Source: Candidatus Micrarchaeota archaeon (GTDB taxonomy: Archaea > Micrarchaeota > Micrarchaeia > Micrarchaeales > Micrarchaeaceae). Taken from it: a stretch of 64,000 nt of DNA. Numbering within the stretch: position 1 is the stretch's first letter; every line of letters begins with the position of its first letter. Both the position numbers and the translations under genes were made by a program. The DNA is taken from positions 2,005-66,004 of the forward strand of contig JAGWHO010000006.1 in NCBI GenBank assembly GCA_028866715.1. The letters run 5' to 3'. Shown in pieces: positions 1 through 64,000 of the stretch. The notes under the pieces were generated by a model, which did no database searches, was not told the origin of the DNA, and saw nothing but the letters and a program-made list of their open reading frames with translations.

Positions 1-711
1 CTGCTCTACCGCACTTTTCGATGTGCCTGTTATCTCTATGAAGAGGTTCTTGGTGCCCTGCATCACCTTGGTGACGTCCGAGTTCGTGATCGGTATGAGC
101 GATATTATGTTTTTCGAGTCCTTGAGATACGGATAAAGCCCCTTGCTCTCCGAGAGCAATGACCCGTACTCCCTGCCCTTCTCTGTCTTGCGCAGTGCCT
201 CCTCGAAGCTCATGGATTTGCTTGCCCCAAGCGGCACAAATCCAGATTCGTTGCCTGCGCTGTATACGAGCGGGCCCTTCACCATGTCAAGATTGTGTAC
301 GCCTATCGCAAGTTTTCTTCTCTTCCTGCCGTATGTGTCGCAGAACTTTTCGGTGAAGTTCATAAGGTACTTGAGCCTGTTGCCTGTCATGTCAACGTTC
401 TTCGCGACAAAAGCAGCTATGAAGGGCCTGACCCTCTTCACGGAATCAGATACCTTCACTTCAGTGAATGGCTCGTTGCTTATTTTGTAATGGCCCTCTC
501 TTACCGAAGATTTCCCATTGAAGAGCGATGCCGCCCTTCCGAAGCCTACGATATCGAGCATGTCCGGCCTGTCCGCGGTTATGTCTATTGTAGCTTCATC
601 GCCGTCAATCTTCTCCACTTCCATGCCCAGCGCTGCGGCAATCTTCTCGAGCCTGGCCTTCTCGATGCCGTAAGCCCTTAGGTCGTTTATCGAAAATCTT
701 ATCGTTGCCAT
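1..711 (-). CDS. pheT: phenylalanine--tRNA ligase beta subunit, N-terminal 237 codons (gene continues past the left edge)
   Basis: Absent from the ORF track because no stop lies in the window. My translation of the minus strand from ATG at 711-709 reads MATIRFSINDLRAYGIEKARLEKIAAALGMEVEKIDGDEATIDITADRPDMLDIVGFGRAA... and stays open to nt 1. This looks like an archaeal PheRS-beta N-terminus. It starts 2 nt after the pheS stop. Confidence 0.8.
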   Translation of the reverse strand, partial: MATIRFSINDLRAYGIEKARLEKIAAALGMEVEKIDGDEATIDITADRPDMLDIVGFGRAASLFNGKSSVREGHYKISNEPFTEVKVSDSVKRVRPFIAAFVAKNVDMTGNRLKYLMNFTEKFCDTYGRKRRKLAIGVHNLDMVKGPLVYSAGNESGFVPLGASKSMSFEEALRKTEKGREYGSLLSESKGLYPYLKDSKNIISLIPITNSDVTKVMQGTKNLFIEITGTSKSAVEQ

Positions 712-712
712 A

Positions 713-2179
713 TCATATCCTTATCTCGTCTCTGTCCCTGAGCCAGCCTATGTCGTTCTTGTAAAGATCAGTAAGCGAGTTGAGCTTGAGCGACTTCATC
801 AAAAATCTCTCGATGCCGAACGCCCACGCAAGCACAGTCTTGTCTGTCCCCATCGCCCTTGTTATCTCCTTTCTTATTATCCCGGCTCCGGCAATCTCTA
901 TCATGTCGTTGTGCTCCTTGTCGTAGTAATGCACCTCCAATGACGGCTCTGTGAACGGGAAGTAGCTGGGCTTGAACCTTATGTCTGTGACGCCAAATTG
1001 CGCGAAGAACCTCTTTATCGTGTCTATGAGATTTGCAAGGCTCAGGTTGTTCCCTATTATTATGCCGTCCATCTGCGTGAGCTCCGCAAGGTGCTTGTAG
1101 TCTATCGCCTCGTTCCTGAATACTTTTCCTATCGAGAACAGCTTGACAGGATACGCTCCCTCCTCCACATTGGCGAACTTCCTGATGTAATGCGCAGACA
1201 CGCTCGTGGTATGGGTCCTGAGAACCGGCTGGCTTGCAAGCTCCTCGCGCCAGTCCTCCTGCCAAGCCTCAGTATGTTCCTTCTTGATCTTTTTCATCAG
1301 GGCAAGGTCGTCTATGCTTATGCGCTTCGGATTTGACACGAAGAACGTGTCCTGCATGTCCCTCGCAGGGTGGTCCTGCCTAGAGAACAGCGCGTCGAAA
1401 TTCCAGAACGCGGATTCGACTATGGGTCCGTTCACCTCAGCGAAGCCCATGTTGAGCCACGCGTCTCTTACCATGTTGTTGAACTCGTGCATGGGGTGGA
1501 GCCTTGCCGGGTAAACCGTCTCGGAGCTTGCGTTGATGTCGTAGCTCCTGAATCCCTTACCCTTCCACGAGCCGCTCTTTATTATCTCCCTTGTGAGGGC
1601 GCCGACCCCCTGGTCAGCTTTGCCTGAGCTTAGCTCTATACCCTTCCTTGTTATCTCGATGCCTGTTATCCCTGAAGATTCCTTTGTCTTGACAAGGCCG
1701 CGCTTTTCGAGAATTGCAAGCAGATCGCGTTCCTGCTTATTCAGATCTCCGATGGCCTTCGTTCCTGTACTTGCAGAGTTCAACAAATCCCTTAATTGGC
1801 TGTCCTTGGCTTTGGCTGCAGCCACGCCTGCAGGCGTAAGCTTGGCTACGCCATCTCTTATGTCTATCCAGTTGTTCCTCTTTGCCCATATGAGGCCTAT
1901 GTTGTTCAGGCCCTGTACTTTCGATGAGCCTCCTGCCTTTGAAATGCTCCTGACCAATGCCTCTTCAGGCAGCGCATCGGTGTAGCTCTCTCCCTCCTTG
2001 GTAAGCGCGATGCTGCCTGATGCCTTCCTATTGACTTTCACTGCATCTGCAACAGAGAGATTCTCGAGCGCCCACATGACGGAGTCTTTAGCAAGCTTTG
2101 TGCCGTTTGCTATTGCGTCTATGTCCGACGTCTTCTTGTCCTTAAGGAACTTGAGCACAGCAATCTCATACTCGTGCAA
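713..2179 (-). CDS. pheS: phenylalanine--tRNA ligase alpha subunit
   Basis: 488-aa ORF with class II aaRS motifs (FRNEAIDYKHLAELTQMDG, GAGIIRKEI, AFGIERF) and the archaeal N-terminal winged-helix extension. It sits directly upstream of pheT. Confidence 0.93.
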   Translation of the reverse strand: MHEYEIAVLKFLKDKKTSDIDAIANGTKLAKDSVMWALENLSVADAVKVNRKASGSIALTKEGESYTDALPEEALVRSISKAGGSSKVQGLNNIGLIWAKRNNWIDIRDGVAKLTPAGVAAAKAKDSQLRDLLNSASTGTKAIGDLNKQERDLLAILEKRGLVKTKESSGITGIEITRKGIELSSGKADQGVGALTREIIKSGSWKGKGFRSYDINASSETVYPARLHPMHEFNNMVRDAWLNMGFAEVNGPIVESAFWNFDALFSRQDHPARDMQDTFFVSNPKRISIDDLALMKKIKKEHTEAWQEDWREELASQPVLRTHTTSVSAHYIRKFANVEEGAYPVKLFSIGKVFRNEAIDYKHLAELTQMDGIIIGNNLSLANLIDTIKRFFAQFGVTDIRFKPSYFPFTEPSLEVHYYDKEHNDMIEIAGAGIIRKEITRAMGTDKTVLAWAFGIERFLMKSLKLNSLTDLYKNDIGWLRDRDEIRI

Positions 2180-2188
2180 CTTGCCACC

Positions 2189-3010
2189 CTATCTTCCCAC
2201 CCTGAAATAGGCGTAGAGTATGAACGCTAGGATTATGATCGCTATTATCAGGTACGTGAATATGCCCAGTTCCTTGTAGATCTGGCCGAAGAAGCCCACC
2301 ACCTCGGCCTGTATGCCTTCTGTTATGACGAACGTGAGTGTGAACTTTGACAACGGTTCGCCGTACAGCCAAGAGACTCTTGTAGTATTGGCGTAATCAT
2401 TGGTGAACGCGGAAGGCGGATAGTCCGGTATCGGGTAAACTGACTTTATCTGGCTTCCTGAAGGCAGCACTATGGTTAGCGTGGTATTCGGGTTCAGCAC
2501 CTGGCCGCTAGCTCCGTGCTCGAAGTTGAAGACAGCAGGGTTGAACCTGTAGACGAAGTTCCTTGGTGCAGTCTGGTTTACAACCGTCACGTTGCTCACC
2601 TCGTAGCTCATCAGCAGATACGCATAATTCTGGCCATTTATGTTTGTCACAGAACCTGGGAGGAACTTGAAGTTATAAACGCCCTTGTAGGGGTTGATTA
2701 TGTGCTGCACTAGCAGCGGCCCTATGATGTTCTGCCAGTTGCTGAGCGTAAGATTAAGAGCAACCCTGTTTGTTGTATACTGCTGCACGGACGAGTTGCT
2801 TATTATCATGGTAAGTATCTCAGTCACCTGCGCGCTGGTGTTCTTGTTCAGCGCAACTGTGACGTTGAGGTTTGTAACCGAATAAGATGCGTGGCTCAGG
2901 GGTATCATGGTCAGTATGGCAACAGCAAAAACTGCCAGGACTATGCTCCTCATGTGCGCACCGGATTTAGATGCGTATCTTGCGTATAAATAGCTTTTGT
3001 AACGGTTCAA
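2189..3010 (-). CDS. hypothetical secreted, C-terminally membrane-anchored protein with many N-x-S/T sequons
   Basis: N-terminal hydrophobic signal (MRSIVLAVFAVAILTMIPLSHA) and a C-terminal TM helix (IFTYLIIAIIILAFILYAYF). At least 10 N-x-S/T sequons are present. The start could instead be the internal ATG at 2953, which has tataaata at 2985-2993 upstream. The stop lies 9 nt before the pheS start, so the two are probably co-transcribed. Confidence 0.6.
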   Translation of the reverse strand: MNRYKSYLYARYASKSGAHMRSIVLAVFAVAILTMIPLSHASYSVTNLNVTVALNKNTSAQVTEILTMIISNSSVQQYTTNRVALNLTLSNWQNIIGPLLVQHIINPYKGVYNFKFLPGSVTNINGQNYAYLLMSYEVSNVTVVNQTAPRNFVYRFNPAVFNFEHGASGQVLNPNTTLTIVLPSGSQIKSVYPIPDYPPSAFTNDYANTTRVSWLYGEPLSKFTLTFVITEGIQAEVVGFFGQIYKELGIFTYLIIAIIILAFILYAYFRVGR

Positions 3011-3060
3011 TTCCTCTTCATCAAAGCCCTTAAATACCTTCGCGAGAGAAGGTTCTATAA

Positions 3061-3486
3061 GTGATTTCTATGATAACAGGATTCACAATCCTAAGTGTAG
3101 AAGGCAAGATAAACTCACAGGATGTTCTGGCAAAGCAAAGATTCCCGAAGCTGAACATAAATCTTGACAAGATTGAACCGAGCGGAGACAAGATAAAGAT
3201 AGGCTACTCGTTCGTTGCCGATTATTTCGACAATGACGCGAAGGACGCCAAGAGCGTAGGCTCGCTCAAGCTGTCAGGCACCGTAGAGGTGCAGGAGTCA
3301 AAGGAAAAGATAGCAGACATAGTAAAGAAGTGGAACGAGACCAAGATGCTGCCTGTGCCTATGGCAGAGGAGATAATCAACGGGCTCAACTTCAGGTGCA
3401 GCGCTACAGGAACTCTTGTGGCATACTCTCTTGGACTGATACCCCCGCTGGTAATAAGCAGCACAAAGCTCCAGGAGCCAAAGTAA
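3061..3486 (+). CDS. hypothetical protein (141 aa, soluble)
   Basis: Clean ORF with host-like codon usage, preceded by cccttaaatacc at 3027-3038. No domain recognised. The start may be ATG 3070. Confidence 0.5.
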   Translation: MISMITGFTILSVEGKINSQDVLAKQRFPKLNINLDKIEPSGDKIKIGYSFVADYFDNDAKDAKSVGSLKLSGTVEVQESKEKIADIVKKWNETKMLPVPMAEEIINGLNFRCSATGTLVAYSLGLIPPLVISSTKLQEPK

Positions 3487-3559
3487 GGTTCCTGGGCAAT
3501 CTTTTCCTCTCTTTCCTATCAAATGATAGGATATTATATTTTTCCCGGGTATACTCATC

Positions 3560-6001
3560 ATGGGGGCTGATTCTTCAACTATAACAGGAGCAGTCATAGA
3601 CATTGACTACCTCAATAGAGGAGAGGCTGCCTACATAAGGCTCACCGTAAAGGGCAAGGACGGCAGGGCACATGAGATTTACGACAAGAGCTTCAGGCCC
3701 TATTTCTATCTCGTGCCCAGCAAGAAAATAGAAGACGATGACATATATGCTGTATCGGCAATGGCGGACAACAACAAGCTCATAAAGGCAGATGGCCTCG
3801 AAAGGGAGAGCAAGCGCATCTTCGGGAAGCAGGTAGAGGCAGTAAAGGTATATACGAAGAATCCGTCTCATGTGCCGAAGCTGAGCGCGGCCCTGTCGCA
3901 ATACGGCACATGCTACGACAACGACATACCGTTTGCAAAAAGGTATTCGATAGACAGGGATGTAATCCCGATGGCCAACTACGAGATAGAGACGAAGAGC
4001 GAAGACGGCCTAACCGTTCTGCAAAAATTCGGAAACGTGGTCGATCAGGATGTAGATGCAAACGTGATGTGCTTCGACATAGAGACCTACAATCCATTAG
4101 GGCTTCCAAGGATGGACAGGGATCCTGTCATAATGCTGAGCTACTCGGTCGTCAACAGCAAGGGCGCAAAGCGCGGAGTCATAACCTACAAGAAGATAGA
4201 CAAGGACTTTGTCACTGTAGTCCAAGATGAAAAGGCGCTTTTCAAGAGATTCCAAGACCTTCTCAACGAACTTGATATCGACATAGTGGTGGGCTACAAC
4301 TCAGCCAATTTCGACATAAAGTATCTTCTCGAAAGGTCCAGGGCCCTAAGGCTAGATTTTGACATGTCGAGATTCGAGGGTAGCACAAGGATAGAGAGGC
4401 ACGGCCTGGTCGACAAGGTCAAGATGGGCGGCAGGGCGCACATAGACATGTACCTTGTCGTAAAGTTCATATCTGTTGTAGGCGCGGCGGAGCACATCTT
4501 GAAACTCAACAGCTACACGCTCAAGAACGTGTACGAGGCGATAACCAAGGACAACAAGTATGCTGTCGAGAAGGGCAGCATATACAAGATGTGGGACGGC
4601 TCGAAAGATGAACTTGAATCGCTCGCTACGTACAGCCTTGCTGATGCAGACGCGCTGCAAAAGGTCTACGACACGTTCATGCCGATAATGATAGAAACTT
4701 CAAGGGTCACGCACAATCCAATCAGCGACACGTCAGTCTCAACAACAGGCCAGCTCGTGGAATTCATGCTCATGAGGTACTGCTCACATGTGCATGACAT
4801 AATCCCGAACAAGCCGACAGAGTACGATATCCGCGAGCGTCTTATGAATCCGATAGAGGGAGCATATGTCAAGACACCTGAGCCGGGCATCTACGACAAT
4901 CTCGCAATGTTCGACTTCAGGGGTCTGTACCCTTCGATAATGATATCTTACAACATAGACCCTTCATCGATATGCCCTGACTGCGCAGAATACCACGAAT
5001 CACCCATAGGCACCAAGTTCAGGAAATCGCCGCTTGGCATAACTCCTACAATACTCAAGCAGCTCATCGCGCAAAGGGCCGAGGTAAAGAAGGCGTACAA
5101 GAAAGATCCAAACAACATATACCTCGGATCAAGGTCCCAGGCCCTGAAGATCATCTCAAATTCCGTGTTCGGCTACCTCGGATACGCGAGATCCAGATGG
5201 TACTCAAGGGAATGCGCAGGAAGCATAACAGCGTACGGCAGGCAATACATCAAGGATGTCATGTCGCAGGCAGAGAAGCAGGGCATAAAGGTGATATACG
5301 GCGACACGGACAGCTTGGTGATGCTGCTAGGAGACCGCACAAAGGAAGACGCAAAGAAATTCATGAAGGACTACAATTCAAACCTTCCGGAATCTATGGA
5401 GCTGGAGCTTGAGGATTTCTACACCCGGGGGGTATTTGTCGGCAAGAAGACGGACAAAGAGGCAGCTGGGGCAAAGAAGAAGTACGCGCTCATATCAGAG
5501 ACCGGCAGGATAAAGATCCGCGGCTTCGAGCTTGTGCGAAGGGACTGGTCCAGGGTAGCAAGGGACACCCAGAAGCAGGTGCTGGAGATAATCCTCAAGG
5601 AGGGAGACAAGGACAAGGCCGCGGCAGCTGTGCGTCAGGTGATATCCGACCTCAAGGAAGGCAAGGTGCCGATATCCGATGTGGTGATAAACACCCAGAT
5701 AAGGAAGAGCATAGACAGCTACGACATTGCGTCTCCGGAGATAGCAGCTGCGAGAAAGGCGGTAAAGGCAGGCTTCAAGACGAAAGATGAGGTCGAGCAC
5801 TCTGTGATCGGATATGTCATAACAAAGAAGGGCAGCTCCATATCAGACAAGGCATACCTAGAGGGCATGGCCCAGGATTACGATGCGGATTACTACATCA
5901 ACAAGCAGGTTCTCCCTGCTACAATGAGGATACTCAAGGAGCTCAACTTCAACGAGGAAGAGCTAAAAGGATGGGGGAAGCAAAAGAAGCTAGGCGATTA
6001 G
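3560..6001 (+). CDS. polB: family-B DNA polymerase (PolB)
   Basis: Exo I FDIETYN, Exo II YNSANFDIKYL and Exo III YSLADADAL are present. Pol motifs are A (DFRGLYPSIM), B (KIISNSVFGYLG) and C (YGDTDS). At 813 aa with contiguous motifs, there is no intein. Confidence 0.95.
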   Translation: MGADSSTITGAVIDIDYLNRGEAAYIRLTVKGKDGRAHEIYDKSFRPYFYLVPSKKIEDDDIYAVSAMADNNKLIKADGLERESKRIFGKQVEAVKVYTKNPSHVPKLSAALSQYGTCYDNDIPFAKRYSIDRDVIPMANYEIETKSEDGLTVLQKFGNVVDQDVDANVMCFDIETYNPLGLPRMDRDPVIMLSYSVVNSKGAKRGVITYKKIDKDFVTVVQDEKALFKRFQDLLNELDIDIVVGYNSANFDIKYLLERSRALRLDFDMSRFEGSTRIERHGLVDKVKMGGRAHIDMYLVVKFISVVGAAEHILKLNSYTLKNVYEAITKDNKYAVEKGSIYKMWDGSKDELESLATYSLADADALQKVYDTFMPIMIETSRVTHNPISDTSVSTTGQLVEFMLMRYCSHVHDIIPNKPTEYDIRERLMNPIEGAYVKTPEPGIYDNLAMFDFRGLYPSIMISYNIDPSSICPDCAEYHESPIGTKFRKSPLGITPTILKQLIAQRAEVKKAYKKDPNNIYLGSRSQALKIISNSVFGYLGYARSRWYSRECAGSITAYGRQYIKDVMSQAEKQGIKVIYGDTDSLVMLLGDRTKEDAKKFMKDYNSNLPESMELELEDFYTRGVFVGKKTDKEAAGAKKKYALISETGRIKIRGFELVRRDWSRVARDTQKQVLEIILKEGDKDKAAAAVRQVISDLKEGKVPISDVVINTQIRKSIDSYDIASPEIAAARKAVKAGFKTKDEVEHSVIGYVITKKGSSISDKAYLEGMAQDYDADYYINKQVLPATMRILKELNFNEEELKGWGKQKKLGD

Positions 6002-6928
6002 TTGGCGGACAATCACGAACACCATGAACATGAGGAACCTGACATAAACGTCATGAAAGACGTAGGCAAGGCATCGGTTGAGGCAATGCTCAAGGCCAAG
6101 CAGCTCATAAAGCCAGGCGCGAAGCTGCTCGATGTGGCTGACGCAGCAGAGAAGTTCCTGAAAGAGAAGGGCTACGGCATTGCATTTCCGATAAACCTCT
6201 CGATCAACGAGCAGGCGGCGCATTATACGCCCACGCTATCCGATGAGAAGGTGTTTGGGGACGACGATGTAGTAAAGATTGATTTTGGCGCGGAGAGGGA
6301 CGGCATCCTCGGCGACGGCGCGCTGACAGTCGACCTTTCAGGTAAATATCAGAAGATGGTAGATGCGGCAAGCGCAGCGCTTGACAATGCAATCAGCACG
6401 GTAAGGCACGGAGTCACTGTAAGGCGGATAGGCGCGGAGATAGCGAGCACTATTGAGAAGGCAGGCTTCAAGCCGATAAGGAATTTGGGAGGCCATGGAA
6501 TCCACAGCCACGAGCTTCATGCCGAATTGTTCATACCAAATTACGACAACGGCGACGACACTGTGCTAGAAGAGGGCATGACCGTAGCGATAGAGCCGTT
6601 CGTGACAGATGGAAGGGGCATGGTCGTTGACAGCGATCTAATCGAGATATACAGCTTCGCAGGCACTGCCGCGATAAGGTCTCCTGACGCAAGGGCTCTC
6701 ATGAACGAGATAGCCGCAAAATATCCTACAGAGCCGTTCGCAGCGCGCTGGCTTTCAAATGTGATAGATTCGAAGTTCAGGCTTTATGCCGCAGTGCGTG
6801 AGCTGCTCAGATCAGGGTGCCTGTCGCCGCACCCCACTCTTATAGAAGCGGGCAACGGCATGGTGACCCAGGCCGAGGCAGAGCTTGTTGTTGGGAAAGG
6901 CGGTTGCGAGATCGTGACAAAGGTATAA
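6002..6928 (+). CDS. map: type 2 methionine aminopeptidase
   Basis: Pita-bread metal-ligand context is present (DFGAERDGILGD, GGHGIHSHELH, AIEPF, AQAEAELVV). The track start is TTG. An ATG (MKDVGK...) 16 codons downstream is an alternative. Confidence 0.88.
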   Translation: MADNHEHHEHEEPDINVMKDVGKASVEAMLKAKQLIKPGAKLLDVADAAEKFLKEKGYGIAFPINLSINEQAAHYTPTLSDEKVFGDDDVVKIDFGAERDGILGDGALTVDLSGKYQKMVDAASAALDNAISTVRHGVTVRRIGAEIASTIEKAGFKPIRNLGGHGIHSHELHAELFIPNYDNGDDTVLEEGMTVAIEPFVTDGRGMVVDSDLIEIYSFAGTAAIRSPDARALMNEIAAKYPTEPFAARWLSNVIDSKFRLYAAVRELLRSGCLSPHPTLIEAGNGMVTQAEAELVVGKGGCEIVTKV

Positions 6929-6966
6929 ACCTTTTAATGGTGCGGTCTCATTAGATAACCGTTGAA

Positions 6967-7548
6967 ATGGACGACATAAGGGCACAGACAATAATCCCGA
7001 CTGGCGTGCGGCCGCCAGAGCTTGTAGGGCTCACAAGGCCGAAGCCGCGGCGCCTCTTCCCTGTGCTTGTGGCGATAGCAGGCGTAGCAGTGATGATATT
7101 GGCGCTTCTCTATGCAGAGGGCACGTTCAAGGCGCAGCTGGGCGGGGCGCAATCGCTAATAGTCGGCAAGTGCTTCGGCACGCAGACATTCTTGTGCAGC
7201 AACCCGTCGCTTTCCAATTCAACAGGCCAGATATCGTTCCAGTTCGGCCAGGTCACAAGCCAGCCGATATACGGGACAAGCCTCGCATGCGTATCCGGCT
7301 CTGCGGTAGCCAATTACACGTTGAACTTCACCCCGATAACCAAGCTTGGTTACACGTCTACGACGCTGCAGAACGGTGTGCAGATATCCATAACCAATGA
7401 GACGTGCTACGGGCCCTCAGGCAAGCCTCTCGGCGCAACAGCGAAAGGAACGGTGTTCGACGGCACAATATGGGTGCTGTATCAGCAGACTGTCCAGAGC
7501 ACTGGGCAGATAGTCAAGGCCGCAACCGTCTCCGTAGCAGCTAGCTAA
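6967..7548 (+). CDS. hypothetical membrane-anchored extracellular protein
   Basis: One N-terminal TM helix (LFPVLVAIAGVAVMILALLY). It is followed by a C-x7-C-[SN]-N ... Q-P ... A-C module that resembles the region after the pilin helix of the 12765 protein. Confidence 0.55.
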   Translation: MDDIRAQTIIPTGVRPPELVGLTRPKPRRLFPVLVAIAGVAVMILALLYAEGTFKAQLGGAQSLIVGKCFGTQTFLCSNPSLSNSTGQISFQFGQVTSQPIYGTSLACVSGSAVANYTLNFTPITKLGYTSTTLQNGVQISITNETCYGPSGKPLGATAKGTVFDGTIWVLYQQTVQSTGQIVKAATVSVAAS

Positions 7549-7569
7549 AAAAGAAAACAGGAAGCGCGT

Positions 7570-9966
7570 TTATTCGCACTTCGTGTATCCGCATGATAAG
7601 CAGCTCACGCAGCCGTTCTCGTTCTTGAGCGTAGGCTCGCTGCACTTCGGGCAGTTGCCCATGTGCGCCTCCTTGTTCAGGCTCATGAGCCCTCCTTTGT
7701 TCGTCGCAGTTGCAACGCTCACAACCTCCTTCTTGACCTGGTGGTCTGTAAGTGTTGTAGGCGCGACTCCATGCGGTAGGCTAGATTGTCCTATCGCCAT
7801 CTCCAATGCCTTTGCTATCGCGTCTGGCACGCTGTAAAGCCTGAGGCCGTGCTCCCATGTAACTGAATTGGATCGTATGCCCTTCAAGCTTGCGATGACC
7901 TCCTTGAGGTCCCCTCCCTGCTGCAGGTACTTGCTCACGAGCTTGCCTATCGCCTCTGTGTAGCTCTTCTCGTCGCTTCCTGCCCTTCCGAGAGTTATGA
8001 ACACCTCGCGCACGTTTTCTGCGTCCATGTTCGCCGTGAGGTACAGCGTTCCCTGCGGCACCTCGAACTTGATCGTTCTGCCGGTCAGCACCTGCGGCCT
8101 CTTCCACTCGTCTAGCGAGGTGAGTTGGGCCGCCTCCTGCTTCTTCTTCAACTCCTGCTCTGTTATCAGGATACCCTCTCTTGATCCCTCCCTATACACG
8201 GTTATGCCCTTGCAGCCTGCTTTCCACGCCTGGAAGTATATCCTCTCTATCTCTTCGACAGATACATTTCTGTCGAGGTTGACAGTTGATGATATCGCGC
8301 TGTCTATGTGCCTCTGTATTATACCCTGAAGCTTTACCCTGAAGTCAGGCACTATCTTGTGCGCAGGCACGAAGAATTCAGGAAGATCCGAATCGCTCTT
8401 TATGTTCGTGACCTTCATGTACTCCTTGACCAACGGATGATACACCTTGAAGTACTCCTGGCTCAAGGTCTCCGACCTTCTTATGTAGCTGAATGTGAAT
8501 ATCGGCTCTATTCCGCTTGATGAACCAACAAGCACTGAGCCGCTCCCTACAGGCGGTATGGTGAGTATGGCAACGTTCCTGAGCCCGTAATCAGCTATCT
8601 TCTCCTGTATCTGCGAGCTTAGTGTCTTTATGAACGGCATAGTGAGATGCTTCTCCTTGTCGAACGCCAGGAACGAGCCCTTCTCCCTTGCAATCTCGCA
8701 GCTCTCGTCATAGGCGGTCTCTTTTATCGTGTTGAAGAGCTGGTCTACAAATGCAAGAGCGTTGTCGCTGTCGTACTTTATCTTGAGCTTCGCTAGCATG
8801 TCGGCAAGCCCTGTCGCGCCCACTCCTATTCGTCTGCTCTTCCTGCCCTCCTCTGTCTGCTCCTTGAGCGGGTGCTTGTCCATGTTGTAGTCAAGTACAT
8901 TGTCAAGGAAGCGCACCGCATACCTTGTAGCCTTCTCGAGGGCCTTCCAGTCAAGCGCCGGATTGTCGCTGAACGGGTTGATGACAAATGCAGACAGGTT
9001 TATCGAACCAAGGTCGCAGGCTCCGTAGCCCTGGAGCGGCTGCTCGCTGCACGGATTGGTGCTTATGACCTCCATGCCGTTGTACTCGCTTGGCGAGTAC
9101 CTCTTGACAGTGTCCCAGAATATCAGTCCTGGCTCCGCCCAATCCCTTGCCGACTGGACCAGCTCCTGCCAGAGCTCCCTTGCCCTGACGACTCTCTCTA
9201 CCCTTCCTACAACGCCGTTCTCGTACCTGAGCACGAAATCAGAGTCTGCCTCGACCGCGCGCATGAATTCATCAGTCACCTTGACGCTGATGTTCGCGTA
9301 TCTTACTGTCCTGAGGTCGCGCTTTACCCTTATGAAGTCAAGAATATCCGGATGGTCAACGCTCAGGGTTATCATAAGCGCCCCTCTTCTGGCGTTCTGG
9401 CCTATTGTATGCGTAGTCTCGCTCATCAGGTTCATGAATGATACTGCGCCTGTGGACTTTATCGCGCTGTTGTTGACCGGCGAGCCCCTCGGCCTCAGTA
9501 TGCTTATGTCTGTGCCTACTCCGCCTCCGAAGCTGTATGTCCTTGCCGCTTCCTTGAGCCAGTTGAATATGTCCTCTATCGTGTCGCCCTTCATCGGTAT
9601 GACGTAGCAGTTAAGGAGCGTAGTCCTTCTCTTCTGCCCCGCGCCGAACATTATCCTGCCGCCAGGCACGAACCTGAAATCGCCAAGCAGCCAGTTGAAC
9701 TTCTCGTCCCACTCCTTCATCTTTTCAGGTGTGGCCTCGACGCTTGCCATCTCATGCGCCACCCTTGCCCACATCTCAGGAGGCGTTTTCTCAAGATAGA
9801 CGCCATCTGCGTCCCTGAAAGCATATTTCTCGTAGAATACCCTCGCCCTTATCTCGTCACTGTCGAAATACTCAAGCGTCTCCTTAGGTATCCTTATAGA
9901 GTTCTCCGAAGCACCCAATTGTTTCCCAGAATCCACAGCAGCCCCACCATCCATAAAATCACTCAT
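7570..9966 (-). CDS. nrdJ: class II (adenosylcobalamin-dependent) ribonucleotide reductase
   Basis: 798-aa ORF with the active-site loop STNPCSEQPL. It is NrdJ-like throughout and ends in a C-terminal 4-Cys zinc ribbon (CPKCSEP...CVSCLSCGYTKCE). No intein. Confidence 0.9.
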   Translation of the reverse strand: MSDFMDGGAAVDSGKQLGASENSIRIPKETLEYFDSDEIRARVFYEKYAFRDADGVYLEKTPPEMWARVAHEMASVEATPEKMKEWDEKFNWLLGDFRFVPGGRIMFGAGQKRRTTLLNCYVIPMKGDTIEDIFNWLKEAARTYSFGGGVGTDISILRPRGSPVNNSAIKSTGAVSFMNLMSETTHTIGQNARRGALMITLSVDHPDILDFIRVKRDLRTVRYANISVKVTDEFMRAVEADSDFVLRYENGVVGRVERVVRARELWQELVQSARDWAEPGLIFWDTVKRYSPSEYNGMEVISTNPCSEQPLQGYGACDLGSINLSAFVINPFSDNPALDWKALEKATRYAVRFLDNVLDYNMDKHPLKEQTEEGRKSRRIGVGATGLADMLAKLKIKYDSDNALAFVDQLFNTIKETAYDESCEIAREKGSFLAFDKEKHLTMPFIKTLSSQIQEKIADYGLRNVAILTIPPVGSGSVLVGSSSGIEPIFTFSYIRRSETLSQEYFKVYHPLVKEYMKVTNIKSDSDLPEFFVPAHKIVPDFRVKLQGIIQRHIDSAISSTVNLDRNVSVEEIERIYFQAWKAGCKGITVYREGSREGILITEQELKKKQEAAQLTSLDEWKRPQVLTGRTIKFEVPQGTLYLTANMDAENVREVFITLGRAGSDEKSYTEAIGKLVSKYLQQGGDLKEVIASLKGIRSNSVTWEHGLRLYSVPDAIAKALEMAIGQSSLPHGVAPTTLTDHQVKKEVVSVATATNKGGLMSLNKEAHMGNCPKCSEPTLKNENGCVSCLSCGYTKCE

Positions 9967-10158
9967 CTATTAACATAAAACGCGTCAGTAATCGGCCGAA
10001 AGTGTCGACGTAAAACCGATTTTCATCGCCTTGCGCACCCAGCTCCCGAGGGAACGTGTAGACTATTCCTGATAAGCTTTAAATACCAAGATGAGCCTTG
10101 GCAGAACTTAAAGTAGCAAAATAGGTTTTTTCAGTAAAAATGACGTCGCATCAAAGGC

Positions 10159-10626
10159 TTATTCGCGGCTGACTGCGACGTTATCGCACTCCTCCTCGAA
10201 TTCCCTGTTGAGGTCGCGCCAGGCAGTCTTGTATGCGTCGTAGCAGCTCTTGTCAGCTACAGCGTAATTGAGCCAGCCGTAGAAAGCGGGATCCCTTATG
10301 TTCATCTCTGCGACTTCCTGGATGTCCGTGTTCCTCACATTTTTCCATTTCGATTCCCTGGCTGCCATATGCTCGGCAGCGATCTCGCCAAGCTCCGACG
10401 AGTTCAGGCCCATCACCCCTCCATTGGTCATGCAGTTCGCTGTCTTCCATGAATGCGATTTTGAGAATGAGGCGACGAGTACGGCTGCGGCGTGCAGCGT
10501 CTTCTCTTCGTTTGACAGGCTTGAAGATACCCTTTGTCCCGGTTTTACTGTGCTTGTTCTCTGCGAAAGTTTTCTTATCTTGTCAGCCAGTATATCGTGC
10601 TTGGTCAAGTTATACTTTATTGGCAT
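10159..10626 (-). CDS. hypothetical protein (155 aa)
   Basis: Only long ORF in this interval with host-like codon usage. No motif recognised. Confidence 0.45.
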   Translation of the reverse strand: MPIKYNLTKHDILADKIRKLSQRTSTVKPGQRVSSSLSNEEKTLHAAAVLVASFSKSHSWKTANCMTNGGVMGLNSSELGEIAAEHMAARESKWKNVRNTDIQEVAEMNIRDPAFYGWLNYAVADKSCYDAYKTAWRDLNREFEEECDNVAVSRE

Positions 10627-10725
10627 TCTAGTCGCCGTACACCCTTATGTACCCCGAATAACCATTTAACGGCAAAATATATAAGCGTTAGTTACAATAA
10701 ATGCACAGAAACAAAGGCGATTTCA

Positions 10726-11139
10726 ATGGGAATATTCAACATATTCGGCAAGAAAGACGTCACGGCAGACATAACAAAGAATGTCCCGTTCAGGTTGTCA
10801 ACGGAACTGGTCCCTTACAGGCTTTACGCGAAGAAGAACAGCAGCGCGTCGCTCATTGTGCGCGTGAAGAACGTGACTAATGAAATTCTGCTGACGTCGG
10901 TGGTGCTCGAACTCCCGAGCCAGCTCGGCTTTGATTCTGTAGGGATGTCAAAGCAAAGGGAGATCAGGGTTGGGGAGGTCGCGCCGCAAGACGAGAAGGA
11001 AGTGAAGTTCGAGATCTTCGGCACCGCTAAGTCAGATGCTGGCGAGTACACCACCACCTTGACCGCGATTGCTCACTACAGGGACTACGGGCATGTGCTC
11101 AATGCCGTTAAGAAGAGAACAACGATAAACGTTGTCTGA
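10726..11139 (+). CDS. hypothetical beta-sandwich (CARDB/DUF11-like) protein
   Basis: The track ORF 10534..11139 overlaps the upstream gene, so I trimmed it to in-frame ATG 10726 (MGIFNIFGKKD...). An alternating beta-strand pattern ends in AGEYTTTLTAIAHY, which resembles CARDB-type domains. No signal peptide. Confidence 0.5.
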   Translation: MGIFNIFGKKDVTADITKNVPFRLSTELVPYRLYAKKNSSASLIVRVKNVTNEILLTSVVLELPSQLGFDSVGMSKQREIRVGEVAPQDEKEVKFEIFGTAKSDAGEYTTTLTAIAHYRDYGHVLNAVKKRTTINVV

Positions 11140-11481
11140 TTATTTCTGCTGCTCAGGCTGTGGCTTCGGTTGCGGCTCTGCAACTGTCTTCTCGTTCAGG
11201 ACGCTCACAGCTCCGGCAAGCATGTCCGCCACCTTTGCGCCCTTTGGCGTGAGCCTCACCTGCTTTATCTTTCCGTGGCGCTCGCTCTCGACAATGCCCA
11301 TGGTCTCGCACGCCGATATGAAGTTGCATGCATGAACGTAGGTTGTGTCTGCAGCCTTCGCCAGCGTCGATATGTACCAGCTCTGCGAGCCGTCCCTCAG
11401 GGCAAGAAGTATCTTCAGCTGCTTGTTCTTGAACAGTATGTTGCCGTTTATCGCTGCCACGAAGCTTTTGTTCAACAACAC
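11140..11481 (-). CDS. winged-helix transcriptional regulator (MarR/ArsR-like), Pro/Gln-rich tail
   Basis: KILLALRDGSQSWYISTLAKAADTTYVHACNFISACETMGIVESERHGKIKQVRLTPKG has an HTH-plus-wing layout. Confidence 0.6.
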   Translation of the reverse strand: MLLNKSFVAAINGNILFKNKQLKILLALRDGSQSWYISTLAKAADTTYVHACNFISACETMGIVESERHGKIKQVRLTPKGAKVADMLAGAVSVLNEKTVAEPQPKPQPEQQK

Positions 11482-11604
11482 AATAAAAAGCTATGCAAAA
11501 CCGCAACTCGATTGGCTGGGAGCTCAAATATTCCGCTAACTGCCAACGGCACAAGGTATTAATAGTTTCTGTTAAATACTATATCGCGACTATAGGTGAA
11601 ATGC

Positions 11605-11856
11605 ATGGTAAAGTTCATAATAGCAAAACAGCTGGTAGGGAAGAAAGTAATAACGACAGACGGATACGACCTTGGAAGGTTTGTAGATGCGGAAGTAAGC
11701 GAGGTAACTGGCAAGATCGTCAACATGTTAGTCGAGCCCAACCTTGACAGCAGCATGGCTGCGAAGCTCAAGTCCGAGGACGGGCAGCTCAAGATTCCGT
11801 ACGCCGCAATCGACGCTGTCAATGACTACATAATGGTCAACAGAAAGAACATGTGA
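11605..11856 (+). CDS. PRC-barrel domain protein
   Basis: MVKFIIAKQLVGKKVITTDGYDLGRFVDAEVSEVTGKIVNMLVEP matches the archaeal PRC-barrel pattern. I moved the start to ATG 11605 because ttaaatactatat lies about 25 nt upstream. Confidence 0.7.
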   Translation: MVKFIIAKQLVGKKVITTDGYDLGRFVDAEVSEVTGKIVNMLVEPNLDSSMAAKLKSEDGQLKIPYAAIDAVNDYIMVNRKNM

Positions 11857-11881
11857 TTCTCGGCCATCAAGCGGTAGAGGC

Positions 11882-12595
11882 TTGTTTTGTGGTGGTCCGA
11901 TAATAATATGCGGCGGTGATGAGGCTGGGCGCGGCGCCATAATAGGCCCGCTAGTCATAAGCCTCGTCTCTGTCAAGAAGAGCAGCCTTCACCTCTTGTC
12001 GGAGATAGGGGTCAGGGACTCCAAAATGCTTCCTGACGAGCGGAGGAGGGCCCTTTTCAAGGAGATAAGCGAGATAGCGTCAGATGTCAAGGTGGCCAAG
12101 ATACTGCCAAGCGAGATAAACGACGCGATGCGCAACAAGATATCGCTCAACGAACTGGAGGCAGTGCACTTCGCCAGGCTGTTCGACACAATTCCTCATG
12201 ACATAAACACGGTCTATCTCGACTCCCCAGACGTAGTCGCGGAGAAGTTCGGCATACGATTCAATATGTCATCGGCCAAGCCAACAAAGGTAGATGGCAT
12301 CAAGGGCCCTGCTGCAAAGGGCATAAAGTGCGCCAAGATCATAGCCGAGCACAAGGCAGACTCAAAATATGCGGTCGTATCCGCGGCAAGCATAATAGCA
12401 AAGGTCACGCGCGACAACGAGATCAAGAAGCTTGAACGGGAATTGAAGATGAAGATAGGCTCAGGCTACCCGTCAGACCAGAAGACCGTAGACCTCATAA
12501 AGAAGAACCTGAAGAACGATTCCCTAACGCAGCACATAAGGGAGCGCTGGTACACAATGGAGCGAATAAAGCAGACATCGCTCACGAGCTTCTAA
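11882..12595 (+). CDS. rnhB: ribonuclease HII
   Basis: GGDEAGRGAIIGPLV (DEAGRG catalytic motif), DSKML, AEHKADSKY..VSAASIIAKV and GSGYPSD are present. Confidence 0.9.
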   Translation: MFCGGPIIICGGDEAGRGAIIGPLVISLVSVKKSSLHLLSEIGVRDSKMLPDERRRALFKEISEIASDVKVAKILPSEINDAMRNKISLNELEAVHFARLFDTIPHDINTVYLDSPDVVAEKFGIRFNMSSAKPTKVDGIKGPAAKGIKCAKIIAEHKADSKYAVVSAASIIAKVTRDNEIKKLERELKMKIGSGYPSDQKTVDLIKKNLKNDSLTQHIRERWYTMERIKQTSLTSF

Positions 12596-12643
12596 GTCTA
12601 AGATTCAGCAACCCTTTTTATTCTGTTAGCACCATCTACTACT

Positions 12644-12718
12644 GGATCTGTGGCGTAACTTGGATAGCGCTCTCGGCTTCGGACCGAGCGGTTGCGGGTT
12701 CAAATCCCGCCAGATCCG
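12644..12718 (+). tRNA. tRNA-Arg (anticodon TCG), no intron
   Basis: Hand-folded cloverleaf. Acceptor GGATCTG/CAGATCC, D stem GCGT/GCGC, anticodon stem CTCGG/CCGAG with loop CTTCGGA, and T arm GCGGG-TTCAAAT-CCCGC. Discriminator G. A T-rich box lies about 25 nt upstream. Confidence 0.9.
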
Positions 12719-12723
12719 CGAAA

Positions 12724-12735
12724 GCTTTTAAATCG
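12724..12735 (+). promoter_or_regulatory. BRE/TATA-like box (aaaGCTTTTAAATCG) for the pilin-like gene
   Basis: Lies about 35 nt upstream of the TTG start at 12765. It matches the recurring (A)AGCTTTAAAT box in this window. Confidence 0.4.
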
Positions 12736-12764
12736 CTTCATTACATAACTAAACAGGTATTAAC

Positions 12765-15041
12765 TTGGGCAAATCAGGCAAAGCGCAGTCTGCAATGGAG
12801 TACCTGGTCACGTACGGCTGGGCCATCCTGATCATCGCGATAGTGGTCTCGCTCCTGTATCTTTACGTCATAGTTCCCAGCACCGTAGTCCCGTCTTCAT
12901 GCACATTCGTATCTGGCGCATACTGCAACAACATAATAGTCGGTACAAACCTGCAGACGCACGTGACGAAACTCGCGGTGTTCCTAACGAACACGCAGCC
13001 GTATCCGCTTGCCAATCCTGCTCTCATAGTAAGGACGGGCAACGTGAATTCGACTCCATACGCGTGCTCCCCTACGTTCGTCCTTGCAGGCGGCTCGGTC
13101 GTCTGTACAGTAACCTTGCCTGTACAGACCTCTTTATCGCAGTTCCTTGCCGGCAGTTTCTATCTGACGGGAACTTATTGTGGCTTATCTTCCAATTACC
13201 AGATAACTCATACCTGCACTGGCCAAGTGCAGACGTACTCAGGCAGCTTCACGTCGCACGTGCAGCCTCTTATCAATACCAATAACATAGTCCTCTTCAC
13301 TGCGCAGAACACGACGAACCCAGCCAACAACGCGAAGGATCCGTTGCGCGCGACAGTTCTGCTTCTCGGTTATCCGCTTAAGGGAGCGACAGTGAACTTC
13401 ACGGAGAACGTCACATCGTACAAGTTGCAGCCAAACCTCACGACGACAAACACAACCGGTGTAGCGCTTTCGTACATATGGGGCACTAGGACAGGTAACG
13501 TCATGGTCAATGCCGTTTATGCAGGCATCTCGAACAGCATCACAATACAGTTTACACCGCCAACAGTCCTGCTGTTCTCGGTTTCCGGATTCGCATACTG
13601 CGGCCAGGATTCCGCGACAATGGTGGTTATCGACGGTACTCCATACACCTGCGCCCAATGGCTCTCATCTCCATTGGCGTGCGGCGCAGGCTCATCCCAC
13701 ACGTACAACTTCTCAAGGACAGTTTCAATATCGTCATCGATACGCGAGATATTCAACAAGGTCATAGTCAACGGCATTTCATCGACATCCAACCACAGCA
13801 CCATAATCTGCCCAAGTGCAAACGAGTCGATAATCGCCAACTACACTACGCAGTTCTATCTTACTGAGACATCTAACCCTGCCGGAGGAGCGGCAACCCT
13901 AACGCCAGGCAGCAACTGGTACAACAACGGCTCCGTGCAAACGCTTTCCGAGACCGCAAACCCAGGATACTTCTTCAACTCATGGTCCTGCACAGGCACA
14001 GGATGCTACACAGGTTCATTGACATCGACATCCCTGCCTGTCAACGCTGTAATCAGCGAAACAGTCAATTATTACTCAACAACATCTACATCTACTACAT
14101 CTACATCCACATCAACTACGACTACCTCAACTTCAACCACTAGTACAACAACAATAACACAGACATACAATCCACCAGGCGGAAACTACAACGGTGACAT
14201 AATATACTCACAGAACACACAGCTATCAAGTCCTGCAATAGCCTCCAACATGATCCTTGTCGAGAGTGGAGTTAGCGTAAATGAGTATGGAAATTACCTG
14301 CAGGGCAACGCATCATTTTATAATTATGGGACTGTCACAGACGCATATTCAGGAGGCGCTGGCGGTGCAGGGGGATCTGGCGGCTACTATTATGATATTG
14401 GAAACTGTAACTCCCCGCAAAACTCCGCTCCGACTTCCGGAAAAACAGGTGCAAGCGGGGTATCAAAGGTCAGCCACTTCATAAGCCAAACGCTTGCCGG
14501 TGGCACCGGTGGCGGCGGTGGCGGTGGCGGTGGCCAAGGAACCTGTACAGCCGATGTGCCTGGCCTCTCTGGCGGCAAAGGAGGCAATGGCGGAGGCATA
14601 GTCGAGATATATGCAAGCGCGTTCAATAATTATGGCATACTCAATGCCAGCGGCTTCCCTGGCGGCTCTGGGTCTCAGGGCAATGGCTGTTATTCATCGG
14701 GAGGGGGAGGAGGCGCAGGTAGCGGAGGCAACGGTGGCACAATAATGATAGGGTATTCGAACAGCATTACACTTGGCACTGTCTACTACTCAGGTGGCCC
14801 AAGTGGTTGGTATACAACTAATAACATAAACTGCGGAGTTAATGGCGGAGGTTCAGGTGGCGGAGATGCAGGTGGAGGAGGAGGCGGCGGAGGATATGCT
14901 GGCGATACTGGTAACAACGGTGCAGCAGGTGCTTTTGGCGCTTGTGGTGGGACGGGAAGCAGCGGCGTTGGCGGCAATGGATGCACCGGCACATCAGCCC
15001 CATCATCAGGAACATTGATAGAGAAGGTATGGACGCACTAA
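12765..15041 (+). CDS. large surface protein with class-III (archaeal type IV pilin) signal peptide, Ser/Thr linker and Gly-rich C-terminal domain
   Basis: The N-terminus MGKSGKA|QSAMEYLVTYGWAILIIAIVVSLL shows the prepilin-peptidase motif. An S/T tract lies at 14076-14159. The last ~230 aa contain repeated GGxGG runs, including G9-type tracts, with interspersed Cys. Confidence 0.75.
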   Translation: MGKSGKAQSAMEYLVTYGWAILIIAIVVSLLYLYVIVPSTVVPSSCTFVSGAYCNNIIVGTNLQTHVTKLAVFLTNTQPYPLANPALIVRTGNVNSTPYACSPTFVLAGGSVVCTVTLPVQTSLSQFLAGSFYLTGTYCGLSSNYQITHTCTGQVQTYSGSFTSHVQPLINTNNIVLFTAQNTTNPANNAKDPLRATVLLLGYPLKGATVNFTENVTSYKLQPNLTTTNTTGVALSYIWGTRTGNVMVNAVYAGISNSITIQFTPPTVLLFSVSGFAYCGQDSATMVVIDGTPYTCAQWLSSPLACGAGSSHTYNFSRTVSISSSIREIFNKVIVNGISSTSNHSTIICPSANESIIANYTTQFYLTETSNPAGGAATLTPGSNWYNNGSVQTLSETANPGYFFNSWSCTGTGCYTGSLTSTSLPVNAVISETVNYYSTTSTSTTSTSTSTTTTSTSTTSTTTITQTYNPPGGNYNGDIIYSQNTQLSSPAIASNMILVESGVSVNEYGNYLQGNASFYNYGTVTDAYSGGAGGAGGSGGYYYDIGNCNSPQNSAPTSGKTGASGVSKVSHFISQTLAGGTGGGGGGGGGQGTCTADVPGLSGGKGGNGGGIVEIYASAFNNYGILNASGFPGGSGSQGNGCYSSGGGGGAGSGGNGGTIMIGYSNSITLGTVYYSGGPSGWYTTNNINCGVNGGGSGGGDAGGGGGGGGYAGDTGNNGAAGAFGACGGTGSSGVGGNGCTGTSAPSSGTLIEKVWTH

Positions 15042-15269
15042 GGGCGTCTAAAGCTGTATATACCGCGTTGTACATGTATTTTGGCAAAACATAAGAACCG
15101 AATAATGACAGTAGCTGGCAGTGCATGGGCATGAACACAAATTCTACAAGCCAGATAATTGTAGAATCCGGCTGGACTCCGTAACTGCAGAAATCCTTAT
15201 AAACCCTAAGGATATAATATATTCGTCTGATTTTCCCGTTAGACACTGCAACATGCAGGAGGGATTTTC

Positions 15270-15902
15270 ATGGAACAGGAATTACACAACAAGTTCAGCT
15301 CATTCGTTGAAGCGAACAAGGGCAAGCGAAAGTTCAACCAGAGCGTGGAGCTTGCGATAAACTTCACAGGAATGGATTTCTCGAAGCAGGACAACAGACT
15401 CAACCTAGAGGTAAAGCTCCCGAACGGAAAGGGCAAAGAGCTCAAGATGATGGTCTTTGCCGATGATTCAAAGATACTCGAGACTGCGCAGAAGGCAGGC
15501 GCAAAGACGGCAAAGGGATCCGACCTAACGTCCATAGCAACAGACAAGGACAAGATGAACGAGCTGTTGCAGTACGAGCTCATCGCACAGCCAAGCCTCA
15601 TGCCTCTGATAGCAAAGTCGTTGGGTCAGTTCCTAGGACCTAGGAACAAGATGCCTAAGCCGCTCATAGGGGCAGATGCAGCCACAATCATAGGTAATGT
15701 TGCAAAATCAGTATACTTAAGAAGCAAGGGCAAGTACCTGCCCACTGTGCACTGCATGGTAGGCACGGAGAAGATGCCTGTAGATGAAATAACCGCGAAC
15801 ATAGACGAGGTTCTCAACGCGGTGATAAAGAAGGTGGGCAAGCAGCACATTAAGTCAGTCTACGCCAAGCTGACGATGAGCGAGCCAATGAAATTGATGT
15901 GA
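15270..15902 (+). CDS. rpl1: 50S ribosomal protein L1 (uL1)
   Basis: Typical uL1 sequence (FNQSVELAINF..., LGPRNKMPKP, VHCMVGTEKM). A GGAGG lies 8-10 nt upstream of the ATG. Confidence 0.94.
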   Translation: MEQELHNKFSSFVEANKGKRKFNQSVELAINFTGMDFSKQDNRLNLEVKLPNGKGKELKMMVFADDSKILETAQKAGAKTAKGSDLTSIATDKDKMNELLQYELIAQPSLMPLIAKSLGQFLGPRNKMPKPLIGADAATIIGNVAKSVYLRSKGKYLPTVHCMVGTEKMPVDEITANIDEVLNAVIKKVGKQHIKSVYAKLTMSEPMKLM

Positions 15903-16744
15903 TACTTATGGCGCTTACAAAGGATCAAAAGAAGAAGTTTGTTGAGGAGCACAGGAAGGAGCTCCAGAAGTACTCGCTGGTAGGCATAATACCTCTTAGC
16001 AAGATACCTGACAGACTCCTTCAATCAACGAAGTTCAGGCTCAAGCCTAATGTCAAGTTCATACTGGGCAGGAAGACGCTGCTGACCAAGATACTCGAGG
16101 GCAGCGAGAAGACCAAGCTATTGACGAAGGAGCTTCAGGACACCTCAGCGATAATACTCAGCAACGAGGATCCGTTCGAGCTTTACAAGACGTTCAAGGC
16201 AAACGTGATAAAGCTAGCGGCAAAGCCTAACCAGGCTGCGCCTGTTGACGTGCACATAGAGGCAGGCGAGACAAGCATACAGCCAGGTCAGGCAGTCACG
16301 GATCTCAAGACAGCAGGAATCGACGTTCAGATACAGAAGGGCAAGGTGGTCATAGCAAAGGACAAGATTATAGTCAAGAAGGGAGACCTGATAACTACTG
16401 CAGTATCAAAGGCCCTGCACACTCTTGACATAAAGCCGTTCAGCGCCGTGATAGAGCCGTCTGTTCTTTTCTCTGGCAACATGATGTTCAGGAAGAATGT
16501 CCTTGGGATAACGCAGGAGCAGACAGTCTCCGATATCGCAAAGGCGTTTAACTCTGCCCTTACGCTCAGCATAGAGGCAAAGATACTCAACCAGTACACA
16601 GTGGCAAGGCTGATAACCCAGGCGTACAACACGGCAATGTACGTGGGAATAGAGGCCAAGCTCTACGACTCTGGAATAATAGAGAAGCTGCTAGCAGAGG
16701 CATACATGAAAGCAGCAGCATTAAATAATTTGAAGCCAGAATGA
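15899..16744 (+). CDS. rplP0: ribosomal stalk protein P0 (uL10), short form lacking the acidic C-terminal tail
   Basis: uL10 N-domain (LVGIIPLSKIPDRLLQSTKFRL...GRKTLL). The 281-aa ORF ends ...AAALNNLKPE. Its start overlaps the L1 stop, and ATG 15908 is an alternative start. Confidence 0.88.
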   Translation: MILMALTKDQKKKFVEEHRKELQKYSLVGIIPLSKIPDRLLQSTKFRLKPNVKFILGRKTLLTKILEGSEKTKLLTKELQDTSAIILSNEDPFELYKTFKANVIKLAAKPNQAAPVDVHIEAGETSIQPGQAVTDLKTAGIDVQIQKGKVVIAKDKIIVKKGDLITTAVSKALHTLDIKPFSAVIEPSVLFSGNMMFRKNVLGITQEQTVSDIAKAFNSALTLSIEAKILNQYTVARLITQAYNTAMYVGIEAKLYDSGIIEKLLAEAYMKAAALNNLKPE

Positions 16745-17046
16745 TGTATGTGGAATGGGTGAAGAATATGGTAACAAAAGACAAGCAAATGACCATCCAT
16801 GTGTTCGACACATGGGTCGAGAACAAGAAGGGCGAGACGATGCATTTCGACGTCTTTACGCTCGATAAGAGCAGTAAAAAGGCAATCGAATGCGCAAAGG
16901 AGTACCTCAAGTCGGTTGGGGAAGAGGATGCAAAGGTCACAGCAAAGGAATGTTCTTTTTGCCACAGCCAGACGGCGCCTGATGCTGCCGTAAAAGATCT
17001 TAAGAAACAGGGATATTTCATATACAAGATGATGAACTGTCCGTAA
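16741..17046 (+). CDS. small conserved-looking protein inserted between P0 and P1 (possibly DUF2024-like)
   Basis: The ATG overlaps the P0 stop (ATGA). The core reads MTIHVFDTWVENKKGETMHFDVFT...AKECSFCHSQ...GYFIYKMMNCP. From memory this resembles DUF2024-type small proteins, which is unverified. Confidence 0.6.
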   Translation: MMYVEWVKNMVTKDKQMTIHVFDTWVENKKGETMHFDVFTLDKSSKKAIECAKEYLKSVGEEDAKVTAKECSFCHSQTAPDAAVKDLKKQGYFIYKMMNCP

Positions 17047-17069
17047 ATTATGCTAAGTAAGGTGAAAAA

Positions 17070-17390
17070 ATGGAGTACGTATACGCTGCACTTCTTTTGG
17101 ATGCTGCAGGTAAGGAAATAAGCGAGAAGCACATAGAGGAAGTAGTCAAGGCTGCAGGATTCACTCCTGACGAGGCCCAGGCAAAGGCTGTTGTGGCGTC
17201 GCTCAAGGGCGTAAACATAAAGGATGTAATAAAGAACGCCCAGACGATGCAGGTACAGGCTGCTGCTGCCCCGGCTGCTGCTGGAGCCGCTCACGCGGGT
17301 GCAGAAAAGAAGAAGGAGGCACCTAAGGAGGACTCAGGCAAGAAGGAGGAAGAGGCCGCAGGCGGACTTGCAAGCCTGTTCGGCGGTTAA
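17070..17390 (+). CDS. rpl12: ribosomal stalk protein P1 (aP1/L12)
   Basis: [10 protein letters not shown]... N-domain, an Ala-rich hinge, and the acidic tail ending [14 protein letters not shown]. Confidence 0.92.
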
Positions 17391-17402
17391 TCATTTGAAT
17401 TG

Positions 17403-17437
17403 GCTGTTCTTGTTCAGAAGTCAAAGGCAGGAACAGC
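17403..17437 (+). other. 10-bp stem / 15-nt loop hairpin immediately downstream of the stalk operon
   Basis: gctgttcttg (17403-17412) pairs with caggaacagc (17428-17437), with one G-U pair. It begins 13 nt after the rpl12 stop. Confidence 0.3.
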
Positions 17438-17481
17438 AATCAATTTATATGGTTAGTCAGAACGAGTAATGGATTGATGCT

Positions 17482-17856
17482 ATGGACGTCTATGTACACA
17501 AGCAGAAGTGCACAGGTTGCCAGCACTGCAAGGATGTGTGCCCGGTAGCTGTCTTCGAGATGAAGGGCAGGGGGACCACTGAAAACCCTGACGCAGAGGG
17601 AGCCAACGGCGACACGGCTCCGGAAGAGCACAAGTGGAAGGGCGTGATAGACCCGGCCATGAAGGCAAAGTGGGAAAACGTCTCGGACGGCCACAAGCAC
17701 TTCGCGCATGACAACGACGGCACGAGCGGCGGCCTGTCCGTAGCGGTAAACGGCAGCGCATGCATACTCTGCCAGGCTTGCCTGATAGAATGTGAAGGCG
17801 AGTGCATCACCATTACCGACGACAACGGAACAAAGTACGATTCCATCTACAAGTAA
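17482..17856 (+). CDS. 2x[4Fe-4S] ferredoxin-like protein with a ~70-aa insertion between the cluster motifs
   Basis: CTGCQHCKDVCP and CILCQACLIECEGEC motifs are separated by an acidic/His-rich insert. Confidence 0.72.
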   Translation: MDVYVHKQKCTGCQHCKDVCPVAVFEMKGRGTTENPDAEGANGDTAPEEHKWKGVIDPAMKAKWENVSDGHKHFAHDNDGTSGGLSVAVNGSACILCQACLIECEGECITITDDNGTKYDSIYK

Positions 17857-17860
17857 CGTC

Positions 17861-17901
17861 TCCTTCTTTTCACCTTACATTTTGTTTTCACGCTTTTTCT
17901 T
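17861..17901 (+). terminator. oligo-T tract cluster (archaeal intrinsic terminator-like)
   Basis: cttctttt, cattttgtttt and gctttttctt lie directly after the ferredoxin stop. Confidence 0.4.
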
Positions 17902-17922
17902 GCGCGGCCCTTAGCTGATGCT

Positions 17923-20589
17923 ATGATAACCTACTCTGACAAGCCCTTCCCGGATTCTGAGAGCCTTGGCGTGCTCAACCCCTACGTAAGGGAGTGGTTC
18001 ACAAAGAATTTCAGCGAGCTCACCCCGCCGCAGAAGTTCGCATTCAAGCTGATAAGCGAGCGCAAGAACGTCCTCATCACTGCGCCGACAGGCAGCGGCA
18101 AGACCATGTCGGGATTCACGTCCATAATCAGCAAGCTCTTCGATTACAGTCTTGATGGCAAGCTCGAAGACAAGATCTATTGTCTATACGTCTCGCCGCT
18201 CAGGGCCCTCAACAACGACGTCTTCAAGAACCTGACAAGGCCGCTCAACGAAGTATATGAGCTAATCAAGAAGGACAAGGGCGTGAAGATAATAAAAGAG
18301 AACATAAAGCAGGTCACCATAGGAGTGAGGACCGGCGACACGACCCAGGAAGAGAGAAGGAAGATGCTGCTCAAGCCGCCGAACATACTTGTGACTACTC
18401 CAGAGAGCCTCGCGATCCTGATAAACTCCGAGAAGTTCGTCGAGAACATGAAGAATCTTGAATATGTTATAACAGACGAGATACACGAGCTTGCGAACAA
18501 CAAGCGCGGCGTTCATCTCTCGCTGTCTGTGGCAAGGCTCGAGGAGATCATAGGCAAGAGGCTGACAAAGATAGGCCTTGGCGCAACACTCCATCCGATA
18601 GACGAGGCGGCAAAATTCCTTGTCGGATATATAGACGGCAAGCCTGACGACTGCGTGATTGTCGACGCATCGTGGAGCAAGAAGCTCGATGTCGTGGCGA
18701 TGAGCCCTGTGAAAGACCTTATCTACACCGAAGACGATGTAATCGACAAGAAGACATACGACGAGATAAACGGCATAATAAAGAAGGCGAAATCAACGCT
18801 CATATTCACAAATACGAGAAGTGGAACGGAACGCGTCGTATTCAACCTGAAGAAGAGGTTCGGCTACGGGGAGGACATAGCGGCGCACCATGGCTCGTTG
18901 TCAAGGGAATCAAGGCTTGAGGTGGAAGAGCTCCTGAAGAAGGGCTCTCTCAAGTGCGTGGTCTCGTCTACGAGCCTTGAGCTTGGCGTCGACGTTGGCG
19001 CTATAGAAAACGTTGTCCAGCTTGGTTCTCCGAAGAGCGTCACAAGGGCAGTCCAAAGAATAGGAAGGGCAGGCCATTCGTTCAAATCGATAGCGAAGGG
19101 GGAGATGATAGCGCTCAACAGGGACGACCTCATAGAGTGCACTGTAATGCTAGATGCCGCATTGAAGAGGCATCTCGATTCATTTCAGGTGCCGCAAAAC
19201 GCGCTTGACGTGCTTGCGCAGCACATAATCGGCATGTCCCTGACAAAGAAGTGGAACGTAGACGACGCTTACAGCGTTGTCAGGAACACGTACGCTTACC
19301 ATGCTCTTGACAACAAGGATTTCATGGGTTTGGTGAATTACCTTGCCGGAGCGTATGTCGGGCTTGAGAGCAGGCGCGTCTACGGCAAGATATGGTATGA
19401 CGAAAACGAGAGGATGTTCGGGAGGCGCGGCAAGCTTGCGAAAGTCATCTACATGCTGAACCTTGGCACCATACCTGATGAGGTTGCGGTAAACGTCTAC
19501 CAGGGCAGCAAGTGGATAGGGAACATAGAGGAGGAATTCCTTGCAAAGCTAAAGGTAGGAGACATCTTCACCCTCGGCGGAAGATTATATCAATTCGAGA
19601 GCGCAAAGGGCATGCGAGCGCAGGTAACAGAGGCAAAGGCAAGCGCGCCGACCATACCGCCGTGGTTCTCTGAACAGCTGCCTCTCAGCTACGAGCTGGC
19701 AGACGAGATAGGCAAATTCAGGGAAGAGTTCTCATCCATATTGAAATCCCACATAAAGAAGAAGAAACTCAAGCTATTGAGCCTCACGGCCAAGATACCT
19801 GAAGAGGCAGGCAAATATCTGGATAAACTGCCTGCTGACGCAAACGCGAAAGATGCAATATACGGATATTTCATGGAGCAATTGCTCTTTGCCAAGGAGG
19901 TTCCCTCAAACAAGCTCCTGCTCATAGAGGCAACGAGCGATCCGGAATCCGACAAGACGCACGTTGTATTCCACTCGCTGTACGGCAGAAGGATAAATGA
20001 TGCCTTATCAAGGGCATTAGGCATAGCGCTCGCCGAGATCTACGACACAGATGTAGGTATAATGGTCAACGACAACGGTTTTGTGCTGAGCGTAGAAGAG
20101 GAAATCAAGCTCAACGATAAGACTATAATGAGCATGATATCCGACATAGAGGCCCAAGGCCTCGAAAAGCTCCTCAAGAGGAACATCAGAAGGACGGAGC
20201 TCATGAAGAGGAGGTTCAGGCACGTGGCTGCAAGAAGCTTCATGATCCTCAAGAACTACAAGGGCTGGAAGATATCAGTAGGAAGGCAGCAGGTCAACTC
20301 GCAGATACTGCTCAAGGCTGCAGAGGAGATAGATCCTGATTTCCCGGTGATAAAAGAGACGTACCGCGAGATATTCAACGAGGTTATGGACCTACCAAGA
20401 GCGGAAAAGATACTCTCGGACCTCAAGGACGGAAAGCTGAAATTCAAGGTCATAAAGACGCCATTGCCATCCCCGTTCTCGCATTCCATGCTGACGTTCG
20501 GCCACGCTGATGTGATCCTCATGAAAGAGAGGCACAAGTACCTGCAAAAGCTACATAAGCTTGTGCTCCAACGTATAAGCGAGGGTTGA
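17923..20589 (+). CDS. lhr: Lhr-core type superfamily-2 DNA/RNA helicase
   Basis: APTGSGKT (Walker A), DEIHEL (DEAH-type), HHGSLSRESR and a QRIGRAGH motif, followed by the Lhr-type WH/domain-4 region. 888 aa. Confidence 0.88.
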   Translation: MITYSDKPFPDSESLGVLNPYVREWFTKNFSELTPPQKFAFKLISERKNVLITAPTGSGKTMSGFTSIISKLFDYSLDGKLEDKIYCLYVSPLRALNNDVFKNLTRPLNEVYELIKKDKGVKIIKENIKQVTIGVRTGDTTQEERRKMLLKPPNILVTTPESLAILINSEKFVENMKNLEYVITDEIHELANNKRGVHLSLSVARLEEIIGKRLTKIGLGATLHPIDEAAKFLVGYIDGKPDDCVIVDASWSKKLDVVAMSPVKDLIYTEDDVIDKKTYDEINGIIKKAKSTLIFTNTRSGTERVVFNLKKRFGYGEDIAAHHGSLSRESRLEVEELLKKGSLKCVVSSTSLELGVDVGAIENVVQLGSPKSVTRAVQRIGRAGHSFKSIAKGEMIALNRDDLIECTVMLDAALKRHLDSFQVPQNALDVLAQHIIGMSLTKKWNVDDAYSVVRNTYAYHALDNKDFMGLVNYLAGAYVGLESRRVYGKIWYDENERMFGRRGKLAKVIYMLNLGTIPDEVAVNVYQGSKWIGNIEEEFLAKLKVGDIFTLGGRLYQFESAKGMRAQVTEAKASAPTIPPWFSEQLPLSYELADEIGKFREEFSSILKSHIKKKKLKLLSLTAKIPEEAGKYLDKLPADANAKDAIYGYFMEQLLFAKEVPSNKLLLIEATSDPESDKTHVVFHSLYGRRINDALSRALGIALAEIYDTDVGIMVNDNGFVLSVEEEIKLNDKTIMSMISDIEAQGLEKLLKRNIRRTELMKRRFRHVAARSFMILKNYKGWKISVGRQQVNSQILLKAAEEIDPDFPVIKETYREIFNEVMDLPRAEKILSDLKDGKLKFKVIKTPLPSPFSHSMLTFGHADVILMKERHKYLQKLHKLVLQRISEG

Positions 20590-20590
20590 G

Positions 20591-21334
20591 ATGAGGCTCA
20601 ACGATGACATAGAACTCCTTGATGGCCTTCCGATAGCCTTCATAAGGAGCATAAACTCCCTTGTAGTGGCGGACCTGCATCTTGGGTATGAGGGCGTAAT
20701 GGCGAAGAGCGGCGTCTTCGCGCCAAAGGTCAACTCGAAGCGCATAATAGAAGAGCTTGGAAAGGCGATTGAGCTGACAAAGGCCCAGGACATAATAGTC
20801 GTAGGCGACATAAAGAGCGATTTCTCAACAGTCATACAAGACGAATTCAACGAGCTTTATGACCTCATAGAGTTTGCGAAGAAGCAAAGGGTCTCAATTA
20901 CCCTGATAAAGGGCAACCACGACAACTTCGTGGAGCGCTACAAGGATTCGTTCAAGCTCAAGGTCTACAATCAGGAGGCCATGCTCGGCTTCTACTACTT
21001 CTTCCATGGCGAGGAGGTGCCTGATATCAAGGGAAAGGGGGCGCGCATGCTGATAATGGGGCATGAGCACCCGTGCATAGCCATAACAAACTCGGTAGGA
21101 AGAAGGGAGAAACTCAGGTGCTTCTTGCACGGAAGCTACGGCAAGATACCGCTGCTGGTCATCCCCGCAATGAACTACTTCTCATCTGGCACTGCGGTGA
21201 ACGCAGAGCCGAAGCACAGCCTTCTCGCGCCTGTGCTTAAGGAGGGCGCAGACATAGACAAGATGCATGCGATTGCAGTTGGATTCGGCTCGACAATAGA
21301 CTTTGGCGAAGTCGGCAAGCTGCGCGGGCTCTAA
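20591..21334 (+). CDS. calcineurin-like metallophosphoesterase (Lhr-associated MPE/PdeM-like nuclease)
   Basis: Metallophosphoesterase motifs DLHLGYE, GDIK, GNHD and GHEH. The start is 2 nt after the lhr stop. Confidence 0.78.
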   Translation: MRLNDDIELLDGLPIAFIRSINSLVVADLHLGYEGVMAKSGVFAPKVNSKRIIEELGKAIELTKAQDIIVVGDIKSDFSTVIQDEFNELYDLIEFAKKQRVSITLIKGNHDNFVERYKDSFKLKVYNQEAMLGFYYFFHGEEVPDIKGKGARMLIMGHEHPCIAITNSVGRREKLRCFLHGSYGKIPLLVIPAMNYFSSGTAVNAEPKHSLLAPVLKEGADIDKMHAIAVGFGSTIDFGEVGKLRGL

Positions 21335-22791
21335 CGGTAGAATATCCAGGGCACTGCGTTGAGCACGAACCCCAATATCACCAATGCCGTTGCTACCTTC
21401 ACTATCATCTTGTTCTTCACGTTGGCCTTGTAGATTCTCCAGCCGTCAAATATCGGAAGCGGGAGCAGGTTGAGCACCGCAACCAGGAAATTAAGCAGCA
21501 TCGACAGCAGGAACAGCTCAGAGAAGAAATTAACCACGCTGCCGTACGCAGTTGTGATTATTCGCTTGTAGCCGGCATCTATGCCTATGATGCCATGCGA
21601 CGGATTGCCAGGCTGCTGCACCGCAGTTAAAGTGAAAGTGCCTGTCGAAGTCGCTACGGTTACTGCCTGGCCCGGAACGTCTGCGGCCGCCACAGCATTA
21701 AGCGCGGTGACGTTAGTTATGTTGTGGCCGTTCCAGGAAAGGATCTGCATCCCCGGTTGAAGGACTCCGCTTGCAGGATATCCCTGCGCCACTGTCGTGA
21801 TTACAAGAATATCTTTGTAAGCCGAAGGGGCAAGCGTGTAAGCCACTAGAAGCGAAAGGAAGAAGAAAGCTATCGCAGCTATGAAATTCGCGGAGACGCC
21901 TGCAGAGTATATCTTTGTCTGCTTCAGGCTGTCCAGCTTGTTTACTGCCTTCTCATCAGGCTCAACGAACGCGCCTATGGGGAGCGTGCCGAACAGGAGC
22001 ACGCCTATGGACTTAAGCTTTATCCTGAAGCTTCTTGCCAGTATCCCGTGCGAGAATTCATGTATTACTAGAATTATCACCAGCGAGACAAGCCCGGTAA
22101 TGAGCGGTATGTCTATTCCTGGTATAACAGGCGCAACTCCTGGAACCTGGTTCGAAATGGAAGAGCTGTTGGCCGCTCCAGCAGCAACACTGCCAAGGTA
22201 TTGGGCCAGGCCCACAAGTATCACGCCCGCATTCACGAACATGGTGCTTATCAGAAGGCCGGTGAATCCGAATACAAGCGTTATGCATATCTCAGCTATC
22301 GCAAGCGCGGATATCTGCGTCGGCTGAGGCGCGCCTGCCTGGCTCGCAATCGCATTCTGCAGCTGCGGTATGTTTATCAGGTAATAAGCGGATGAGAGGT
22401 AAGGCACAAGGAATATGTACATCAGCACAAGCGATGCCATCCCAAACGCGTAAACCCGCCTGTCTATCCTGCCCTTCACTAGCGGATAAGAGATCAGGCC
22501 GAGGCCTACAGTAAGCCCCCACATCGCCATTGCATCCCAGAACTTGGCGTGCCTCTTCGATATGTTGTCAACCGTCTTTATGCCTCTCTTTGTGCCTACG
22601 AGATACAGGCCGTAACCCCCCTTCGGCTTGAGCGATACCTGGAGAAGAAGGCCGATCACAAAGATGTCGAGTATGCCCATCCCGAACTTTTCGAGAGGCC
22701 CTCCGAAATTTGCAACGGCTATGAACCAGAGCGTAACAACAGTCAGGGCCGCAAGCGCAATGGCTACAGCGGTCTTGCTAACATTGTTCAT
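21331..22791 (-). CDS. site-2 protease family (M50) intramembrane metalloprotease with PDZ-like insert
   Basis: HEFSHG (HExxH) and NLLPLPIFDG (NxxPxxxxDG) lie in TM segments of a polytopic protein. Confidence 0.85.
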   Translation of the reverse strand: MNNVSKTAVAIALAALTVVTLWFIAVANFGGPLEKFGMGILDIFVIGLLLQVSLKPKGGYGLYLVGTKRGIKTVDNISKRHAKFWDAMAMWGLTVGLGLISYPLVKGRIDRRVYAFGMASLVLMYIFLVPYLSSAYYLINIPQLQNAIASQAGAPQPTQISALAIAEICITLVFGFTGLLISTMFVNAGVILVGLAQYLGSVAAGAANSSSISNQVPGVAPVIPGIDIPLITGLVSLVIILVIHEFSHGILARSFRIKLKSIGVLLFGTLPIGAFVEPDEKAVNKLDSLKQTKIYSAGVSANFIAAIAFFFLSLLVAYTLAPSAYKDILVITTVAQGYPASGVLQPGMQILSWNGHNITNVTALNAVAAADVPGQAVTVATSTGTFTLTAVQQPGNPSHGIIGIDAGYKRIITTAYGSVVNFFSELFLLSMLLNFLVAVLNLLPLPIFDGWRIYKANVKNKMIVKVATALVILGFVLNAVPWIFYR

Positions 22792-22887
22792 TCAAACACA
22801 GACATTATCCATTAAAACGCTTTATACCTTTGCTACGCGCAGCGAAGTATTTTAAGTCTGTATTGCGTTTACACTACCGGTGGGAAG

Positions 22888-23352
22888 ATGGAAGACTGCG
22901 AGCTGTGCGGAAACCCTACTCAAGACATTTATGTCGTTAGCGTAGAGGATGTCGAGCTCAGGGTATGTGCGAAGTGCGCCAAGGGCAAGAAGGTGATATC
23001 AACGCAAAGCGACGCAAGCAAAAAGAAGACGCGTGCGCCGAGATTTGCTATGCCTCAGAAGAAAAAGGAGGAAGACCAATCTCTTGTAGAGAATTACGGA
23101 GCAGTGATGCGGGAGGCAAGGGAGCGCATGCAGATACCATTGCCTGTGCTTGCCGAGATGCTAAACGAGAAGGAGACCCTGCTTCTGAGGATAGAGCAGC
23201 AGCAGACGCTGCCTCCTATAGCGCTGACAAAGAAGCTAGAGAAGGCGCTCAAGATAAAGCTGATAGACGAGAGCGTAGACACGGAAGCTCATACCTCAAG
23301 AGGCGGCGGGGACAAGGTCACGCTCGGAGATTTCATAGTGAAGAAAAAGTGA
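22888..23352 (+). CDS. mbf1: archaeal multiprotein-bridging factor 1 (aMBF1): zinc ribbon plus HTH
   Basis: N-terminal CELCGN...CAKCA zinc ribbon and a C-terminal cro/C1-type HTH (LAEMLNEKETLLLRIEQ). Confidence 0.85.
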   Translation: MEDCELCGNPTQDIYVVSVEDVELRVCAKCAKGKKVISTQSDASKKKTRAPRFAMPQKKKEEDQSLVENYGAVMREARERMQIPLPVLAEMLNEKETLLLRIEQQQTLPPIALTKKLEKALKIKLIDESVDTEAHTSRGGGDKVTLGDFIVKKK

Positions 23353-24414
23353 GTGCTGCGCATGGCAGTGGATCTTAGCAAGCTGGTTTCGAAGAGAAAG
23401 ATAGAGTTCGAGGAGCTCCGCGGCAAGACTGTTGCCGTAGACGCGTTCAACGTGCTTTACCAGTTCCTCTCCATAATAAGGCAGCCTGACGGCACGCCTC
23501 TCATGGACTCTCATGGCAACGTGACCAGCCATCTGTCAGGGCTTTTCTACAGGACGATAGAGCTCATAGAATACGGCATAAATCCCATCTACGTCTTCGA
23601 CGGCATTCCCTCCGTCTTGAAGCAGAAGACGATACAGGCGCGCATGCAGAGAAGGAAAGAGCAGTATGAGGCATGGCAGAAGGCAAAGGAGGAGGGCAAC
23701 ATAGAAGAGGCAAGGCTAAGGGCGCAGGGCAGCACGAGAATAACGGACCAGGTAATAGGCAGCGCAAAGGAATTGCTCGACCTCATGGGCGTGGCCCACA
23801 TAAACGCTCCAAGCGAAGGAGAGGCGCAGGCAAGCTACATGTCGAAGAAAGGGCTCGTCTACGCCACGGCAAGCCAGGACTACGACACGCTGCTGTTCGG
23901 ATCTTCATATGTTGTAAGGAATCTCACGTTCAGCGGAAGAAGAAAACTTCCGAGAAAGAACGTCTACATAAACGTCGAGCCTGAGCTCGTAAGCTTTAAG
24001 GACACGCTAGCGACTCTCGGCGTCACGCACAAGCAGCTGATATGGACCGGCATAATGCTAGGCACAGATTTCAACATGGGGATAAAGGGAGCAGGCCCAA
24101 AGACCGCGCTCAAGATCGCCAAGGCATCAAAGAGCATCGACGACTTAAAGCACCAGATAAAGGAAAAGTTTGATGTGGAATTCGAGCTCGACATAAAAGA
24201 GGTGGAAGATTTATTCCTCAACCCGGAAGTTAAGGACATAAGCAAAGACGACATCGAATCCATGCTCTCAATGAGCTACAACAAGGATGGCATAATAAAA
24301 TTCATGTGCAGGCAGCATGACTTCTCGGAAGAGCGCATCTCCAAGCAGGCAGAGAGGCTCGCTTCGAGGAAAAACGAGCAGAGGCAGAAGGGCATCGACA
24401 AGTGGCTCAAGTAG
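23353..24414 (+). CDS. fen: flap endonuclease 1
   Basis: XPG-N/I motifs (AVDAFNVLYQFL, PIYVFDG, APSEGEAQASYM, SQDYDTLLFG), an H3TH motif (LGTDFN) and a C-terminal PIP-like QKGIDKWL. Confidence 0.93.
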   Translation: MLRMAVDLSKLVSKRKIEFEELRGKTVAVDAFNVLYQFLSIIRQPDGTPLMDSHGNVTSHLSGLFYRTIELIEYGINPIYVFDGIPSVLKQKTIQARMQRRKEQYEAWQKAKEEGNIEEARLRAQGSTRITDQVIGSAKELLDLMGVAHINAPSEGEAQASYMSKKGLVYATASQDYDTLLFGSSYVVRNLTFSGRRKLPRKNVYINVEPELVSFKDTLATLGVTHKQLIWTGIMLGTDFNMGIKGAGPKTALKIAKASKSIDDLKHQIKEKFDVEFELDIKEVEDLFLNPEVKDISKDDIESMLSMSYNKDGIIKFMCRQHDFSEERISKQAERLASRKNEQRQKGIDKWLK

Positions 24415-24469
24415 TAGGAAACCTATAAATTAGTAGCAGAACAAGAATTACCGACCAGTGGTGTGAGAG

Positions 24470-24985
24470 ATGGCGAAGAAAAAGAACAATGTGATAAACA
24501 TAAATCTCGACAACCCAGACGACATAAACAACTTCCTAAACAAGGTTGTCCAGGAACTGATATCGGGGCAGCAGGGAGCGCAGCCCAATCCGGCAAATCC
24601 GTTTGTGACAGGGTTCAGCATAAAGATCGACAAATCAGGAGTTTCAATATCGGACAACAAGCAGGTCCCCAATCAGAATGGCGTGCTGACTACGCAGGCC
24701 CAGCCCCCAAGAGAGCCTCTCGTCGACATAATAGACAGGCCGAACGGAGTTTCCGTCATCGCAGAGATACCCGGAATAAAGAAGTCGAACATAGAGGTCA
24801 CGTCAAACGGTTCAAACCTGAAGATAGTGGCCAATGAGAAGGACAGGAGCTACAACAAGGCGATTGCCCTCCCGCACAGCATCAACCCCCACACTGCAAG
24901 CGCGGTCTACAACAACGGCATCCTTGAGATAAACCTAGACAAGGGAGAATACAGTGGCAAGCTGGTCAACATCAAGATAAAATAA
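24470..24985 (+). CDS. small heat-shock protein (Hsp20/alpha-crystallin family)
   Basis: Alpha-crystallin domain: DIIDRPNGVSVIAEIPGIKKSNIEV...YNKAIALP...ASAVYNNGILEINL. Confidence 0.8.
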   Translation: MAKKKNNVININLDNPDDINNFLNKVVQELISGQQGAQPNPANPFVTGFSIKIDKSGVSISDNKQVPNQNGVLTTQAQPPREPLVDIIDRPNGVSVIAEIPGIKKSNIEVTSNGSNLKIVANEKDRSYNKAIALPHSINPHTASAVYNNGILEINLDKGEYSGKLVNIKIK

Positions 24986-24994
24986 GGTGTGTTA

Positions 24995-25105
24995 ATGCAG
25001 GTAAGCGTAAAGAGATCAAGAAGAAAAATAGGAAAAAGCGCAAGGAAGGTAACGAAGGCAAAGAGGCTCAGGAAGCGCCACAGGATGAAGATGAAGCGCA
25101 GATAA
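24995..25105 (+). CDS. candidate 36-aa hyper-basic micro-protein (not in ORF track)
   Basis: ATG at 24995, with AAGGTG 7-8 nt upstream and 9 nt after the hsp20 stop. It translates to MQVSVKRSRRKIGKSARKVTKAKRLRKRHRMKMKRR* (20 of 36 residues are K/R/H). It fills the gap to the next gene exactly. Confidence 0.35.
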   Translation: MQVSVKRSRRKIGKSARKVTKAKRLRKRHRMKMKRR

Positions 25106-25687
25106 TCAGTAGATATCTGCGTATACCTGGTTGTTGAACTCGTAGGCGGTAGTATCGTCGTCTATGTTGAATGATTTTATCATGGACTCCTTGCTTGCGT
25201 GCTCCGCAGCGCCGCTCTTAAGGTCGAGCATCTTTACCTCTTTTCCGTGCTCGTAGTAGACTAAAGACATCATGGAGCCGTCCCTTATCCTGACAAACAC
25301 CTTTGCGGATGGATTGCCCAGGGCTATCAGCAGGCTGCACAGCAGTATGTTCTTGTCAAGGCTGTCGCCCATCATGAACGTGAGCGTATCTTCTGGCGAC
25401 AGCCAGAACTGGACAGGCAGCATGGCATCGTCTATCTCGTTCTTGACGAAGTCGAATGCCGCAAGCGCCGCAGCTTCGAAGTCCTTCTCATACGAGTAAG
25501 CTGGGAACGTCTCCTTTATGGCATCTGCCCTTGCCGCCACCTTATCGCTTCTCGGGGTAACCAGTGTGGGCAGCTCAGCTACCGAAATTCCTTCCTTCTC
25601 CTCTATGTAGTCGCTGTACCTTGAGATTATCGCGAGATAAACCTGCGCCAATCTCTCAAGGTGCTCCCGCTTGCCCTTCTCGTCCAT
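25106..25687 (-). CDS. hypothetical protein (weak transglutaminase-core resemblance)
   Basis: GDSLDKNILLCSLLIALGNPSAKVFV...YYEHGKEVKMLD resembles a transglutaminase-like Cys-His-Asp core, but Ser occupies the usual Cys position. This is a low-confidence resemblance only. Confidence 0.5.
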   Translation of the reverse strand: MDEKGKREHLERLAQVYLAIISRYSDYIEEKEGISVAELPTLVTPRSDKVAARADAIKETFPAYSYEKDFEAAALAAFDFVKNEIDDAMLPVQFWLSPEDTLTFMMGDSLDKNILLCSLLIALGNPSAKVFVRIRDGSMMSLVYYEHGKEVKMLDLKSGAAEHASKESMIKSFNIDDDTTAYEFNNQVYADIY

Positions 25688-25744
25688 CCTACCGCTTATA
25701 TATCAACGACAAGCGATAAAATAACTACCATACAAGGATTGTCT

Positions 25745-27478
25745 ATGTACAATAAGATACTTGCAGACATGTTCAACGAGATAGCCGCGATGCTCAGCCT
25801 CGACGACAGGCCAACCGCAAGGTTCGAGGTTAGAGCCTACCAGAAAGCGGCAATGACCATAGGCAGCATGCAGGAGGCTATAGAGGATGTCTACAGGAAG
25901 GGGGGCATGGCAGCGCTTCTGGAGCTTCCTGGCATAGGGAAGGGCATAGCTGGCAGCATAGAGGAGTACATCAAGACCGGCAAGATGGAGAAATACCAAT
26001 ACCTCAAGAAGATGTACCCGATAGACATGAAAGGCCTTACAGGCATACAGGGCCTTGGGGCCAGAAAGGCCTTCGCGCTTTACAAGAACCTTGGCGTGAA
26101 AGATATTCCGACCCTGAAGAAGGCGCTTGCAGCGCACAAGATAGCAAAACTAGAGGGTTTTGGCGAGAAAAGCGAGGAGATGATACAGAAAGGATTGGAT
26201 CTCCTAGAACGCAGCGCGGGCCGCATGCTTCTCGGCGATGCATTGCCTGTCGCAGAGGGCATAGTCCAGGAGCTCAAGGAGAGCGGCCTTGTCGACGATG
26301 CCCTTGTAGCCGGCTCGGCAAGAAGAATGCGCGAGACCGTTGGCGATCTTGACATACTCGCGCTCTCAGAAAAGTCCGACAAGGTCATGAAATTCTTCAT
26401 CGGTTTATCTGAAATAGAGAGCATTATCGCAGAGGGTCCAACAAAGACCGCAGTGAGATTGAAAATAGGCCTCAACTGCGATCTCAGAGTCATACCTTTC
26501 GAGAATTTTGCAGGAGCGGTGCAATACTTCACCGGCAACAAGGACCACAACGTCGAAGTAAGGAAGATCGCGATAAGTAAGGGCTACAAGCTCAATGAAT
26601 ACGGCCTTTTCGACAAGAAAGGGAAAATTTTCCCTGCAAAGACAGAGGAAGACATATACGCAAAGCTTGGCATCCAGTTCATGCCGCCTGAGATGCGCGA
26701 GGCAAGAGGCGAGGTAAAGCTCGCGCAGCAGAATCTGCTTAAAATGCCTGTAGAGCTGAAGGACATAAAAGGGGATTTGCACACTCACGGCTTAGACAAT
26801 AACAACAGCACTGATTCTCTTGAACCCATGGCAAATGCGGCAATGAAAATAGGCCTGAAGTATTTCGCATCTACTAACCACACAAAATCGCTGCGTGTAG
26901 AAAACGGCATGAACGACAAGCAGTTCGAGAAGTTCTTCATTCAGATAGACAAGCTGAACAAGAAACTTGACGGGAAGATACGAATACTGAAGGGCGCCGA
27001 GGTTGATATACTAAAGGACGGTTCGCTTGACCTTGAAGACAAGACCCTGAGGTCGATGGACTGGGTCGTCGGCTCCGTGCACAGCCTATTCAACATGCCT
27101 GAAGCCGAGATGACAAAGAGGGTGGTCAAGGCAATCGAATCAGGGCTGATAAGCACGGTAGGCCATCCTACCGGGAGGGAGATGCCTGCAAGAGACGCAT
27201 ACAAAATAAATCTCGACAAAGTTTACGAGGCAGCAGAGAGCAACAACGTTGCCCTTGAGATAAATGCTCAGCCCAGGAGATTGGACCTTAACGACACCAA
27301 CATAATGAACGCATCGAAGTACAAGATAAAGTTTTCATTAGGCTCTGATGCGCACAGAACTCCGCAGTTCGCTTACATGAGATACGGTGTAGGTACTGCA
27401 AGAAGGGGGTGGCTTACAAAAGACAGGATAATAAACACTATGGACTTGCCGTCTGTTCTCAGATACATTTCAAAGTAG
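25745..27478 (+). CDS. polX: family-X DNA polymerase with C-terminal PHP domain (PolX)
   Basis: HhH motifs (LPGIGKGIA, IQGLGARKA), a Pol-beta nucleotidyltransferase motif (GSARRMRETVGDLDIL) and a PHP domain (GDLHTH..., GSDAH). I trimmed the start to ATG 25745 to remove overlap with the divergent gene. Confidence 0.9.
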   Translation: MYNKILADMFNEIAAMLSLDDRPTARFEVRAYQKAAMTIGSMQEAIEDVYRKGGMAALLELPGIGKGIAGSIEEYIKTGKMEKYQYLKKMYPIDMKGLTGIQGLGARKAFALYKNLGVKDIPTLKKALAAHKIAKLEGFGEKSEEMIQKGLDLLERSAGRMLLGDALPVAEGIVQELKESGLVDDALVAGSARRMRETVGDLDILALSEKSDKVMKFFIGLSEIESIIAEGPTKTAVRLKIGLNCDLRVIPFENFAGAVQYFTGNKDHNVEVRKIAISKGYKLNEYGLFDKKGKIFPAKTEEDIYAKLGIQFMPPEMREARGEVKLAQQNLLKMPVELKDIKGDLHTHGLDNNNSTDSLEPMANAAMKIGLKYFASTNHTKSLRVENGMNDKQFEKFFIQIDKLNKKLDGKIRILKGAEVDILKDGSLDLEDKTLRSMDWVVGSVHSLFNMPEAEMTKRVVKAIESGLISTVGHPTGREMPARDAYKINLDKVYEAAESNNVALEINAQPRRLDLNDTNIMNASKYKIKFSLGSDAHRTPQFAYMRYGVGTARRGWLTKDRIINTMDLPSVLRYISK

Positions 27479-30400
27479 CTACATGAAGTTGGCGAGGTTA
27501 AACTGCTTCGTAGGAATCTGCCCTCCGCCGACGCCCCCAAAGACGTTCTGTATCTCATCCTTGACAAGAAGAAGCCTCTGCTTTATGTAAGGCTCAAGGT
27601 TGTACCTGTTTGCAAGCTCTATCGATGTTTCAAGATATTTCTCTATGCTGCCCTTCGATATCGTTAGAACAAGCTTGCCGCCATTGCATCTGGTGCACTT
27701 GCCCTGAAGCGGCGCCCTTCTGTACTTTGCGTTGCATGCAACGCATCTGAAATTCTGCTTCGAGAACGAGTTCATGTTGCCTATCAGGTCAGGTATGAAG
27801 TGGCTTATTATCAGCTTCCTTGCCGTGTCGGCTCTGTCCACGCTGCAGAGCCTGTCCATAAGGTTGAACTGGAATTCTATCTTCTCGCCCATAGACTTGA
27901 ATTTGGTGTAAGAGCTCCTGTTTGGGGCATCGGTTATGGCGGAAGGTCCGCTTAGATGCGTGAACATGAGGTCTTGCAGCTCTCGCTTGTCCTTGAACCT
28001 CGACTTCACGAGCTCCACAGATACGTCTCCTGGCGCCGGATACTCGAATGTCTTGTCGTAGAACTCAAGCCCGTAGCGCTGCGTCACTTCCATGTCGTGC
28101 ACCTCGTCGTCGACTTCGCCAGGATCGACATGCAGCGTCAGTATCAGCGGAGCATCCATTGTCCCTCCTATGGTAGTCGGGAGATAGCTTCTCGAGAAGT
28201 TTATCAGCGCATCGAGGAGAAGTATGGTCGTGTCCTCGTCACCGTCGCAGTTCCTTCTTCTGCATGCTATGACATACGGATGCGCGAACCCGACGTTGGC
28301 ATCTGTAAAACCTATAATCCTGCAAAGCACGCCTGCTGATGTGTGTGGCGACAGGGTTATCGCGAGATGTCCTATGAGCTGCTCTTTTTCAGTTATGTTG
28401 TAGAAAGGCTCCAAGCCGTAATACCTCTTCAGCAGCTGGTCGATGAACTTTGACACGTTTATGAAGTAATCTGCGCCCCTGTTGTTGAGAATAACATCTT
28501 GATGCCTGAGCTCAAGAAGCTGGTCGTCTCTTTCCAAGCCATTGCCATAGCAATCCCTGTCGTACCCCAACTCTTTCAGCTTCGCGACGCTTACGCCTAT
28601 CTCTCTAGGATAGAAGTGCGTCATCGGCATGTCTGTAGCGTCAAACCTTACAGTGCCGTCCTTGAATATGTAAACCCCATAACTGGCCCTGAGCAATCCC
28701 TTCTCGATAGGTTCTGCTGTCTTGTTCCTGTTCGAGAGCCCTATAACCCCCTTGAAGTTCTTTGGAAGCGTCTGGACCCCTACGTTCTTCATCGCTTCGT
28801 CCAGCATTGCGATGATGTCGATCCTTCTCGCCTCGCTTGCTGTTGCTCTTCCTCCGCAGTTTGCGCATGTCTCCGATTTGGACATCCTGCCGCATGTCCT
28901 GCAAATCCTTTCTAGAACTGCCTTTGACCTGTGCTTTCTGCAATACGGCAGATGTATGACCTCTTTCCCTGTCTCGCATCTGTACTTTATCATCTCAACT
29001 TCCACGCCTGTGTTGCTGAACTTTCTTTTCTCAGAAGAGTATGCCTTGGCTATGCTCCTCTCCTTGCCCCCGCTTTCGCTTATCGGGAAGAGCACATGCG
29101 GAGCAGGCTTCATAAGCCTCTCTCTTGCCTTCTCGGGCCTGCCTATCCTTCCGCCTATCCTTGTCGACCTCTTCAGTATCCTGAACGGCGCAACGGCGTT
29201 GAGCATCTCCAACTGTGACTTTCCGCTCTTGTACGCATCAAGCACGCCCTTGTCGAGCTTCACCGTTCCTTTATCCGAAAAGCCCAATGACGATACGAGG
29301 CTCTGCGCATCGTCCTTCTCAATCGCAATGTTATCGCTGCCTTCAACATGCGGTATGCACGCCCTTTCCAGCATGTCTGTTATCTGGTCTTTGTTCTCGC
29401 CGCTGATCCTGATGCTGCCTATGCCGAAAAGATCGCTTTTTTCGTCAAACTTCGCGTTCAACACTGCAGACGCGAGCATGGGAAGCTCTTCGGCGCTTAA
29501 GTCAGAATAATCGTATATGTACCTCGGGTGCATGGGCACGCCGTATTTTTCGGATAGATCATAAGCCTCTTTGAAAGACGATATTCGCAGATCATTTCTC
29601 TTGTGCCCCTTTGCTTTCAGCTGCTCGATCCAGTACTCCTCGACGTAACTTGTAGGCAGGAGCGGAGTGTTGCTCTTCTTGAAATCCCCGTATGTTATAA
29701 GTATGTCTCCTACAGCGATTATCTTTTTTATCCTGTTTCTGAGCTCTCTTGCGGTCTCGGCATCGTTTATCCTCAGCGCCTCTCCGGTATCGAGCTTGAC
29801 GAACGGCCCCTCTATGCTGTCAACAGGCCCGGCCACGCTGCCCTTGCCCGGCTTCTCAACCTTGACCTGCGTTCCTGTCGCAATAAACTCGTCAAGCACC
29901 AGCATCGTAGCAGGGCTGAAGCCCTTTGCCGCTATGCCGGTAACCCTAGATCTTCCGTATCGCAATCTGAAACTGCCGCTGTGCTCAGGATATGAGAGCA
30001 CCGGTCTTCCAGCAACCAGCTCCTGAAGAAATACAGAATCCTTCTTTTCACCTTTCTTTTCCGATGCCGAACCCTTATCGACCTTTATTATGCCGTTGAG
30101 CCAGCTCCAGTCAAGCCCGATGTTTTTCGTGTGCTTGAGCACGCTCTTTGCCTTTTGCGCCACACCCTCGCACGTTACCAGGCATATGCCGCTCCTTATC
30201 CTGTTTGTTATGGCCTGCTCCTTCCCTGTCTTGTCCAGCCTCTTCATGTTCCTGTGGACGCTTACCTCTACCTCTTCCGTAGGCAGGCCGTCTATGCACA
30301 CTGGGCAGTTCTCAAGCACCACCCTGATATCTGCCTCGCTCGGGTAATATTGCAGGTGAGCGCACCTCAAGTCGTATAGGTGGATCTCTTCAAGATAACG

Positions 30401-30931
30401 TTCAATCTCGCTCTGCTGCGCCTTGTAGGATCCGATGTTCAACAATCGTCTAGAATAATCCGCCAGCGCAACAGATAGCGCAGCTGCGGTTCCTCCGGCG
30501 CCTCTTATCGGGCCCGCATAAAGCACTGCTATGTAATCCGAGCCCTCTGAGCTCTTGTGCAGCTCCACGCCCTGGAATCCTTCCGTAGGCGCGACCACCG
30601 TTCCTTCGGTGAGAATGGCGAGACCGACCCTTGTCGCCAGCGTCAGCCTCTTCTCTATGTCGCCGTTATAATCGAACTTGGGATTGTTGCAGATCTCTTT
30701 TGCCATCTCGAATGCAAGCTCATATCTTGATTGTATGTCGCTCTTTGCCCTTATGGTGTCTGCAAGGCCGTCTACTCCTATTATCCCCTCTACTCTTGAC
30801 GCTATGTCAGGTGCAGGCTTTATCTCGACGAAAGTTTCAGGATCGTAGCCCTTCGCCCTCGCCTCTGCCGCCACTGCGAACGACTTCTGGAACGAATTCT
30901 CGAGAATCTCATAATAATTGTTCGAGTCCAT
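27479..30931 (-). CDS. dp2: DNA polymerase D large (catalytic) subunit DP2
   Basis: 1150-aa ORF that is DP2-like throughout, including Cys clusters (CETGKE...CRKH, CRTCG...CANCG, CVACNAKYRR...CTRCNG). No intein-sized insertion. Confidence 0.94.
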   Translation of the reverse strand: MDSNNYYEILENSFQKSFAVAAEARAKGYDPETFVEIKPAPDIASRVEGIIGVDGLADTIRAKSDIQSRYELAFEMAKEICNNPKFDYNGDIEKRLTLATRVGLAILTEGTVVAPTEGFQGVELHKSSEGSDYIAVLYAGPIRGAGGTAAALSVALADYSRRLLNIGSYKAQQSEIERYLEEIHLYDLRCAHLQYYPSEADIRVVLENCPVCIDGLPTEEVEVSVHRNMKRLDKTGKEQAITNRIRSGICLVTCEGVAQKAKSVLKHTKNIGLDWSWLNGIIKVDKGSASEKKGEKKDSVFLQELVAGRPVLSYPEHSGSFRLRYGRSRVTGIAAKGFSPATMLVLDEFIATGTQVKVEKPGKGSVAGPVDSIEGPFVKLDTGEALRINDAETARELRNRIKKIIAVGDILITYGDFKKSNTPLLPTSYVEEYWIEQLKAKGHKRNDLRISSFKEAYDLSEKYGVPMHPRYIYDYSDLSAEELPMLASAVLNAKFDEKSDLFGIGSIRISGENKDQITDMLERACIPHVEGSDNIAIEKDDAQSLVSSLGFSDKGTVKLDKGVLDAYKSGKSQLEMLNAVAPFRILKRSTRIGGRIGRPEKARERLMKPAPHVLFPISESGGKERSIAKAYSSEKRKFSNTGVEVEMIKYRCETGKEVIHLPYCRKHRSKAVLERICRTCGRMSKSETCANCGGRATASEARRIDIIAMLDEAMKNVGVQTLPKNFKGVIGLSNRNKTAEPIEKGLLRASYGVYIFKDGTVRFDATDMPMTHFYPREIGVSVAKLKELGYDRDCYGNGLERDDQLLELRHQDVILNNRGADYFINVSKFIDQLLKRYYGLEPFYNITEKEQLIGHLAITLSPHTSAGVLCRIIGFTDANVGFAHPYVIACRRRNCDGDEDTTILLLDALINFSRSYLPTTIGGTMDAPLILTLHVDPGEVDDEVHDMEVTQRYGLEFYDKTFEYPAPGDVSVELVKSRFKDKRELQDLMFTHLSGPSAITDAPNRSSYTKFKSMGEKIEFQFNLMDRLCSVDRADTARKLIISHFIPDLIGNMNSFSKQNFRCVACNAKYRRAPLQGKCTRCNGGKLVLTISKGSIEKYLETSIELANRYNLEPYIKQRLLLVKDEIQNVFGGVGGGQIPTKQFNLANFM

Positions 30932-30935
30932 CCAA

Positions 30936-32435
30936 TCACTTGTTGAAGTTCACGTGCGTGAACTCGTTCTTCTTTGTCTCGTAAACAGGAAGCAGCGCCG
31001 GCGTCGGCATATGGCCCTGCATAAGCTGATAATCTGTCTGGCCCTGCCAAGTCCCGCTGTTCAGTATGTCTACGCCATGGTAGTTCGACAGCCCGTTCTT
31101 GTGCACGTGGCCCATGTTGAGTATGTCTGGCACCCTCTCTATCACAAGGTTGTCGTTCTTGCTTGGCACCATCATGTACCCGCCGTATATCGGCGACAGG
31201 TGCCTGCGCTTCAGTATCTCTGTCATCGCCTTCTCAGGCTGCGCGTAGCTCATTCCGGGTATCGAGGCTATGACGGAATCGAGCGACGTGCCGTGATATG
31301 CGAGTATGTCAGTCCCGTGAAGCGTAAGGAAGCTCGGGTTAGGGAGGACGTGCACGTTATCTGCCTTGAAATCCCCGAGAATATCGGGCCCGAGCTGCGG
31401 CTGCGGCTCTGCCCTCTGCACCGCATCATGGTTGCCCGGCATGAGGAATACGTGTATGTAATCCGGTATCGCCGATATGAAATTGAAGAATACTCTGTAC
31501 TGCGTGTAGACATCAAGTATCTCGAGGTTCCTGTCCTGGTTCGGGTAGACGCCTATGCCATCGACAAGGTCACCTGCCATTACCACGTATTTCACCTTCC
31601 CGGCAAGGTCCTTCCTTCCGTCTACCCCGCCATTGAGCCACTTTATGAGATTGGAGAAGCTCTTGTCCATGAAGTCCTTGCTTCCGACGTGCACGTCGGA
31701 GACGAACGCAATTGCGATATCTTCATCCTGCCTGCCGCGCTGCTTTATCGGGACGTCAGGCCATACTATCTCTTTCGCGATCACGAACGGCCCCGAGATC
31801 TTTCCCTTTATCGCCACGGCCTCGTCATTCACTATCGATCTCGCGCTCTCGAATAATGCCTTTGAACTCGGGCTGTTCATGAATATGACCTTAGCCTCTC
31901 CTGTCTCGTCCTCGAGGACTGCCATTATGTTGCCGTTCTTCGTGGTTATCTTGTTTGATATGAGCCCCATTATCGTTACATCTCTGCCGCTTGTGTAAGC
32001 TTTCAGGCTCTCGATGTTCGGCATGAGGCCGGTCATGCTTCCCCTATGCTGCTCTATCATCTCTCTCATTCTGGCGAGCCTGCTCCTGAAGTGCTGGACG
32101 AAATCGTCTACTGTGCCTTCAGCGCGCTCAAGGGGTTTGTTCGAGATGCTGTAGCGCGCATCCACATCAGCGGCTATCGGCTTGTAATCCGAGCTGGGGA
32201 TCACCTCGACCGTCATCGGGGCCTTCTCCAACTCAAGCTCTTTCGCGAGATTGCGCAGCTCCTCGTTGCCCACTATGACAATGCCGGTCTCGTCCCTGTG
32301 CCTCTCGATAAGCTTCGAGGCTATCAGCTCTATCTCAAGATTGTTTATAGAAGAAGAGTCCACATCGCCGGCTAGGATTATGTTCGTCTTGCCCAGCCTG
32401 CTGGCAAGTTCCCTTACGGCATTCCCCACAGCCAT
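30936..32435 (-). CDS. dp1: DNA polymerase D small (exonuclease) subunit DP1
   Basis: OB domain plus calcineurin-like phosphoesterase motifs (SDVHVGS, GDLVDG, GNHD, GHVH). It lies 4 nt upstream of dp2. Confidence 0.92.
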   Translation of the reverse strand: MAVGNAVRELASRLGKTNIILAGDVDSSSINNLEIELIASKLIERHRDETGIVIVGNEELRNLAKELELEKAPMTVEVIPSSDYKPIAADVDARYSISNKPLERAEGTVDDFVQHFRSRLARMREMIEQHRGSMTGLMPNIESLKAYTSGRDVTIMGLISNKITTKNGNIMAVLEDETGEAKVIFMNSPSSKALFESARSIVNDEAVAIKGKISGPFVIAKEIVWPDVPIKQRGRQDEDIAIAFVSDVHVGSKDFMDKSFSNLIKWLNGGVDGRKDLAGKVKYVVMAGDLVDGIGVYPNQDRNLEILDVYTQYRVFFNFISAIPDYIHVFLMPGNHDAVQRAEPQPQLGPDILGDFKADNVHVLPNPSFLTLHGTDILAYHGTSLDSVIASIPGMSYAQPEKAMTEILKRRHLSPIYGGYMMVPSKNDNLVIERVPDILNMGHVHKNGLSNYHGVDILNSGTWQGQTDYQLMQGHMPTPALLPVYETKKNEFTHVNFNK

Positions 32436-32440
32436 GTTAA

Positions 32441-32716
32441 CTATGATGTCTTTATTGATTCCAGCATGCTGAGGATGTTCCAGATTGCGGTTCGCGCCTG
32501 CGGCGGCAGGTTGATGTCGTTGCTTATCGCGTCTATGCTGTATATCGCTGACGAGACTCTAACGATATAGTCCGCCTCGGCAGAGTCGTTGAGCTTGGTC
32601 CTTGCCTCCGTTATCGCGCTCCTCACGTTCTTCGGGACGCTGGTATCCGTTACCAGCATGTCCATCCTCTGCGTTATCTGAGTTATAAGTTCTGATACTG
32701 CCTTTTCGTCTAGCAT
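32441..32716 (-). CDS. UPF0147-family small helical protein
   Basis: VPKNVRSAITEARTKLNDS...AIYSIDAISNDINLPPQARTAIWNILSMLE matches my memory of the archaeal UPF0147 signature. It is the first gene of the dp1-dp2 operon. Confidence 0.7.
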   Translation of the reverse strand: MLDEKAVSELITQITQRMDMLVTDTSVPKNVRSAITEARTKLNDSAEADYIVRVSSAIYSIDAISNDINLPPQARTAIWNILSMLESIKTS

Positions 32717-32801
32717 ACGATTACCTCACAATTAGATGATACTCTATGCCTTGCAAGCTATTTATAGATAAGGGTCAAATACTAGTACCAGAGGAATCTC
32801 C

Positions 32802-33188
32802 ATGACGCATGCAAAGAGAATAATTATTGCAGTGATGTCTGGCATAGCTGCAGCATTCGTCATAGGATTTGTCAGCGATGTTTTTGGCGTTTTGATAGGT
32901 AGCGCAACTGCCGCCAAGATAGCCGGAGCAAACAGGAAAATCGGTGTGCTTGTCGGCATTTTGATTGTGATAATAATGCTTCCATTATGGCTGTCACTCA
33001 ATCTTGCGGTTAACCTTGTCCTAGGGATTGGCGGAAAAGTTTCAATTGGATGGTATATTGTAATCCTATTTATCATCGGTGCAATCGGCGGATTTATTGG
33101 ATCACGCCAAGCAAAAGGGGAGGACAGACTCAGGAATCTGCTCTCTGGCCGCGGCCCAGAGCCTGCACCTAAAGATGGAAGCCGTTGA
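32802..33188 (+). CDS. hypothetical small membrane protein (3-4 TM)
   Basis: Gly/Ile-rich TM helices. By eye it is AT-richer than its neighbours. The 3' end overlaps the convergent exonuclease gene by 20 nt. Confidence 0.5.
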   Translation: MTHAKRIIIAVMSGIAAAFVIGFVSDVFGVLIGSATAAKIAGANRKIGVLVGILIVIIMLPLWLSLNLAVNLVLGIGGKVSIGWYIVILFIIGAIGGFIGSRQAKGEDRLRNLLSGRGPEPAPKDGSR

Positions 33189-33783
33189 CCCTGAACCTCT
33201 TGAAGTCATTGAGCACGCTCTTGCCGTAGACGAGCCTCGACATCGCCTCGAACTCCATCCTTGCGCCGGTGAGCGCGTTATGCGGCTTCGGCTCAGTCGG
33301 CATGCCTAACAATCTGTACATCGCGCTTGCGCTCAGCCAGTTCCTGCCGTGTTTCGTGGGTATGCGCTTGCCTCTCTCAAGCAAAAGCGCGTAGCATATG
33401 GAATGCAGATCGACTGTCCTGTGCGTGAGGTCCCACTTGACGCCCTCCCTCCGTGCTGCCTCCGTAAGAAAATCTCTGTCGAATGAGGTATTTTGGCCTG
33501 CAATAGTGTGGATCTTATATGCTTTCAGTATCCTTGCGATCTCCGTCATCATCTTTTTCTGGTTCATCCTGTTCTCTGAGTAGAGTTCACTCCTTTTGGT
33601 GCCATTTATCTTGAGGCCCTCTGGATCTATGAAGGCATCCTTGAACGGCTTACACTCGAAATACTGCTCTATAATATTTCTATCTTTGTAAAGTACTATG
33701 CCCACACTTACAATTGAGCATCTTCTGCTGTCAAGTCCTGTCGCCTCAACATCGACAACTGCTACCCCGTCAAACATTTTCAT
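33169..33783 (-). CDS. DEDD-family 3'-5' exonuclease (DnaQ/RNase T-like)
   Basis: Exo I VDVEATG, Exo II GQNTSFDRDFL and Exo III HNALTGARMEFE. The usual Asp of the H-x4-D motif is not obvious. Confidence 0.68.
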   Translation of the reverse strand: MKMFDGVAVVDVEATGLDSRRCSIVSVGIVLYKDRNIIEQYFECKPFKDAFIDPEGLKINGTKRSELYSENRMNQKKMMTEIARILKAYKIHTIAGQNTSFDRDFLTEAARREGVKWDLTHRTVDLHSICYALLLERGKRIPTKHGRNWLSASAMYRLLGMPTEPKPHNALTGARMEFEAMSRLVYGKSVLNDFKRFRVNGFHL

Positions 33784-33795
33784 ATCATCACACGC

Positions 33796-34725
33796 CTAAA
33801 CTACGAGATGCAAGACATGCCTTGCTATAACACCGATGATTATCGTCACCGCAGCTATGCCAAGCGAGATTGAAAGTGTGCGAGCAACCCTCCTCGCTAT
33901 GCTCGTGTCACTTACTACAGATATCAGCGACGAGACAATCGTCAGGACAATCGCTGTGATTATTATAGAGCCTATTATGCCGTAGTATCCGCCGAACCCT
34001 AGCGCAAATGGCAGCAGCGGGAACGCAGCACCTATTATGTAAAACAGCCCCACATACACCGCAGAGAGCTTTGCCGAGCTTCTGCCCCTGCCCTCTTCGA
34101 CCTTTATGCTCTTCTCGTATTCTGTAGAAAGGTACGCGCCGCCTGCCATCGACAGCGTTCCTGATACCGCCACTATGAACCCTGCAAGCAGCACAAGCGT
34201 AGGCTGCTGCAGCGCGGCTCCGAATCCTGCGACAGCCGCAAGCACTTCGACAAGCCCGTCGTTCATCCCGAATATCACATCTCGTATGTTCCTGAGCACG
34301 GGGCTGTACTCTATTATCTGCTGCTGCAGGGGGTCTTCCACGCTGTCCATGCCATGCTCGAGCTTTAGTATAACCTCGCGCTGCTTCCTGTTCACCGGCA
34401 TGGAAAGAGCTTTGTTGAGTCTGGCCTTGAGTTCAGTCTCGCCGTACTCTATTATCTTCACTGTGAGCGCCAGGCCTAGAAAGCTCCTGACAAAAGATAT
34501 GAATGCGGTCATGAAGCTTATCTTGAACATATCTGGCTTCAGTAAAGAGGTATCAAGAAGCCTGCCCCATATCGTGACGTGATCGCCTTCTATCTTGGCT
34601 AGCCTGAGAAGCAGCGACCTGAGCGTCTGGTTCTTTTCGCGCCCGGCAAGGCGCGCATATACCTCTTTATGGAGCATCTCGCCTCTGTAAAGCTGCTCAA
34701 TGTATCTTTCTTTGCCGTTTGCCAT
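33796..34725 (-). CDS. VIT1/CCC1-family iron/manganese transporter with N-terminal ferritin-like domain
   Basis: An erythrin-like helix pair (LHKEVYARLAG..., LAKIEGDH) is followed by FGMNDGLVEVLAAVAG and 5 TM helices. Confidence 0.83.
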   Translation of the reverse strand: MANGKERYIEQLYRGEMLHKEVYARLAGREKNQTLRSLLLRLAKIEGDHVTIWGRLLDTSLLKPDMFKISFMTAFISFVRSFLGLALTVKIIEYGETELKARLNKALSMPVNRKQREVILKLEHGMDSVEDPLQQQIIEYSPVLRNIRDVIFGMNDGLVEVLAAVAGFGAALQQPTLVLLAGFIVAVSGTLSMAGGAYLSTEYEKSIKVEEGRGRSSAKLSAVYVGLFYIIGAAFPLLPFALGFGGYYGIIGSIIITAIVLTIVSSLISVVSDTSIARRVARTLSISLGIAAVTIIIGVIARHVLHLVV

Positions 34726-34795
34726 CAGCTCACTCTCCTACTATGGCTCCGCATATTTAAGAGCCTTTATACAGATAGATTACAAGATGGATTAG

Positions 34796-35470
34796 ATGGG
34801 CGTTAACCTGATTGTGGTGCTCGGAAAGGTCATACTGCCAGACGGCACGCTAAGCGAGGAGTCGAAAAGGAACGTCGAGAAGGCGGCCGAATTATTCAAG
34901 GCAGGAGCAGCAGACAGGATTGCGATGTCTGGGAGATGGCCCTTTTCAGTAAAGGCCGAGCCGCCAAGGACCGAGGCCGAGGCGATGAAGGAATATGCTA
35001 TCTCGCTCGGCGTACCCAAGGGCGCTATCCTCGTGGAAGACAGATCGCTGGACACGACAGGCAATGCGTACTACCTCGGCAAGATGATTGTCGATGACAC
35101 ATCGATAAAGAAGCTGATAGTTGTTACCGTAGATTACCACATGCCGAGGGCAGAATATATTTTCAAGGCAGCGTTCAGCGAGAGGTTCAAGCTTAAGTTC
35201 GCCAAGTCTGACTCTGGCATAACCGGAGAGTTGCTAAAACAAAAACAGAAGAGCGAGGCGAAGACTACGGACCTGATGCGCAAGCTTTACACCAAAGCAG
35301 ACTGCAATGGTTTCGAAGGATTTTGCAGGACAGTTGAGCGGACGCATCCATTGTATGCGACAGATTACAGCACCGTCCCGCAGATCGTCTGGGACGCTTT
35401 CAGCTCTGCCGGGTTCTCAAAAGAGTACTTGATCGGGAAATACGGCAAAGGCAGGTCCAAAGTGTTCTAG
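34796..35470 (+). CDS. DUF218 (YdcF/ElyC-like) domain protein
   Basis: GKVILPDG..., IAMSGRWP, EAEAMKEYAISLGVPKGAILVEDRSLDTTGNAYY and VVTVDYHMPRA. Confidence 0.78.
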   Translation: MGVNLIVVLGKVILPDGTLSEESKRNVEKAAELFKAGAADRIAMSGRWPFSVKAEPPRTEAEAMKEYAISLGVPKGAILVEDRSLDTTGNAYYLGKMIVDDTSIKKLIVVTVDYHMPRAEYIFKAAFSERFKLKFAKSDSGITGELLKQKQKSEAKTTDLMRKLYTKADCNGFEGFCRTVERTHPLYATDYSTVPQIVWDAFSSAGFSKEYLIGKYGKGRSKVF

Positions 35471-36405
35471 CAAATTGCAGCTCTTGCCAACTGAGGCGCA
35501 TCTGCAATGAACCTTGGGAATTCAGGCCAGCTCTTGTTGACCGCTTCCGGATGCACGACCTCTATCGGTTTGCCCATGAACCTGTACAGCATCACAACCG
35601 CCTGCACAACCCTATGGTCTAACGAATCTACTACACCTATTCTGCTCGCAGTCTCCAGCGCCCTTTCCATCTCCTCAATCCTGTTCGTCTCATGACCAGT
35701 CAGACTCTTGTATAAGAGCAGACCCTCTTCCTTCGTGATGAGCCCGAATGCCCTTGCGAAGCAGTAATCCTCAGCCTGCCCAATCTTAAACTCCATCACG
35801 CCTGTCTTTAATGCCTTAAGGAACGCGACAGCCTGCTTGAGCAGCGTTTCGTCGTACCTTATCCCCCAGCCAGTTTCGGATGTCTTGCGCTCCTCATAAT
35901 GGCCTATTGCATCATAGGTTACCTTTAGCTTGAACGGAGGATTTTCAATCCTCTTCTTGTCGCCCATGAGCGCCGCGGCGCTCGCATACTGCGATGTATT
36001 AAGCTCAAGCAGCTTTTCTTGAGACCAGTGCACTATGCCTTTATCTTTTGCCATAGGCCTGTCCTTGAGCGTCCCATCCAATATGAAGTTCTTCTCAATC
36101 TCGAGCTTCCAGGCAGCAAATTGCAGAAACCTGTAAAGCGTCGCGGATTCTCCAACATATATGTCAGGCGAGCCTGCGAGCCAGCACACAGAAGCCTCGT
36201 AAAGCGCCATCAGGTCATCGCCAAGCAGTTTCTTCTGTGCAAGTGGCGCCAACAGCTCTACAGTGCGGGTGCTGCCTTGCATCAGGTCCATGAACCCCAT
36301 CCTCATCATCCAGGACTTGTCAAGGCTGATATGCCCTTCGTGCACCAGCCTGTGCTCGAGCCTGTCCTGCTCATGCTGCCTATCCCCATTCAGCGCAGTT
36401 TCCAT
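35467..36405 (-). CDS. shortened EPSP-synthase-fold (enolpyruvyl-transferase family) protein
   Basis: The order of AroA signature blocks is preserved: LDKSWMMR (cf. GSKSxSNR), VGESATLYRFL (cf. GNAGTAMRPL), LKDRPM (cf. MKERPI), NTSQYASA (cf. SSQFLTA), AEDYCFA (cf. PDAAMT), HETNR (cf. KETDR), DHRVVQAV (cf. DHRMAM) and NKSWPEF (cf. AKTFPDY). It is only 312 aa, against about 430 for AroA. Confidence 0.6.
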   Translation of the reverse strand: METALNGDRQHEQDRLEHRLVHEGHISLDKSWMMRMGFMDLMQGSTRTVELLAPLAQKKLLGDDLMALYEASVCWLAGSPDIYVGESATLYRFLQFAAWKLEIEKNFILDGTLKDRPMAKDKGIVHWSQEKLLELNTSQYASAAALMGDKKRIENPPFKLKVTYDAIGHYEERKTSETGWGIRYDETLLKQAVAFLKALKTGVMEFKIGQAEDYCFARAFGLITKEEGLLLYKSLTGHETNRIEEMERALETASRIGVVDSLDHRVVQAVVMLYRFMGKPIEVVHPEAVNKSWPEFPRFIADAPQLARAAIC

Positions 36406-36502
36406 ACTGTAATAATTAGCCTGGAAAAGGGATTTAGCCTTTGTATGCGGCTATGCCGCATCTATAAAATAAGCGCTTTGTCGGATTCAAGTCCAGCAGC
36501 GA

Positions 36503-37033
36503 TCATTTTATCTGCTTCTCCCAGAATATCTCGTCTTCGCGATAGGCATGCCTTTTTGCAATGCCTATCTTTCTGAACCCCATCTTGGTAAAGAACTTAA
36601 ATGCAAGCCTGTTGTTTGGGTTCGAATCGCACCAGATTTTGTGGCATCCACGTCTCTTTGCATCTTTGATTACAAAACCTATCAGGGCCCTACCTATCCC
36701 AGCTTTCCTCAAATTTTTATCTACAAGTATCCAGTCTAGCCAATCTACATGCCCGTGGCCAGGATAATGAGTGCAAAATCCGACGATTTTTCCTTCTTTC
36801 GTTGCAGCAATTATTATACAGTTTTTGTGTCTAAAAGTATCCTTCAGGTCCCTGACCCCAAGTTCATAGACATTCCTTGCCATGTGCTCTTTGTTATAGA
36901 ACTTCATTGCCTTAACTATCGGAGCCCCAAATCCGCTTATTGCGGGCAGATCCCTTTTTGTTGCGAACCTTACCTCAAATTCCCTCATTTTATCGACCGA
37001 GGCCTCAAACTTCCATATATGGCGCTGCGCCAT
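36503..37033 (-). CDS. GNAT-family N-acetyltransferase
   Basis: Motif A LVDKNLRKAGIGRALI. I trimmed the track ORF (to 37087) to ATG 37033 because the extension overlaps tRNA-Asp. Confidence 0.8.
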   Translation of the reverse strand: MAQRHIWKFEASVDKMREFEVRFATKRDLPAISGFGAPIVKAMKFYNKEHMARNVYELGVRDLKDTFRHKNCIIIAATKEGKIVGFCTHYPGHGHVDWLDWILVDKNLRKAGIGRALIGFVIKDAKRRGCHKIWCDSNPNNRLAFKFFTKMGFRKIGIAKRHAYREDEIFWEKQIK

Positions 37034-37043
37034 AAGAATAAAA

Positions 37044-37137
37044 CGCCTTGGCCGGGATTCGAACCCGGGTCTCCGCCGAACTGCCACAATATAATTGTGT
37101 TGACAGGGCAGAATTCTAACCGCTATACTACCAAGGC
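37044..37137 (-). tRNA. tRNA-Asp (GTC) with 22-nt intron at canonical 37/38 position
   Basis: Acceptor GCCTTGG/CCAAGGC, anticodon stem CTGCC/GGCGG and mature loop CTGTCAC. The intron is at 37079-37100. It forms a textbook BHB, with a 4-bp helix CTGT/GCAG flanked by 3-nt bulges and an inner 6-bp helix CACAAT/ATTGTG. T arm CCGGG-TTCGAAT-CCCGG. Confidence 0.85.
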
Positions 37138-37239
37138 ACAGATAGAGATTAGATATGCAGGAATAATATATTAATCGTTTTGCTGGCTTGCAACTCTATA
37201 CCTTTTTATACCTCCCTTTTTATCTAATATCGTGTTCCG

Positions 37240-38235
37240 ATGAGGGCAATGCTTCTCAAGAAGTATGCCAAGATAGACGCTGCTCCTCTAGAACCTTCGA
37301 ACGTCGCGAATCCTAAGCCAGCATCAAACGAGCTGCTAGTAAGGGTAATGGCATGCGGGTTATGCCACACGGATCTGCATATCATTGAGGGTGAGCTAGA
37401 CCCGCGCAAACTCCCAATAGTGCCAGGCCATCAGATAGCCGGCATAGTCGAAGCCGCAGGAACAGGCGCAAAGAGATTCAAGAAGGGAGACAGGGTTGGG
37501 ATAACGTGGATTAACTCCACGTGCGGCAAGTGCAGGTACTGCAAGACCGGCCGTGAGAATCTGTGCGACAGCGCAAAATTCACTGGCTACACTGTAAACG
37601 GCGGCTACGCCGAGTACGCAACAGTGTCTGAGGACTTCACATATCATCTGCCAAAGGGATTTGACTTCTCTAATGCCGCGCCGCTGTTCTGTGCTGGAAT
37701 AGTGGGGTACAGGGCGCTTAAGCTCTCTGGCCTGAAGAGTGGCGGCACGCTTGCGATATATGGCTTCGGCGCATCAGCCCATCTATCTGTCCAGGTTGCA
37801 AGGCACATGGGCTCAAAAGTGCAAGTCTTTACAAGAAGCGAGGAGCACCGCGCGCTCGCACTCAAGCTCGGCGCGTCATGGGCCGGAGCGTCGGAGGACA
37901 CGCCTCCAGCCAATTCAGATGCGGCCATAGTCTTCGCGCCTGTAGGCAACCTAGTGGTCACTGCGCTCAAGAACCTGAAGAAAGGCGGCAGGGTCGCAAT
38001 CGCAGACATATACATGAGCCCGATACCTAGGATAGACTACCCTGATCTTTATTACGAGAAATCCATCACCAGCGTGACCAACTATACGCGGGCAGATGCC
38101 GTTGAATTCCTGAAGCTTGCAGAAAAGATCCCGATAAGGGTGGAGGCGCAAAGCTTCAAGCTCCAGGATGCTAACAACGCGCTGCAGATGCTCAAGGAAG
38201 GGAAGATCAACGGCTCTGCAGTATTAATACCGTAA
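37240..38235 (+). CDS. adh: zinc-dependent alcohol dehydrogenase (MDR family)
   Basis: Catalytic Zn motif CGLCHTDLH...GHQIAGIV, structural Zn Cys cluster CGKCRYCKTGRENLC, and a Rossmann motif IYGFGASAH. Confidence 0.9.
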   Translation: MRAMLLKKYAKIDAAPLEPSNVANPKPASNELLVRVMACGLCHTDLHIIEGELDPRKLPIVPGHQIAGIVEAAGTGAKRFKKGDRVGITWINSTCGKCRYCKTGRENLCDSAKFTGYTVNGGYAEYATVSEDFTYHLPKGFDFSNAAPLFCAGIVGYRALKLSGLKSGGTLAIYGFGASAHLSVQVARHMGSKVQVFTRSEEHRALALKLGASWAGASEDTPPANSDAAIVFAPVGNLVVTALKNLKKGGRVAIADIYMSPIPRIDYPDLYYEKSITSVTNYTRADAVEFLKLAEKIPIRVEAQSFKLQDANNALQMLKEGKINGSAVLIP

Positions 38236-38305
38236 TGCCGCATCAGTCACTTGACGAGCGCAATCTGCTGCTTTTATTCCGGCAGTACAGAGCACTCTTG
38301 AGAAC

Positions 38306-38872
38306 ATGGGGGCAAAAGATAGCTTTGTTAAGAGGATTGGCGAACGCAATCTCTATTCAAATGCCAGCGGCAGCAAGAAGCTGGTCGAGACGATAGACAT
38401 CGTAGACGGGAAGGAGATAACAAAGAGCTTCATAATTGAAGGAGACAGCGCCACAATAATCGCCATGCCTACGGATGACGAGGTATTGATGATAAGGAAC
38501 TACCGCGCCGCAGGCAACAAGGACGGCTCTGTCGATGATGCATTCTCATATGAGCTGCCAAGCGGCCATGTCAACAGCGGCGAGCTTCCCGAACAGGCAG
38601 CGTCAAGGGAGCTTGAAGAAGAGACCGGCTTCGTGGCAAAGAGCATCGAGCCGCTGATGTCGCATTACATAGGGCTTTATCTGACAACGTGCAAGGATTT
38701 CGTATTCCTGGCCAAGGGCCTGGAAAGAAGCGCAGCAAGGCTTGAGGCTGATGAAGCTATAACCTGCGAGTCTGTAAAGGTCGGCGACCTGTCCAAGATG
38801 CTTGAAAACGGAACGATAAAGGATGCGAGCTCAAGAGACGCGCTGCTCCATTGGCTGATGTTCGGCAGATGA
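38306..38872 (+). CDS. NUDIX hydrolase
   Basis: Nudix box GHVNSGELPEQAASRELEEETGF. Confidence 0.85.
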   Translation: MGAKDSFVKRIGERNLYSNASGSKKLVETIDIVDGKEITKSFIIEGDSATIIAMPTDDEVLMIRNYRAAGNKDGSVDDAFSYELPSGHVNSGELPEQAASRELEEETGFVAKSIEPLMSHYIGLYLTTCKDFVFLAKGLERSAARLEADEAITCESVKVGDLSKMLENGTIKDASSRDALLHWLMFGR

Positions 38873-38877
38873 ATAAT

Positions 38878-39333
38878 CTATCTACCGAGAAACAGGTCTG
38901 CGCATCCGGATCTAAGGACGCCGCCAACCCTCTCAATGCCTTCCTTCTTATTGGAGGCTCTCTTCCTGCCGCTTATCTCTCTTCCAGCCTCAATGTCTAG
39001 GAGGTCCTTCAAGCTTATCCCGTAAACAATTCTTTTTATCCCTGCCCATCTACAGGCTCCAAGGCACATATCACACGGCTCGCATGTAGTGTACATAGTG
39101 CCGCCTTCGAAAGCATTGTGAAGCCTGAGCGTCTTTGTCTTCTTACATGCTATCCTTAGCGTGTTGATCTCGCCATGCGCAGCAATGTCCTTTTCCAAAT
39201 AGACTGTATTATGGCCAAGTGCGATAATCTTGTTGTGCATGACGAGACATCCAGCAAACGGCTTCTGGCCCTCCCGCATTCCCTTCCTTGCTTCGGCCAG
39301 TGCCGCTTTCATGAAGCTCTCGTGCCCAACCAT
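38878..39333 (-). CDS. CMP/dCMP-type zinc deaminase (TadA/guanine-deaminase-like)
   Basis: HGEINTL (H-x-E) and TCEPCDMCLGA (PCxxC). I trimmed the track ORF (to 39369) to ATG 39333 because the extension overlaps tRNA-Tyr. Confidence 0.83.
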   Translation of the reverse strand: MVGHESFMKAALAEARKGMREGQKPFAGCLVMHNKIIALGHNTVYLEKDIAAHGEINTLRIACKKTKTLRLHNAFEGGTMYTTCEPCDMCLGACRWAGIKRIVYGISLKDLLDIEAGREISGRKRASNKKEGIERVGGVLRSGCADLFLGR

Positions 39334-39344
39334 CAAATCACGAA

Positions 39345-39445
39345 TCCCGCTGGTGTGAGTCGAACACACAACCTATCGGTTTCTAACTTATTGCAGTTAG
39401 CAATCCAGACTACAGCCGATCGCTCTGCCATTGAGCTACAGCGGG
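39345..39445 (-). tRNA. tRNA-Tyr (GTA) with 29-nt intron at 37/38
   Basis: Acceptor CCCGCTG/CAGCGGG (C1-G72, discriminator A, as in archaeal tRNA-Tyr). Anticodon stem ATCGG/CCGAT and mature loop CTGTAGA. The intron is at 39381-39409. T arm GTGTG-TTCGACT-CACAC. The BHB is relaxed, with one T-T mismatch next to a bulge. Confidence 0.8.
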
Positions 39446-39550
39446 ATACTGACTATTATAAGCGTTAAGATTAATAACTCTATCAGAGAGTAGAAGTGAC
39501 GCCTGGATTTGCGGAGGCGTTGCTAGTATAAATACTCGACCAATGATTGG

Positions 39551-42310
39551 ATGGCGCCCCCACTCAGATCTGCAGGACCGGAGAAGAGCGAGCTAGTCCA
39601 GGAGATAATAAGGAAGCACCACAAGACCCCCATCGCTGTCTATAAGATCAAGGACATGATAATGGAGCTGTCGGGCAATCCGCACTTCATGGACATGATC
39701 CTGTTGCTCCTTGCTTTTATAGCGTTCGTCTCCGCGTTCCCGTTTTATCCGATTGAGCTGCTGATAATATTCGGCATAGTGCTGATTGTCGCGTCGCTCA
39801 AGCACCCGTTCCTGGGCCTCTGCCTGCTCATGGCGCTGATGTTCCCTATAATAATGTACCAAACCCCGCCGCTGGCGTGGGTGTTCATGCTCCTTGTCAG
39901 CGCGTCCCTCATATTCGGGTACAAGTACTACAGGACCATAGCATTTGCCTACGTGCTTGTGGGCCTCGGATTCTCGCCTTTAGGCAGCATCCTTGAGATA
40001 CCCGTCTTCGTGATTGCGCCTCTGATAATAGGATATAAACGCGGACTAGTGCTTACTGCGCTCATGGTCGCAGGCATAGTCATGTTCAGCGGTGTCACAG
40101 GCGTACAGAACAGCGGGTACATACTTTACAATGCCGCTACCGCTCATGCGATACTTAGCACAAGCCCGATATCCCCGCTTCTCACGCCCCACAATCCTGT
40201 GGTGCCTGCATCTATGCTCGGTTCTGCGATATCCCAGTCGTATGCAATTTTCGCCAGCGGCTCTGTGCTTGGAGACATAACCTACGAGTTCAACACCCTT
40301 ATCAGCGCACTGTTCATAAATCCGGGCGCATACGTTGCCGAGTTTCTAGGCATGCTCGCGATAGTCGTAGCTATAGACTTCTACGCCGTGACCAAGAGGT
40401 CGAAGTTCAAGGGCACAATAGCGTCGCTCATAGGCGCGGCCTTCCCGCTCCTGTATCTCGGTCTCGCCACTGTGTCGAAGGCACCATATGTCACGTCATT
40501 CCTGCCGTTGCTCAGCTTCGCCATAGCGCCTGCGCTTATGTACCTGCTTGAGCTGTACGGCATCAACATCGTCAAGGCTCTCGAGGTGAGGAAACAGGAC
40601 GTCAGATTGAAGTTCGGGGAGGCGTTCGAGGATCTCGAGGCCGGCAACGCAACGCAGACATTCGATGACATAGGCAACTACGAAGCAACAAAGAGGGAGC
40701 TGAAAGAGGCTGTGATTGCGCCCATAGAGGAGAAGGGCGTTGCACGCGCATACAACATAAAACCAGCAAAGGGCATACTGTTCTTCGGCCCCCCGGGTAC
40801 CGGTAAAACCATGATGATGAGGGCGCTCGCGAACGAGATAAGGGCAAGCTTCTACCTTGTCAAGGCGCCCAACCTGATATCAGCGTTTCCAGGAGAGACC
40901 GAGCGCATGATATCTAACATATTTGCTGTTGCGAAGAAAAATTCGCCGTGCGTGCTATTCATCGACGAGATAGACTCTGTCGCGAGGAACAGGGAGAGCG
41001 CAGACGTAGACGAGGCGCACAGGCACGCGCTTTCCCAGCTCCTGCAGGAGATCGACGGATTCCAGAAGATAAACAAGGTCATAATAGTCGGGGCCACAAA
41101 CGTGCCGCAGCTGATAGACCCGGCAATGATGAGGCCCGGAAGATTCGACAAGATAATCTACATGCCGCTTCCTGACCTTAATGGCAGGAAGAAGATATTC
41201 AAGATATACCTGAACAAACTGCCGGCCTCGAAGGACATAGATCTTGACAAGATCGCTGAAGAGACGGAGAGGTACTCTGGCGCAGACATCAAGGTCGTGT
41301 GCGACAACGTAGCCCAGATGGTCTCGCAGGAGGCCACATCGCAGAACAGGGTGCTTGAGATAACGCAGGAAGACATACTCGACATCATAAAGTCGACTAA
41401 GCCGTCAACAAGCTTCTCGCAGCTAGAGGATTACAACAAGTTCAGGATTGATTATGAGAGAAGAAGCTTCGAGGAGGGGAAAGTAGAGAAGGCGCCGCAG
41501 ATAAGCATGGACGACGTCGTAGGACTCGAAGAGGCCAAGAAGGCGATAGTCGAAGCGATACAGATACCGTTGATGCATCCGGAGCTGCTCAAGAAATACG
41601 ATATCAAGCCGATCAACGGGCTTTTGTTGTTCGGGCCTCCAGGAAACGGAAAGTCCATGCTCATGCGCGCCGTAAGCAACGAGATGAAGGGCATAACCAT
41701 ACTTGAACTGCGCGGCTCGGAGTTCGCGGGCAGGGACAAGGAGAGCGCATCAGAAACTATAAAAGAGGTGTTCAACAGGGCGCGCGAGAACATCCCATCG
41801 ATAATCTTCATCGACGAGATAGATAGCATCGTGCCTAAAAGGGAGAACGCCACCCAGTCGACCCTCCAGATGACCGGTGAACTGCTGCAAGAGATAGACG
41901 GGGTCAAGCAGCAGTCCGGGATAGTGGTGATAGCAGCAACGAACAGGCCCGACTCGCTGGACACTGCAATACTCAGGCCAGGCCGATTCGACAAGCTCAT
42001 CTTCGTGAAGCCGCCTGCGCCCGAAGATCGTGCAAAGCTGTTCAAGATATATTTGCAGCAGGTGCCTGTCAGCAAGGACATGGACTACGCAAAGCTCGGC
42101 ACCCAGGCGAAGGGCTTCACCGGCGCAGACATAGCCAACATGTGCAGGGAGGCAAAGACCAAGGCATTGGAGGAGAACATCAAGACAGGAAAGGATGTCG
42201 AGATAACCATGGCGAGCATGCTCGCGATAATAAACGAGACAAAGCCGTCCGCGCCGGACACCGTGATAAGCATATATCTGTCATTCTTGGCAAGGTACGG
42301 CCAGAGATAA
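39551..42310 (+). CDS. polytopic membrane domain fused to Cdc48/VCP-like tandem AAA+ ATPase
   Basis: Residues ~40-345 form about 8 hydrophobic helices. D1 follows (GPPGTGKT, LFIDEIDS, RPGRFD, pore-loop-like AFPGE). D2 follows that (GPPGNGKS, IFIDEIDS, RPGRFD, pore-loop-like EFAGR). No Cdc48 N-domain and no protease domain are present. Confidence 0.85.
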   Translation: MAPPLRSAGPEKSELVQEIIRKHHKTPIAVYKIKDMIMELSGNPHFMDMILLLLAFIAFVSAFPFYPIELLIIFGIVLIVASLKHPFLGLCLLMALMFPIIMYQTPPLAWVFMLLVSASLIFGYKYYRTIAFAYVLVGLGFSPLGSILEIPVFVIAPLIIGYKRGLVLTALMVAGIVMFSGVTGVQNSGYILYNAATAHAILSTSPISPLLTPHNPVVPASMLGSAISQSYAIFASGSVLGDITYEFNTLISALFINPGAYVAEFLGMLAIVVAIDFYAVTKRSKFKGTIASLIGAAFPLLYLGLATVSKAPYVTSFLPLLSFAIAPALMYLLELYGINIVKALEVRKQDVRLKFGEAFEDLEAGNATQTFDDIGNYEATKRELKEAVIAPIEEKGVARAYNIKPAKGILFFGPPGTGKTMMMRALANEIRASFYLVKAPNLISAFPGETERMISNIFAVAKKNSPCVLFIDEIDSVARNRESADVDEAHRHALSQLLQEIDGFQKINKVIIVGATNVPQLIDPAMMRPGRFDKIIYMPLPDLNGRKKIFKIYLNKLPASKDIDLDKIAEETERYSGADIKVVCDNVAQMVSQEATSQNRVLEITQEDILDIIKSTKPSTSFSQLEDYNKFRIDYERRSFEEGKVEKAPQISMDDVVGLEEAKKAIVEAIQIPLMHPELLKKYDIKPINGLLLFGPPGNGKSMLMRAVSNEMKGITILELRGSEFAGRDKESASETIKEVFNRARENIPSIIFIDEIDSIVPKRENATQSTLQMTGELLQEIDGVKQQSGIVVIAATNRPDSLDTAILRPGRFDKLIFVKPPAPEDRAKLFKIYLQQVPVSKDMDYAKLGTQAKGFTGADIANMCREAKTKALEENIKTGKDVEITMASMLAIINETKPSAPDTVISIYLSFLARYGQR

Positions 42311-43090
42311 TCAGATCTTTTTCCTGGATAGCCTCTCGCCTATCTCTTTGTTCGCGAATACGCGCGATAGCGAATTGGCGTAAATGTCTATCCTATTTTC
42401 GTTTACCCTTGCTCTGCAGAACTCTATCTTCACGAAATCGTCTGGCTTGAGCATGGAAGCCGCGTGCGCGGACGATTCCAACAAAGACAAGTGTGCGGTA
42501 TTGACAGAATCGGTGACTGTGCACTCCATGATTGGGACCTGATTCTCGGACCCGATGCGGCCCACGTTTTTCACCTGCCCTATTTCGAGTATTCTTCCTG
42601 AGATGTCGATGTTCTTCATCCCGTCCTTGATGCAGGAGTAGTCTGACACGCAGTTCACCCATGCGCCAGAAGCAACCTTGCTTATGGCAGTGTCCTTGTC
42701 TGCCCTGAGCTCCTCCAATGCCATGTCGAGGAGCGCGTCCTTCAAAAGTATAGTGTCTCCTCGCTCTATGCATATGTCGTCGATCAGCTCGGAAAGCTTT
42801 CCTGAAAGATTGAGCTTAGCGGTTGAGCCCTCCCCCCCAAGCACGACAATCCTTCTCTTGCCAGCTGACGGGTTGAATACCCTATAGACAAGGTCCTGTA
42901 TGCTGAGGGTGTAGAGGCCAGGCGCCTGCCTGACTCTGCTCATGGATGTGAACCCCAGAAGGGCCTGCACGTTGGTCACGCCCCCGTTCTGCGGGTATTT
43001 CGAGAAGTTGCCGGAATCTATCAGCGCCTTGGCTTGGCCAGGCGTTATCATCCCTGAGAACCTGTCCACCACCTCTTCGACAGTAGCCAT
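42311..43090 (-). CDS. putative OB-fold ssDNA-binding (RPA-like) protein
   Basis: Trimmed to ATG 43090 (MATVEEVV...). There are two segments with an RPA-type OB pattern, for example ISGRILEIGQVKNVGRIGSENQVPIMECTVTDSVNTAHLSLLE...DDFVKIEFCRARVNENRIDIY. The call rests on pattern only. Confidence 0.45.
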   Translation of the reverse strand: MATVEEVVDRFSGMITPGQAKALIDSGNFSKYPQNGGVTNVQALLGFTSMSRVRQAPGLYTLSIQDLVYRVFNPSAGKRRIVVLGGEGSTAKLNLSGKLSELIDDICIERGDTILLKDALLDMALEELRADKDTAISKVASGAWVNCVSDYSCIKDGMKNIDISGRILEIGQVKNVGRIGSENQVPIMECTVTDSVNTAHLSLLESSAHAASMLKPDDFVKIEFCRARVNENRIDIYANSLSRVFANKEIGERLSRKKI

Positions 43091-43154
43091 CCTATCAATA
43101 TGAGTTGCACGCCAACCCTTAATTTCTTTTCCTCGTAACCTAATACGTGATATA

Positions 43155-44462
43155 GTGATAAGCGTAGACATTGTTTTCTTGTTCATTGCTGCGGTTGCAT
43201 TTTTGGGCTTCGTCCTTAATGCCGCATTTGAGCGAATAAGGATAGTGTACATTCTTCCGCTTATGCTGATTGGGGTTCTTGTCGGGCCGGTACTCGGATT
43301 CGTAAACACAGGGTCTGGAAGCGTAATATCAACGCTAACTCCTTACATCACGGCAATTACTATAGCAATCATACTGTTTGATGTCGGGCTCAACATAAAT
43401 ATCCGGAAACTCAGCACGATCATAGCAAAGGCGACTGCCTTCACGTTTGCCATAGGCGTGGCGACCGGAGTGGCCACGGCAATCCTAACTTCGTTAATAT
43501 TCGGCTGGACAATGCTCGACGCTCTGATTTTCGGGTTCGCGATAGCAGGCACCACGACTATAGGCATGCCAATGATCGTCAAGCTCATAAAGCTCCCAGA
43601 TTCTCTCAAGGCAGCAATTGTGTATGAGAGCATAGTCTCAGACACGTACCAGCTTATAGTGCCTACGCTCATATTCACGATTATCGCTACCGGGAGCATA
43701 ACGATACCAGCTGCGACGTATCTTGTGCTTGTGAACGTCTTCGGAGCGATAATCTTGGGGGGCATAACAGCGCTTTTCTGGCTCTACGTGATGAGAAGGT
43801 TCGAGAACTACAGCAGGGAGTACGGATGGCTTCTGACCCTTACCATGATAATAGCGACATACGCTATTGCTGACGAAGCTGGCTTCAGCGGCCTTCTCAC
43901 AGTATTCGTCTTTGGGATCCTTTTCGCTACAATAGGCAAATACGAGAGCGAACGCAAAGGGTCCATATCTGGCCAGATTATAAGCCGGTACCTATTCATC
44001 GGAGCCGCAGTCGACCATATAAAGGAGTACCAAAAGGAGATAGCGTTCTTCACAAGCACGTTCTTCTTCGTATACCTTGGCCTGCTCTTCCAGATATCTG
44101 CGGTCTCGTACACTGATATCCTTGCCGTGGCTCTGATATGCGTTGTCATAGTCGTCCTCCGTTTCGCGCTTGCGCCGAAGATCCTGCGCGGCCTGATGTC
44201 CAAGCCTGCCGATACCTTCAAGAGAGAGCGCATGATGGTGTCCCTCAACATGGCGAGAGGGCTCTCCCCGGCTATAGTGGCCACGTTCCCCCTGGTCTAC
44301 GGAGTCGTAATCCCGGAGTTTGTCAATTCGATATTCCTTGTGATACTATTCACCAACGTAATAGCCACTGCGGGCATATTCCTGCTTTCGAAACCTATCG
44401 TGGAGGAGGAGAAACCTGATGATAAAGCGCACAGCGGAGCAGCAGGCGCAAAGGCAAAGTAA
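43155..44462 (+). CDS. monovalent cation:proton antiporter (CPA1/CPA2 Na+/H+ exchanger family)
   Basis: About 12 TM helices with typical motifs (ILFDVGLN, SDTYQLIV). Short Lys/Ala-rich tail. Confidence 0.83.
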   Translation: MISVDIVFLFIAAVAFLGFVLNAAFERIRIVYILPLMLIGVLVGPVLGFVNTGSGSVISTLTPYITAITIAIILFDVGLNINIRKLSTIIAKATAFTFAIGVATGVATAILTSLIFGWTMLDALIFGFAIAGTTTIGMPMIVKLIKLPDSLKAAIVYESIVSDTYQLIVPTLIFTIIATGSITIPAATYLVLVNVFGAIILGGITALFWLYVMRRFENYSREYGWLLTLTMIIATYAIADEAGFSGLLTVFVFGILFATIGKYESERKGSISGQIISRYLFIGAAVDHIKEYQKEIAFFTSTFFFVYLGLLFQISAVSYTDILAVALICVVIVVLRFALAPKILRGLMSKPADTFKRERMMVSLNMARGLSPAIVATFPLVYGVVIPEFVNSIFLVILFTNVIATAGIFLLSKPIVEEEKPDDKAHSGAAGAKAK

Positions 44463-44507
44463 GCCATCAAATGCCTTAGGCGGCCTTGGCCAGACAGCGT
44501 CTTCAAG

Positions 44508-44544
44508 TGGGCCCGAGGAGAATCGAACTCCTGTTTCTAGCGTG
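44508..44544 (-). repeat. orphan copy of the tRNA-Val 3' half (att-like direct repeat, copy A)
   Basis: tgggcccgaggagaatcgaactcctgtttctagcgtg is identical at 37/37 positions to 46237-46273. No matching 5' half lies adjacent. Confidence 0.92.
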
Positions 44545-44602
44545 AGTAAGTTGACCCAAGCTGTATTGAATGGATTAATTGAGGGGGGACACATTCACGG
44601 AA

Positions 44603-44616
44603 CTTATATAAATTTT
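44603..44616 (+). promoter_or_regulatory. TATA-like box (cttatataaatttt) inside the islet
   Basis: Lies 30-40 nt upstream of ATG 44646. Confidence 0.4.
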
Positions 44617-44645
44617 ATCCTTGAGTGATAAATTAGGTTGTTACT

Positions 44646-45791
44646 ATGAAAATATCAAAGGAGAGGTTTTTCGCGCCAATAGTAATAGCATTGGTGCTTC
44701 TAGGTGGTGTATCAGGGTATGCGATAGCTTCGAATTATAACAGTATCTCTTCATATAAGGTGCCAGTGGGGTTCCCTGGGGTTTCAAATATTATCTCATT
44801 TGGGAATGCAGTAGCTCCGGTTGTGATGGAGTCTCAACAATTCCAAAAAGTGGCAAATGGTGTCGTATATCATACAGATCAATATTCAAGTTTTGGATAT
44901 ACATGGGGGCCTGGAATAAACTCTACTGAACGAATAATCTTCTTCTCGCCGGATAATTCTTCTTATATTGTGTCTGATATCTACGTTTCCAACAAAACAA
45001 TACAAGATATCTACTTCATAAACAGAACAAAAGTTCATGTAAGTTTTCCAGGCGCCTCAAGCAATTACGGGGGCTATTACTCTGAATATTGTAGCGGCAC
45101 ATTTTTTGGAACATGTACAGGCGAATCTACACTGTCCGAAGTGTATGGAAAGATTCAAATTCCTGGCACTATAAGTAAACCAAGTACTGGTTGCAGTACT
45201 TCGGCGTGTGCGGTTTTTGGCTCTTGGACTGGCGTCTCAGTAGACGGTTCTGGCGCCAACTTAACACAAGGTGGAATATCGTGGTTTGGGTTCAACGTAA
45301 CTCCACCAAGCAACAATAGAAACGGGTTCTCTTTGTTTGTGCAGCGCTTGCCTAATAGCCCAACATTTATAACGCCTCCTTCGGGGTGGATATTAAGTGG
45401 TAACACCGTCAATATGACTACCGAACCAATGGCAAATTGTGCCAACACCGGAGATGATTGGTATCAGTTCTGGAAGCTTGGGGGGTCATCTACGAGCCAG
45501 GCTATAGGTTGTGATAGTCCAACAAATATCTACTATGGTTGGTATATCTTTGAATCCCCTGCAGGATGCAGTGGCTCAGGATGCTACAGCGGTCTCTACC
45601 AAATCCCCGAAGTCTCAAGCATGAGCTTTACTGGAAACATCTGCAACAATGTCGGGACATGCAGAAACATAAATAGCAACAGCGATCCAATCCAAGGCTA
45701 TTATATACAGCACAATAGTCAGGATACATCAACTGGCACTATCTCAAGTGGCGGAAACTCATGGACCGAAAGCTGGCTTAGTAGTAGCTAG
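44646..45791 (+). CDS. secreted protein, probable glutamic peptidase (G1/eqolisin, 'peptidase A4') homologue
   Basis: N-terminal signal/anchor (FFAPIVIALVLLGGVSGYAIA). Motif order matches scytalidoglutamic peptidase as I recall it: SSNYGGYY (cf. SNWGGAI), IQIPG, FGSWTGVSVDG...LTQGG (cf. AWVGIDGD...LQTG, with catalytic Gln) and GWYIFES (cf. AEFIIED, with catalytic Glu). Confidence 0.5.
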   Translation: MKISKERFFAPIVIALVLLGGVSGYAIASNYNSISSYKVPVGFPGVSNIISFGNAVAPVVMESQQFQKVANGVVYHTDQYSSFGYTWGPGINSTERIIFFSPDNSSYIVSDIYVSNKTIQDIYFINRTKVHVSFPGASSNYGGYYSEYCSGTFFGTCTGESTLSEVYGKIQIPGTISKPSTGCSTSACAVFGSWTGVSVDGSGANLTQGGISWFGFNVTPPSNNRNGFSLFVQRLPNSPTFITPPSGWILSGNTVNMTTEPMANCANTGDDWYQFWKLGGSSTSQAIGCDSPTNIYYGWYIFESPAGCSGSGCYSGLYQIPEVSSMSFTGNICNNVGTCRNINSNSDPIQGYYIQHNSQDTSTGTISSGGNSWTESWLSSS

Positions 45792-46236
45792 CGCCAAAAT
45801 GTGGTTCAATCAAAACCAAAATTCTTTTTTGGGTTGTTGGCGTACTTATTTTAGTATTATTCCTTGTATTTGTACCAGTAATGAGCCCACCCTCATGTAA
45901 CCCAGGCCAGCCGCCTGGTGGGCACATTTGCCTATGGTATGGAAGCCTTGATTCAATAACAATGTACTATTTTCATTTTGGCGGGCTGTTCGACAATGGT
46001 GACTATATGGTGCTGTGATAAAAACACACTATAGTCCCATACGATTGAAATTTTGATGCAACTCAGGTAAAAGACCTTAGTCCAGCTACACCTTACCCAT
46101 CTCAAGTTCAGTGAAGCGAGCCATGTTTTTCAGGACTGTTCGAAACCACACAGAAAACGCGCTCCGAACTTATCCATGCTTCCATGATTGTGCAAAAGTG
46201 CGGAGTCATGTCGCCATTTACGATGTCATTTCTGGA

Positions 46237-46308
46237 TGGGCCCGAGGAGAATCGAACTCCTGTTTCTAGCGTGTAAGGCTGGCGTCTTAACCACTGGACC
46301 ACGGGCCC
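46237..46308 (-). tRNA. tRNA-Val (TAC), no intron
   Basis: Acceptor GGGCCCG/CGGGCCC, anticodon stem CCAGC/GCTAG (with a C28-A42 mismatch) and loop CTTACAC. T arm AGGAG-TTCGATT-CTCCT. Discriminator A. Its 3' 37 nt (46237-46273) form repeat copy B. Confidence 0.85.
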
Positions 46309-46313
46309 CAGAA

Positions 46314-47558
46314 TTATCTCGAATGCCTTCTGCAGAATTTGTTAATCCTATTTATCGCCAAGTCTAATATCTCTTGCGGTGCCAGCGCAACGATCCTGAA
46401 GTGGGACGGGGCGCCGAAGCCAGACCCTCTTGTTACCTGCACGTCCTCTTCTTTCAAGAGACTGTCGACGAATTCCCTGTCGTCCTTGAACTTCGTCTCT
46501 TTCAGGTCTATTTTGGGCAGTATATAGAATGCGCCGTTCGGCCTCACAGTGCTGAACAGCGGGTTCTCATTGAGGAGCTTTGTGGCGTGATTCGCCCTCT
46601 TCTCTATCGCTGATACCATTGTGTTTATCGCCCTCTTGTGCTCAACTGTGTTGTTTATCGCCTCCGCGGCTGCGTACTGGGCCGGGGTATTGACCGACAG
46701 CCTCATCAGCGCGTAATCGTAGAGCTTCTCCCTAATGGCAAGCGATGTTTTGTCATTCTCAGGCGTTATTGCAAATCCTATCCTAAAGCCAGTAGAATCG
46801 AAGACCTTTGATGCGCCGTTGAGTACCATATACGGCATTCCCTTAGCGAGCTGGCACACGCTCGTGAATTTTGCCTTGTTGTATACTATCTCGTCGTATA
46901 TCTCATCGCTTATCAGGAGCAGCCTGTACTCATTCGCAAGATCCACGACTTCCTTCAGCACGTTCCTGTCAAGGACTGTGCCTGTGGGGTTGTTCGGGTT
47001 CGTTATCATCATGTACTTTACCCTATTGAGCTTGCCGTCTGCCTTGAGGCGCTTCAGCGATTTGGAGAGCCTTTCGACATTGATGTTCCAGTCCTTGGAC
47101 CCGTCATACTCCTCGTATATAGGCCTCCCGCCATGAGTCTTTAGTATGGGAAGGTAGAGCGAGTAGTAAGGCCTGAAGAGTATGGCTCTATCACCTTCGT
47201 TCATCATGGCGCTGTCGATGAAGAGCAGCGCTTCGGACACGCCTGCCGTGACAAGCACGCTATCTGGATCGGCGTCCAGCTTGTAAAGCCTCCTATATCT
47301 CTTTGCAACAGCCTCGCGGAGAATATCCGCTCCCTCTGACTTTGAGTATGTGGTCCTGTGCTCCTTTAGCGCTTCGATGTATGCGTCAAGTATGTACTTA
47401 GGAGTAGGGAAATAGCTGGGAGGGTCTCCCCTGCTCAATTTTATTATCTTCTCTCCTTTTTTCTGAAGCTCGAATGCTACCCTATCTTCTTCTTCAATCG
47501 GGTTCTCAGCATATCTGCTCCTGTCTGAAAACAGCATCCAACCACATCTATACTTCAA
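46314..47558 (-). CDS. class I/II pyridoxal-phosphate aminotransferase (aspartate/alanine type)
   Basis: NPNNPTG, SDEIYDE and the PLP-Lys motif GASKVFDSTGFRIG. Confidence 0.88.
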   Translation of the reverse strand: MKYRCGWMLFSDRSRYAENPIEEEDRVAFELQKKGEKIIKLSRGDPPSYFPTPKYILDAYIEALKEHRTTYSKSEGADILREAVAKRYRRLYKLDADPDSVLVTAGVSEALLFIDSAMMNEGDRAILFRPYYSLYLPILKTHGGRPIYEEYDGSKDWNINVERLSKSLKRLKADGKLNRVKYMMITNPNNPTGTVLDRNVLKEVVDLANEYRLLLISDEIYDEIVYNKAKFTSVCQLAKGMPYMVLNGASKVFDSTGFRIGFAITPENDKTSLAIREKLYDYALMRLSVNTPAQYAAAEAINNTVEHKRAINTMVSAIEKRANHATKLLNENPLFSTVRPNGAFYILPKIDLKETKFKDDREFVDSLLKEEDVQVTRGSGFGAPSHFRIVALAPQEILDLAINRINKFCRRHSR

Positions 47559-47576
47559 CGCGCTGTATTAAATGCA

Positions 47577-48242
47577 CTACTTGTCCTTCAGCACCGCCTT
47601 CTCTATGACATACCTGCCGCCCATGCCCGACCAGACGGTGTTGTGCTCCAATATCTGTATTCGTTTCCTGAACATCGGAGCATCAAGCACGAACGATTCT
47701 GCCTCCCCGCCCTCGAACAGCAGGTTCACGCCATATCTCTTGTTTATGCCCTTGAGCTTCTCTATCATTGAACTGTCAATCACTGCGCCAAGGAAGCTCT
47801 CGTCAAACCCCTCCGCTGCAACCTGGGTTATGATTATCTTGTAATCCCGTGCGAGCTCGTTGAGCTCCTCCATCGGGTCTATGCCCCAGAGCGGCGCGAT
47901 ATGGTCTATTGATAACTCTTTGCAGATTCTGTCTATGCGCTGGCGCTGGTAGTCGCTTGCTATCGCGCCGGTGACCAGCTCTGTAACCTCGTTCACCTTC
48001 AGCACCATCTCGAGGTCCTGCAGCTCCTCTTCCTTCTCGCCTTTCGTGCCGTGCATTATGTGCCTGATGCCGAGCGCTTCGGCCTGCATCTTTGTGAACG
48101 CGATATTGGGCTTGTGGAACATGTAGCTGTACTCGTTCTCGGAAACCATCGTTATCAGAAGGTCGACATCGCGCCTAGCCGCATGCATCTTGTGCAGCGC
48201 TAATGTCGAGTCCTTCCCGCCGCTAAATAGGCAAGCTCTCAT
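47577..48242 (-). CDS. diphthine--ammonia ligase-like ATP pyrophosphatase (MJ0570/Dph6 N-domain family)
   Basis: PP-loop MRACLFSGGKDST and GAIASDYQRQRI. Confidence 0.78.
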   Translation of the reverse strand: MRACLFSGGKDSTLALHKMHAARRDVDLLITMVSENEYSYMFHKPNIAFTKMQAEALGIRHIMHGTKGEKEEELQDLEMVLKVNEVTELVTGAIASDYQRQRIDRICKELSIDHIAPLWGIDPMEELNELARDYKIIITQVAAEGFDESFLGAVIDSSMIEKLKGINKRYGVNLLFEGGEAESFVLDAPMFRKRIQILEHNTVWSGMGGRYVIEKAVLKDK

Positions 48243-48246
48243 ATCA

Positions 48247-48888
48247 TCATCTTACAGTGCTAGAAGGGCATATGTCCTTCAGCACGCATCTCTCGCAGTA
48301 TTTTACCCTTGCAGTGCATGTATCTCTCCCCAACGCGATAAATAGGTGTGACACGTTCGACCACTCCTTCTGCGGGAACAGCCTCAGCATCCTCTTCTCG
48401 ATCTTTACCGGATCCTTGCTTCTTGCCAGGCCGAGTCTGTTTGTTACGGTTATGCAGTGCGTGTCTATGGCCATGCCCTCGTTTATCCCATAAGCATTTG
48501 AGATCACGACGTTCGCAGTCTTCCTGCCTACTCCTGGCAGCGTAATAAGCTGCGCTATTGTCCTTGGCACTCTGGAATTGAACCGCGCGGTCAGGAGTCT
48601 TGATGCCTTTATGATGTTCTTGCCCTTGTTCCTGTACAGGCCGATGCTCTTTATGTAAGGATACAGCTCCTTTGGCTCCAGAGCCGCGTAATCCGCCGGG
48701 CTCTTGTACGCCTTGAAGAGCTTCGCGGTTATCTTGTTGACCTGCTTGTCCTGCGCCTGGGCTGAAAGAATAGTCGCAACAAGCAGCTCCCATGGATTGC
48801 TGTGGTAAAGATACGTGCGCATATCCTTGCTGTATCTTCTCCTAAGCCTGGAAAGTATCTCACGTGTATAGGAAGCAGTGACGCGCAT
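48247..48888 (-). CDS. nth: endonuclease III (HhH-GPD, [4Fe-4S])
   Basis: HhH LPGVGRKTANVV, catalytic-Asp context AIDTH, and the cluster motif C-x6-C-x2-C-x5-C (CTARVKYCERCVLKDIC). Confidence 0.9.
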   Translation of the reverse strand: MRVTASYTREILSRLRRRYSKDMRTYLYHSNPWELLVATILSAQAQDKQVNKITAKLFKAYKSPADYAALEPKELYPYIKSIGLYRNKGKNIIKASRLLTARFNSRVPRTIAQLITLPGVGRKTANVVISNAYGINEGMAIDTHCITVTNRLGLARSKDPVKIEKRMLRLFPQKEWSNVSHLFIALGRDTCTARVKYCERCVLKDICPSSTVR

Positions 48889-48938
48889 AGTATCAATCGG
48901 TAAGATATCGCTAAATATTTATCCTGAGAAGCGAGTCT

Positions 48939-49595
48939 GTGGCGGGTGGTAAGCTTCTATCGGAGAAGCAGTCAGCAGAGCTTGCGACCAGGCTCAGCGC
49001 AGCTTACAAGGAAGCGCATTACTACCTCAATTTCAAGACGCCGATAGATCTAGTCGTTGCGGCTATAATCTCGGCGCAGACCCGGGACGAGACTGTAAAC
49101 AGACTGACTCCAGCGCTTTTCGCAAAGTACAAGACAGCAAAGGACTACGCCAACGCAAAGCCGGATACGCTCACGAACGACATAAAGAGCGTCAGCTTCG
49201 CAGGAAACAAGGCAAAAAACATAATCAGCACATGCAAGGCGATAGCTGAGAAATACAATGGCAAGGTGCCTGATACAATGGAAGAGCTTGTAGAGCTGCC
49301 AGGGATTGGAAGAAAGACTGCGAACACCATATTGATAAACGCTTACGGCAAGATTGAGGGCATACCCGTAGACACATGGGTGATAAAGCTGTCGTATAGG
49401 CTTGGCCTCAGCCTAAACACAAATCCTGACAAGATTGAGGTCGATCTCAAGTCAAGGATTCCTGAAAGGCTGTGGGGCAAGTTCGCCTATGTGCTCAAGA
49501 CTCACGGAAAGACGCTGTGCAAGGATGTCCCTATCTGCAGCAAATGCCCTGTCAATGGGATCTGCCCAAAGAACGGAGTCACCAAAAGGGAGTAG
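48939..49595 (+). CDS. second endonuclease III-family glycosylase (paralogue)
   Basis: LPGIGRKTANTILINAYG, PVDTW and CKDVPICSKCPVNGIC. It is divergent from nth with a 50-bp spacer that contains a palindromic aaatattta box. Confidence 0.85.
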   Translation: MAGGKLLSEKQSAELATRLSAAYKEAHYYLNFKTPIDLVVAAIISAQTRDETVNRLTPALFAKYKTAKDYANAKPDTLTNDIKSVSFAGNKAKNIISTCKAIAEKYNGKVPDTMEELVELPGIGRKTANTILINAYGKIEGIPVDTWVIKLSYRLGLSLNTNPDKIEVDLKSRIPERLWGKFAYVLKTHGKTLCKDVPICSKCPVNGICPKNGVTKRE

Positions 49596-50876
49596 ATGCG
49601 AGTAATAGCCGATTTCCATACGCATTCCAGGTTTGCCATGGCGTGCAGTTCGCGAATAACCATAGGGGGCCTTGAGCTTGCCGCAAAAGAAAAAGGAATC
49701 AAGCTGATGGGAACCAGCGACTTCCTACACAGCGCCTGGCTGTCCGAGATGGAGGCAAATCTTGAGCCGATAAACGATTCTGAGCTGTTTAGGATAAAGG
49801 GGTCTGATACTGGAATAAGATTCATGCTTACCGGCGAGGTATCTACTGTATTCACAGGAAAGGACGGCAAGGCGAAGGCAATCCACCACATAATAATGCT
49901 CCCTACGATCGAATCAGTAAAAGACCTCAGGTCGTCGCTTGAGAGGTACGGCAAACTCGATTCCGATGGCAGGACTCCGTTGTCTATGAGCGCTGCAGAG
50001 CTTGTCGAAAAGGTCTTTCAGGTAGATAAGCGAGCATTCGTATTTCCGGCGCATGTCTGGACGCCGTTCTTCGGCGCGCTCGGCGCGCGATCAGGCTTCG
50101 ATTCATTGAAAGACGCATATGAAGATCAGGAAAAGCACATACATGCATTGGAAACAGGCCTCTCATCCGATCCTGAGATGAACTTGCGTATCTCGGCCCT
50201 TGACAAATATACTCTTTTATCGAACAGCGACATGCACTCGCTGCCCAAGCTCGGCAGAGAGGCAAACATGTTCGAGTTCGACGAGAAGGACTTTACCTAC
50301 GAGTCAGTTGTCAACGCAATACACAACAAGGATGCGAGGCATCTCAAGAAGACGATAGAATTCTACCCTGAAGAGGGCAAGTACCACTTCGATGGCCATA
50401 AAGACTGCGGCTACTCCGCGGACCCGACCGCAAACAGGCCTACGGTATGCCCGGTATGCGGCAAGAAGCTTGTTATCGGGGTGCTGCACAGGATAAACGA
50501 TCTTGCGGACAGGCAGCCGGGATACGCACCAAAAGACGCAATTCCTTCCGTGCATATCGTGCCCCTGCGTGAGATAATATCCTATGTCATAAAGAAGGGC
50601 GCAATGACAATGGCTGTAGAGAAACAGTACCAGTTGATGATCTCAACTTTTGGATCAGAGTTCGACATTCTCATGGATGCAAATCTAGAGGATATCGCAA
50701 AGGCCTCAAGCGAAGACATGGCAGAGGCGATAAAGAACGTACGGGAAAACAAGGTAAACATACTGCCGGGCTATGCTGGCATATTCGGAGAGGTGGGCCT
50801 TCTCAACAGGCACAAGGGCAGGACCAACACCCTCGGCATCAAGCAGAAGAGCCTGTTCGACGTGCCCAAAGCGTGA
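49596..50876 (+). CDS. endoQ: endonuclease Q (PHP-domain, deaminated-base endonuclease)
   Basis: Colinear with my recollection of Pyrococcus EndoQ. Shared blocks are DFHTHS, GTSDF, HHIIMLP, PAHVWTPF, SLKDAYED, LETGLSSD, LSNSDMHS..LGREANMFE, GKYH, the Zn finger CPVCGKK, FGSEF and PGYAGIFGE. Confidence 0.8.
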   Translation: MRVIADFHTHSRFAMACSSRITIGGLELAAKEKGIKLMGTSDFLHSAWLSEMEANLEPINDSELFRIKGSDTGIRFMLTGEVSTVFTGKDGKAKAIHHIIMLPTIESVKDLRSSLERYGKLDSDGRTPLSMSAAELVEKVFQVDKRAFVFPAHVWTPFFGALGARSGFDSLKDAYEDQEKHIHALETGLSSDPEMNLRISALDKYTLLSNSDMHSLPKLGREANMFEFDEKDFTYESVVNAIHNKDARHLKKTIEFYPEEGKYHFDGHKDCGYSADPTANRPTVCPVCGKKLVIGVLHRINDLADRQPGYAPKDAIPSVHIVPLREIISYVIKKGAMTMAVEKQYQLMISTFGSEFDILMDANLEDIAKASSEDMAEAIKNVRENKVNILPGYAGIFGEVGLLNRHKGRTNTLGIKQKSLFDVPKA

Positions 50877-51188
50877 TCACTGGCCTGGCAGTGCCTTCCT
50901 GTACTTGGTCTTGAACATCAGGAAGCTCATCCCGCTGAAAACCCTCTGGTAGTGCTTCATTATCATAAGCACGGTGAATATTACTGCCGCGCATGCAACC
51001 TCTACGAATACAAGATAATCGCTGAACATCAGCAAAGTGTTAGACGCCACGCTTCCTCCTATGCCGTGCATGAAGATGAGTGTCGCTATCGCAACTACGC
51101 TGTCTATCGCTATCGATGCATAAGCCAGGCCCTCGAAGACCCGTTCAACTCGCTTTACTCTCTTGAACTCACTGTAGTACATATCCAT
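50877..51188 (-). CDS. hypothetical small membrane protein (3 TM)
   Basis: Hydrophobic helices. A TATA-like box at 51225-51236 lies about 40 nt upstream. Confidence 0.45.
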   Translation of the reverse strand: MDMYYSEFKRVKRVERVFEGLAYASIAIDSVVAIATLIFMHGIGGSVASNTLLMFSDYLVFVEVACAAVIFTVLMIMKHYQRVFSGMSFLMFKTKYRKALPGQ

Positions 51189-51387
51189 CCAACCTTGGTC
51201 GCAGATATAGTTGTGAAAGAGATAGCTTTAAATACCATCAAACATGGAATTGCTACTGGAAGTTTCGTGCTCCGCGCCAAAACACTCGGCAATCACAATG
51301 TTTCCAGCCCACAGCAAGGAATATATATCTAATCATGCATTAACATATTGTAAATTCAAAGTACAGCTTACATAAGGTCGTATTTTC

Positions 51388-51810
51388 ATGAAGAAAAACA
51401 CATTAGACAACAAGTTAGTTTCAGTAGTGCGAGTCCGCGGGAGGGTCAACGTGAGGTCTGACATAACGGAGACGCTCAACAGGCTCAATCTTAAAAGGGT
51501 AAACAACTGCGTTGTGCTCAAGGTCACCAACTCTTACATGGGAATGCTCAACAAGTGCCACAACCACGTCGCATACGGCGAGGTAAACGAGGAGATCCTT
51601 TCGAAGCTCCTTGCAAAGTACGCGCCTGATGTAAAGGCGAAGGACGTGATCGATGGGAAGTATGATGTTAACAAGCTCAAGGAGATGATGCCATTCAGGC
51701 TTCATCCGCCAAAGCATGGCTACAAGAGCACGAAGCTGAGCTTCACGCAAGGCGGCTCTCTCGGATACCAGGGCGAGGCGATAAACTCCCTGATAAAGCG
51801 CATGGTGTGA
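51388..51810 (+). CDS. rpl30: 50S ribosomal protein L30 (uL30)
   Basis: [35 protein letters not shown]. Confidence 0.9.
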
Positions 51811-52199
51811 ACATGGTAGTAAGACACGCAAAAAGAAACAGGAAGTACCACGGCACGCGCAGATGGGGGATGGGCAACATCAAGAACGCAAGAGGCGCGG
51901 GAGACCGCGGAGGAGTAGGCCGTGGCGGAATAAAGCACAAGTGGACCTACGTTACGGCAAAAGCCCCCGAAACAATAAGAACTGTAGGCTTCAAGCCATG
52001 GAGGCGCACGAAGCCAAAGGAGATAACGCTTAGAGAGATAAACAGGATGATCCATGCTGGGAAGGCAGTCGAGCTTAACGGCTACAAGGTCCTGAGCAAT
52101 GGTGAGATCACAAAGGCCGCAACCATAAAGGCAACAGCATTCTCAAAGAGCGCGATAGAAAAGATTAAGAGCGCCGGCGGAGAGGCAGTTGTACTATAA
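51807..52199 (+). CDS. rpl15: 50S ribosomal protein L15 (uL15)
   Basis: [30 protein letters not shown]. The start overlaps the L30 stop. Confidence 0.9.
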
Positions 52200-52211
52200 T
52201 AGGTAGCAAAG

Positions 52212-53378
52212 ATGGAATCTCTAAATATCGCTTTTTACACAGACTCATTTCTGCCTGCCAAGGATGGGGTTGTAACATCAATACTCAACTTCAGGCAGGA
52301 GTTGGAAAGAAGAGGTCACAACGTATACATATTCGCGAGCGGCGAGCGCAGGATAACGAGCAGGAAGGACAACGTCTTCATAATAAAGGGCGTGAAGTTC
52401 AAGAAGTATCCGCAATACAATCTTGCGATATTCCCGTTCTTCTCGTCTGTATATATCCGCGACGTGAAACTCGACGTGGCTCACGTGCAGACGCCGTTCA
52501 CCATGGGCCTTTACGGGCTGATGCACGCCAAGATGAACAAGATACCTGTAGCCGGGTCGTTCCACACGCACTTCTCGAACAAGTCCGTGATCCAGGAATA
52601 CACGTCGGATAACAAGACAATAAGCAAGTTCATGATAAAATACGCGTGGAAATACGCGAGGTTCTTCTACCGCAAGTGCGACGAGGTAATTGCGCCAAGC
52701 GAATCCACAAAAGAGATACTCATCAAGAAGCACATAAAGAACGTGACAGTGGTCCCGAACAGCGTCGACCTCAAGAAGTTCAACCCGCAGGTCAGCGGCA
52801 CGGCCATGAGGAACCGGCTGCTCAAGAGCAGGAAGAACGACAGGATGGTCCTTTACATGGGAAGACTGAGCAAGGAGAAGAAAGTAGATATTATGATAAA
52901 GGCCGCAAAGCTGCTCAAGAACGAGGATATAACGTTCGTGATTGGGGGGACTGGCCCTGCAGCAGAATACTACCAGAACATGGTCAACAGGATGCACCTT
53001 AACAACAAGATAAAGTTCATAGGCTTCGTGCCGCAGGAAAAGCTGCCGCAGCTTTATGCTGCTTCTGACCTCCTGTGCATGCCGTCAACATTCGAGACGC
53101 AGGGCGTTGTCGCGGTAGAGGCCATGGCAACAGGCAAGCCGGTAGTGGCGGCAAACTACCTTGCGCTTAAGGAACTTGTCGTAAACGGAAGGAACGGCGA
53201 GAAATTCAAGGCGAACGATCCGGCAGGCTGCGCGCGCAAGATAGAAAGGGTTATATATAACCTAGATTCATATAAAGGAATGTTCAACACGGCAAAGAGG
53301 TACTCCATTGAGAGGACCACAGATGACTTATTAAATGTATACAGGCGTATAATTAACGAACAGGCATCTTATACTTAG
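52212..53378 (+). CDS. GT4-family (GT-B) glycosyltransferase
   Basis: N-terminal FYTDSFLPAKDGV and a C-terminal E-x7-E region (PSTFETQGVVAVEAMATGKPVVA). Confidence 0.87.
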   Translation: MESLNIAFYTDSFLPAKDGVVTSILNFRQELERRGHNVYIFASGERRITSRKDNVFIIKGVKFKKYPQYNLAIFPFFSSVYIRDVKLDVAHVQTPFTMGLYGLMHAKMNKIPVAGSFHTHFSNKSVIQEYTSDNKTISKFMIKYAWKYARFFYRKCDEVIAPSESTKEILIKKHIKNVTVVPNSVDLKKFNPQVSGTAMRNRLLKSRKNDRMVLYMGRLSKEKKVDIMIKAAKLLKNEDITFVIGGTGPAAEYYQNMVNRMHLNNKIKFIGFVPQEKLPQLYAASDLLCMPSTFETQGVVAVEAMATGKPVVAANYLALKELVVNGRNGEKFKANDPAGCARKIERVIYNLDSYKGMFNTAKRYSIERTTDDLLNVYRRIINEQASYT

Positions 53379-53446
53379 AAAGAAAGGCATGATACGGTAA
53401 GGCGATTTTACTGAACGACAATTCACAGGAAGTACAGCAGATAGAC

Positions 53447-54151
53447 GTGCAGAAAACAGACGCGGCACAGCCGCATGTTCCAGCGCACAGACAGGCTAAT
53501 CCTTCGCAGAACAATAACGGACACAGCGACAAGCCGTCGCTCAACGACCTTATAAAGGTCTCGAATAATCCGCAGGCTGAGAAGATAAAGACTGACATAG
53601 ACGAGCTCAGGAAGGAGCGAAGCAAGTTCATCGCTAGGGCGAAGGAATGCAGGCGCAAGCTCGGCTACAAGGAAGCGGAATTCGCGGCTATCGACAAGCT
53701 CGTTAAGATGAGGAAAGAGGACGACAAGGACGGCGAGAAGAGGAGGAGGTTCGGATATCTGAAGAGATTGAAGAACAAGCTCGAATTCAAGATATCCACA
53801 GAGGCGACATCTCTTTCGGAAGAGAAGGAGCTGATAAGGAAGATAGCGGAGATAAACAAGGAATTGAGCGAATCCCATGCCTTCATAAGGATGGAAAGAA
53901 AGCTTGAGTTCGTGAAGAAGGACATAGCGGAGTACAAGGCAGGGCTTGCGGAAGCTGACTCAAAGATAGCAGAATCGGACCAGAAGCTTGACGCAATGTA
54001 CACAGAGCTAAGGAAGGCGCTGGGCATAGGCTCGTACCAGAACAAGGCAAAACGCGGCCATCCGCAGCCGAAAAAGAGGGAGCATGCTGCACCGTCGCAG
54101 GATGTGAACCTTGAAGACATAGTAGTCATAAAGAAAAAGGACGGAAAGTGA
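53447..54151 (+). CDS. Lys/Glu-rich coiled-coil protein (archaeal COG1340-like)
   Basis: Heptad-rich sequence (IDELRKERSKFIARAKECRRKL..., LIRKIAEINKELSE). The track start is GTG and the true start is uncertain. Confidence 0.55.
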   Translation: MQKTDAAQPHVPAHRQANPSQNNNGHSDKPSLNDLIKVSNNPQAEKIKTDIDELRKERSKFIARAKECRRKLGYKEAEFAAIDKLVKMRKEDDKDGEKRRRFGYLKRLKNKLEFKISTEATSLSEEKELIRKIAEINKELSESHAFIRMERKLEFVKKDIAEYKAGLAEADSKIAESDQKLDAMYTELRKALGIGSYQNKAKRGHPQPKKREHAAPSQDVNLEDIVVIKKKDGK

Positions 54152-54195
54152 ACAGAAATAAGGTTACAGAAAATAAAGTACAGAAAGTAAATAGG
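54152..54195 (+). repeat. three tandem purine-rich ~14-nt repeats (ACAGAAAnTAAnGT)
   Basis: acagaaataaggtt / acagaaaataaagt / acagaaagtaaatagg fill the spacer between the coiled-coil gene's stop and the beta-CASP gene's start. Confidence 0.8.
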
Positions 54196-54200
54196 AAAAA

Positions 54201-55520
54201 GTGATAAAAGTGAAAATTTCTTTTTTTGGAGCTGCACAGGAAGTAGGTCGCAGCTGCATAATGGTAAAGACAGACAAGACAAAGATACTCCTCGATGCAG
54301 GAGTAAAGCTGGGCGAGACTGACGAGTATCCACAGATACCCGACAAGGAGCTCAAGACAGTAGACGGAATATTCGTATCCCACGCGCATTTGGACCACAG
54401 CGGCTATCTGCCGCACATATTCAGCGCAGGCTACAACGGCAAGATCTATGCCACAAAGCCGACGATAGAGCTCATAAACGTCATGATAAATGACTATATG
54501 CGCATATCCGAGCCCACGAACGTGAGCAAGGAAGGTTTGGCGAAGATGCAGAAATCTTATAAGATACTGGAGTTCAAGGAGCCGTTCAGGTTCAAGGACC
54601 TCACGATAAGGTTCATCGGAGCCGGGCACATACTCGGAAGCGCGATGATAAGCGTAAGCGACGGGAAGGAGACAATCCTCTACTCTGGAGACATAAACCT
54701 TGTAAAGACAAGGCTTCTCGAAGGAGCGGAAATACACGGCTTATCCGCAAAGACGCTGATAACTGAGAGCACGTATTCATCCAAGAAGGACGTGTTTCCA
54801 AATGAAACGGTAGTGACGAAGAAGATGCTCAAGAGCATAAAGGACACGCTTCTTGCTGGCGGCAAGGTGATAATACCAACGTTCGCAGTCGGAAGAGGCC
54901 AGGAAGTCCTGTTCTTGCTCGACGACTACATGAACTCAGGGCTGATACCTAAGGTCCCGATATACGTTGACGGAATGATCAACAAGGCGATGAGGATCCA
55001 CAGGCACAATGTCATCTACTGCAGGACTGAACTGCAGAGAAGGATACTCATGAGCGATTTCGATCCGTTCAAGAGCGAGAATTTCTCGCCCATAGAGAAG
55101 ATAAGCGAGAGGTCGAAGGTCGTGTCGGAAGACCAGGCAAGCATAATAGTCACGACAAGCGGCATGATAACCGGAGGCCCGATAATGTACTATCTGACAA
55201 AGATGGGGCACAACTCGCTCAACAAGCTCATACTGGTCGGTTTCCAGGCAGCCGGAACTCTCGGAAGGGAGATACAGGACGGCGCAAGGAAGGTAAAGAT
55301 CAACAAGAGCATGGTCGATATAGGGCTCACGGTTGAGACATACCATCTGTCTGCTCACGCAGACAGGCCGCAGCTCGATACTCTGGTTCAGAGGATAAAC
55401 GGCCTGAAGAACATCTTCATAATCCACGGCGAGAAGGTAAAGTCCGAGGAGTGGAGAGATGACCTTAAGGCGAAGTACCACGCTCTCCTGCCGGAACCGT
55501 TAAAGGAATACGAAGTCTGA
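54201..55520 (+). CDS. metallo-beta-lactamase/beta-CASP ribonuclease without KH domains (aCPSF2-type)
   Basis: VSHAHLDHSGYLP (HxHxDH), beta-CASP motifs and C-terminal LSAHAD. The start may be the second GTG at 54210. Confidence 0.87.
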   Translation: MIKVKISFFGAAQEVGRSCIMVKTDKTKILLDAGVKLGETDEYPQIPDKELKTVDGIFVSHAHLDHSGYLPHIFSAGYNGKIYATKPTIELINVMINDYMRISEPTNVSKEGLAKMQKSYKILEFKEPFRFKDLTIRFIGAGHILGSAMISVSDGKETILYSGDINLVKTRLLEGAEIHGLSAKTLITESTYSSKKDVFPNETVVTKKMLKSIKDTLLAGGKVIIPTFAVGRGQEVLFLLDDYMNSGLIPKVPIYVDGMINKAMRIHRHNVIYCRTELQRRILMSDFDPFKSENFSPIEKISERSKVVSEDQASIIVTTSGMITGGPIMYYLTKMGHNSLNKLILVGFQAAGTLGREIQDGARKVKINKSMVDIGLTVETYHLSAHADRPQLDTLVQRINGLKNIFIIHGEKVKSEEWRDDLKAKYHALLPEPLKEYEV

Positions 55521-55538
55521 TTGTTAATCAGTGTTTAG

Positions 55539-56786
55539 ATGCTCACCCTTTCAAGCGGTGCAAAGCTTAAGGGAACGGTAAAATCCGAGCCAGGCGACTT
55601 TGTTGTCGAGGAGATAGCTGACAACGGCACAGTCCTTGAAATAGGCAAGAGATACTCAAGCGAGGATCTAGGATTAAAATCCTCAGACAATGGCAATTTC
55701 TCAGTATTCGTGATGCAGAAGAGCAACTGGAATACTATACAAGCGTTGCGCGCTGTGTCTAAGAAGCTCATGAAGGGCGTCAGGTCTGCCGGATTCGCAG
55801 GCACAAAGGACCGCATATCTATATCGACGCAGCTTTGCAGCATATTCGGCGCAACACCAGAACAGCTGCAATCAATCCATATAAAAGACATCGCGATAAA
55901 CGGGGCTTGGCGCAGCGATTCCGGAATAACAATGGGGCAGCTCCTAGGCAACAGATTCACGATAAATGTCAGGAACGTATCCGGCAATGCAGATATCGGC
56001 GCTATCAACGAGGAGTTGAACGGCATATTCCCCAATTATTTTGGCGAACAAAGGTTCGGATTCCGCGACAATAACGTAAAGATAGGCATTGCTATGCTTC
56101 GCGGCGACTTCAAGGAAGCCATAATGGAGTTTCTGACCGGGACCGGCAACGAGAGTAAGCCTGAGGCTACCGCAGCCAGAAGGGATCTCTCAGAAACGCA
56201 GGATTTCAAGGAGGCGCTCAAGAGCTTCCCAACATACCTGAAGTACGAGCGCATAATGCTCGAATATCTATCGAAATATCCATCGAATTACGCAAATGCG
56301 ATGCGCACGCTGCCTAGGCAGCTCTCGCTCATGTTCATACACGCTGTCGAAAGCCAGATCTTCAACAGGGAGCTGGAGGAGCGTGTGAAAGGCAAGGAGG
56401 TAAACCCAAGCGAAGGCGACCTGGCATGCCCGAGAAACTCTTACAGCTTCCCCGATTTAAACAATGTGAAAAGATTCAGGCATGAAGACAGCAGCGATCA
56501 GCTGTTAATGGTCGGCAACATCGTAGGTTACGAGACAAAGCATTCAACTGACACGGAGGAGCGGATAATGGACGAGATGGACATAACCACAGACTCGTTC
56601 AAGATAAATGGTCTTAAGGAACTGAGCTGCAGGGGCACGTATAGGGCCCTATTCGCGCCTTACAAGGGATTCTCGTATGCTAAGCAAGAAGATGGTCGGA
56701 TAAAGTTGAGCTTCTCACTACCATCAGGTTCGTATGCCACCATACTATCAAGCGAATTTGTGGAAAGTAATAAATCAATTCAGTAG
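55539..56786 (+). CDS. truD: tRNA pseudouridine synthase TruD/Pus7 family
   Basis: FAGTKDRISISTQ (catalytic Asp) and NYFGEQRFG. Confidence 0.9.
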   Translation: MLTLSSGAKLKGTVKSEPGDFVVEEIADNGTVLEIGKRYSSEDLGLKSSDNGNFSVFVMQKSNWNTIQALRAVSKKLMKGVRSAGFAGTKDRISISTQLCSIFGATPEQLQSIHIKDIAINGAWRSDSGITMGQLLGNRFTINVRNVSGNADIGAINEELNGIFPNYFGEQRFGFRDNNVKIGIAMLRGDFKEAIMEFLTGTGNESKPEATAARRDLSETQDFKEALKSFPTYLKYERIMLEYLSKYPSNYANAMRTLPRQLSLMFIHAVESQIFNRELEERVKGKEVNPSEGDLACPRNSYSFPDLNNVKRFRHEDSSDQLLMVGNIVGYETKHSTDTEERIMDEMDITTDSFKINGLKELSCRGTYRALFAPYKGFSYAKQEDGRIKLSFSLPSGSYATILSSEFVESNKSIQ

Positions 56787-56806
56787 AGATAAACTACGTT
56801 GATGCA

Positions 56807-57154
56807 ATGAATGCATGCAGGAATTTCTATATGAGGGAACTTCAGCATGCTTCGGCACAAGGCGATAACAAGGAGGTGCGCTGGCTGCTTGGTCAGGGCT
56901 GGCCAGTCGATGGCAAAGACCTTAAAGACCAGTTCCATGCACACGAGCCTGCCCAGATGGCAGCAACTAATGGCAAGACCAACACACTCAGGATACTCAA
57001 GGCGCACGGGGCAGATTTCTTTTCATATACTCGTACAGGCATGACACTTGAGGAGTTATCCGACAAGCATGGCCACCACGAATGTTCAAAATATATACGA
57101 AAGGTTAAGGAAGAAGAGACGATTAAAGAACTGATGGAAGAATATAGCGACTGA
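56807..57154 (+). CDS. small ankyrin-repeat protein
   Basis: Two to three ANK-like units (LQHASAQGDNKEVRWLLGQGWPVDGKD..., PAQMAATNGKTNTLRILKAHGADF). Confidence 0.68.
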   Translation: MNACRNFYMRELQHASAQGDNKEVRWLLGQGWPVDGKDLKDQFHAHEPAQMAATNGKTNTLRILKAHGADFFSYTRTGMTLEELSDKHGHHECSKYIRKVKEEETIKELMEEYSD

Positions 57155-57158
57155 TTTC

Positions 57159-57962
57159 ATGAACGCAGAAATAGGCATTATCGGAGGCTCAGGGCTCTAC
57201 TCATTGATGGACAAGTTCGAAGAGGTAGAGATGGACACGGAATACGGCAAGCCGAGCGACAGGATTGCAATCGGAATGATCGGCAACAGGTCTGTCGCTT
57301 TTCTGCCCAGGCACGGCAGGAAGCACTCGCTTCCGCCGCACAAGATCCCGTACAAGGCGAACATAGCTGCCTTCAAGCAGCTGGGCGTTTCAAGGATAAT
57401 ATCCACCAGCGCGATAGGCTCTCTGAAGCAGGAGTACAAGCCAGGAGACATCGCGCTCTTCGACCAGTTCGTGAACATGACTCATGGCAGGGATGATACC
57501 TTCTTCCACGGGAGCTCAGTCACGCATGTAAGCACTGCCGAGCCATACTGCCCTGAACTCAGGTCGATAGGCATGAAGGCGGCAGACACGCTCAAGCTTG
57601 ACTACCATAAAGATGCGACAATAGTCGTCATCAACGGCCCAAGGTTCAACACGAAGGCAGAATCAAAGATGTACGCAAACCACGGATTCGACGTCATAAA
57701 CATGACCCAGTATCCTGAAGTTCCTCTTGCGATAGAGAGGGAGATGTGCTACCTTGGCATCGGAATGGTGACAGATTACGACGCCGGGCTTGAGGGCAAC
57801 GACAACATAAAGCCTGTGACGCTTGAGGAGGTAAACAGGATATTCGCGGCAAACATCTCAAAAGTAAAATCCATGATAAACGAGATCGTACCAAGGGTGC
57901 CCGAAGCAAGGATAAAATGCCACTGTCCAGACGTATTAAAGAATGCCGTAGTTGGGCATTGA
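57159..57962 (+). CDS. mtnP: S-methyl-5'-thioadenosine phosphorylase
   Basis: IGIIGGSGLY, FLPRHG, NMTQYPEV and MVTDYD. Confidence 0.92.
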   Translation: MNAEIGIIGGSGLYSLMDKFEEVEMDTEYGKPSDRIAIGMIGNRSVAFLPRHGRKHSLPPHKIPYKANIAAFKQLGVSRIISTSAIGSLKQEYKPGDIALFDQFVNMTHGRDDTFFHGSSVTHVSTAEPYCPELRSIGMKAADTLKLDYHKDATIVVINGPRFNTKAESKMYANHGFDVINMTQYPEVPLAIEREMCYLGIGMVTDYDAGLEGNDNIKPVTLEEVNRIFAANISKVKSMINEIVPRVPEARIKCHCPDVLKNAVVGH

Positions 57963-58011
57963 CTGCACGCAAGGTATAAATATTATTTTCCTGCAACTTC
58001 TCAACGTGCTT

Positions 58012-58503
58012 ATGATGGGGGACTGGTTTCAGGATATGAAAAGGACGGTGGCTTTAGAGACGAACCCGGTAGGCGTCAGCTTCGAGAACAAGCTTACAGC
58101 TATGCTCTCTAATCTGCAAATGACTTATGTAATAAAGCCAGGGACTTTCGTCTTTGAACAAGCCGTTGGAGGGAGGGACATAACTTACAGGCCAGACGTC
58201 TACCTGCCTGAAAATCCCGTGGATAACCGAAAGACCCTTCTAGAGCCTCACGGGTCGAAGTTCTGGACTATTAATGTTCTGCAAAAGCTTAACATTTTCA
58301 TGAGGTCCGAACACCACGACGGCCACTATCTCATAGTGATTACGGACGACAAGTATAAGGAGTACTTCCACAACAATCTGAACAAGTTGCGATTGAGGCC
58401 CATAGATATAGCTGATGAGGTTTGGATGTTGCACAGGACCGATGAGATGCTGCCAAGGCCGGAATCCCTGAAAACGCGCACCAGGTCAAAATCACCGGCT
58501 TAA
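58012..58503 (+). CDS. hypothetical protein, possible PD-(D/E)xK-like nuclease fold
   Basis: Trimmed to ATG 58012, with ggtataaatatt about 30 nt upstream. YRPDVYLPE...LLEPHG gives a weak nuclease-core resemblance only. Confidence 0.45.
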   Translation: MMGDWFQDMKRTVALETNPVGVSFENKLTAMLSNLQMTYVIKPGTFVFEQAVGGRDITYRPDVYLPENPVDNRKTLLEPHGSKFWTINVLQKLNIFMRSEHHDGHYLIVITDDKYKEYFHNNLNKLRLRPIDIADEVWMLHRTDEMLPRPESLKTRTRSKSPA

Positions 58504-58519
58504 TCGGGTTGAACATAAG

Positions 58520-58618
58520 CGCCGGGATTGGGATTTGAACCCAAAATTCCTTTCGGAAACCAGATCTCGAGTTTCGCCTGTTTGCAACTGGCGCGTTACC
58601 GGATTCCGCCATCCCGGC
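58520..58618 (-). tRNA. tRNA-Ser (CGA), class II, with 15-nt intron at a non-canonical position (30/31, in the anticodon stem)
   Basis: Acceptor GCCGGGA/TCCCGGC with discriminator G. T arm TTGGG-TTCAAAT-CCCAA and a long variable arm TTCC-GAAA-GGAA. Removing 58573-58587 gives a perfect stem CCAGA/TCTGG with loop CTCGAGA. The pre-tRNA can form a 4-bp helix CGCC/GGCG flanked by 3-nt bulges AGT and AAA that carry both junctions. Confidence 0.68.
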
Positions 58619-58632
58619 ATAAGACAGCAATA

Positions 58633-58644
58633 CCTATTTAAGGG
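58633..58644 (-). promoter_or_regulatory. TATA-like box (cccttaaatagg on minus strand) for tRNA-Ser
   Basis: Lies 15-26 nt upstream of the tRNA 5' end. It is the same box type as 3027-3038. Confidence 0.4.
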
Positions 58645-58694
58645 TGCTAATTTAATAGATTAGCATTTATTCTTATAATAAGGTCGATGCTCTA

Positions 58695-60257
58695 ATGTTC
58701 AGAAATTACGACGTCCAGCTCACGGGCAGGCTTCTGACTGTGACGCTCTTCACTATACTCTCGATTGCAGGAATAGCGTTCTCCATATACCTGTTCCTAA
58801 TATCAAGGACATTATACATGTACGCACTGTCCTCTGCGTTCACTGCGCTCTCGCTTTTCGCAGGTTTTTTCAACATCTACGCCTCAATCTGGTACTACAG
58901 ATCTTATCTTTATGACAAATATCTGAAAGGTATAAACGCGTGGCTCAAGCCGCTCAGCAGGTTCCCCACCATCGCTGTGGCCATACCGGTATACAATGAA
59001 GAACCCGAGATGGTAGAGCGAAACCTGAAGTCATTGATGAAGCTCAACTACCCTAAGGCGAAGCTGCACTTCTACATGCTTGATGATTCGACAGACACAA
59101 CTATAGCCGGCTCGCTCTCTGCAGTCGCGAAGAAGTTCAAGATCGCATACATACACAGGAACGACAGGAAGGGATACAAGGCCGGCGCGCTCAACAACCT
59201 GATGAAAGTGTGCAAGGAGGAGTATCTCGCAATATTCGATTCAGACGAATATCTCACAAACAGGAACTTCCTGATAGACACTCTTCCGTATTTCCAGAAC
59301 GCGAAGATATCCTACATACAGACAGAGAAGAGGTACGCAAGAGGCACATTTTTCTCCGATGCCGTAGATATATTCGACGCATTTTTCTTCAAGTTCATCC
59401 AGCCCGCGAGGGCGCTCAACAACACGGCGGTCTTCGCAGGCAGCTGCGGCGTGATCCGCACGAGCGCATTGGAGAAGATAGGCGGTTTCCCTGAATACGT
59501 AATAGAGGACACGTTCTTCAGCTTTGAGTCGGACATGCACGGATTCGAGAGCCTTTATGTGCCTAAGGTCTATGCCCTTGGAAGGCCGATAATGACGTTT
59601 ACAGAGCTGGTCAAGCAGCAGTGGCGCTACAACTACGGCGACACCCAGTTCATAAGATACTTCCTTAGCAGGCCCGGCCCGAAAAAGCCGAGAGACCCGT
59701 TCGGCAACATCGACTACTGGACACATGGGCTTGGCCTGAACTACATATCCATAGTGCTCATAATATTCACGCTAATATCGATAGGCATGGTATTCTCGAG
59801 CATACCGTTCGAGCACCTCAACGTGCTGAATCCGTTCGCGCAGACCTCGAACCTTAATCTCTCATTGGAGTTCCTGGGATTCTTCGCATTTCTGTTGTCA
59901 TTGCTAACCCCTGTCATACTGACCAAGATATACTTCAAGTCTTTGACAAAGGGCCTCATGGTATTCCTGCTCAATTACGCGCTTGCGTTCGTAAGGACGA
60001 AGGCCGCAATAGCCACATTCGTAAGCAGCAAGAACCCGGGCATACACTGGAACAGGCTCAAGATACAGCAGCAGAGCGGCAGCCGCAATATCGTCTCTTC
60101 GATACTCAACACCAAGGCCGAGATTCTTTTCTCGATGAGCATGTTCGGCCTGGCGATATTCGCGCTGTCCGAATCCAACCTTGCAGGCGGCTTCTGGCTC
60201 GCATGGTACGGAATCCTGTACATGTCAGCCACCGCGTTCCTGCTCAAGTACGGCTGA
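58695..60257 (+). CDS. membrane-integrated processive GT2 glycosyltransferase (cellulose/chitin/PNAG-synthase-like)
   Basis: MLDDSTD, FDSDE, VIEDT and QQWRY (a Q-x-x-R-W type motif), flanked by TM helices. Confidence 0.87.
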   Translation: MFRNYDVQLTGRLLTVTLFTILSIAGIAFSIYLFLISRTLYMYALSSAFTALSLFAGFFNIYASIWYYRSYLYDKYLKGINAWLKPLSRFPTIAVAIPVYNEEPEMVERNLKSLMKLNYPKAKLHFYMLDDSTDTTIAGSLSAVAKKFKIAYIHRNDRKGYKAGALNNLMKVCKEEYLAIFDSDEYLTNRNFLIDTLPYFQNAKISYIQTEKRYARGTFFSDAVDIFDAFFFKFIQPARALNNTAVFAGSCGVIRTSALEKIGGFPEYVIEDTFFSFESDMHGFESLYVPKVYALGRPIMTFTELVKQQWRYNYGDTQFIRYFLSRPGPKKPRDPFGNIDYWTHGLGLNYISIVLIIFTLISIGMVFSSIPFEHLNVLNPFAQTSNLNLSLEFLGFFAFLLSLLTPVILTKIYFKSLTKGLMVFLLNYALAFVRTKAAIATFVSSKNPGIHWNRLKIQQQSGSRNIVSSILNTKAEILFSMSMFGLAIFALSESNLAGGFWLAWYGILYMSATAFLLKYG

Positions 60258-60261
60258 GCCA

Positions 60262-60573
60262 ATGATATACATCAAGATACACAGCACGGACAACGGCCCT
60301 ATGCTGGCGCTCTGCGATTCAAATCTCATAGAGAAGATACTGGAAGAAGGAGAGCTTGTAATAAACATAAAGGATTACGCAGATTTTTACAAAGGCGATC
60401 TGATAAAGGCAGAAGAGCTCGGCAAGCACATAGACTCCAATGAGGTATACTCGGCAAACGTGATAGGCAAGGAGTCGGTTGATGCCGCAGTGCAAAACAG
60501 GATAATCGACAAGGCGCACGTAAGGGCTGTGAATAAAGTGCCCTACGCGCACGCATTCAGGATAAAGTACTAG
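60262..60573 (+). CDS. DUF424-family small protein
   Basis: Trimmed to ATG 60262 because the track ORF overlaps the GT2 3' end. MIYIKIHSTDNGPMLALCDSNLIEKILEEGELVINI...FYKG matches my memory of DUF424. Confidence 0.68.
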   Translation: MIYIKIHSTDNGPMLALCDSNLIEKILEEGELVINIKDYADFYKGDLIKAEELGKHIDSNEVYSANVIGKESVDAAVQNRIIDKAHVRAVNKVPYAHAFRIKY

Positions 60574-60920
60574 GATTTCTCCTTCTCAAGGTCCATTATC
60601 GCCTGCGCGATGTTTCCCTTTGCCTTCTCAAGGGCTGCCTTGACCTTCTCCCTGTCTGAAATCCCTGTAGCCTCTGACACCAGCTTGATGTCATCCTCGG
60701 TTACCTCCATGGCAACGTTGCTCTCCATCTCTGTTACAATGCCCGCTATCTGGAAGCTGACAGACCCCTGGGCCTCTATCTTTGTAACTTGAGGCTGCTC
60801 TATGAGTATCTGCTTGTCAGGCATCTCGATAACGACTCTCGTGGCGTTAAGCTCAGATGACTTTATCCCCATCTTTGCCATAAGGTTTCTAAGCGTCCTA
60901 GGATCCATGTTTGGCATCAT
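60570..60920 (-). CDS. nac: nascent polypeptide-associated complex protein (archaeal NAC, NAC + UBA domains)
   Basis: MNPRTLRNLMAKMGIK-type N-terminus, a NAC beta-barrel, and a C-terminal UBA (REKVKAALEKAKGNIAQAIMDL). Confidence 0.88.
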   Translation of the reverse strand: MMPNMDPRTLRNLMAKMGIKSSELNATRVVIEMPDKQILIEQPQVTKIEAQGSVSFQIAGIVTEMESNVAMEVTEDDIKLVSEATGISDREKVKAALEKAKGNIAQAIMDLEKEKS

Positions 60921-60957
60921 AGCATCAACGACTTATTCTATGAATCAAAGTTATTAA

Positions 60958-62028
60958 CTATATCTTCCTGGCGAACAGCGTCAGCTCCCATCTGTTGTGC
61001 GGCAGCTTCTTTATCCTCACATCATTGAAGCTCTTGAGCGCCGCCTTCGCGTTTCCGATGTGCGCGTCTATGTTGTTGTCGACCAGCTTTATCGTCAGTA
61101 TGAGTATTCCTCTGCTCCTAAGCAAAGGCGCAAACCTTTCTGCTATCGCTGCGCTCTCTTTCGCCTCTATGTTCATGTCGACAAGCAGCGCGTCAACGTC
61201 GCCGACCCAGTCCAGGCTTTTAGGGCTGACGTCCCGCACGTTCGCTTTTATGTGCAAGAGATTCCACTCTTCCGGCGCACTTACCTTTGCATCAGTAATC
61301 TCGACTCTGCCCAACTTGGACAGCATCTCATAATCAAGATCAGCATTATCTATCGCAATGACCTGCGAGCCGCTCCTCATCATAAGCGCGCTCCACCCTC
61401 CGGGCGCAGCGCCCAAGTCCAGGCATAGCTTCATTTCATTTATGTCTATCTCGAAGAAGTCGATGGCCTCGGCAAGCTTGAACTCAGCCCTGCTGATTGC
61501 AGAACCAGCTTCCTTGTTCGCATGCCTGAACGCGTCTATCACCTTTGAATAAGCCAGTTTCCTGCTGACCCTCCCGATAAACGCCTTATCAGAGAGAACG
61601 ACGTACACTATGTCATCAGGATCCTTAAGGTCGGCCCTGAAACCAATCTCTTCAAGCTTTCTGCCCAGAAGCACCTCTATGGCCTTTGCGCTTCCCTCAA
61701 AATTCGGTATTATCTTCTTTACCTCTATCCTGAACCTCTTGCCCTTATCCAGTAATTCCGCAGCAGCGGCAACAATCTCGTCAAAGCTGCCTGCAGAATA
61801 CCCTGCCTCTGCTTCTATAGGCACTATGCCCTCAACGAAGACAGGCTTCATTCTGCCCATCTTTTCAATAACAGAAGATGGTTCCAGCCCTATCGCGGCA
61901 ATGAACGCCCTGTCATAGTCAAGGCTGAATTTCTTGTAGCCATCCATCTCGAATATGGCCCTCAGCTCCTTGCTTGCTCTCCCAAGAAACCTGCTGTCAG
62001 CGAATACGAGGAATCGTGTTTCGGTCAA
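60958..62028 (-). CDS. THUMP-like domain fused to FtsJ/RlmM-like SAM-dependent RNA methyltransferase
   Basis: ISRAEFKLAEA and DLGAAPGGWS (SAM motif I), preceded by a ~170-aa THUMP-like module. Confidence 0.78.
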   Translation of the reverse strand: MTETRFLVFADSRFLGRASKELRAIFEMDGYKKFSLDYDRAFIAAIGLEPSSVIEKMGRMKPVFVEGIVPIEAEAGYSAGSFDEIVAAAAELLDKGKRFRIEVKKIIPNFEGSAKAIEVLLGRKLEEIGFRADLKDPDDIVYVVLSDKAFIGRVSRKLAYSKVIDAFRHANKEAGSAISRAEFKLAEAIDFFEIDINEMKLCLDLGAAPGGWSALMMRSGSQVIAIDNADLDYEMLSKLGRVEITDAKVSAPEEWNLLHIKANVRDVSPKSLDWVGDVDALLVDMNIEAKESAAIAERFAPLLRSRGILILTIKLVDNNIDAHIGNAKAALKSFNDVRIKKLPHNRWELTLFARKI

Positions 62029-62036
62029 TACGGCAC

Positions 62037-62561
62037 CTACGGATAGGTTATCTTTGTTCCTCTAATTTTTGCGAACGGTGTCATCTTGTGCGGGCGTTCC
62101 GAAGAGATGCCAGAGATATGGTACACATGCCTTTTCCCAGCAAGCAACGCGTCTGCTATCAGAGACCTGTGGCATCTGAACGGATTCCCTTCGGCGCACA
62201 TTATTGCAATTCTCTCTTTCTTGCTTATCCGGATCAGCTTCACGATTGCGCTCGCAAATTCCCGCGTCTGCATGTAATCCGCAAATCCTCTAAAGCTGTC
62301 GTTTCTCCAGCCGGTGTTGATTGAATCTTTACGCGGCTTTCGAAGCCCTCCCAACTTGCCGAAGTGCAGGTATTTTATCCCGTTTCTGCCGAGCCTTGCC
62401 CTTAGCTTCGGCTCATTGAAATCCGGCTGGTGCCTTGATTTTGGCACTGTCCTCACATCAACGAGCAACGTCACCGAGTGTGCCTTAAGGATCTTTACGA
62501 AATCTGCTATTGCGCGGTTTGAGTAGCCTATTGCAAAAACAGGATTCTGTTTCATCGGCAT
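62037..62561 (-). CDS. DUF488-family protein
   Basis: FAIGYSNRAIADFVKILKAHSVTLLVDVRTVPKSR...CAEGNPFRCHRSLIA. I trimmed the track ORF (to 62603) because its extension overlaps tRNA-Ala. Confidence 0.78.
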   Translation of the reverse strand: MPMKQNPVFAIGYSNRAIADFVKILKAHSVTLLVDVRTVPKSRHQPDFNEPKLRARLGRNGIKYLHFGKLGGLRKPRKDSINTGWRNDSFRGFADYMQTREFASAIVKLIRISKKERIAIMCAEGNPFRCHRSLIADALLAGKRHVYHISGISSERPHKMTPFAKIRGTKITYP

Positions 62562-62582
62562 CTGAGGACCAAACTTGATATG

Positions 62583-62654
62583 TGGACTCTGCGGGATTCG
62601 CACCCGCGGCCTTCCGCTTGCAAAGCGGACGCTCTACTCCTGAGCCAAGAGCCC
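62583..62654 (-). tRNA. tRNA-Ala (TGC) with G3-U70; T-loop reads TGCGAAT
   Basis: Acceptor GGGCTCT/AGAGTCC with a G3-T70 wobble. Anticodon stem TCCGC/GCGGA and loop TTTGCAA. T arm GCGGG-TGCGAAT-CCCGC. Discriminator A. Confidence 0.85.
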
Positions 62655-62697
62655 ATGCTAAGCCTTTTACCGATGGAATATTTAGCACATGCGGTTG

Positions 62698-63066
62698 CTA
62701 CCTTCTCTTCTTCTTTCCTTTGCTCTTTACCGCATGTATCTTTCTCTTTACCTTTACTTTATTGCCTGCCTTCTTTACGCTTGTTCTCTTTGTGGTCGTT
62801 ACTTTGGCGCCTTGCCTGCCCATCGTTGTGAGCCTTTCCACTATCTCGAGCTCCTGCTCCTGTTTCTTATCATTTTTGTTGAGCTCCGTGAGCATAGAGT
62901 CTATGACATTCTCGTTGCCTGCCTGTTCTGTCTCCTTTGCGGAGCTGGCAAGCAGCGCATTCTCCATGTCGCCCTTCTTAAGTATGCGGTTTATCGCTCT
63001 CAATCCCTTGAGCTTCTGCAGCTCAAGCGCGTATTTCTCCTTTTTCTTTTTGTCCAACATATGCAC
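62698..63066 (-). CDS. hypothetical Lys-rich basic protein
   Basis: 122 aa with a poly-Lys N-terminus and a basic tail (KVKVKRKIHAVKSKGKKKRR). acctttatagc lies about 27 nt upstream on the coding strand. The overlapping plus-strand ORFs look like shadows of it. Confidence 0.5.
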   Translation of the reverse strand: MHMLDKKKKEKYALELQKLKGLRAINRILKKGDMENALLASSAKETEQAGNENVIDSMLTELNKNDKKQEQELEIVERLTTMGRQGAKVTTTKRTSVKKAGNKVKVKRKIHAVKSKGKKKRR

Positions 63067-63244
63067 TCTACCCTAATAACCCGATTACCTTTATAGCCCA
63101 GGTTATTAAGCCTTTTCCCGGGGTAAGGCATTCGTGGAACGAACATGCCGTCGGCAATCTCGAGATAACGAAGATTTATACGCATGCTGTCCTAGGTTCG
63201 CAATCTATATATATTTGGAAAAGCTTAGTCAAATATGTGAGCTT

Positions 63245-63970
63245 ATGGGGAGAGGCGGAGATCCAGACGAGGGAACACTAGAAAGGGTAAACTTTCTAAG
63301 GAACCAAGCAGACGAGCTTAACAAACAGGCAGAGGACATAAAGCGCCTGATAACGGACATAAACAACTTCCATATCACTGCCGAGACGCATGAGAGCGCC
63401 AACGAGCACAGGATAGCTGCAGACTACTTCGAATACGAGGCAAAGGCAATCGGAAAGCTTGGCGATCCTAGCTACAAAGGCCGGGAGACGGAGGCATGGT
63501 CAAATTTCGCAAAGAACTCTGCGATTGCTGCTGATAATTCACTTGAGCATGCCGACAACCAGGCATTAAAGACTTATGAGAGGTGGGAGACACTGGAGGC
63601 GGCGATATATAGATATGAAGGTGCCTTACGTGGGCTGACACATATGGACATTGATCGTGAATCTACTCAAGAACTGAATCAAAAATGTCTCGTTGGTCTG
63701 GCAAGAGCTACAATATACCAGTTCAACGTCATAAGGCGCAGTGACCTATATGGGGATGAAAAGGCCTATAAACTTGAAGAGCTTGTACCAACGGCAAGCG
63801 TAGCATTAGAGAGGGCAAGCGCAGCGCACCTTGACAAGGAGGTCACAAACCTGATAAAGATAATGGATGACTACTTTATCGACAAGCAGAGGCATTTGGA
63901 TCGTGAGAAAATCTCTTTCCAAACCTCTGTAGATCGTGTGTCATTGAAGAAGACAACATCCACAAGCTAA
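63245..63970 (+). CDS. hypothetical helical protein (241 aa)
   Basis: Trimmed to ATG 63245, with ctatatatatttgg 30-40 nt upstream. No motif recognised. Confidence 0.5.
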   Translation: MGRGGDPDEGTLERVNFLRNQADELNKQAEDIKRLITDINNFHITAETHESANEHRIAADYFEYEAKAIGKLGDPSYKGRETEAWSNFAKNSAIAADNSLEHADNQALKTYERWETLEAAIYRYEGALRGLTHMDIDRESTQELNQKCLVGLARATIYQFNVIRRSDLYGDEKAYKLEELVPTASVALERASAAHLDKEVTNLIKIMDDYFIDKQRHLDREKISFQTSVDRVSLKKTTSTS

Positions 63971-64000
63971 TTATGGGGTTATATGTCAACAAAGGAAGTC

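Follow-up and report, generated by a model that had tools for sequence, protein, structure and literature searches.

The window, the whole 64,000-nucleotide stretch of Micrarchaeota DNA analyzed here, contains a reading frame at 39551..42310 that encodes a real, conserved Micrarchaeota protein. This protein is an integral-membrane, type-II (two-ring) classical AAA+ ATPase characteristic of Micrarchaeota. A polytopic membrane domain and two complete AAA modules lie in a single frame, as the first-pass annotation had claimed and as was confirmed by ORF reading, Pfam, hydropathy, and AlphaFold2. Judging its function from its geometry, we give an even chance to the reading that it is a hexameric membrane-protein dislocase with the pore of its first AAA module (D1) turned toward the membrane. 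The gene and its candidate promoter are as follows:

39527..39534, + strand: TATA-like box TATAAATA, read from the sequence and lying 24 nt before the ATG
39551..42310, + strand: complete coding sequence of the membrane-embedded tandem-AAA ATPase, ATG start, 919 aa plus stop

The database entry P0001 is 100% identical to the 919-aa protein. P0002 is a full-length homologue with 82% identity and has the same start and end. The box TATAAATA may act as an archaeal promoter that gives a monocistronic transcript, leaderless or nearly so.

A search for relatives gave more than 130 full-length sequences at ~99% coverage, all with the same layout and with 36-50% identity in the N-terminal region, which includes invariant residues. 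A genome survey placed the architecture in at least 51 species-level genomes, nearly all from Micrarchaeota, which are tiny symbiotic archaea. The cultured strain ARM-1 carries the gene as ARM1_0067, annotated “hypothetical protein”. An exhaustive search of 1.84 billion proteins with a membrane-domain profile returned only 73 representatives. Among the complete proteins in that search, the membrane domain occurred only N-terminal to AAA modules; the short matches were mostly contig-end fragments, with three AAA-less, possibly truncated proteins of 332-365 aa (P0139, P0149, and P0165) besides. No paper on the family was found in the literature, and database labels read only “AAA family ATPase” or “hypothetical protein”. 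The first-pass annotation had allowed that the architecture might be common and already characterized; it is widespread in Micrarchaeota, yet uncharacterized.

No conserved operon partner was found across the loci, where the only recurrent neighbor was a convergent SSB/RPA-like gene. An anti-phage ATPase (IetA of IetAS or TRIP13 of CBASS) was considered and rejected, as PADLOC matched the AAA modules only and left the membrane domain unmatched. The locus did not point to IetAS or CBASS either, the neighbors of the gene being a tRNA and an SSB-like gene.

The part of the protein that precedes the AAA modules was divided into the following features:

39551..39685, + strand: basic cytosolic N-tail, aa 1-45, two short helices with the conserved motif IIRKxHxxPIxxYxxKD
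39686..40564, + strand: polytopic alpha-helical membrane domain, aa 46-338, from hydropathy and AlphaFold2
40100..40321, + strand: predicted outside (extracytoplasmic) loop with short helices, aa 184-257, from K/R alternation
40565..40657, + strand: juxtamembrane linker, aa 339-369, a helix at 343-358 carrying VKALDVRKQD..KFGEAFEDL and then a flexible stretch at 361-365

Kyte-Doolittle segments above 1.6 cover aa 42-186 and 254-341, and both blocks were reproduced when hydropathy was averaged over the family. The AlphaFold2 model of the membrane domain is all-helical (pLDDT 87, pTM 0.84) and shows 9 long helices. The N-terminal ~345 aa had been described as a run of ~8 hydrophobic helices. Hydropathy, AlphaFold2, and the K/R pattern upheld their membrane-embedded nature, and the region is not soluble, but the count had to be revised. 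K and R alternate between the loops as expected for 10 crossings (N-in/C-in) with aa 184-257 as an outside loop of ~75 aa, so that the count is ~10 and not ~8. The charge distribution thus favors ~10, although the topology is not fully settled, since AlphaFold2 shows 9 helices and the charge rule demands an even number. Judged by hydropathy and the positive-inside pattern, the N-tail shares the cytoplasmic side with the AAA modules. The N-tail is basic (family mean of 8.8 K+R versus 4.8 D+E), is modeled by AlphaFold2 with helices at aa 14-23 and 28-41, and has a Tyr, Y31, that is invariant across the family. The outside loop opens with the conserved motif G-x-Q-N-x-x-Y-I-x-Y-N, in which N187 and Y193 are at least 90% conserved.

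Structure and HMM searches of the N-terminal region revealed a polytopic helical domain without a known relative. Residues 1-350 matched no family in Pfam or NCBIfam, and 29 members tried in the same way gave no transporter family. A PDB sequence search with the membrane domain found no match, and Foldseek with its model found nothing significant in PDB or BFVD. The sub-threshold likenesses were to AmtB, bile-acid, and ECF S-component or vitamin-uptake helix bundles (E >= 0.2, TM-score <= 0.44). No internal or inverted repeat was found in the domain. These searches show that its fold is not represented in the PDB and that it belongs to no known family or fold. An intramembrane protease (rhomboid, S2P, presenilin/SPP, or Rce1) was also rejected. 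The membrane-domain positions conserved at 85% or more include no His, Cys, or catalytic motif (GxSG...H, HExxH...LDG, YD...GxGD, and EExxxR...H were sought), and family and fold searches gave no match to these proteases.

In the linker between the membrane domain and D1, directly at the junction, lies VKALDVRKQD..KFGEAFEDL, which is better conserved than any other non-AAA motif in the protein. Across 133 full-length sequences, F355 is 100% conserved, G356, F359, E360, and L362 are 92-98% conserved, and K348 and D350 exceed 93%. Residues 361-365, just before D1, are modeled at pLDDT <50. Such a short and highly conserved linker argues for tight mechanical or functional coupling of the two parts.

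The AAA modules and the C-terminus comprise the following features:

40658..41470, + strand: AAA module D1, large subdomain plus lid, aa 370-640 (PF00004, AAA_lid_3)
40787..40810, + strand: D1 Walker A GPPGTGKT, aa 413-420, 93-100% conserved, with G, K, and the final T at 100%
40883..40903, + strand: D1 pore loop 1 A-F-P-G-E-T-E, aa 445-451, F446 aligned with p97 W551
40952..40975, + strand: D1 Walker B VLFIDEID, aa 468-475, D472 and E473 100% conserved
41129..41149, + strand: D1 second region of homology MRPGRFD, aa 527-533, both arginine fingers
41492..42307, + strand: AAA module D2, large subdomain plus lid, aa 648-919 (PF00004, AAA_lid_3)
41633..41656, + strand: D2 Walker A GPPGNGKS, aa 695-702, G, P, and K positions 100% conserved
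41711..41746, + strand: D2 counterpart of pore loop 1, RGSEFAGRDKES, aa 721-732, degenerate
41801..41824, + strand: D2 Walker B IIFIDEID, aa 751-758, D 99-100% and E 100% conserved
41972..41992, + strand: D2 second region of homology LRPGRFD, aa 808-814, both arginine fingers
42281..42307, + strand: C-terminus SFLARYGQR, end of the last lid helix, consensus F-L-x-[KR]-[YF]-G-[QE]-R

Pfam detected two PF00004 AAA domains (259.8 bits, two stretches) and two AAA_lid_3 domains. The protein belongs to the classical AAA clade, with Walker A/B, a sensor-1 Asn, a two-arginine second region of homology, and a helical lid in both modules. The catalytic motifs quoted in the first-pass annotation were all recovered, with GPPGTGKT at 413-420, GPPGNGKS at 695-702, FIDEIDS at 470-476 and 753-759, and RPGRFD at 528-533 and 809-814. 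The arginine fingers and the upstream sensor-1 residues are 100% conserved in D1 (R528, R531, and N517) and in D2 (R809, R812, and N798), and the last residue of the D2 Walker A is T in ~93% of relatives versus S here. In phmmer against the PDB, D1 scored 204 bits with p97 D1 and 208 bits with p97 D2; the best PDB match of D2 was VAT D2. The linker between the two modules (aa 641-647) has pLDDT <50.

Two pore-loop candidates had been proposed, and only one of them stood. FPG (446-448) in D1 is canonical and conserved, with the family pattern [YFW]-x-G-[ED]-[ST]-E and K-[YW]-[VY]-G-E-S-E in distant members. FAG (726-728) in D2 is not a conserved pore loop; it is confined to this sequence and its closest relative (P0002, with FSG) and is out of register with the canonical loop. 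Direct comparison of the raw sequences of 130+ members, together with column statistics, found no conserved aromatic-x-Gly-Glu-Ser-Glu in the RGSEFAGRDKES region. By this comparison, a conserved canonical aromatic pore loop is present only in D1. Inteins are inserted in D1 of some family members. Inteins tend to favor conserved sites of important proteins, and these insertions suggest that the protein is functionally important.

The protein stops right after the last lid helix of D2 (903-916), and its C-terminus aligns with the end of D1, ...YNKFRIDYERR, and with ...YEMFAQ of p97. HbYX, a hydrophobic-Tyr-X motif at the extreme C-terminus, serves docking to the 20S proteasome, and PAN, Cdc48, and AMA are archaeal proteasomal ATPases (PMC3493965). 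The first-pass annotation was right that ...ARYGQR is not an HbYX motif, as the Tyr is at -4 in this protein and in most relatives, directly after the lid helix. An HbYX-bearing archaeal proteasomal ATPase of the PAN, Cdc48, and AMA class was rejected because the C-terminus ends in [KR]-[YF]-G-[QE]-R with no flexible tail. The first-pass annotation was equally right about the lack of an FtsH-type protease domain, Peptidase_M41 and Lon_C both being unmatched in Pfam and NCBIfam.

The proposed mechanism builds on these parts, and from them we infer a hexamer, its orientation, the threading direction, and the substrate class. Both modules are nearest to Cdc48/p97/VAT and PAN, which are protein-threading unfoldases. 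Cdc48 threads its substrate from D1 to D2, and in FtsH and Msp1 the AAA pore entrance faces the membrane and membrane proteins are extracted. The predicted layout runs from a cytoplasmic basic N-tail through ~10 crossings with a large outside loop to the KFGEAFEDL helix, a flexible stretch, D1, and D2. The protein would assemble as a hexamer, as do all characterized classical AAA proteins with intact arginine fingers. Since the membrane domain is ~30 residues N-terminal to D1, the D1 face would lie directly beneath the membrane. This face is the substrate entry face in Cdc48, ClpB-type, and FtsH machines, and here as many as 60 transmembrane helices may surround it. ATP hydrolysis in D1, with its canonical aromatic pore loop, would allow a polypeptide to be gripped at or in the membrane and threaded to the cytoplasm. 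D2, which keeps its catalytic residues while its pore loop is degenerate, may provide extra power or ring stabilization. The likeliest job would be the extraction and unfolding of membrane or membrane-associated proteins, either for quality control or for regulated removal, and, with no built-in protease, the product would be refolded or handed to a separate protease.

Another explanation, which is less likely but deserves consideration, is that the membrane domain serves above all for anchoring or as a platform for regulation and that the double ring acts on membrane-proximal complexes instead of extracting integral proteins. Envelope, pilus, secretion, or division assemblies, for example, might be taken apart or recycled in this way, with NSF, Vps4, and Pex1/6 as models. 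Many complex-disassembly machines are found among the classical AAA kin of these Cdc48/PAN-like modules, and the absence of a protease domain and of a proteasome-docking tail would suit such a role. The pattern of an active pore loop in D1 and a degenerate one in D2 also resembles the division of labor in NSF. However, one helix is enough for anchoring in Msp1, Bcs1, and Sulfolobus MBA, whereas the membrane domain here has ~290 conserved residues, with invariant positions on both faces, and is followed by a short, rigidly conserved linker, which suggests that it takes part in the reaction. That the domain is larger and better conserved than a simple anchor requires, outward motifs included, hints at a function beyond anchoring, one for which the dislocase model does not account.

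Micrarchaeota are obligate episymbionts, and a third possibility, which we regard as improbable, is an uptake motor at the symbiont-host interface. The hexamer would form or guard a membrane conduit and pull host-delivered polypeptides (or another polymer) inward. Delivery would be by host nanotubes or cytoplasmic bridges and up to 60 transmembrane helices would form or gate the conduit, an arrangement likened to the chloroplast Ycf2-FtsHi import motor. The essentially Micrarchaeota-restricted family, the outward-facing conserved motifs, and a threading direction that would run from membrane to cytoplasm are in line with this idea, as is the presence of the gene (ARM1_0067) in the nanotube-docked ARM-1. 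Host nanotubes with a 4.4-nm lumen dock on an envelope complex of ARM-1, and protein passage has been discussed (PMC11329633). The link is purely circumstantial, however. In cryo-ET, the barrel measures 21 nm in width and sits within the envelope, below the S-layer and away from the cytoplasmic face, and according to the authors it may be built from host proteins (PMC11329633). Also, no genes of surface or contact function are co-localized at the loci. If true, uptake would be a lineage-defining adaptation of Micrarchaeota to episymbiosis.

It is very improbable that the membrane domain acts as a transporter or channel for small molecules or ions and that the AAA rings regulate or energize it. 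The sub-threshold likenesses to AmtB and the other bundles named above would be its basis, but those matches are insignificant, no internal or inverted repeat was seen, and none of the 29 members matched a transporter family in Pfam or NCBIfam. Classical AAA modules whose aromatic pore loop is intact work as motors that thread polypeptides, and they are not known to power the transport of solutes. Finally, an artifact in which a sequencing or assembly frameshift near 40560-40620 fused a membrane-protein gene to a Cdc48-like ATPase gene, a possibility raised in the first-pass annotation, is effectively refuted. In its favor, one related locus from a long-read assembly (L013) carries the membrane and AAA parts as separate pieces of the gene, and there are a few short membrane-only database entries, mostly contig-end fragments. 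Against it, the junction is conserved and continuous in the 51 genomes and in more than 130 homologues that come independently from many studies and assemblers. The fused frame is unbroken at 50 of 51 genome loci, no other non-AAA motif is as conserved as the one at the junction, and distant subfamily members with ~20-35% N-domain similarity retain the fusion.

The architecture bears on a wider question. FtsH, Msp1, and Bcs1 are central to membrane-protein quality control, and in all of the well-studied membrane-anchored AAA unfoldases a single ring goes with one or two anchor helices. Here, a Cdc48-type double ring is joined to a membrane domain that is large, conserved, and without structural precedent, which would mean a new coupling of unfoldase and membrane. 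FtsH is generally absent from archaea, and for this reason how archaea remove membrane proteins is poorly understood. The family is apparently a signature of Micrarchaeota and may bear on their host dependence and on traffic across cell contacts. It is testable through ARM1_0067 in the cultivated ARM-1, and proteomics and cryo-tomography pipelines have been published.

Among known systems, Cdc48/VAT/p97 is the closest. They share two tandem classical AAA modules, each with AAA_lid_3, the best PDB sequence and structure matches (E ~1e-115 per module), and, in each ring, an unimpaired set of Walker A/B, sensor-1, and double Arg fingers. Foldseek of the full-length model against p97 was colinear over D1-D2 (~570 columns, E ~1e-37, ~32% identity). 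The earlier label “Cdc48-like” is correct at clade level, where the best scores were to Cdc48-D2 or PAN models, but not at family level, as scores fall far below the family cutoffs and the N-domain is absent. The double-psi-barrel/beta-clam N-domain is replaced here by the polytopic membrane domain, TIGR01243 scores 466.6 bits versus a cutoff of 802.65, and both modules resemble Cdc48-D2/PAN more than D1 plus D2. The aromatic pore loop is in D1 and the degenerate one in D2, the reverse of p97, and the C-terminal tail and HbYX are lacking. PAN itself (NF003069 / TIGR01242) was rejected at 451.9 bits for the whole protein versus a cutoff of 500, with 245 or 219 bits per module; it has a coiled-coil plus OB N-domain and a single AAA module, in contrast to the two modules and membrane N-domain here.

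FtsH and the mitochondrial m- and i-AAA proteases share an N-terminal membrane anchor, a short linker, a classical AAA module, and a pore entrance toward the membrane, and membrane-protein extraction is a presumed likeness to FtsH. In FtsH, 2 (or 1) TM helices go with one AAA module, and an M41 zinc protease forms the C-terminal part, whereas this protein has ~10 TM helices, two AAA modules, and no protease. FtsH (TIGR01241) was rejected at 398.3 bits versus a cutoff of 600, with no Peptidase_M41 and an end right after the D2 lid. Archaeal LonB, in which TM helices are inserted in the AAA+ module and a Lon Ser-Lys protease domain follows at the C-terminus, was rejected on a 30-bit partial Lon match (cutoff 608) and the lack of a Lon protease domain.

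MBA, as reportedly described by Serek-Heuberger et al. in 2009, has one AAA module, preceded by an extension of ~50 residues that holds a single TM helix, and occurs in Sulfolobales only. MBA1/MBA2 resemble our protein as archaeal, membrane-bound classical AAA proteins of Cdc48-clade kin with no folded soluble N-domain and no protease domain. With ~9-10 TM helices, two AAA modules, and an origin in Micrarchaeota, the protein differs from MBA in architecture and range. MBA1/MBA2 of Sulfolobales form a distinct archaeal AAA cluster (PMC3493965). Msp1/ATAD1 and Bcs1 are likewise anchored in the membrane, lack a protease, and use an AAA ring to take proteins out of a membrane or carry them across it, but each has one TM helix and one AAA ring (heptameric in Bcs1), and their membrane part is non-homologous. 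Distant polytopic-membrane variants are P0192 and P0184 (Thermoplasmatota-labelled MAG), found with profile E-values of 2.4e-4 and 2.7e-7 against 1.84 billion proteins. In these, a polytopic block sharing the PFYP(WW) motif region is followed by one or two classical AAA modules, but they have an extra N-terminal signal/anchor helix, a ~330-aa extracellular domain, and another C-terminus. P0192 lies directly downstream of a VWA-domain gene. Among membrane-anchored AAA unfoldases, we rate the combination of a polytopic membrane domain and a double AAA ring as an uncharacterized variant.

The open reading frame at 39551-42310 on the forward strand ran without interruption from an ATG start and encoded a protein of 919 aa with the C-terminus ...ARYGQR. 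Pfam identified two AAA domains (PF00004) and two AAA_lid_3 domains in this protein, while residues 1-350 had no match in Pfam or NCBIfam. Each motif quoted in the first-pass annotation was found at its given position, and the hydrophobic N-terminus it described was borne out, as the N-terminal third was strongly hydrophobic both in the single sequence and in the family average. Its claim that an FtsH-type protease domain is absent also agreed with Pfam and NCBIfam, in which neither a Peptidase_M41 nor a Lon protease domain appeared. The following features lie next to the gene:

24 nt 5' of the membrane AAA gene's ATG: TATAAATA box, read from the sequence
39345-39445, reverse strand: intron-containing tRNA gene (Rfam RF00005, 58 bits, E = 4e-12, 101 nt)
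42311-43090, reverse strand: SSB/RPA-like gene, 259 aa, convergent with the membrane AAA gene

The tRNA gene was not reported by ARAGORN. It overlaps the 5' extension of a mechanically listed deaminase ORF (38878-39369, reverse strand) and, therefore, the true start of the deaminase gene is probably further downstream. Since the membrane AAA gene has an opposite-strand tRNA on one side and a convergent gene on the other, it is most likely monocistronic.

A search of 5.8 billion proteins found at least 120 full-length relatives (904-983 aa, all but one below 950 aa) with 50-82% identity and approximately 97-100% query coverage. Most were unnamed or called "AAA family ATPase", and their source was Candidatus Micrarchaeota or Micrarchaeia. 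The stretch that joins the membrane domain to the first AAA module, VKALDVRKQD..KFGEAFEDL, was the best-conserved part of the protein outside the AAA modules; F355 was kept in 100% and G356, F359, E360, and L362 in 92-98% of all 133 full-length sequences. This strong conservation, together with the relatives that keep the fusion, speaks against the frameshift joining two genes that had been raised as a possible refutation. A scan of GTDB, with one genome per species, detected the junction at 51 loci, which is a lower bound because the query was a single motif, a junction peptide from the N-domain alignment. Nearly all the loci were in Micrarchaeota MAGs, among them a 1.2-Mb chromosome and a Mancarchaeum bin. 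The few bins labelled Marsarchaeota, Acidiferrales, or Methanothrix are suspected to be mis-binned.

A word-index search with the membrane domain alone was dominated by hydrophobic words, giving one match and missing known relatives, so an exhaustive HMMER profile search of 1.84 billion representative proteins was used instead. In that search 73 proteins matched the membrane-domain profile. All the complete long matches had the membrane domain followed by two AAA modules, were approximately 890-930 aa in length, and ended in ...[YF]-G-[EQ]-R. The exceptions were fragments, a single-AAA protein (P0128), intein-containing versions, and two outliers (P0184 and P0192). The distant named members were from Anstonellales, assigned by NCBI taxonomy to class Micrarchaeia, phylum Microcaldota, and from the cultured strain ARM-1, whose copy, ARM1_0067, is annotated as "hypothetical protein".

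Several of these variants were seen more closely. P0128 (645 aa) has the membrane domain and one AAA module, keeps the family C-terminal motif (...SRYGKR), and is apparently a real short form. Inteins were found inside the first AAA module of P0142 (1912 aa), P0161 (1080 aa), and P0181 (1403 aa), shortly past the Walker A region. All three had Intein_splicing matches, and P0142 and P0181 also had LAGLIDADG endonuclease domains. P0142 may have two inteins, since it gave two separate Intein_splicing and LAGLIDADG matches. The distant outliers P0184 and P0192 begin with a signal or anchor helix and an extracellular domain of approximately 330 aa, followed by a polytopic block that has the PFYPWW motif in common with the family, and by one or two AAA modules. 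The P0192 gene (L053:4583-9888, in a Thermoplasmatota-labelled MAG) lies downstream of a VWA-domain gene whose end it overlaps, an arrangement suggestive of a two-gene system of VWA and membrane-AAA proteins. The only locus with a split gene was in a long-read assembly (L013:8001-10773, on a 1.05-Mb Micrarchaeota contig), where a membrane-domain ORF and an AAA ORF overlap by approximately 100 nt; a frameshift, reflecting either a sequencing error or a pseudogene, is the probable cause.

The protein is a conserved integral-membrane protein. In the family alignment, K/R-rich loops (N-tail, 84-86, 121-130, 160-165, 280-288, and 335-352) alternated perfectly with K/R-free loops (63-67, 103-107, 140-146, and 308-318). 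This pattern fits a predicted topology of 10 crossings, with the N-tail and AAA modules in the cytoplasm and an outside loop of approximately 75 residues at 184-257. AlphaFold2, given an alignment of 29 diverse N-domains, returned a confident, all-helical model (pLDDT 87, pTM 0.84), and the full-length model gave the same result. TM4 and TM5 were modelled as a single 35-residue helix (106-140), making the helix count odd. The crossings could number 9 or 10, or 8 with a re-entrant hairpin, and the charge rule favours 10. The first-pass annotation was thus right about a hydrophobic membrane region, but its count of about eight helices was probably too low. Conserved residues were concentrated at both interfaces, with Y66-P67, Y103-Q104, and N187...Y193 on the outside face and R128, K163-R164, and R283 on the inside face.

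The fold had no counterpart in the libraries searched. Foldseek found no significant match for the membrane-domain model in the PDB (best E = 0.2, TM-score approximately 0.22) or in a viral structure library, the profile matched no PDB sequence, and Pfam gave zero matches to the 29 N-domain members even at E = 1. Likenesses to AmtB and to the ECF S-component or vitamin-transporter bundle fell below threshold and were insignificant. Neither an internal nor an inverted repeat was found in the membrane domain, and it had no conserved His or Cys. An intramembrane protease was rejected, as the conserved membrane-domain positions included no such signature.

When the two AAA modules, D1 and D2, were searched singly, p97/Cdc48/VAT were the best solved relatives (E of approximately 1e-110 to 1e-117), and both modules aligned best to D2 of these proteins. 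For D1, the scores against the D1 (204 bits) and D2 (208 bits) of p97 were about equal. Against curated models, D1 scored 245 with PAN, 244 with Cdc48, and 210 with FtsH, and D2 scored 235 with Cdc48, 219 with PAN, and 195 with FtsH, all far under the family cutoffs. D1 and D2 are 36% identical to each other, and the full-length model was colinear with p97 D1-D2 protomers, with flexible linkers predicted at 361-365 and 641-647. The connection of D1 to the membrane domain is a linker that is short and rigidly conserved.

Motif statistics covered 133 full-length members, 119 of them close and 14 distant. Walker A, Walker B (DE), the sensor-1 Asn, and both arginine fingers were kept in essentially 100% in both modules, so that the two classical AAA modules have intact catalytic residues. 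In D1, pore loop 1 is canonical and of the substrate-gripping kind, with the pattern [YFW]-x-G-[ED]-[ST]-E, in which F446 aligned to p97 W551, while no conserved counterpart was found in D2 among these members. Of the two pore loops proposed earlier, the FPG of D1 lies in the canonical loop, but the FAG of D2 is out of register and is not conserved. At the C-terminus, the conserved motif forms the final part of the last lid helix and is matched by the end of D1 and by p97 ...YEMFAQ. PAN, Cdc48, and AMA use HbYX tails to dock on the 20S proteasome (PMC3493965). Such docking was rejected for the membrane AAA protein because it stops at the lid helix with Tyr at position -4 and its C-terminal motif is mirrored at the end of D1. 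The first-pass annotation had likewise seen no obvious HbYX motif in the C-terminus. The protein therefore has neither a protease domain nor a proteasome-docking tail.

The genes around it in the window have unrelated housekeeping roles (GNAT, alcohol dehydrogenase, NUDIX, deaminase, Na+/H+ exchanger, and aminotransferase), and upstream genes varied freely across the 51 loci. The sole recurrent neighbour was the convergent downstream gene, which lay tail-to-tail within approximately 20 nt of the AAA stop codon at 27 of 45 loci. Its 259-aa product had no Pfam match with its own sequence, and its family profile matched Sulfolobus SSB (E = 5e-7) and RPA OB domains. The listed ORF of this gene (to 43309) is too long on the 5' side, where it runs into the gene for the Na+/H+ exchanger. 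Since it is a DNA-binding replication housekeeping gene on the opposite strand, the adjacency was judged to be conserved gene order and not functional pairing, and a conserved operon partner was rejected. No other AAA paralogues were found in the window or the 51 loci, and a known defence system was dismissed because PADLOC gave generic AAA likeness only. Also in the window, ORF 44646-45791 (forward strand, 381 aa, no Pfam match) has an N-terminal hydrophobic helix and a body rich in Ser, Thr, Asn, Gly, and Cys; its product looks like a secreted or surface protein, possibly glycosylated. ORF 35467-36405 (reverse strand, 312 aa) had no Pfam match at E <= 0.001.

The trans-acting arginine fingers of the classical AAA clade suggest that the membrane AAA protein would form a hexamer. 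Cdc48 threads from D1 to D2, and the pores of FtsH and Msp1 face the membrane. The N-terminal face of D1 would be the substrate entrance and, thus, polypeptides would be threaded from the membrane side to the cytoplasm. By analogy, the most economical reading, to which we give about an even chance, is that it would extract and unfold membrane proteins or proteins associated with the membrane. The architecture in the first-pass annotation held, while the function it offered is plausible by analogy only. Anchoring alone does not account for how large and how conserved the membrane domain is, outside-facing motifs included, which leaves room for alternatives. The protein might instead be a tethered remodeller of envelope complexes, though we consider this rather unlikely. 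Less probable still is an uptake motor where host and symbiont meet. This idea is prompted by the restriction of the family to Micrarchaeota and by cryo-ET of ARM-1, in which nanotubes from the host were seen to dock on an envelope complex of unidentified nature (PMC11329633), but the link is circumstantial. Coupling of the membrane domain as a transporter to the AAA rings seems very improbable.

A literature search found no paper on this protein, which is structurally unprecedented and lineage-defining and has a cultured organism at hand. Classical AAA proteins bound to the membrane are already known, among them FtsH, Msp1, Bcs1, and the MBA proteins of Sulfolobales. The MBA proteins, as reportedly described by Serek-Heuberger and colleagues in 2009, combine a single TM helix with a single AAA module. 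They form a separate archaeal AAA cluster (PMC3493965). The membrane AAA protein clearly belongs in the classical AAA clade. It differs from Cdc48/VAT in lacking their defining N-domain, family-level score, and HbYX tail, from FtsH in lacking its protease domain, from PAN and LonB in their defining features, and from MBA, as reportedly built, in architecture. The family is a predicted polytopic-membrane, protease-less, tandem-ring AAA unfoldase, a new and uncharacterised variant among the membrane-bound AAA proteins.

Follow-up and report, generated by a model that had tools for sequence, protein, structure and literature searches.

A 1.7-kb islet in the genome of a Micrarchaeota archaeon, bounded on both sides by the same 3' part of a tRNA-Val gene, is probably an integrase-less, CIME-like derivative or remnant of a tRNA-targeting integrative element (CIMEs are the att-flanked, integrase-less ICE derivatives of Streptococcus thermophilus, which arise by deletion or accretion). 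The islet was analyzed within a window of 64 kb, the whole stretch of DNA studied, from a MAG of the Micrarchaeota (DPANN), a tiny symbiotic archaeon with a reduced genome. It is flanked by two host genes, one for an NhaP-type Na+/H+ antiporter on the left (43155-44462, forward strand; PF00999, E 8e-29), the other for a class I/II aminotransferase on the right (46314-47558, reverse strand; PF00155, E 1e-64). The antiporter is a 100% match to a protein assigned to a 'Candidatus Micrarchaeota archaeon' MAG.

The sequence TGGGCCCGAGGAGAATCGAACTCCTGTTTCTAGCGTG forms an exact 37-nt direct repeat at positions 44508-44544 and 46237-46273. Among long exact repeats in the window this pair was the sole one, and even with three mismatches allowed the 37-mer matched at these two positions only (0 matches in 100 shuffles). 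The tRNA-proximal copy B (46237-46273, reverse strand) corresponds to nt 36-72 of an intact tRNA-Val(TAC) gene (46237-46308, reverse strand), which was identified by both ARAGORN and Rfam (RF00005, 61.3 bits, E 4e-12). Base 46273 is nt 36 of the tRNA and base 46237 its discriminator, thus the repeat extends from the anticodon to the 3' end of the tRNA. The tRNA-distal copy A (44508-44544, reverse strand) comprises the same nt 36-72 and lies 45 nt beyond the stop codon of the antiporter gene. No tRNA was called at this position, no 5' half adjoined it, and a second 5' half was found nowhere in the window using ARAGORN, Rfam or a search allowing 3 mismatches. The block of identity is limited to the tRNA 3' part, with neighboring bases differing at once on either side. 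As expected for tRNA integration, one copy is part of an intact tRNA gene and the other, a partial one, closes the insert on the opposite side; with a block that covers the tRNA between anticodon and 3' terminus, insertion leaves a complete tRNA gene. Williams is said to have sorted integrases in 2002 into classes by their sublocation within tRNA genes.

The initial annotation of this DNA had described the 37-nt repeat, which was reproduced exactly, and had recognized copy B as the 3' part of an intact tRNA-Val(TAC), bounded by anticodon nt 36 and the discriminator, and copy A as an orphan fragment; both assignments agree with the tRNA searches. The C28-A42 mismatch that it had noted in the anticodon stem was likewise flagged in the Rfam alignment. 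A further mismatch of the tRNA-Val, C13-A22, was absent from that annotation and is also flagged by the Rfam alignment.

The 1,692 bp enclosed by the repeats differ in composition from the host DNA. Their GC content of 0.426, compared with a window mean of 0.503 (sd 0.019 for 1,692-nt windows), was the lowest of any such segment. The main ORF of the islet (44646-45791) ranked lowest of 48 ORFs, with a GC content of 0.433, a GC3 of 0.406 (z = -4.4), and a codon-adaptation index of 0.493 (z = -3.3). Windowed GC and codon adaptation thus bear out the earlier impression that the insert is compositionally foreign. The low GC content may in part reflect amino-acid composition, as the peptidase gene has a lower GC content than the DNA around it in 10 of 10 loci examined; the GC3 value argues otherwise.

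The main ORF is preceded by a stretch with a GC content of 0.35 (44545-44645, forward strand), which on sequence reading is the putative promoter and leader of this cargo gene, with an archaeal TATA-like box, CTTATATA, at 44604-44611 and AGGT 9-12 nt before the ATG. The gene (44646-45791, forward strand) encodes a protein of 381 aa composed of an N-terminal signal-like hydrophobic segment (AIA/SNY), a helical pro-region, and a beta-sandwich. Both features fit the prior description of the islet as carrying its own TATA box and a single secreted protein. An AF2 model of the protein (pLDDT 84.4, pTM 0.85) was compared with solved structures using Foldseek and matched 2ifw_A (E 5.9e-9, TMt 0.74), 1s2b (E 4.2e-8), and 1y43_B (E 9.3e-6). 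By model and Foldseek matches, the protein has the fold of SGP and AGP of peptidase family G1, a beta-sandwich of two seven-stranded antiparallel sheets. Residues Q208 and E303 were invariant in 21 of 21 family members, and hhalign placed them on the catalytic residues Q53 and E136 of SGP (sequence confirmed against PDB 1s2b_A) in a weak alignment (E 0.012). The spacing between the two residues amounts to 95, which is inside the range of 82-95 residues tabulated for the Gln/Glu dyad of eqolisins (PMC3009609).

At the level of sequence, the 381-aa protein gave no Pfam and no PHROG match. The curated model PF01828 (Peptidase_A4) matched 1 of the 21 family members (E 0.045) and not the 381-aa protein itself, and a profile search of PDB sequences yielded no matches, so that the link to solved structures is by fold only. 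The cargo is, on the basis of the model, a divergent protein of eqolisin-like fold rather than a curated G1 member, with Q208 and E303 as candidate catalytic residues; it is presumably active as a protease. It shares with the G1 eqolisins (scytalidoglutamic peptidase, aspergilloglutamic peptidase, pepG1 of Alicyclobacillus; PMC3009609, PMC6154417) the beta-sandwich fold (Foldseek E 6e-9), the Q...E dyad, the motifs NWGG, W-x-G, L-x-Q-x-G, and I-x-E, secretion with a pro-region, and an often acidophilic lineage. It differs from them in a similarity below the PF01828 threshold, a length of about 380 aa, extra Cys-rich insertions, and many N-glycosylation sequons. A viral origin of the cargo was considered and rejected, as the cargo gave no PHROG match, its family was absent from IMG/VR, and the BFVD comparison returned no fold match of any meaning.

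The 445 bp downstream of the main ORF had been annotated as devoid of a convincing gene. This holds insofar as they contain no canonical ORF and, according to Rfam, no structured RNA; it does not hold for a conserved ORF of 65 codons encoding a small transmembrane protein (45821-46018, forward strand), which became apparent from frame translation and its homolog P0256. The small ORF was 65% identical to this 73-aa protein (E 1.3e-18), and the region was 77% identical at the DNA level to that of the related locus L022. At positions 45821-45823 the small ORF has ATT where the homolog has ATG, and its only canonical in-frame start, the ATG at 45881, lies downstream of the transmembrane helix. Judged from these codons, the membrane-protein ORF is possibly inactivated. 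A frameshift at the T6 run at 45825-45830 was tried as an alternative cause and discarded, because the alignment with L022 contains substitutions only. The small ORF is separated from the tRNA-proximal att copy by a non-coding spacer of 218 bp (46019-46236, not assigned to a strand) with no ORF and no Rfam or integrase similarity.

Pfam and PHROG searches of the islet ORFs gave no integrase match. Remnants were looked for with archaeal integrases, by tblastn with three of them, by phmmer, and with an HMM built from 32 integrases against all 613 stop-to-stop frames, and nothing above noise was obtained. Neither the islet nor the 64-kb window contained an integrase, an excisionase, a replication gene, or a recognizable pseudogene fragment of these; hence no element-encoded integrase adjoins the att copies. 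The absence of integrase, transposase, and replication genes between the repeats had been noted before, and the searches of islet and window for integrase and replication genes were empty accordingly. What is left are two att sites around DNA without recombination or transfer genes, which is the arrangement of a CIME. A split integrase of the SSV type was rejected: the frames crossing both repeats rejoin to only about 70 aa, as earlier reported and confirmed by the ORF listing, the rejoined ORF had no Pfam or PHROG similarity, and no integrase-like frame was present in 45792-46236. A transposon with target duplication was rejected as well, since the islet ends lack terminal inverted repeats and the repeat has 37 nt; to our knowledge, target-site duplications are far shorter.

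The family of the cargo protein has few and scattered members: 21 clusters were obtained from 5.8 billion proteins and four loci from 185,579 species representatives, in Micrarchaeota and Nitrososphaerales-type genomes. In two thaumarchaeal loci, the homolog is located in a 4.88-kb unit with tRNA-Ser(GCT) 3'-end repeats at its ends (L003, 8356-13175; L018, 8857-13733). The unit is 92% identical between the two loci, the contexts of which are otherwise unrelated, and we place it with the type of integrated element described from Thaumarchaeota. It carries a gene for a 429-aa protein whose family is named 'site-specific integrase' by NCBI and 'XerC/XerD/integrase' by JGI. The L003 protein itself gave no Pfam, PHROG, or PDB match; it is assigned as an integrase from the source annotations of its large family and from motifs read by eye. 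The closest homolog of the cargo (65% amino acid identity, L010) is encoded 1 kb downstream of an integrase matching PF00589 and phrog_216. The similarity between the islet and this locus is limited to the ORF, and no direct parent element was identified. Further homologs adjoin a DDE transposase, FtsK/HerA-like ATPases, or a toxin-antitoxin insertion linked to tRNA-Asn.

In L018, the integrase-bearing element has neighbors of 0.8-1.6 kb that lack an integrase and carry the att sequence of this element on either side, forming an array of four att-bracketed units; from their presence, stripped units appear to be a recurrent outcome. A toxin-antitoxin unit of 983 bp in a Micrarchaeota MAG (L016) is bracketed by repeats that start in tRNA-Asn. 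This tRNA-linked repeat has 226 nt and reaches far past the tRNA. The repeats of the L018 and L016 units have diverged to 84-88% identity.

For the locus itself, an unoccupied counterpart was sought via the antiporter. A scan of genome contigs gave no relative; antiporter homologs reached at most about 58% amino acid identity, and the contexts of P0025, P0024, and P0023 were not syntenic or too short. That neither an empty site nor an excision product was found is explained by the databases searched, which hold no relative closer than about 58%. In L021, the locus with 58% identity, a convergent sequence resembling a tRNA 3' end is located 27 nt past the antiporter stop; it was recognized by eye only and not called by Rfam. 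Its arrangement matches the geometry of the orphan copy and was, as a match seen by eye only, counted toward the integration reading. The exact 37-mer had no match in IMG/VR or JGI metagenomes, and no circular junction or attP-bearing element was found. A shorter 24-mer was present at 35 loci, all as single copies and mostly within intact tRNA-Val genes of unrelated archaea. Finally, a Logan contig (L009, k=31, SRR16630570) of 1,752 nt, corresponding to 30 + 1,692 + 30, contains the same islet with one synonymous SNP. It breaks exactly at the repeat, while L011 ends inside copy A; the k=31 unitigs fit an empty site plus a free 1.73-kb circle equally well.

The indirect evidence supports the view, already put forward in the initial annotation, that the repeats are the attL/attR footprint of a site-specific integration into tRNA-Val, enclosing for that annotation either an element far gone in decay or a minimal cassette moved in trans: the bounds of the repeat, the outlying composition of the insert, the lack of a recombinase, and the occurrence of the cargo family on integrase-bearing, tRNA-bounded elements all point in this direction. 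An exact 37-nt repeat with one copy in an intact tRNA gene and the other an orphan is the usual result of tRNA integration, as exemplified by PYG1. In the proposed course of events, a circular mobile element would have brought the tRNA-Val(TAC) 3' part as its attP, and a tyrosine recombinase would have inserted the element into the tRNA-Val gene of the Micrarchaeota host. By strand exchange in or close to the anticodon loop, the host 5' half and the att block would have been joined to an intact tRNA, with the displaced 3' part left as an orphan beside its original downstream neighbor, the antiporter gene. After presumed deletion of the recombinase and other genes, the present 1.7-kb remnant without integrase would consist of the two att copies, a cargo gene for a secreted, eqolisin-like acid peptidase expressed from a putative TATA promoter of its own, the small membrane-protein ORF without a canonical start codon, and a non-coding stretch of 218 bp.

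The same features could be read as those of an active minimal cassette, mobilizable in cis and still excised and reinserted by a tyrosine recombinase whose gene lies at another genomic site or on an element in the same cell. The islet would then be no dead relic but the archaeal equivalent of a CIME or integron cassette. Its two att copies are undamaged and agree at 37 of 37 positions, the cargo gene is intact with its own putative promoter, and the small single-gene units without integrase beside the integrase-bearing element in L018, as well as the 983-bp unit at tRNA-Asn in L016, have a comparable layout. However, any recent event would leave 37 identical bases without the need for selection, the cognate integrase is absent from the 64 kb, and no second islet or 37-mer copy occurred in any collection searched. 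Moreover, the second ORF without a canonical start suggests decay, as ATT stands where the 65% identical homolog has ATG, and the repeats of the L018 and L016 units have diverged. An active cassette is thus considered unlikely. The more general proposal of a still-active archaeal system, in which trans-acting recombinases capture single-gene, integrase-less tRNA-att cassettes at tRNA genes, stack them, and exchange them, would make the four-unit array of L018 and the toxin-antitoxin unit of L016 further instances of an integron- or CIME-like platform; we regard it as distinctly unlikely. If true, it was by way of such a cassette platform that the Micrarchaeota episymbiont, with its reduced genome, obtained a secreted acid protease. 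Foreign circular or linear DNA with a tRNA-Val fragment might also have entered by RadA-dependent or microhomology-mediated recombination, duplicating the 37 nt without any integrase. The missing integrase would suit such a homologous insertion, and the 226-nt repeat of L016, which exceeds the tRNA, looks more Campbell-type than like a short att core. On the other hand, the bounds of the block at anticodon and discriminator are the mark of an attP that has evolved so as to rebuild the tRNA, a stretch of 37 nt is short for efficient homologous recombination, and relatives of the cargo are demonstrably linked to integrases, which makes this route very unlikely.

Two further explanations question the locus rather than the mode of insertion. 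The true antiporter-tRNA-Val locus might be unbroken, with a separate circle or DNA of another strain that shares the 37-mer threaded into it during assembly. The sequence derives from a MAG, and every side of the repeat is a breakpoint of the Logan unitigs built with k=31 (L009, L011), by which the de Bruijn graph leaves the path undecided at this k. Since 37 nt are shorter than normal reads and the larger k values of assemblers, the 69-kb contig should have read support across the repeat. In addition, a 1.73-kb circle without a replication gene is implausible as a replicon, and the orphan and intact copies have the exact geometry of real integrations; an assembly artifact is thus highly improbable. 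The orphan could finally be a functional 3'-half gene joined in trans to a separate 5' half, as in Nanoarchaeum equitans. In both cases the genome of a DPANN archaeon contains a tRNA 3' half that stands by itself and begins close to position 37, and thereby close to the canonical 37/38 split or intron position. Unlike in N. equitans, the window holds a complete tRNA-Val(TAC) gene with an identical 3' part only 1.7 kb away; a second 5' half (3 mismatches allowed) and a complement of the leader 44545-44564 were absent from it. Rfam and ARAGORN detected nothing tRNA-like around copy A, and upstream of the half lies the divergent putative promoter of the peptidase gene. A split tRNA was therefore rejected within the window, and we consider it extremely improbable overall.

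Read as a remnant of site-specific integration, the islet documents horizontal acquisition via a tRNA gene in a DPANN (Micrarchaeota) genome. As the genomes of Micrarchaeota and other DPANN archaea are very small and their bearers depend on hosts, acquired secreted enzymes are potentially relevant to feeding. The cargo represents a newly recognized branch of the fold of eqolisins (G1 glutamic peptidases) that is very divergent, previously unannotated, and without sequence match in Pfam, PHROG, or PDB, and this branch circulates on small integrative elements in acid- or soil-associated archaea (Micrarchaeota, Nitrososphaerota). Integration into a tRNA gene followed by loss of the integrase is a textbook mechanism, hence the value of the finding is one of annotation and cataloguing rather than of concept; this would change if trans-mobilization of the mini-cassette were demonstrated.

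Archaeal tRNA integrators with tyrosine recombinases include elements of the pNOB8 and TKV types. The islet has in common with such islands and proviruses, and with PYG1, a repeat of about 40 nt over the 3' part of a tRNA and an insert of atypical composition. In PYG1 of Pyrococcus yayanosii the repeats comprise 44 bp at tRNA-Gln (PMC9897764). These known elements have 10-40 kb with the integrase next to att, whereas the islet has 1.7 kb without recombinase, replication, or structural genes and resides in a reduced-genome DPANN episymbiont. The 4.9-kb tRNA-Ser element of L003 and L018 is similar in its small size, its direct repeats of a tRNA 3' end, and its homologous secreted peptidase (about 42-45% amino acid identity). 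In contrast to the islet, it keeps the 429-aa site-specific integrase and a wHTH membrane protein, and it differs in its tRNA-Ser target, a repeat of about 16-20 nt, and an archaeal host of a different phylum. CIMEs can be excised in trans by the integrase of a related element, and this mobilization has been demonstrated experimentally. They are bacterial, while the islet is archaeal and its likeness to them is one of sequence layout: like a CIME, it is flanked by att sites, is devoid of an integrase, and has kept only its cargo.

The 37-nt direct repeats at positions 44508–44544 and 46237–46273 of the window were identical, as the initial annotation had stated, and remained the only matches to the 37-mer in the window when up to three mismatches were allowed (none in 100 dinucleotide-preserving shuffles). 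The pair represents the sole long exact repeat in the 64-kb window. ARAGORN located an intact tRNA-Val(TAC) at 46237–46308 on the minus strand (61.3 bits with the Rfam tRNA model). Counted along this tRNA, copy B extends from the last base of the anticodon (nt 36) to the discriminator. The previously noted C28-A42 mismatch was recovered in the Rfam alignment, which additionally flagged C13-A22. Since the two copies are identical, attB and attP both had A42, the base mismatching C28; A42 is therefore uninformative on the direction of exchange. Neither ARAGORN nor Rfam detected anything tRNA-like around copy A, and a second tRNA-Val 5' half was absent from the window, in line with the description of copy A as an orphan. 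The split-tRNA gene raised as an alternative is unsupported within the window.

The 1,692-bp islet had been judged compositionally foreign by eye, and windowed GC and codon-adaptation analyses identified it as an extreme outlier of the window. At 0.426, its GC content is lower than that of any other stretch of this length in the window (mean 0.503, sd 0.019). Among 48 non-overlapping window ORFs of at least 150 aa, the main islet ORF (44646–45791, plus strand) exhibited the lowest values of GC (0.433), GC3 (0.406 versus 0.639 ± 0.053, z = −4.4) and codon-adaptation index (z = −3.3). In all ten homologue loci compared (L001, L003, L005–L007, L010, L016–L019), the GC content of the corresponding gene was 3–12 percentage points below that of its surroundings, which is consistent with repeated transfer and/or a composition bias of an Asn/Ser/Thr/Tyr-rich secreted protein. 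Part of the low-GC signal could thus be intrinsic to the protein; as GC3 depends little on the amino acids encoded, the islet is still read as foreign DNA. A second low-GC patch was observed at 51000–51600 (GC 0.425–0.43), and a 278-aa ORF without Pfam match (63134–63970) near tRNA-Ala (62582–62654) showed low GC3 (0.48) and low codon adaptation; the search for tRNA-derived repeats was negative at both places.

A protein encoded on a 69-kb contig of a 'Candidatus Micrarchaeota archaeon' MAG matches the flanking antiporter at 100% identity, and the islet neighbours are archaeal housekeeping genes encoding a diphthamide synthase, a Cdc48-like AAA protein and an aminotransferase. The 919-aa protein encoded at 39551–42310 (plus strand) has a membrane-anchored double-AAA architecture, with two Cdc48-like AAA domains following a hydrophobic multi-span N-terminal region of approximately 350 aa. 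Two HhH-GPD (endonuclease III-like) paralogues are direct neighbours in divergent orientation at 48247–48888 (minus) and 48939–49595 (plus). The islet sequence and the repeat were confirmed by k=31 Logan assemblies of run SRR16630570: a 1,752-nt contig (L009) comprises the 1,692-nt islet with 30 nt of repeat on either side, and a left-flank unitig (L011) terminates inside copy A. The contig differed from the window by one synonymous SNP at 45152 (G/T). The unitig ended 28 nt into copy A versus 30 expected, pointing to a SNP within the population of this sample, near 44505 or 44536.

The 381-aa product of the main islet ORF had no Pfam or PHROG match, and its family comprises 21 clusters without annotation in 5.8 billion proteins. 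In accordance with the secreted protein proposed initially, its N-terminus is charged and continues into a hydrophobic segment ending AIA|SNY, a putative Sec signal; NxS/T sequons and cysteines are numerous. An AlphaFold model based on the family alignment (pLDDT 84.4, pTM 0.85) gave eqolisins (peptidase family G1) as top solved-structure matches, namely scytalidoglutamic peptidase (SGP; 2ifw_A, E 5.9e-9, TM 0.74 on target; 1s2b) and aspergilloglutamic peptidase (1y43_B). W194-x-G196, Q208-G-G and E303 are invariant in the family, and a profile alignment, statistically weak alone, placed Q208 onto the catalytic Q53 and E303 onto the catalytic E136 of SGP (sequence verified against PDB 1s2b_A). 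The Q208–E303 spacing of 95 residues is inside the range of 82–95 residues of bacterial and archaeal G1 peptidases (PMC3009609). The protein is therefore taken as a secreted and probably acid-active peptidase; we refer to it as eqolisin-like and not as a curated G1 member, because the fold and the Q/E residues match but the curated Pfam G1 model does not.

The 445 bp downstream had been described as lacking a convincing gene, but they do have coding content. The frame starting at 45794 encodes a TM helix and a Cys/Trp/Tyr-rich tail, and its product is 65% identical (E 1.3e-18) to P0256, a 73-aa JGI metagenome protein; at the DNA level, the region from about 45798 to 46018 is 77% similar to the database contig L022. 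The ATG start of the homologue is replaced by ATT in the window (45821–45823), and the sole canonical in-frame start (ATG 45881) lies past the TM helix. From its sequence, the small ORF looks like a second gene that is inactivated or weakly translated. The small gene of L022 has no peptidase gene ahead of it, which marks the islet as a mosaic. The final 218 bp (46019–46236) contained no ORF, Rfam match or integrase similarity. The approximately 47-aa tail of the small ORF also matched 6–17 tandem stretches in the large, repeat-rich proteins P0255 (1,721 aa), P0257 (959 aa) and P0258 (384 aa) at 28–29% identity; these may be low-complexity artefacts, since P0258 resembles repetitive DNA read as protein.

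The reported absence of an integrase was borne out by tblastn, phmmer and an HMM built from 30 thaumarchaeal and two PF00589 integrases, which revealed no tyrosine recombinase similarity in the islet ORFs, the repeat-crossing frames or all 613 stop-to-stop frames of the window. The frames crossing the two repeats rejoin to about 70 aa, as described before.

Outside the window, the peptidase family is mobile. In L003 (GCA_027386525.1), a homologue lies between a 20-nt repeat (8354–8373) and its partner (13150–13169), which overlaps the 3' end of tRNA-Ser(GCT). The tRNA is adjoined by a 429-aa gene without Pfam match, whose large family (1,799 matches) is named 'site-specific integrase' in NCBI entries, most of them from Nitrososphaerota, and 'XerC/XerD/integrase' by JGI. 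Exactly the segment 8356–13175 recurs at 92% identity in L018 (8857–13733; JAKASL010000003.1, 'archaeon isolate YP1.bin46') with unrelated flanks, which makes it a self-contained mobile unit of 4.9 kb that has tRNA-Ser 3'-end repeats as its limits. Across 9 kb of L018 (4890–13733), the tRNA-Ser 3'-end 15-mer TGGGCCGGAAGGGAT occurs five times in direct orientation (4890, 5705, 7318, 8860 and 13713; 0.09 expected), delimiting units of 0.8, 1.6, 1.5 and 4.85 kb; no intact tRNA-Ser was called in this 21.5-kb locus. The three small units carry one gene each and no integrase, encoding a 240-aa Fic-like protein (labelled by eye from its HPFLNGNKR motif), a 383-aa membrane protein and a 321-aa wHTH-membrane protein. 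In L003, a 143-aa ORF (9368–9799) duplicates the N-terminal third of the peptidase-family protein directly upstream of the full-length gene (9803–11050), an arrangement also seen in L018 (9869–10300 and 10304–11551).

The homologue most similar to the window protein (65% aa identity, L010) is located 1 kb downstream of an integrase (PF00589, E 6e-12; phrog_216, E 1e-20), and similarity to the window is restricted to the peptidase ORF. The interval between both genes (940–1145) contains many CAGATTAA/TTAATCTG motif copies, including three tandem 22-nt units at 1077–1142; these motifs are candidates for iterons or for arm-type sites bound by the recombinase. In the Micrarchaeota MAG contig DAHUYR010000030.1 (L016, 2838–4109), direct repeats of 226 nt and 88% identity flank a 983-bp unit at tRNA-Asn(GTT), and the first of them opens with the final 11 nt of this tRNA. 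The unit carries a gene for a MazE-like antitoxin (PF04014) and an ORF judged RelE/ParE-like by eye; 70 nt past the second repeat copy, the peptidase homologue begins. The remaining homologues adjoin a DDE transposase or FtsK/HerA-like ATPases, and no family member was found in IMG/VR.

The exact tRNA-bounded repeat, the foreign composition and the occurrence of the family on integrase-bearing elements support the initial reading of attL/attR-type integration into tRNA-Val, by a decayed element or a trans-mobilised cassette. Classical integration followed by loss of the integrase is the simplest account. An element whose attP matched nt 36–72 of tRNA-Val would have recombined with the chromosomal gene, restoring the tRNA at one islet end and leaving the displaced native 3' part beside its original neighbour, 45 nt past the antiporter stop; later deletion of the integrase and the rest would have produced a stub resembling a CIME, the integrase-less att-flanked derivative of an integrative element. 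Archaea offer well-documented cases in which integration leaves a complete tRNA copy and a partial one (PMC9897764, Fig. 3). L021, in which an apparent convergent T-arm and acceptor end (seen by eye, uncalled by Rfam, at the contig end) lies 27 nt beyond the stop of a 58%-identical antiporter, weakly fits an ancestral antiporter-tRNA geometry. No empty site was found among the closest relatives in the collections, which share at most about 58% aa identity and are not syntenic. The 37-mer was absent from IMG/VR and JGI metagenomes, and a relaxed 24-mer search retrieved ordinary tRNA-Val genes only.

Three readings follow in order of decreasing probability: the islet may be either debris or a cassette that can still be mobilised in trans; the insertion may have come about by homologous instead of site-specific recombination; and the integrated arrangement may be an assembly mis-thread. 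The k=31 graph fits an integrated islet and an 'empty site plus circle' equally well. Excision, if shown in reads, would point to trans-mobilised single-gene cassettes. The locus is a short tRNA-linked islet, devoid of an integrase, in the genome of a DPANN archaeon and is of a kind already known; as a by-product, a divergent peptidase family of eqolisin fold was recognised that travels on small archaeal integrative elements.
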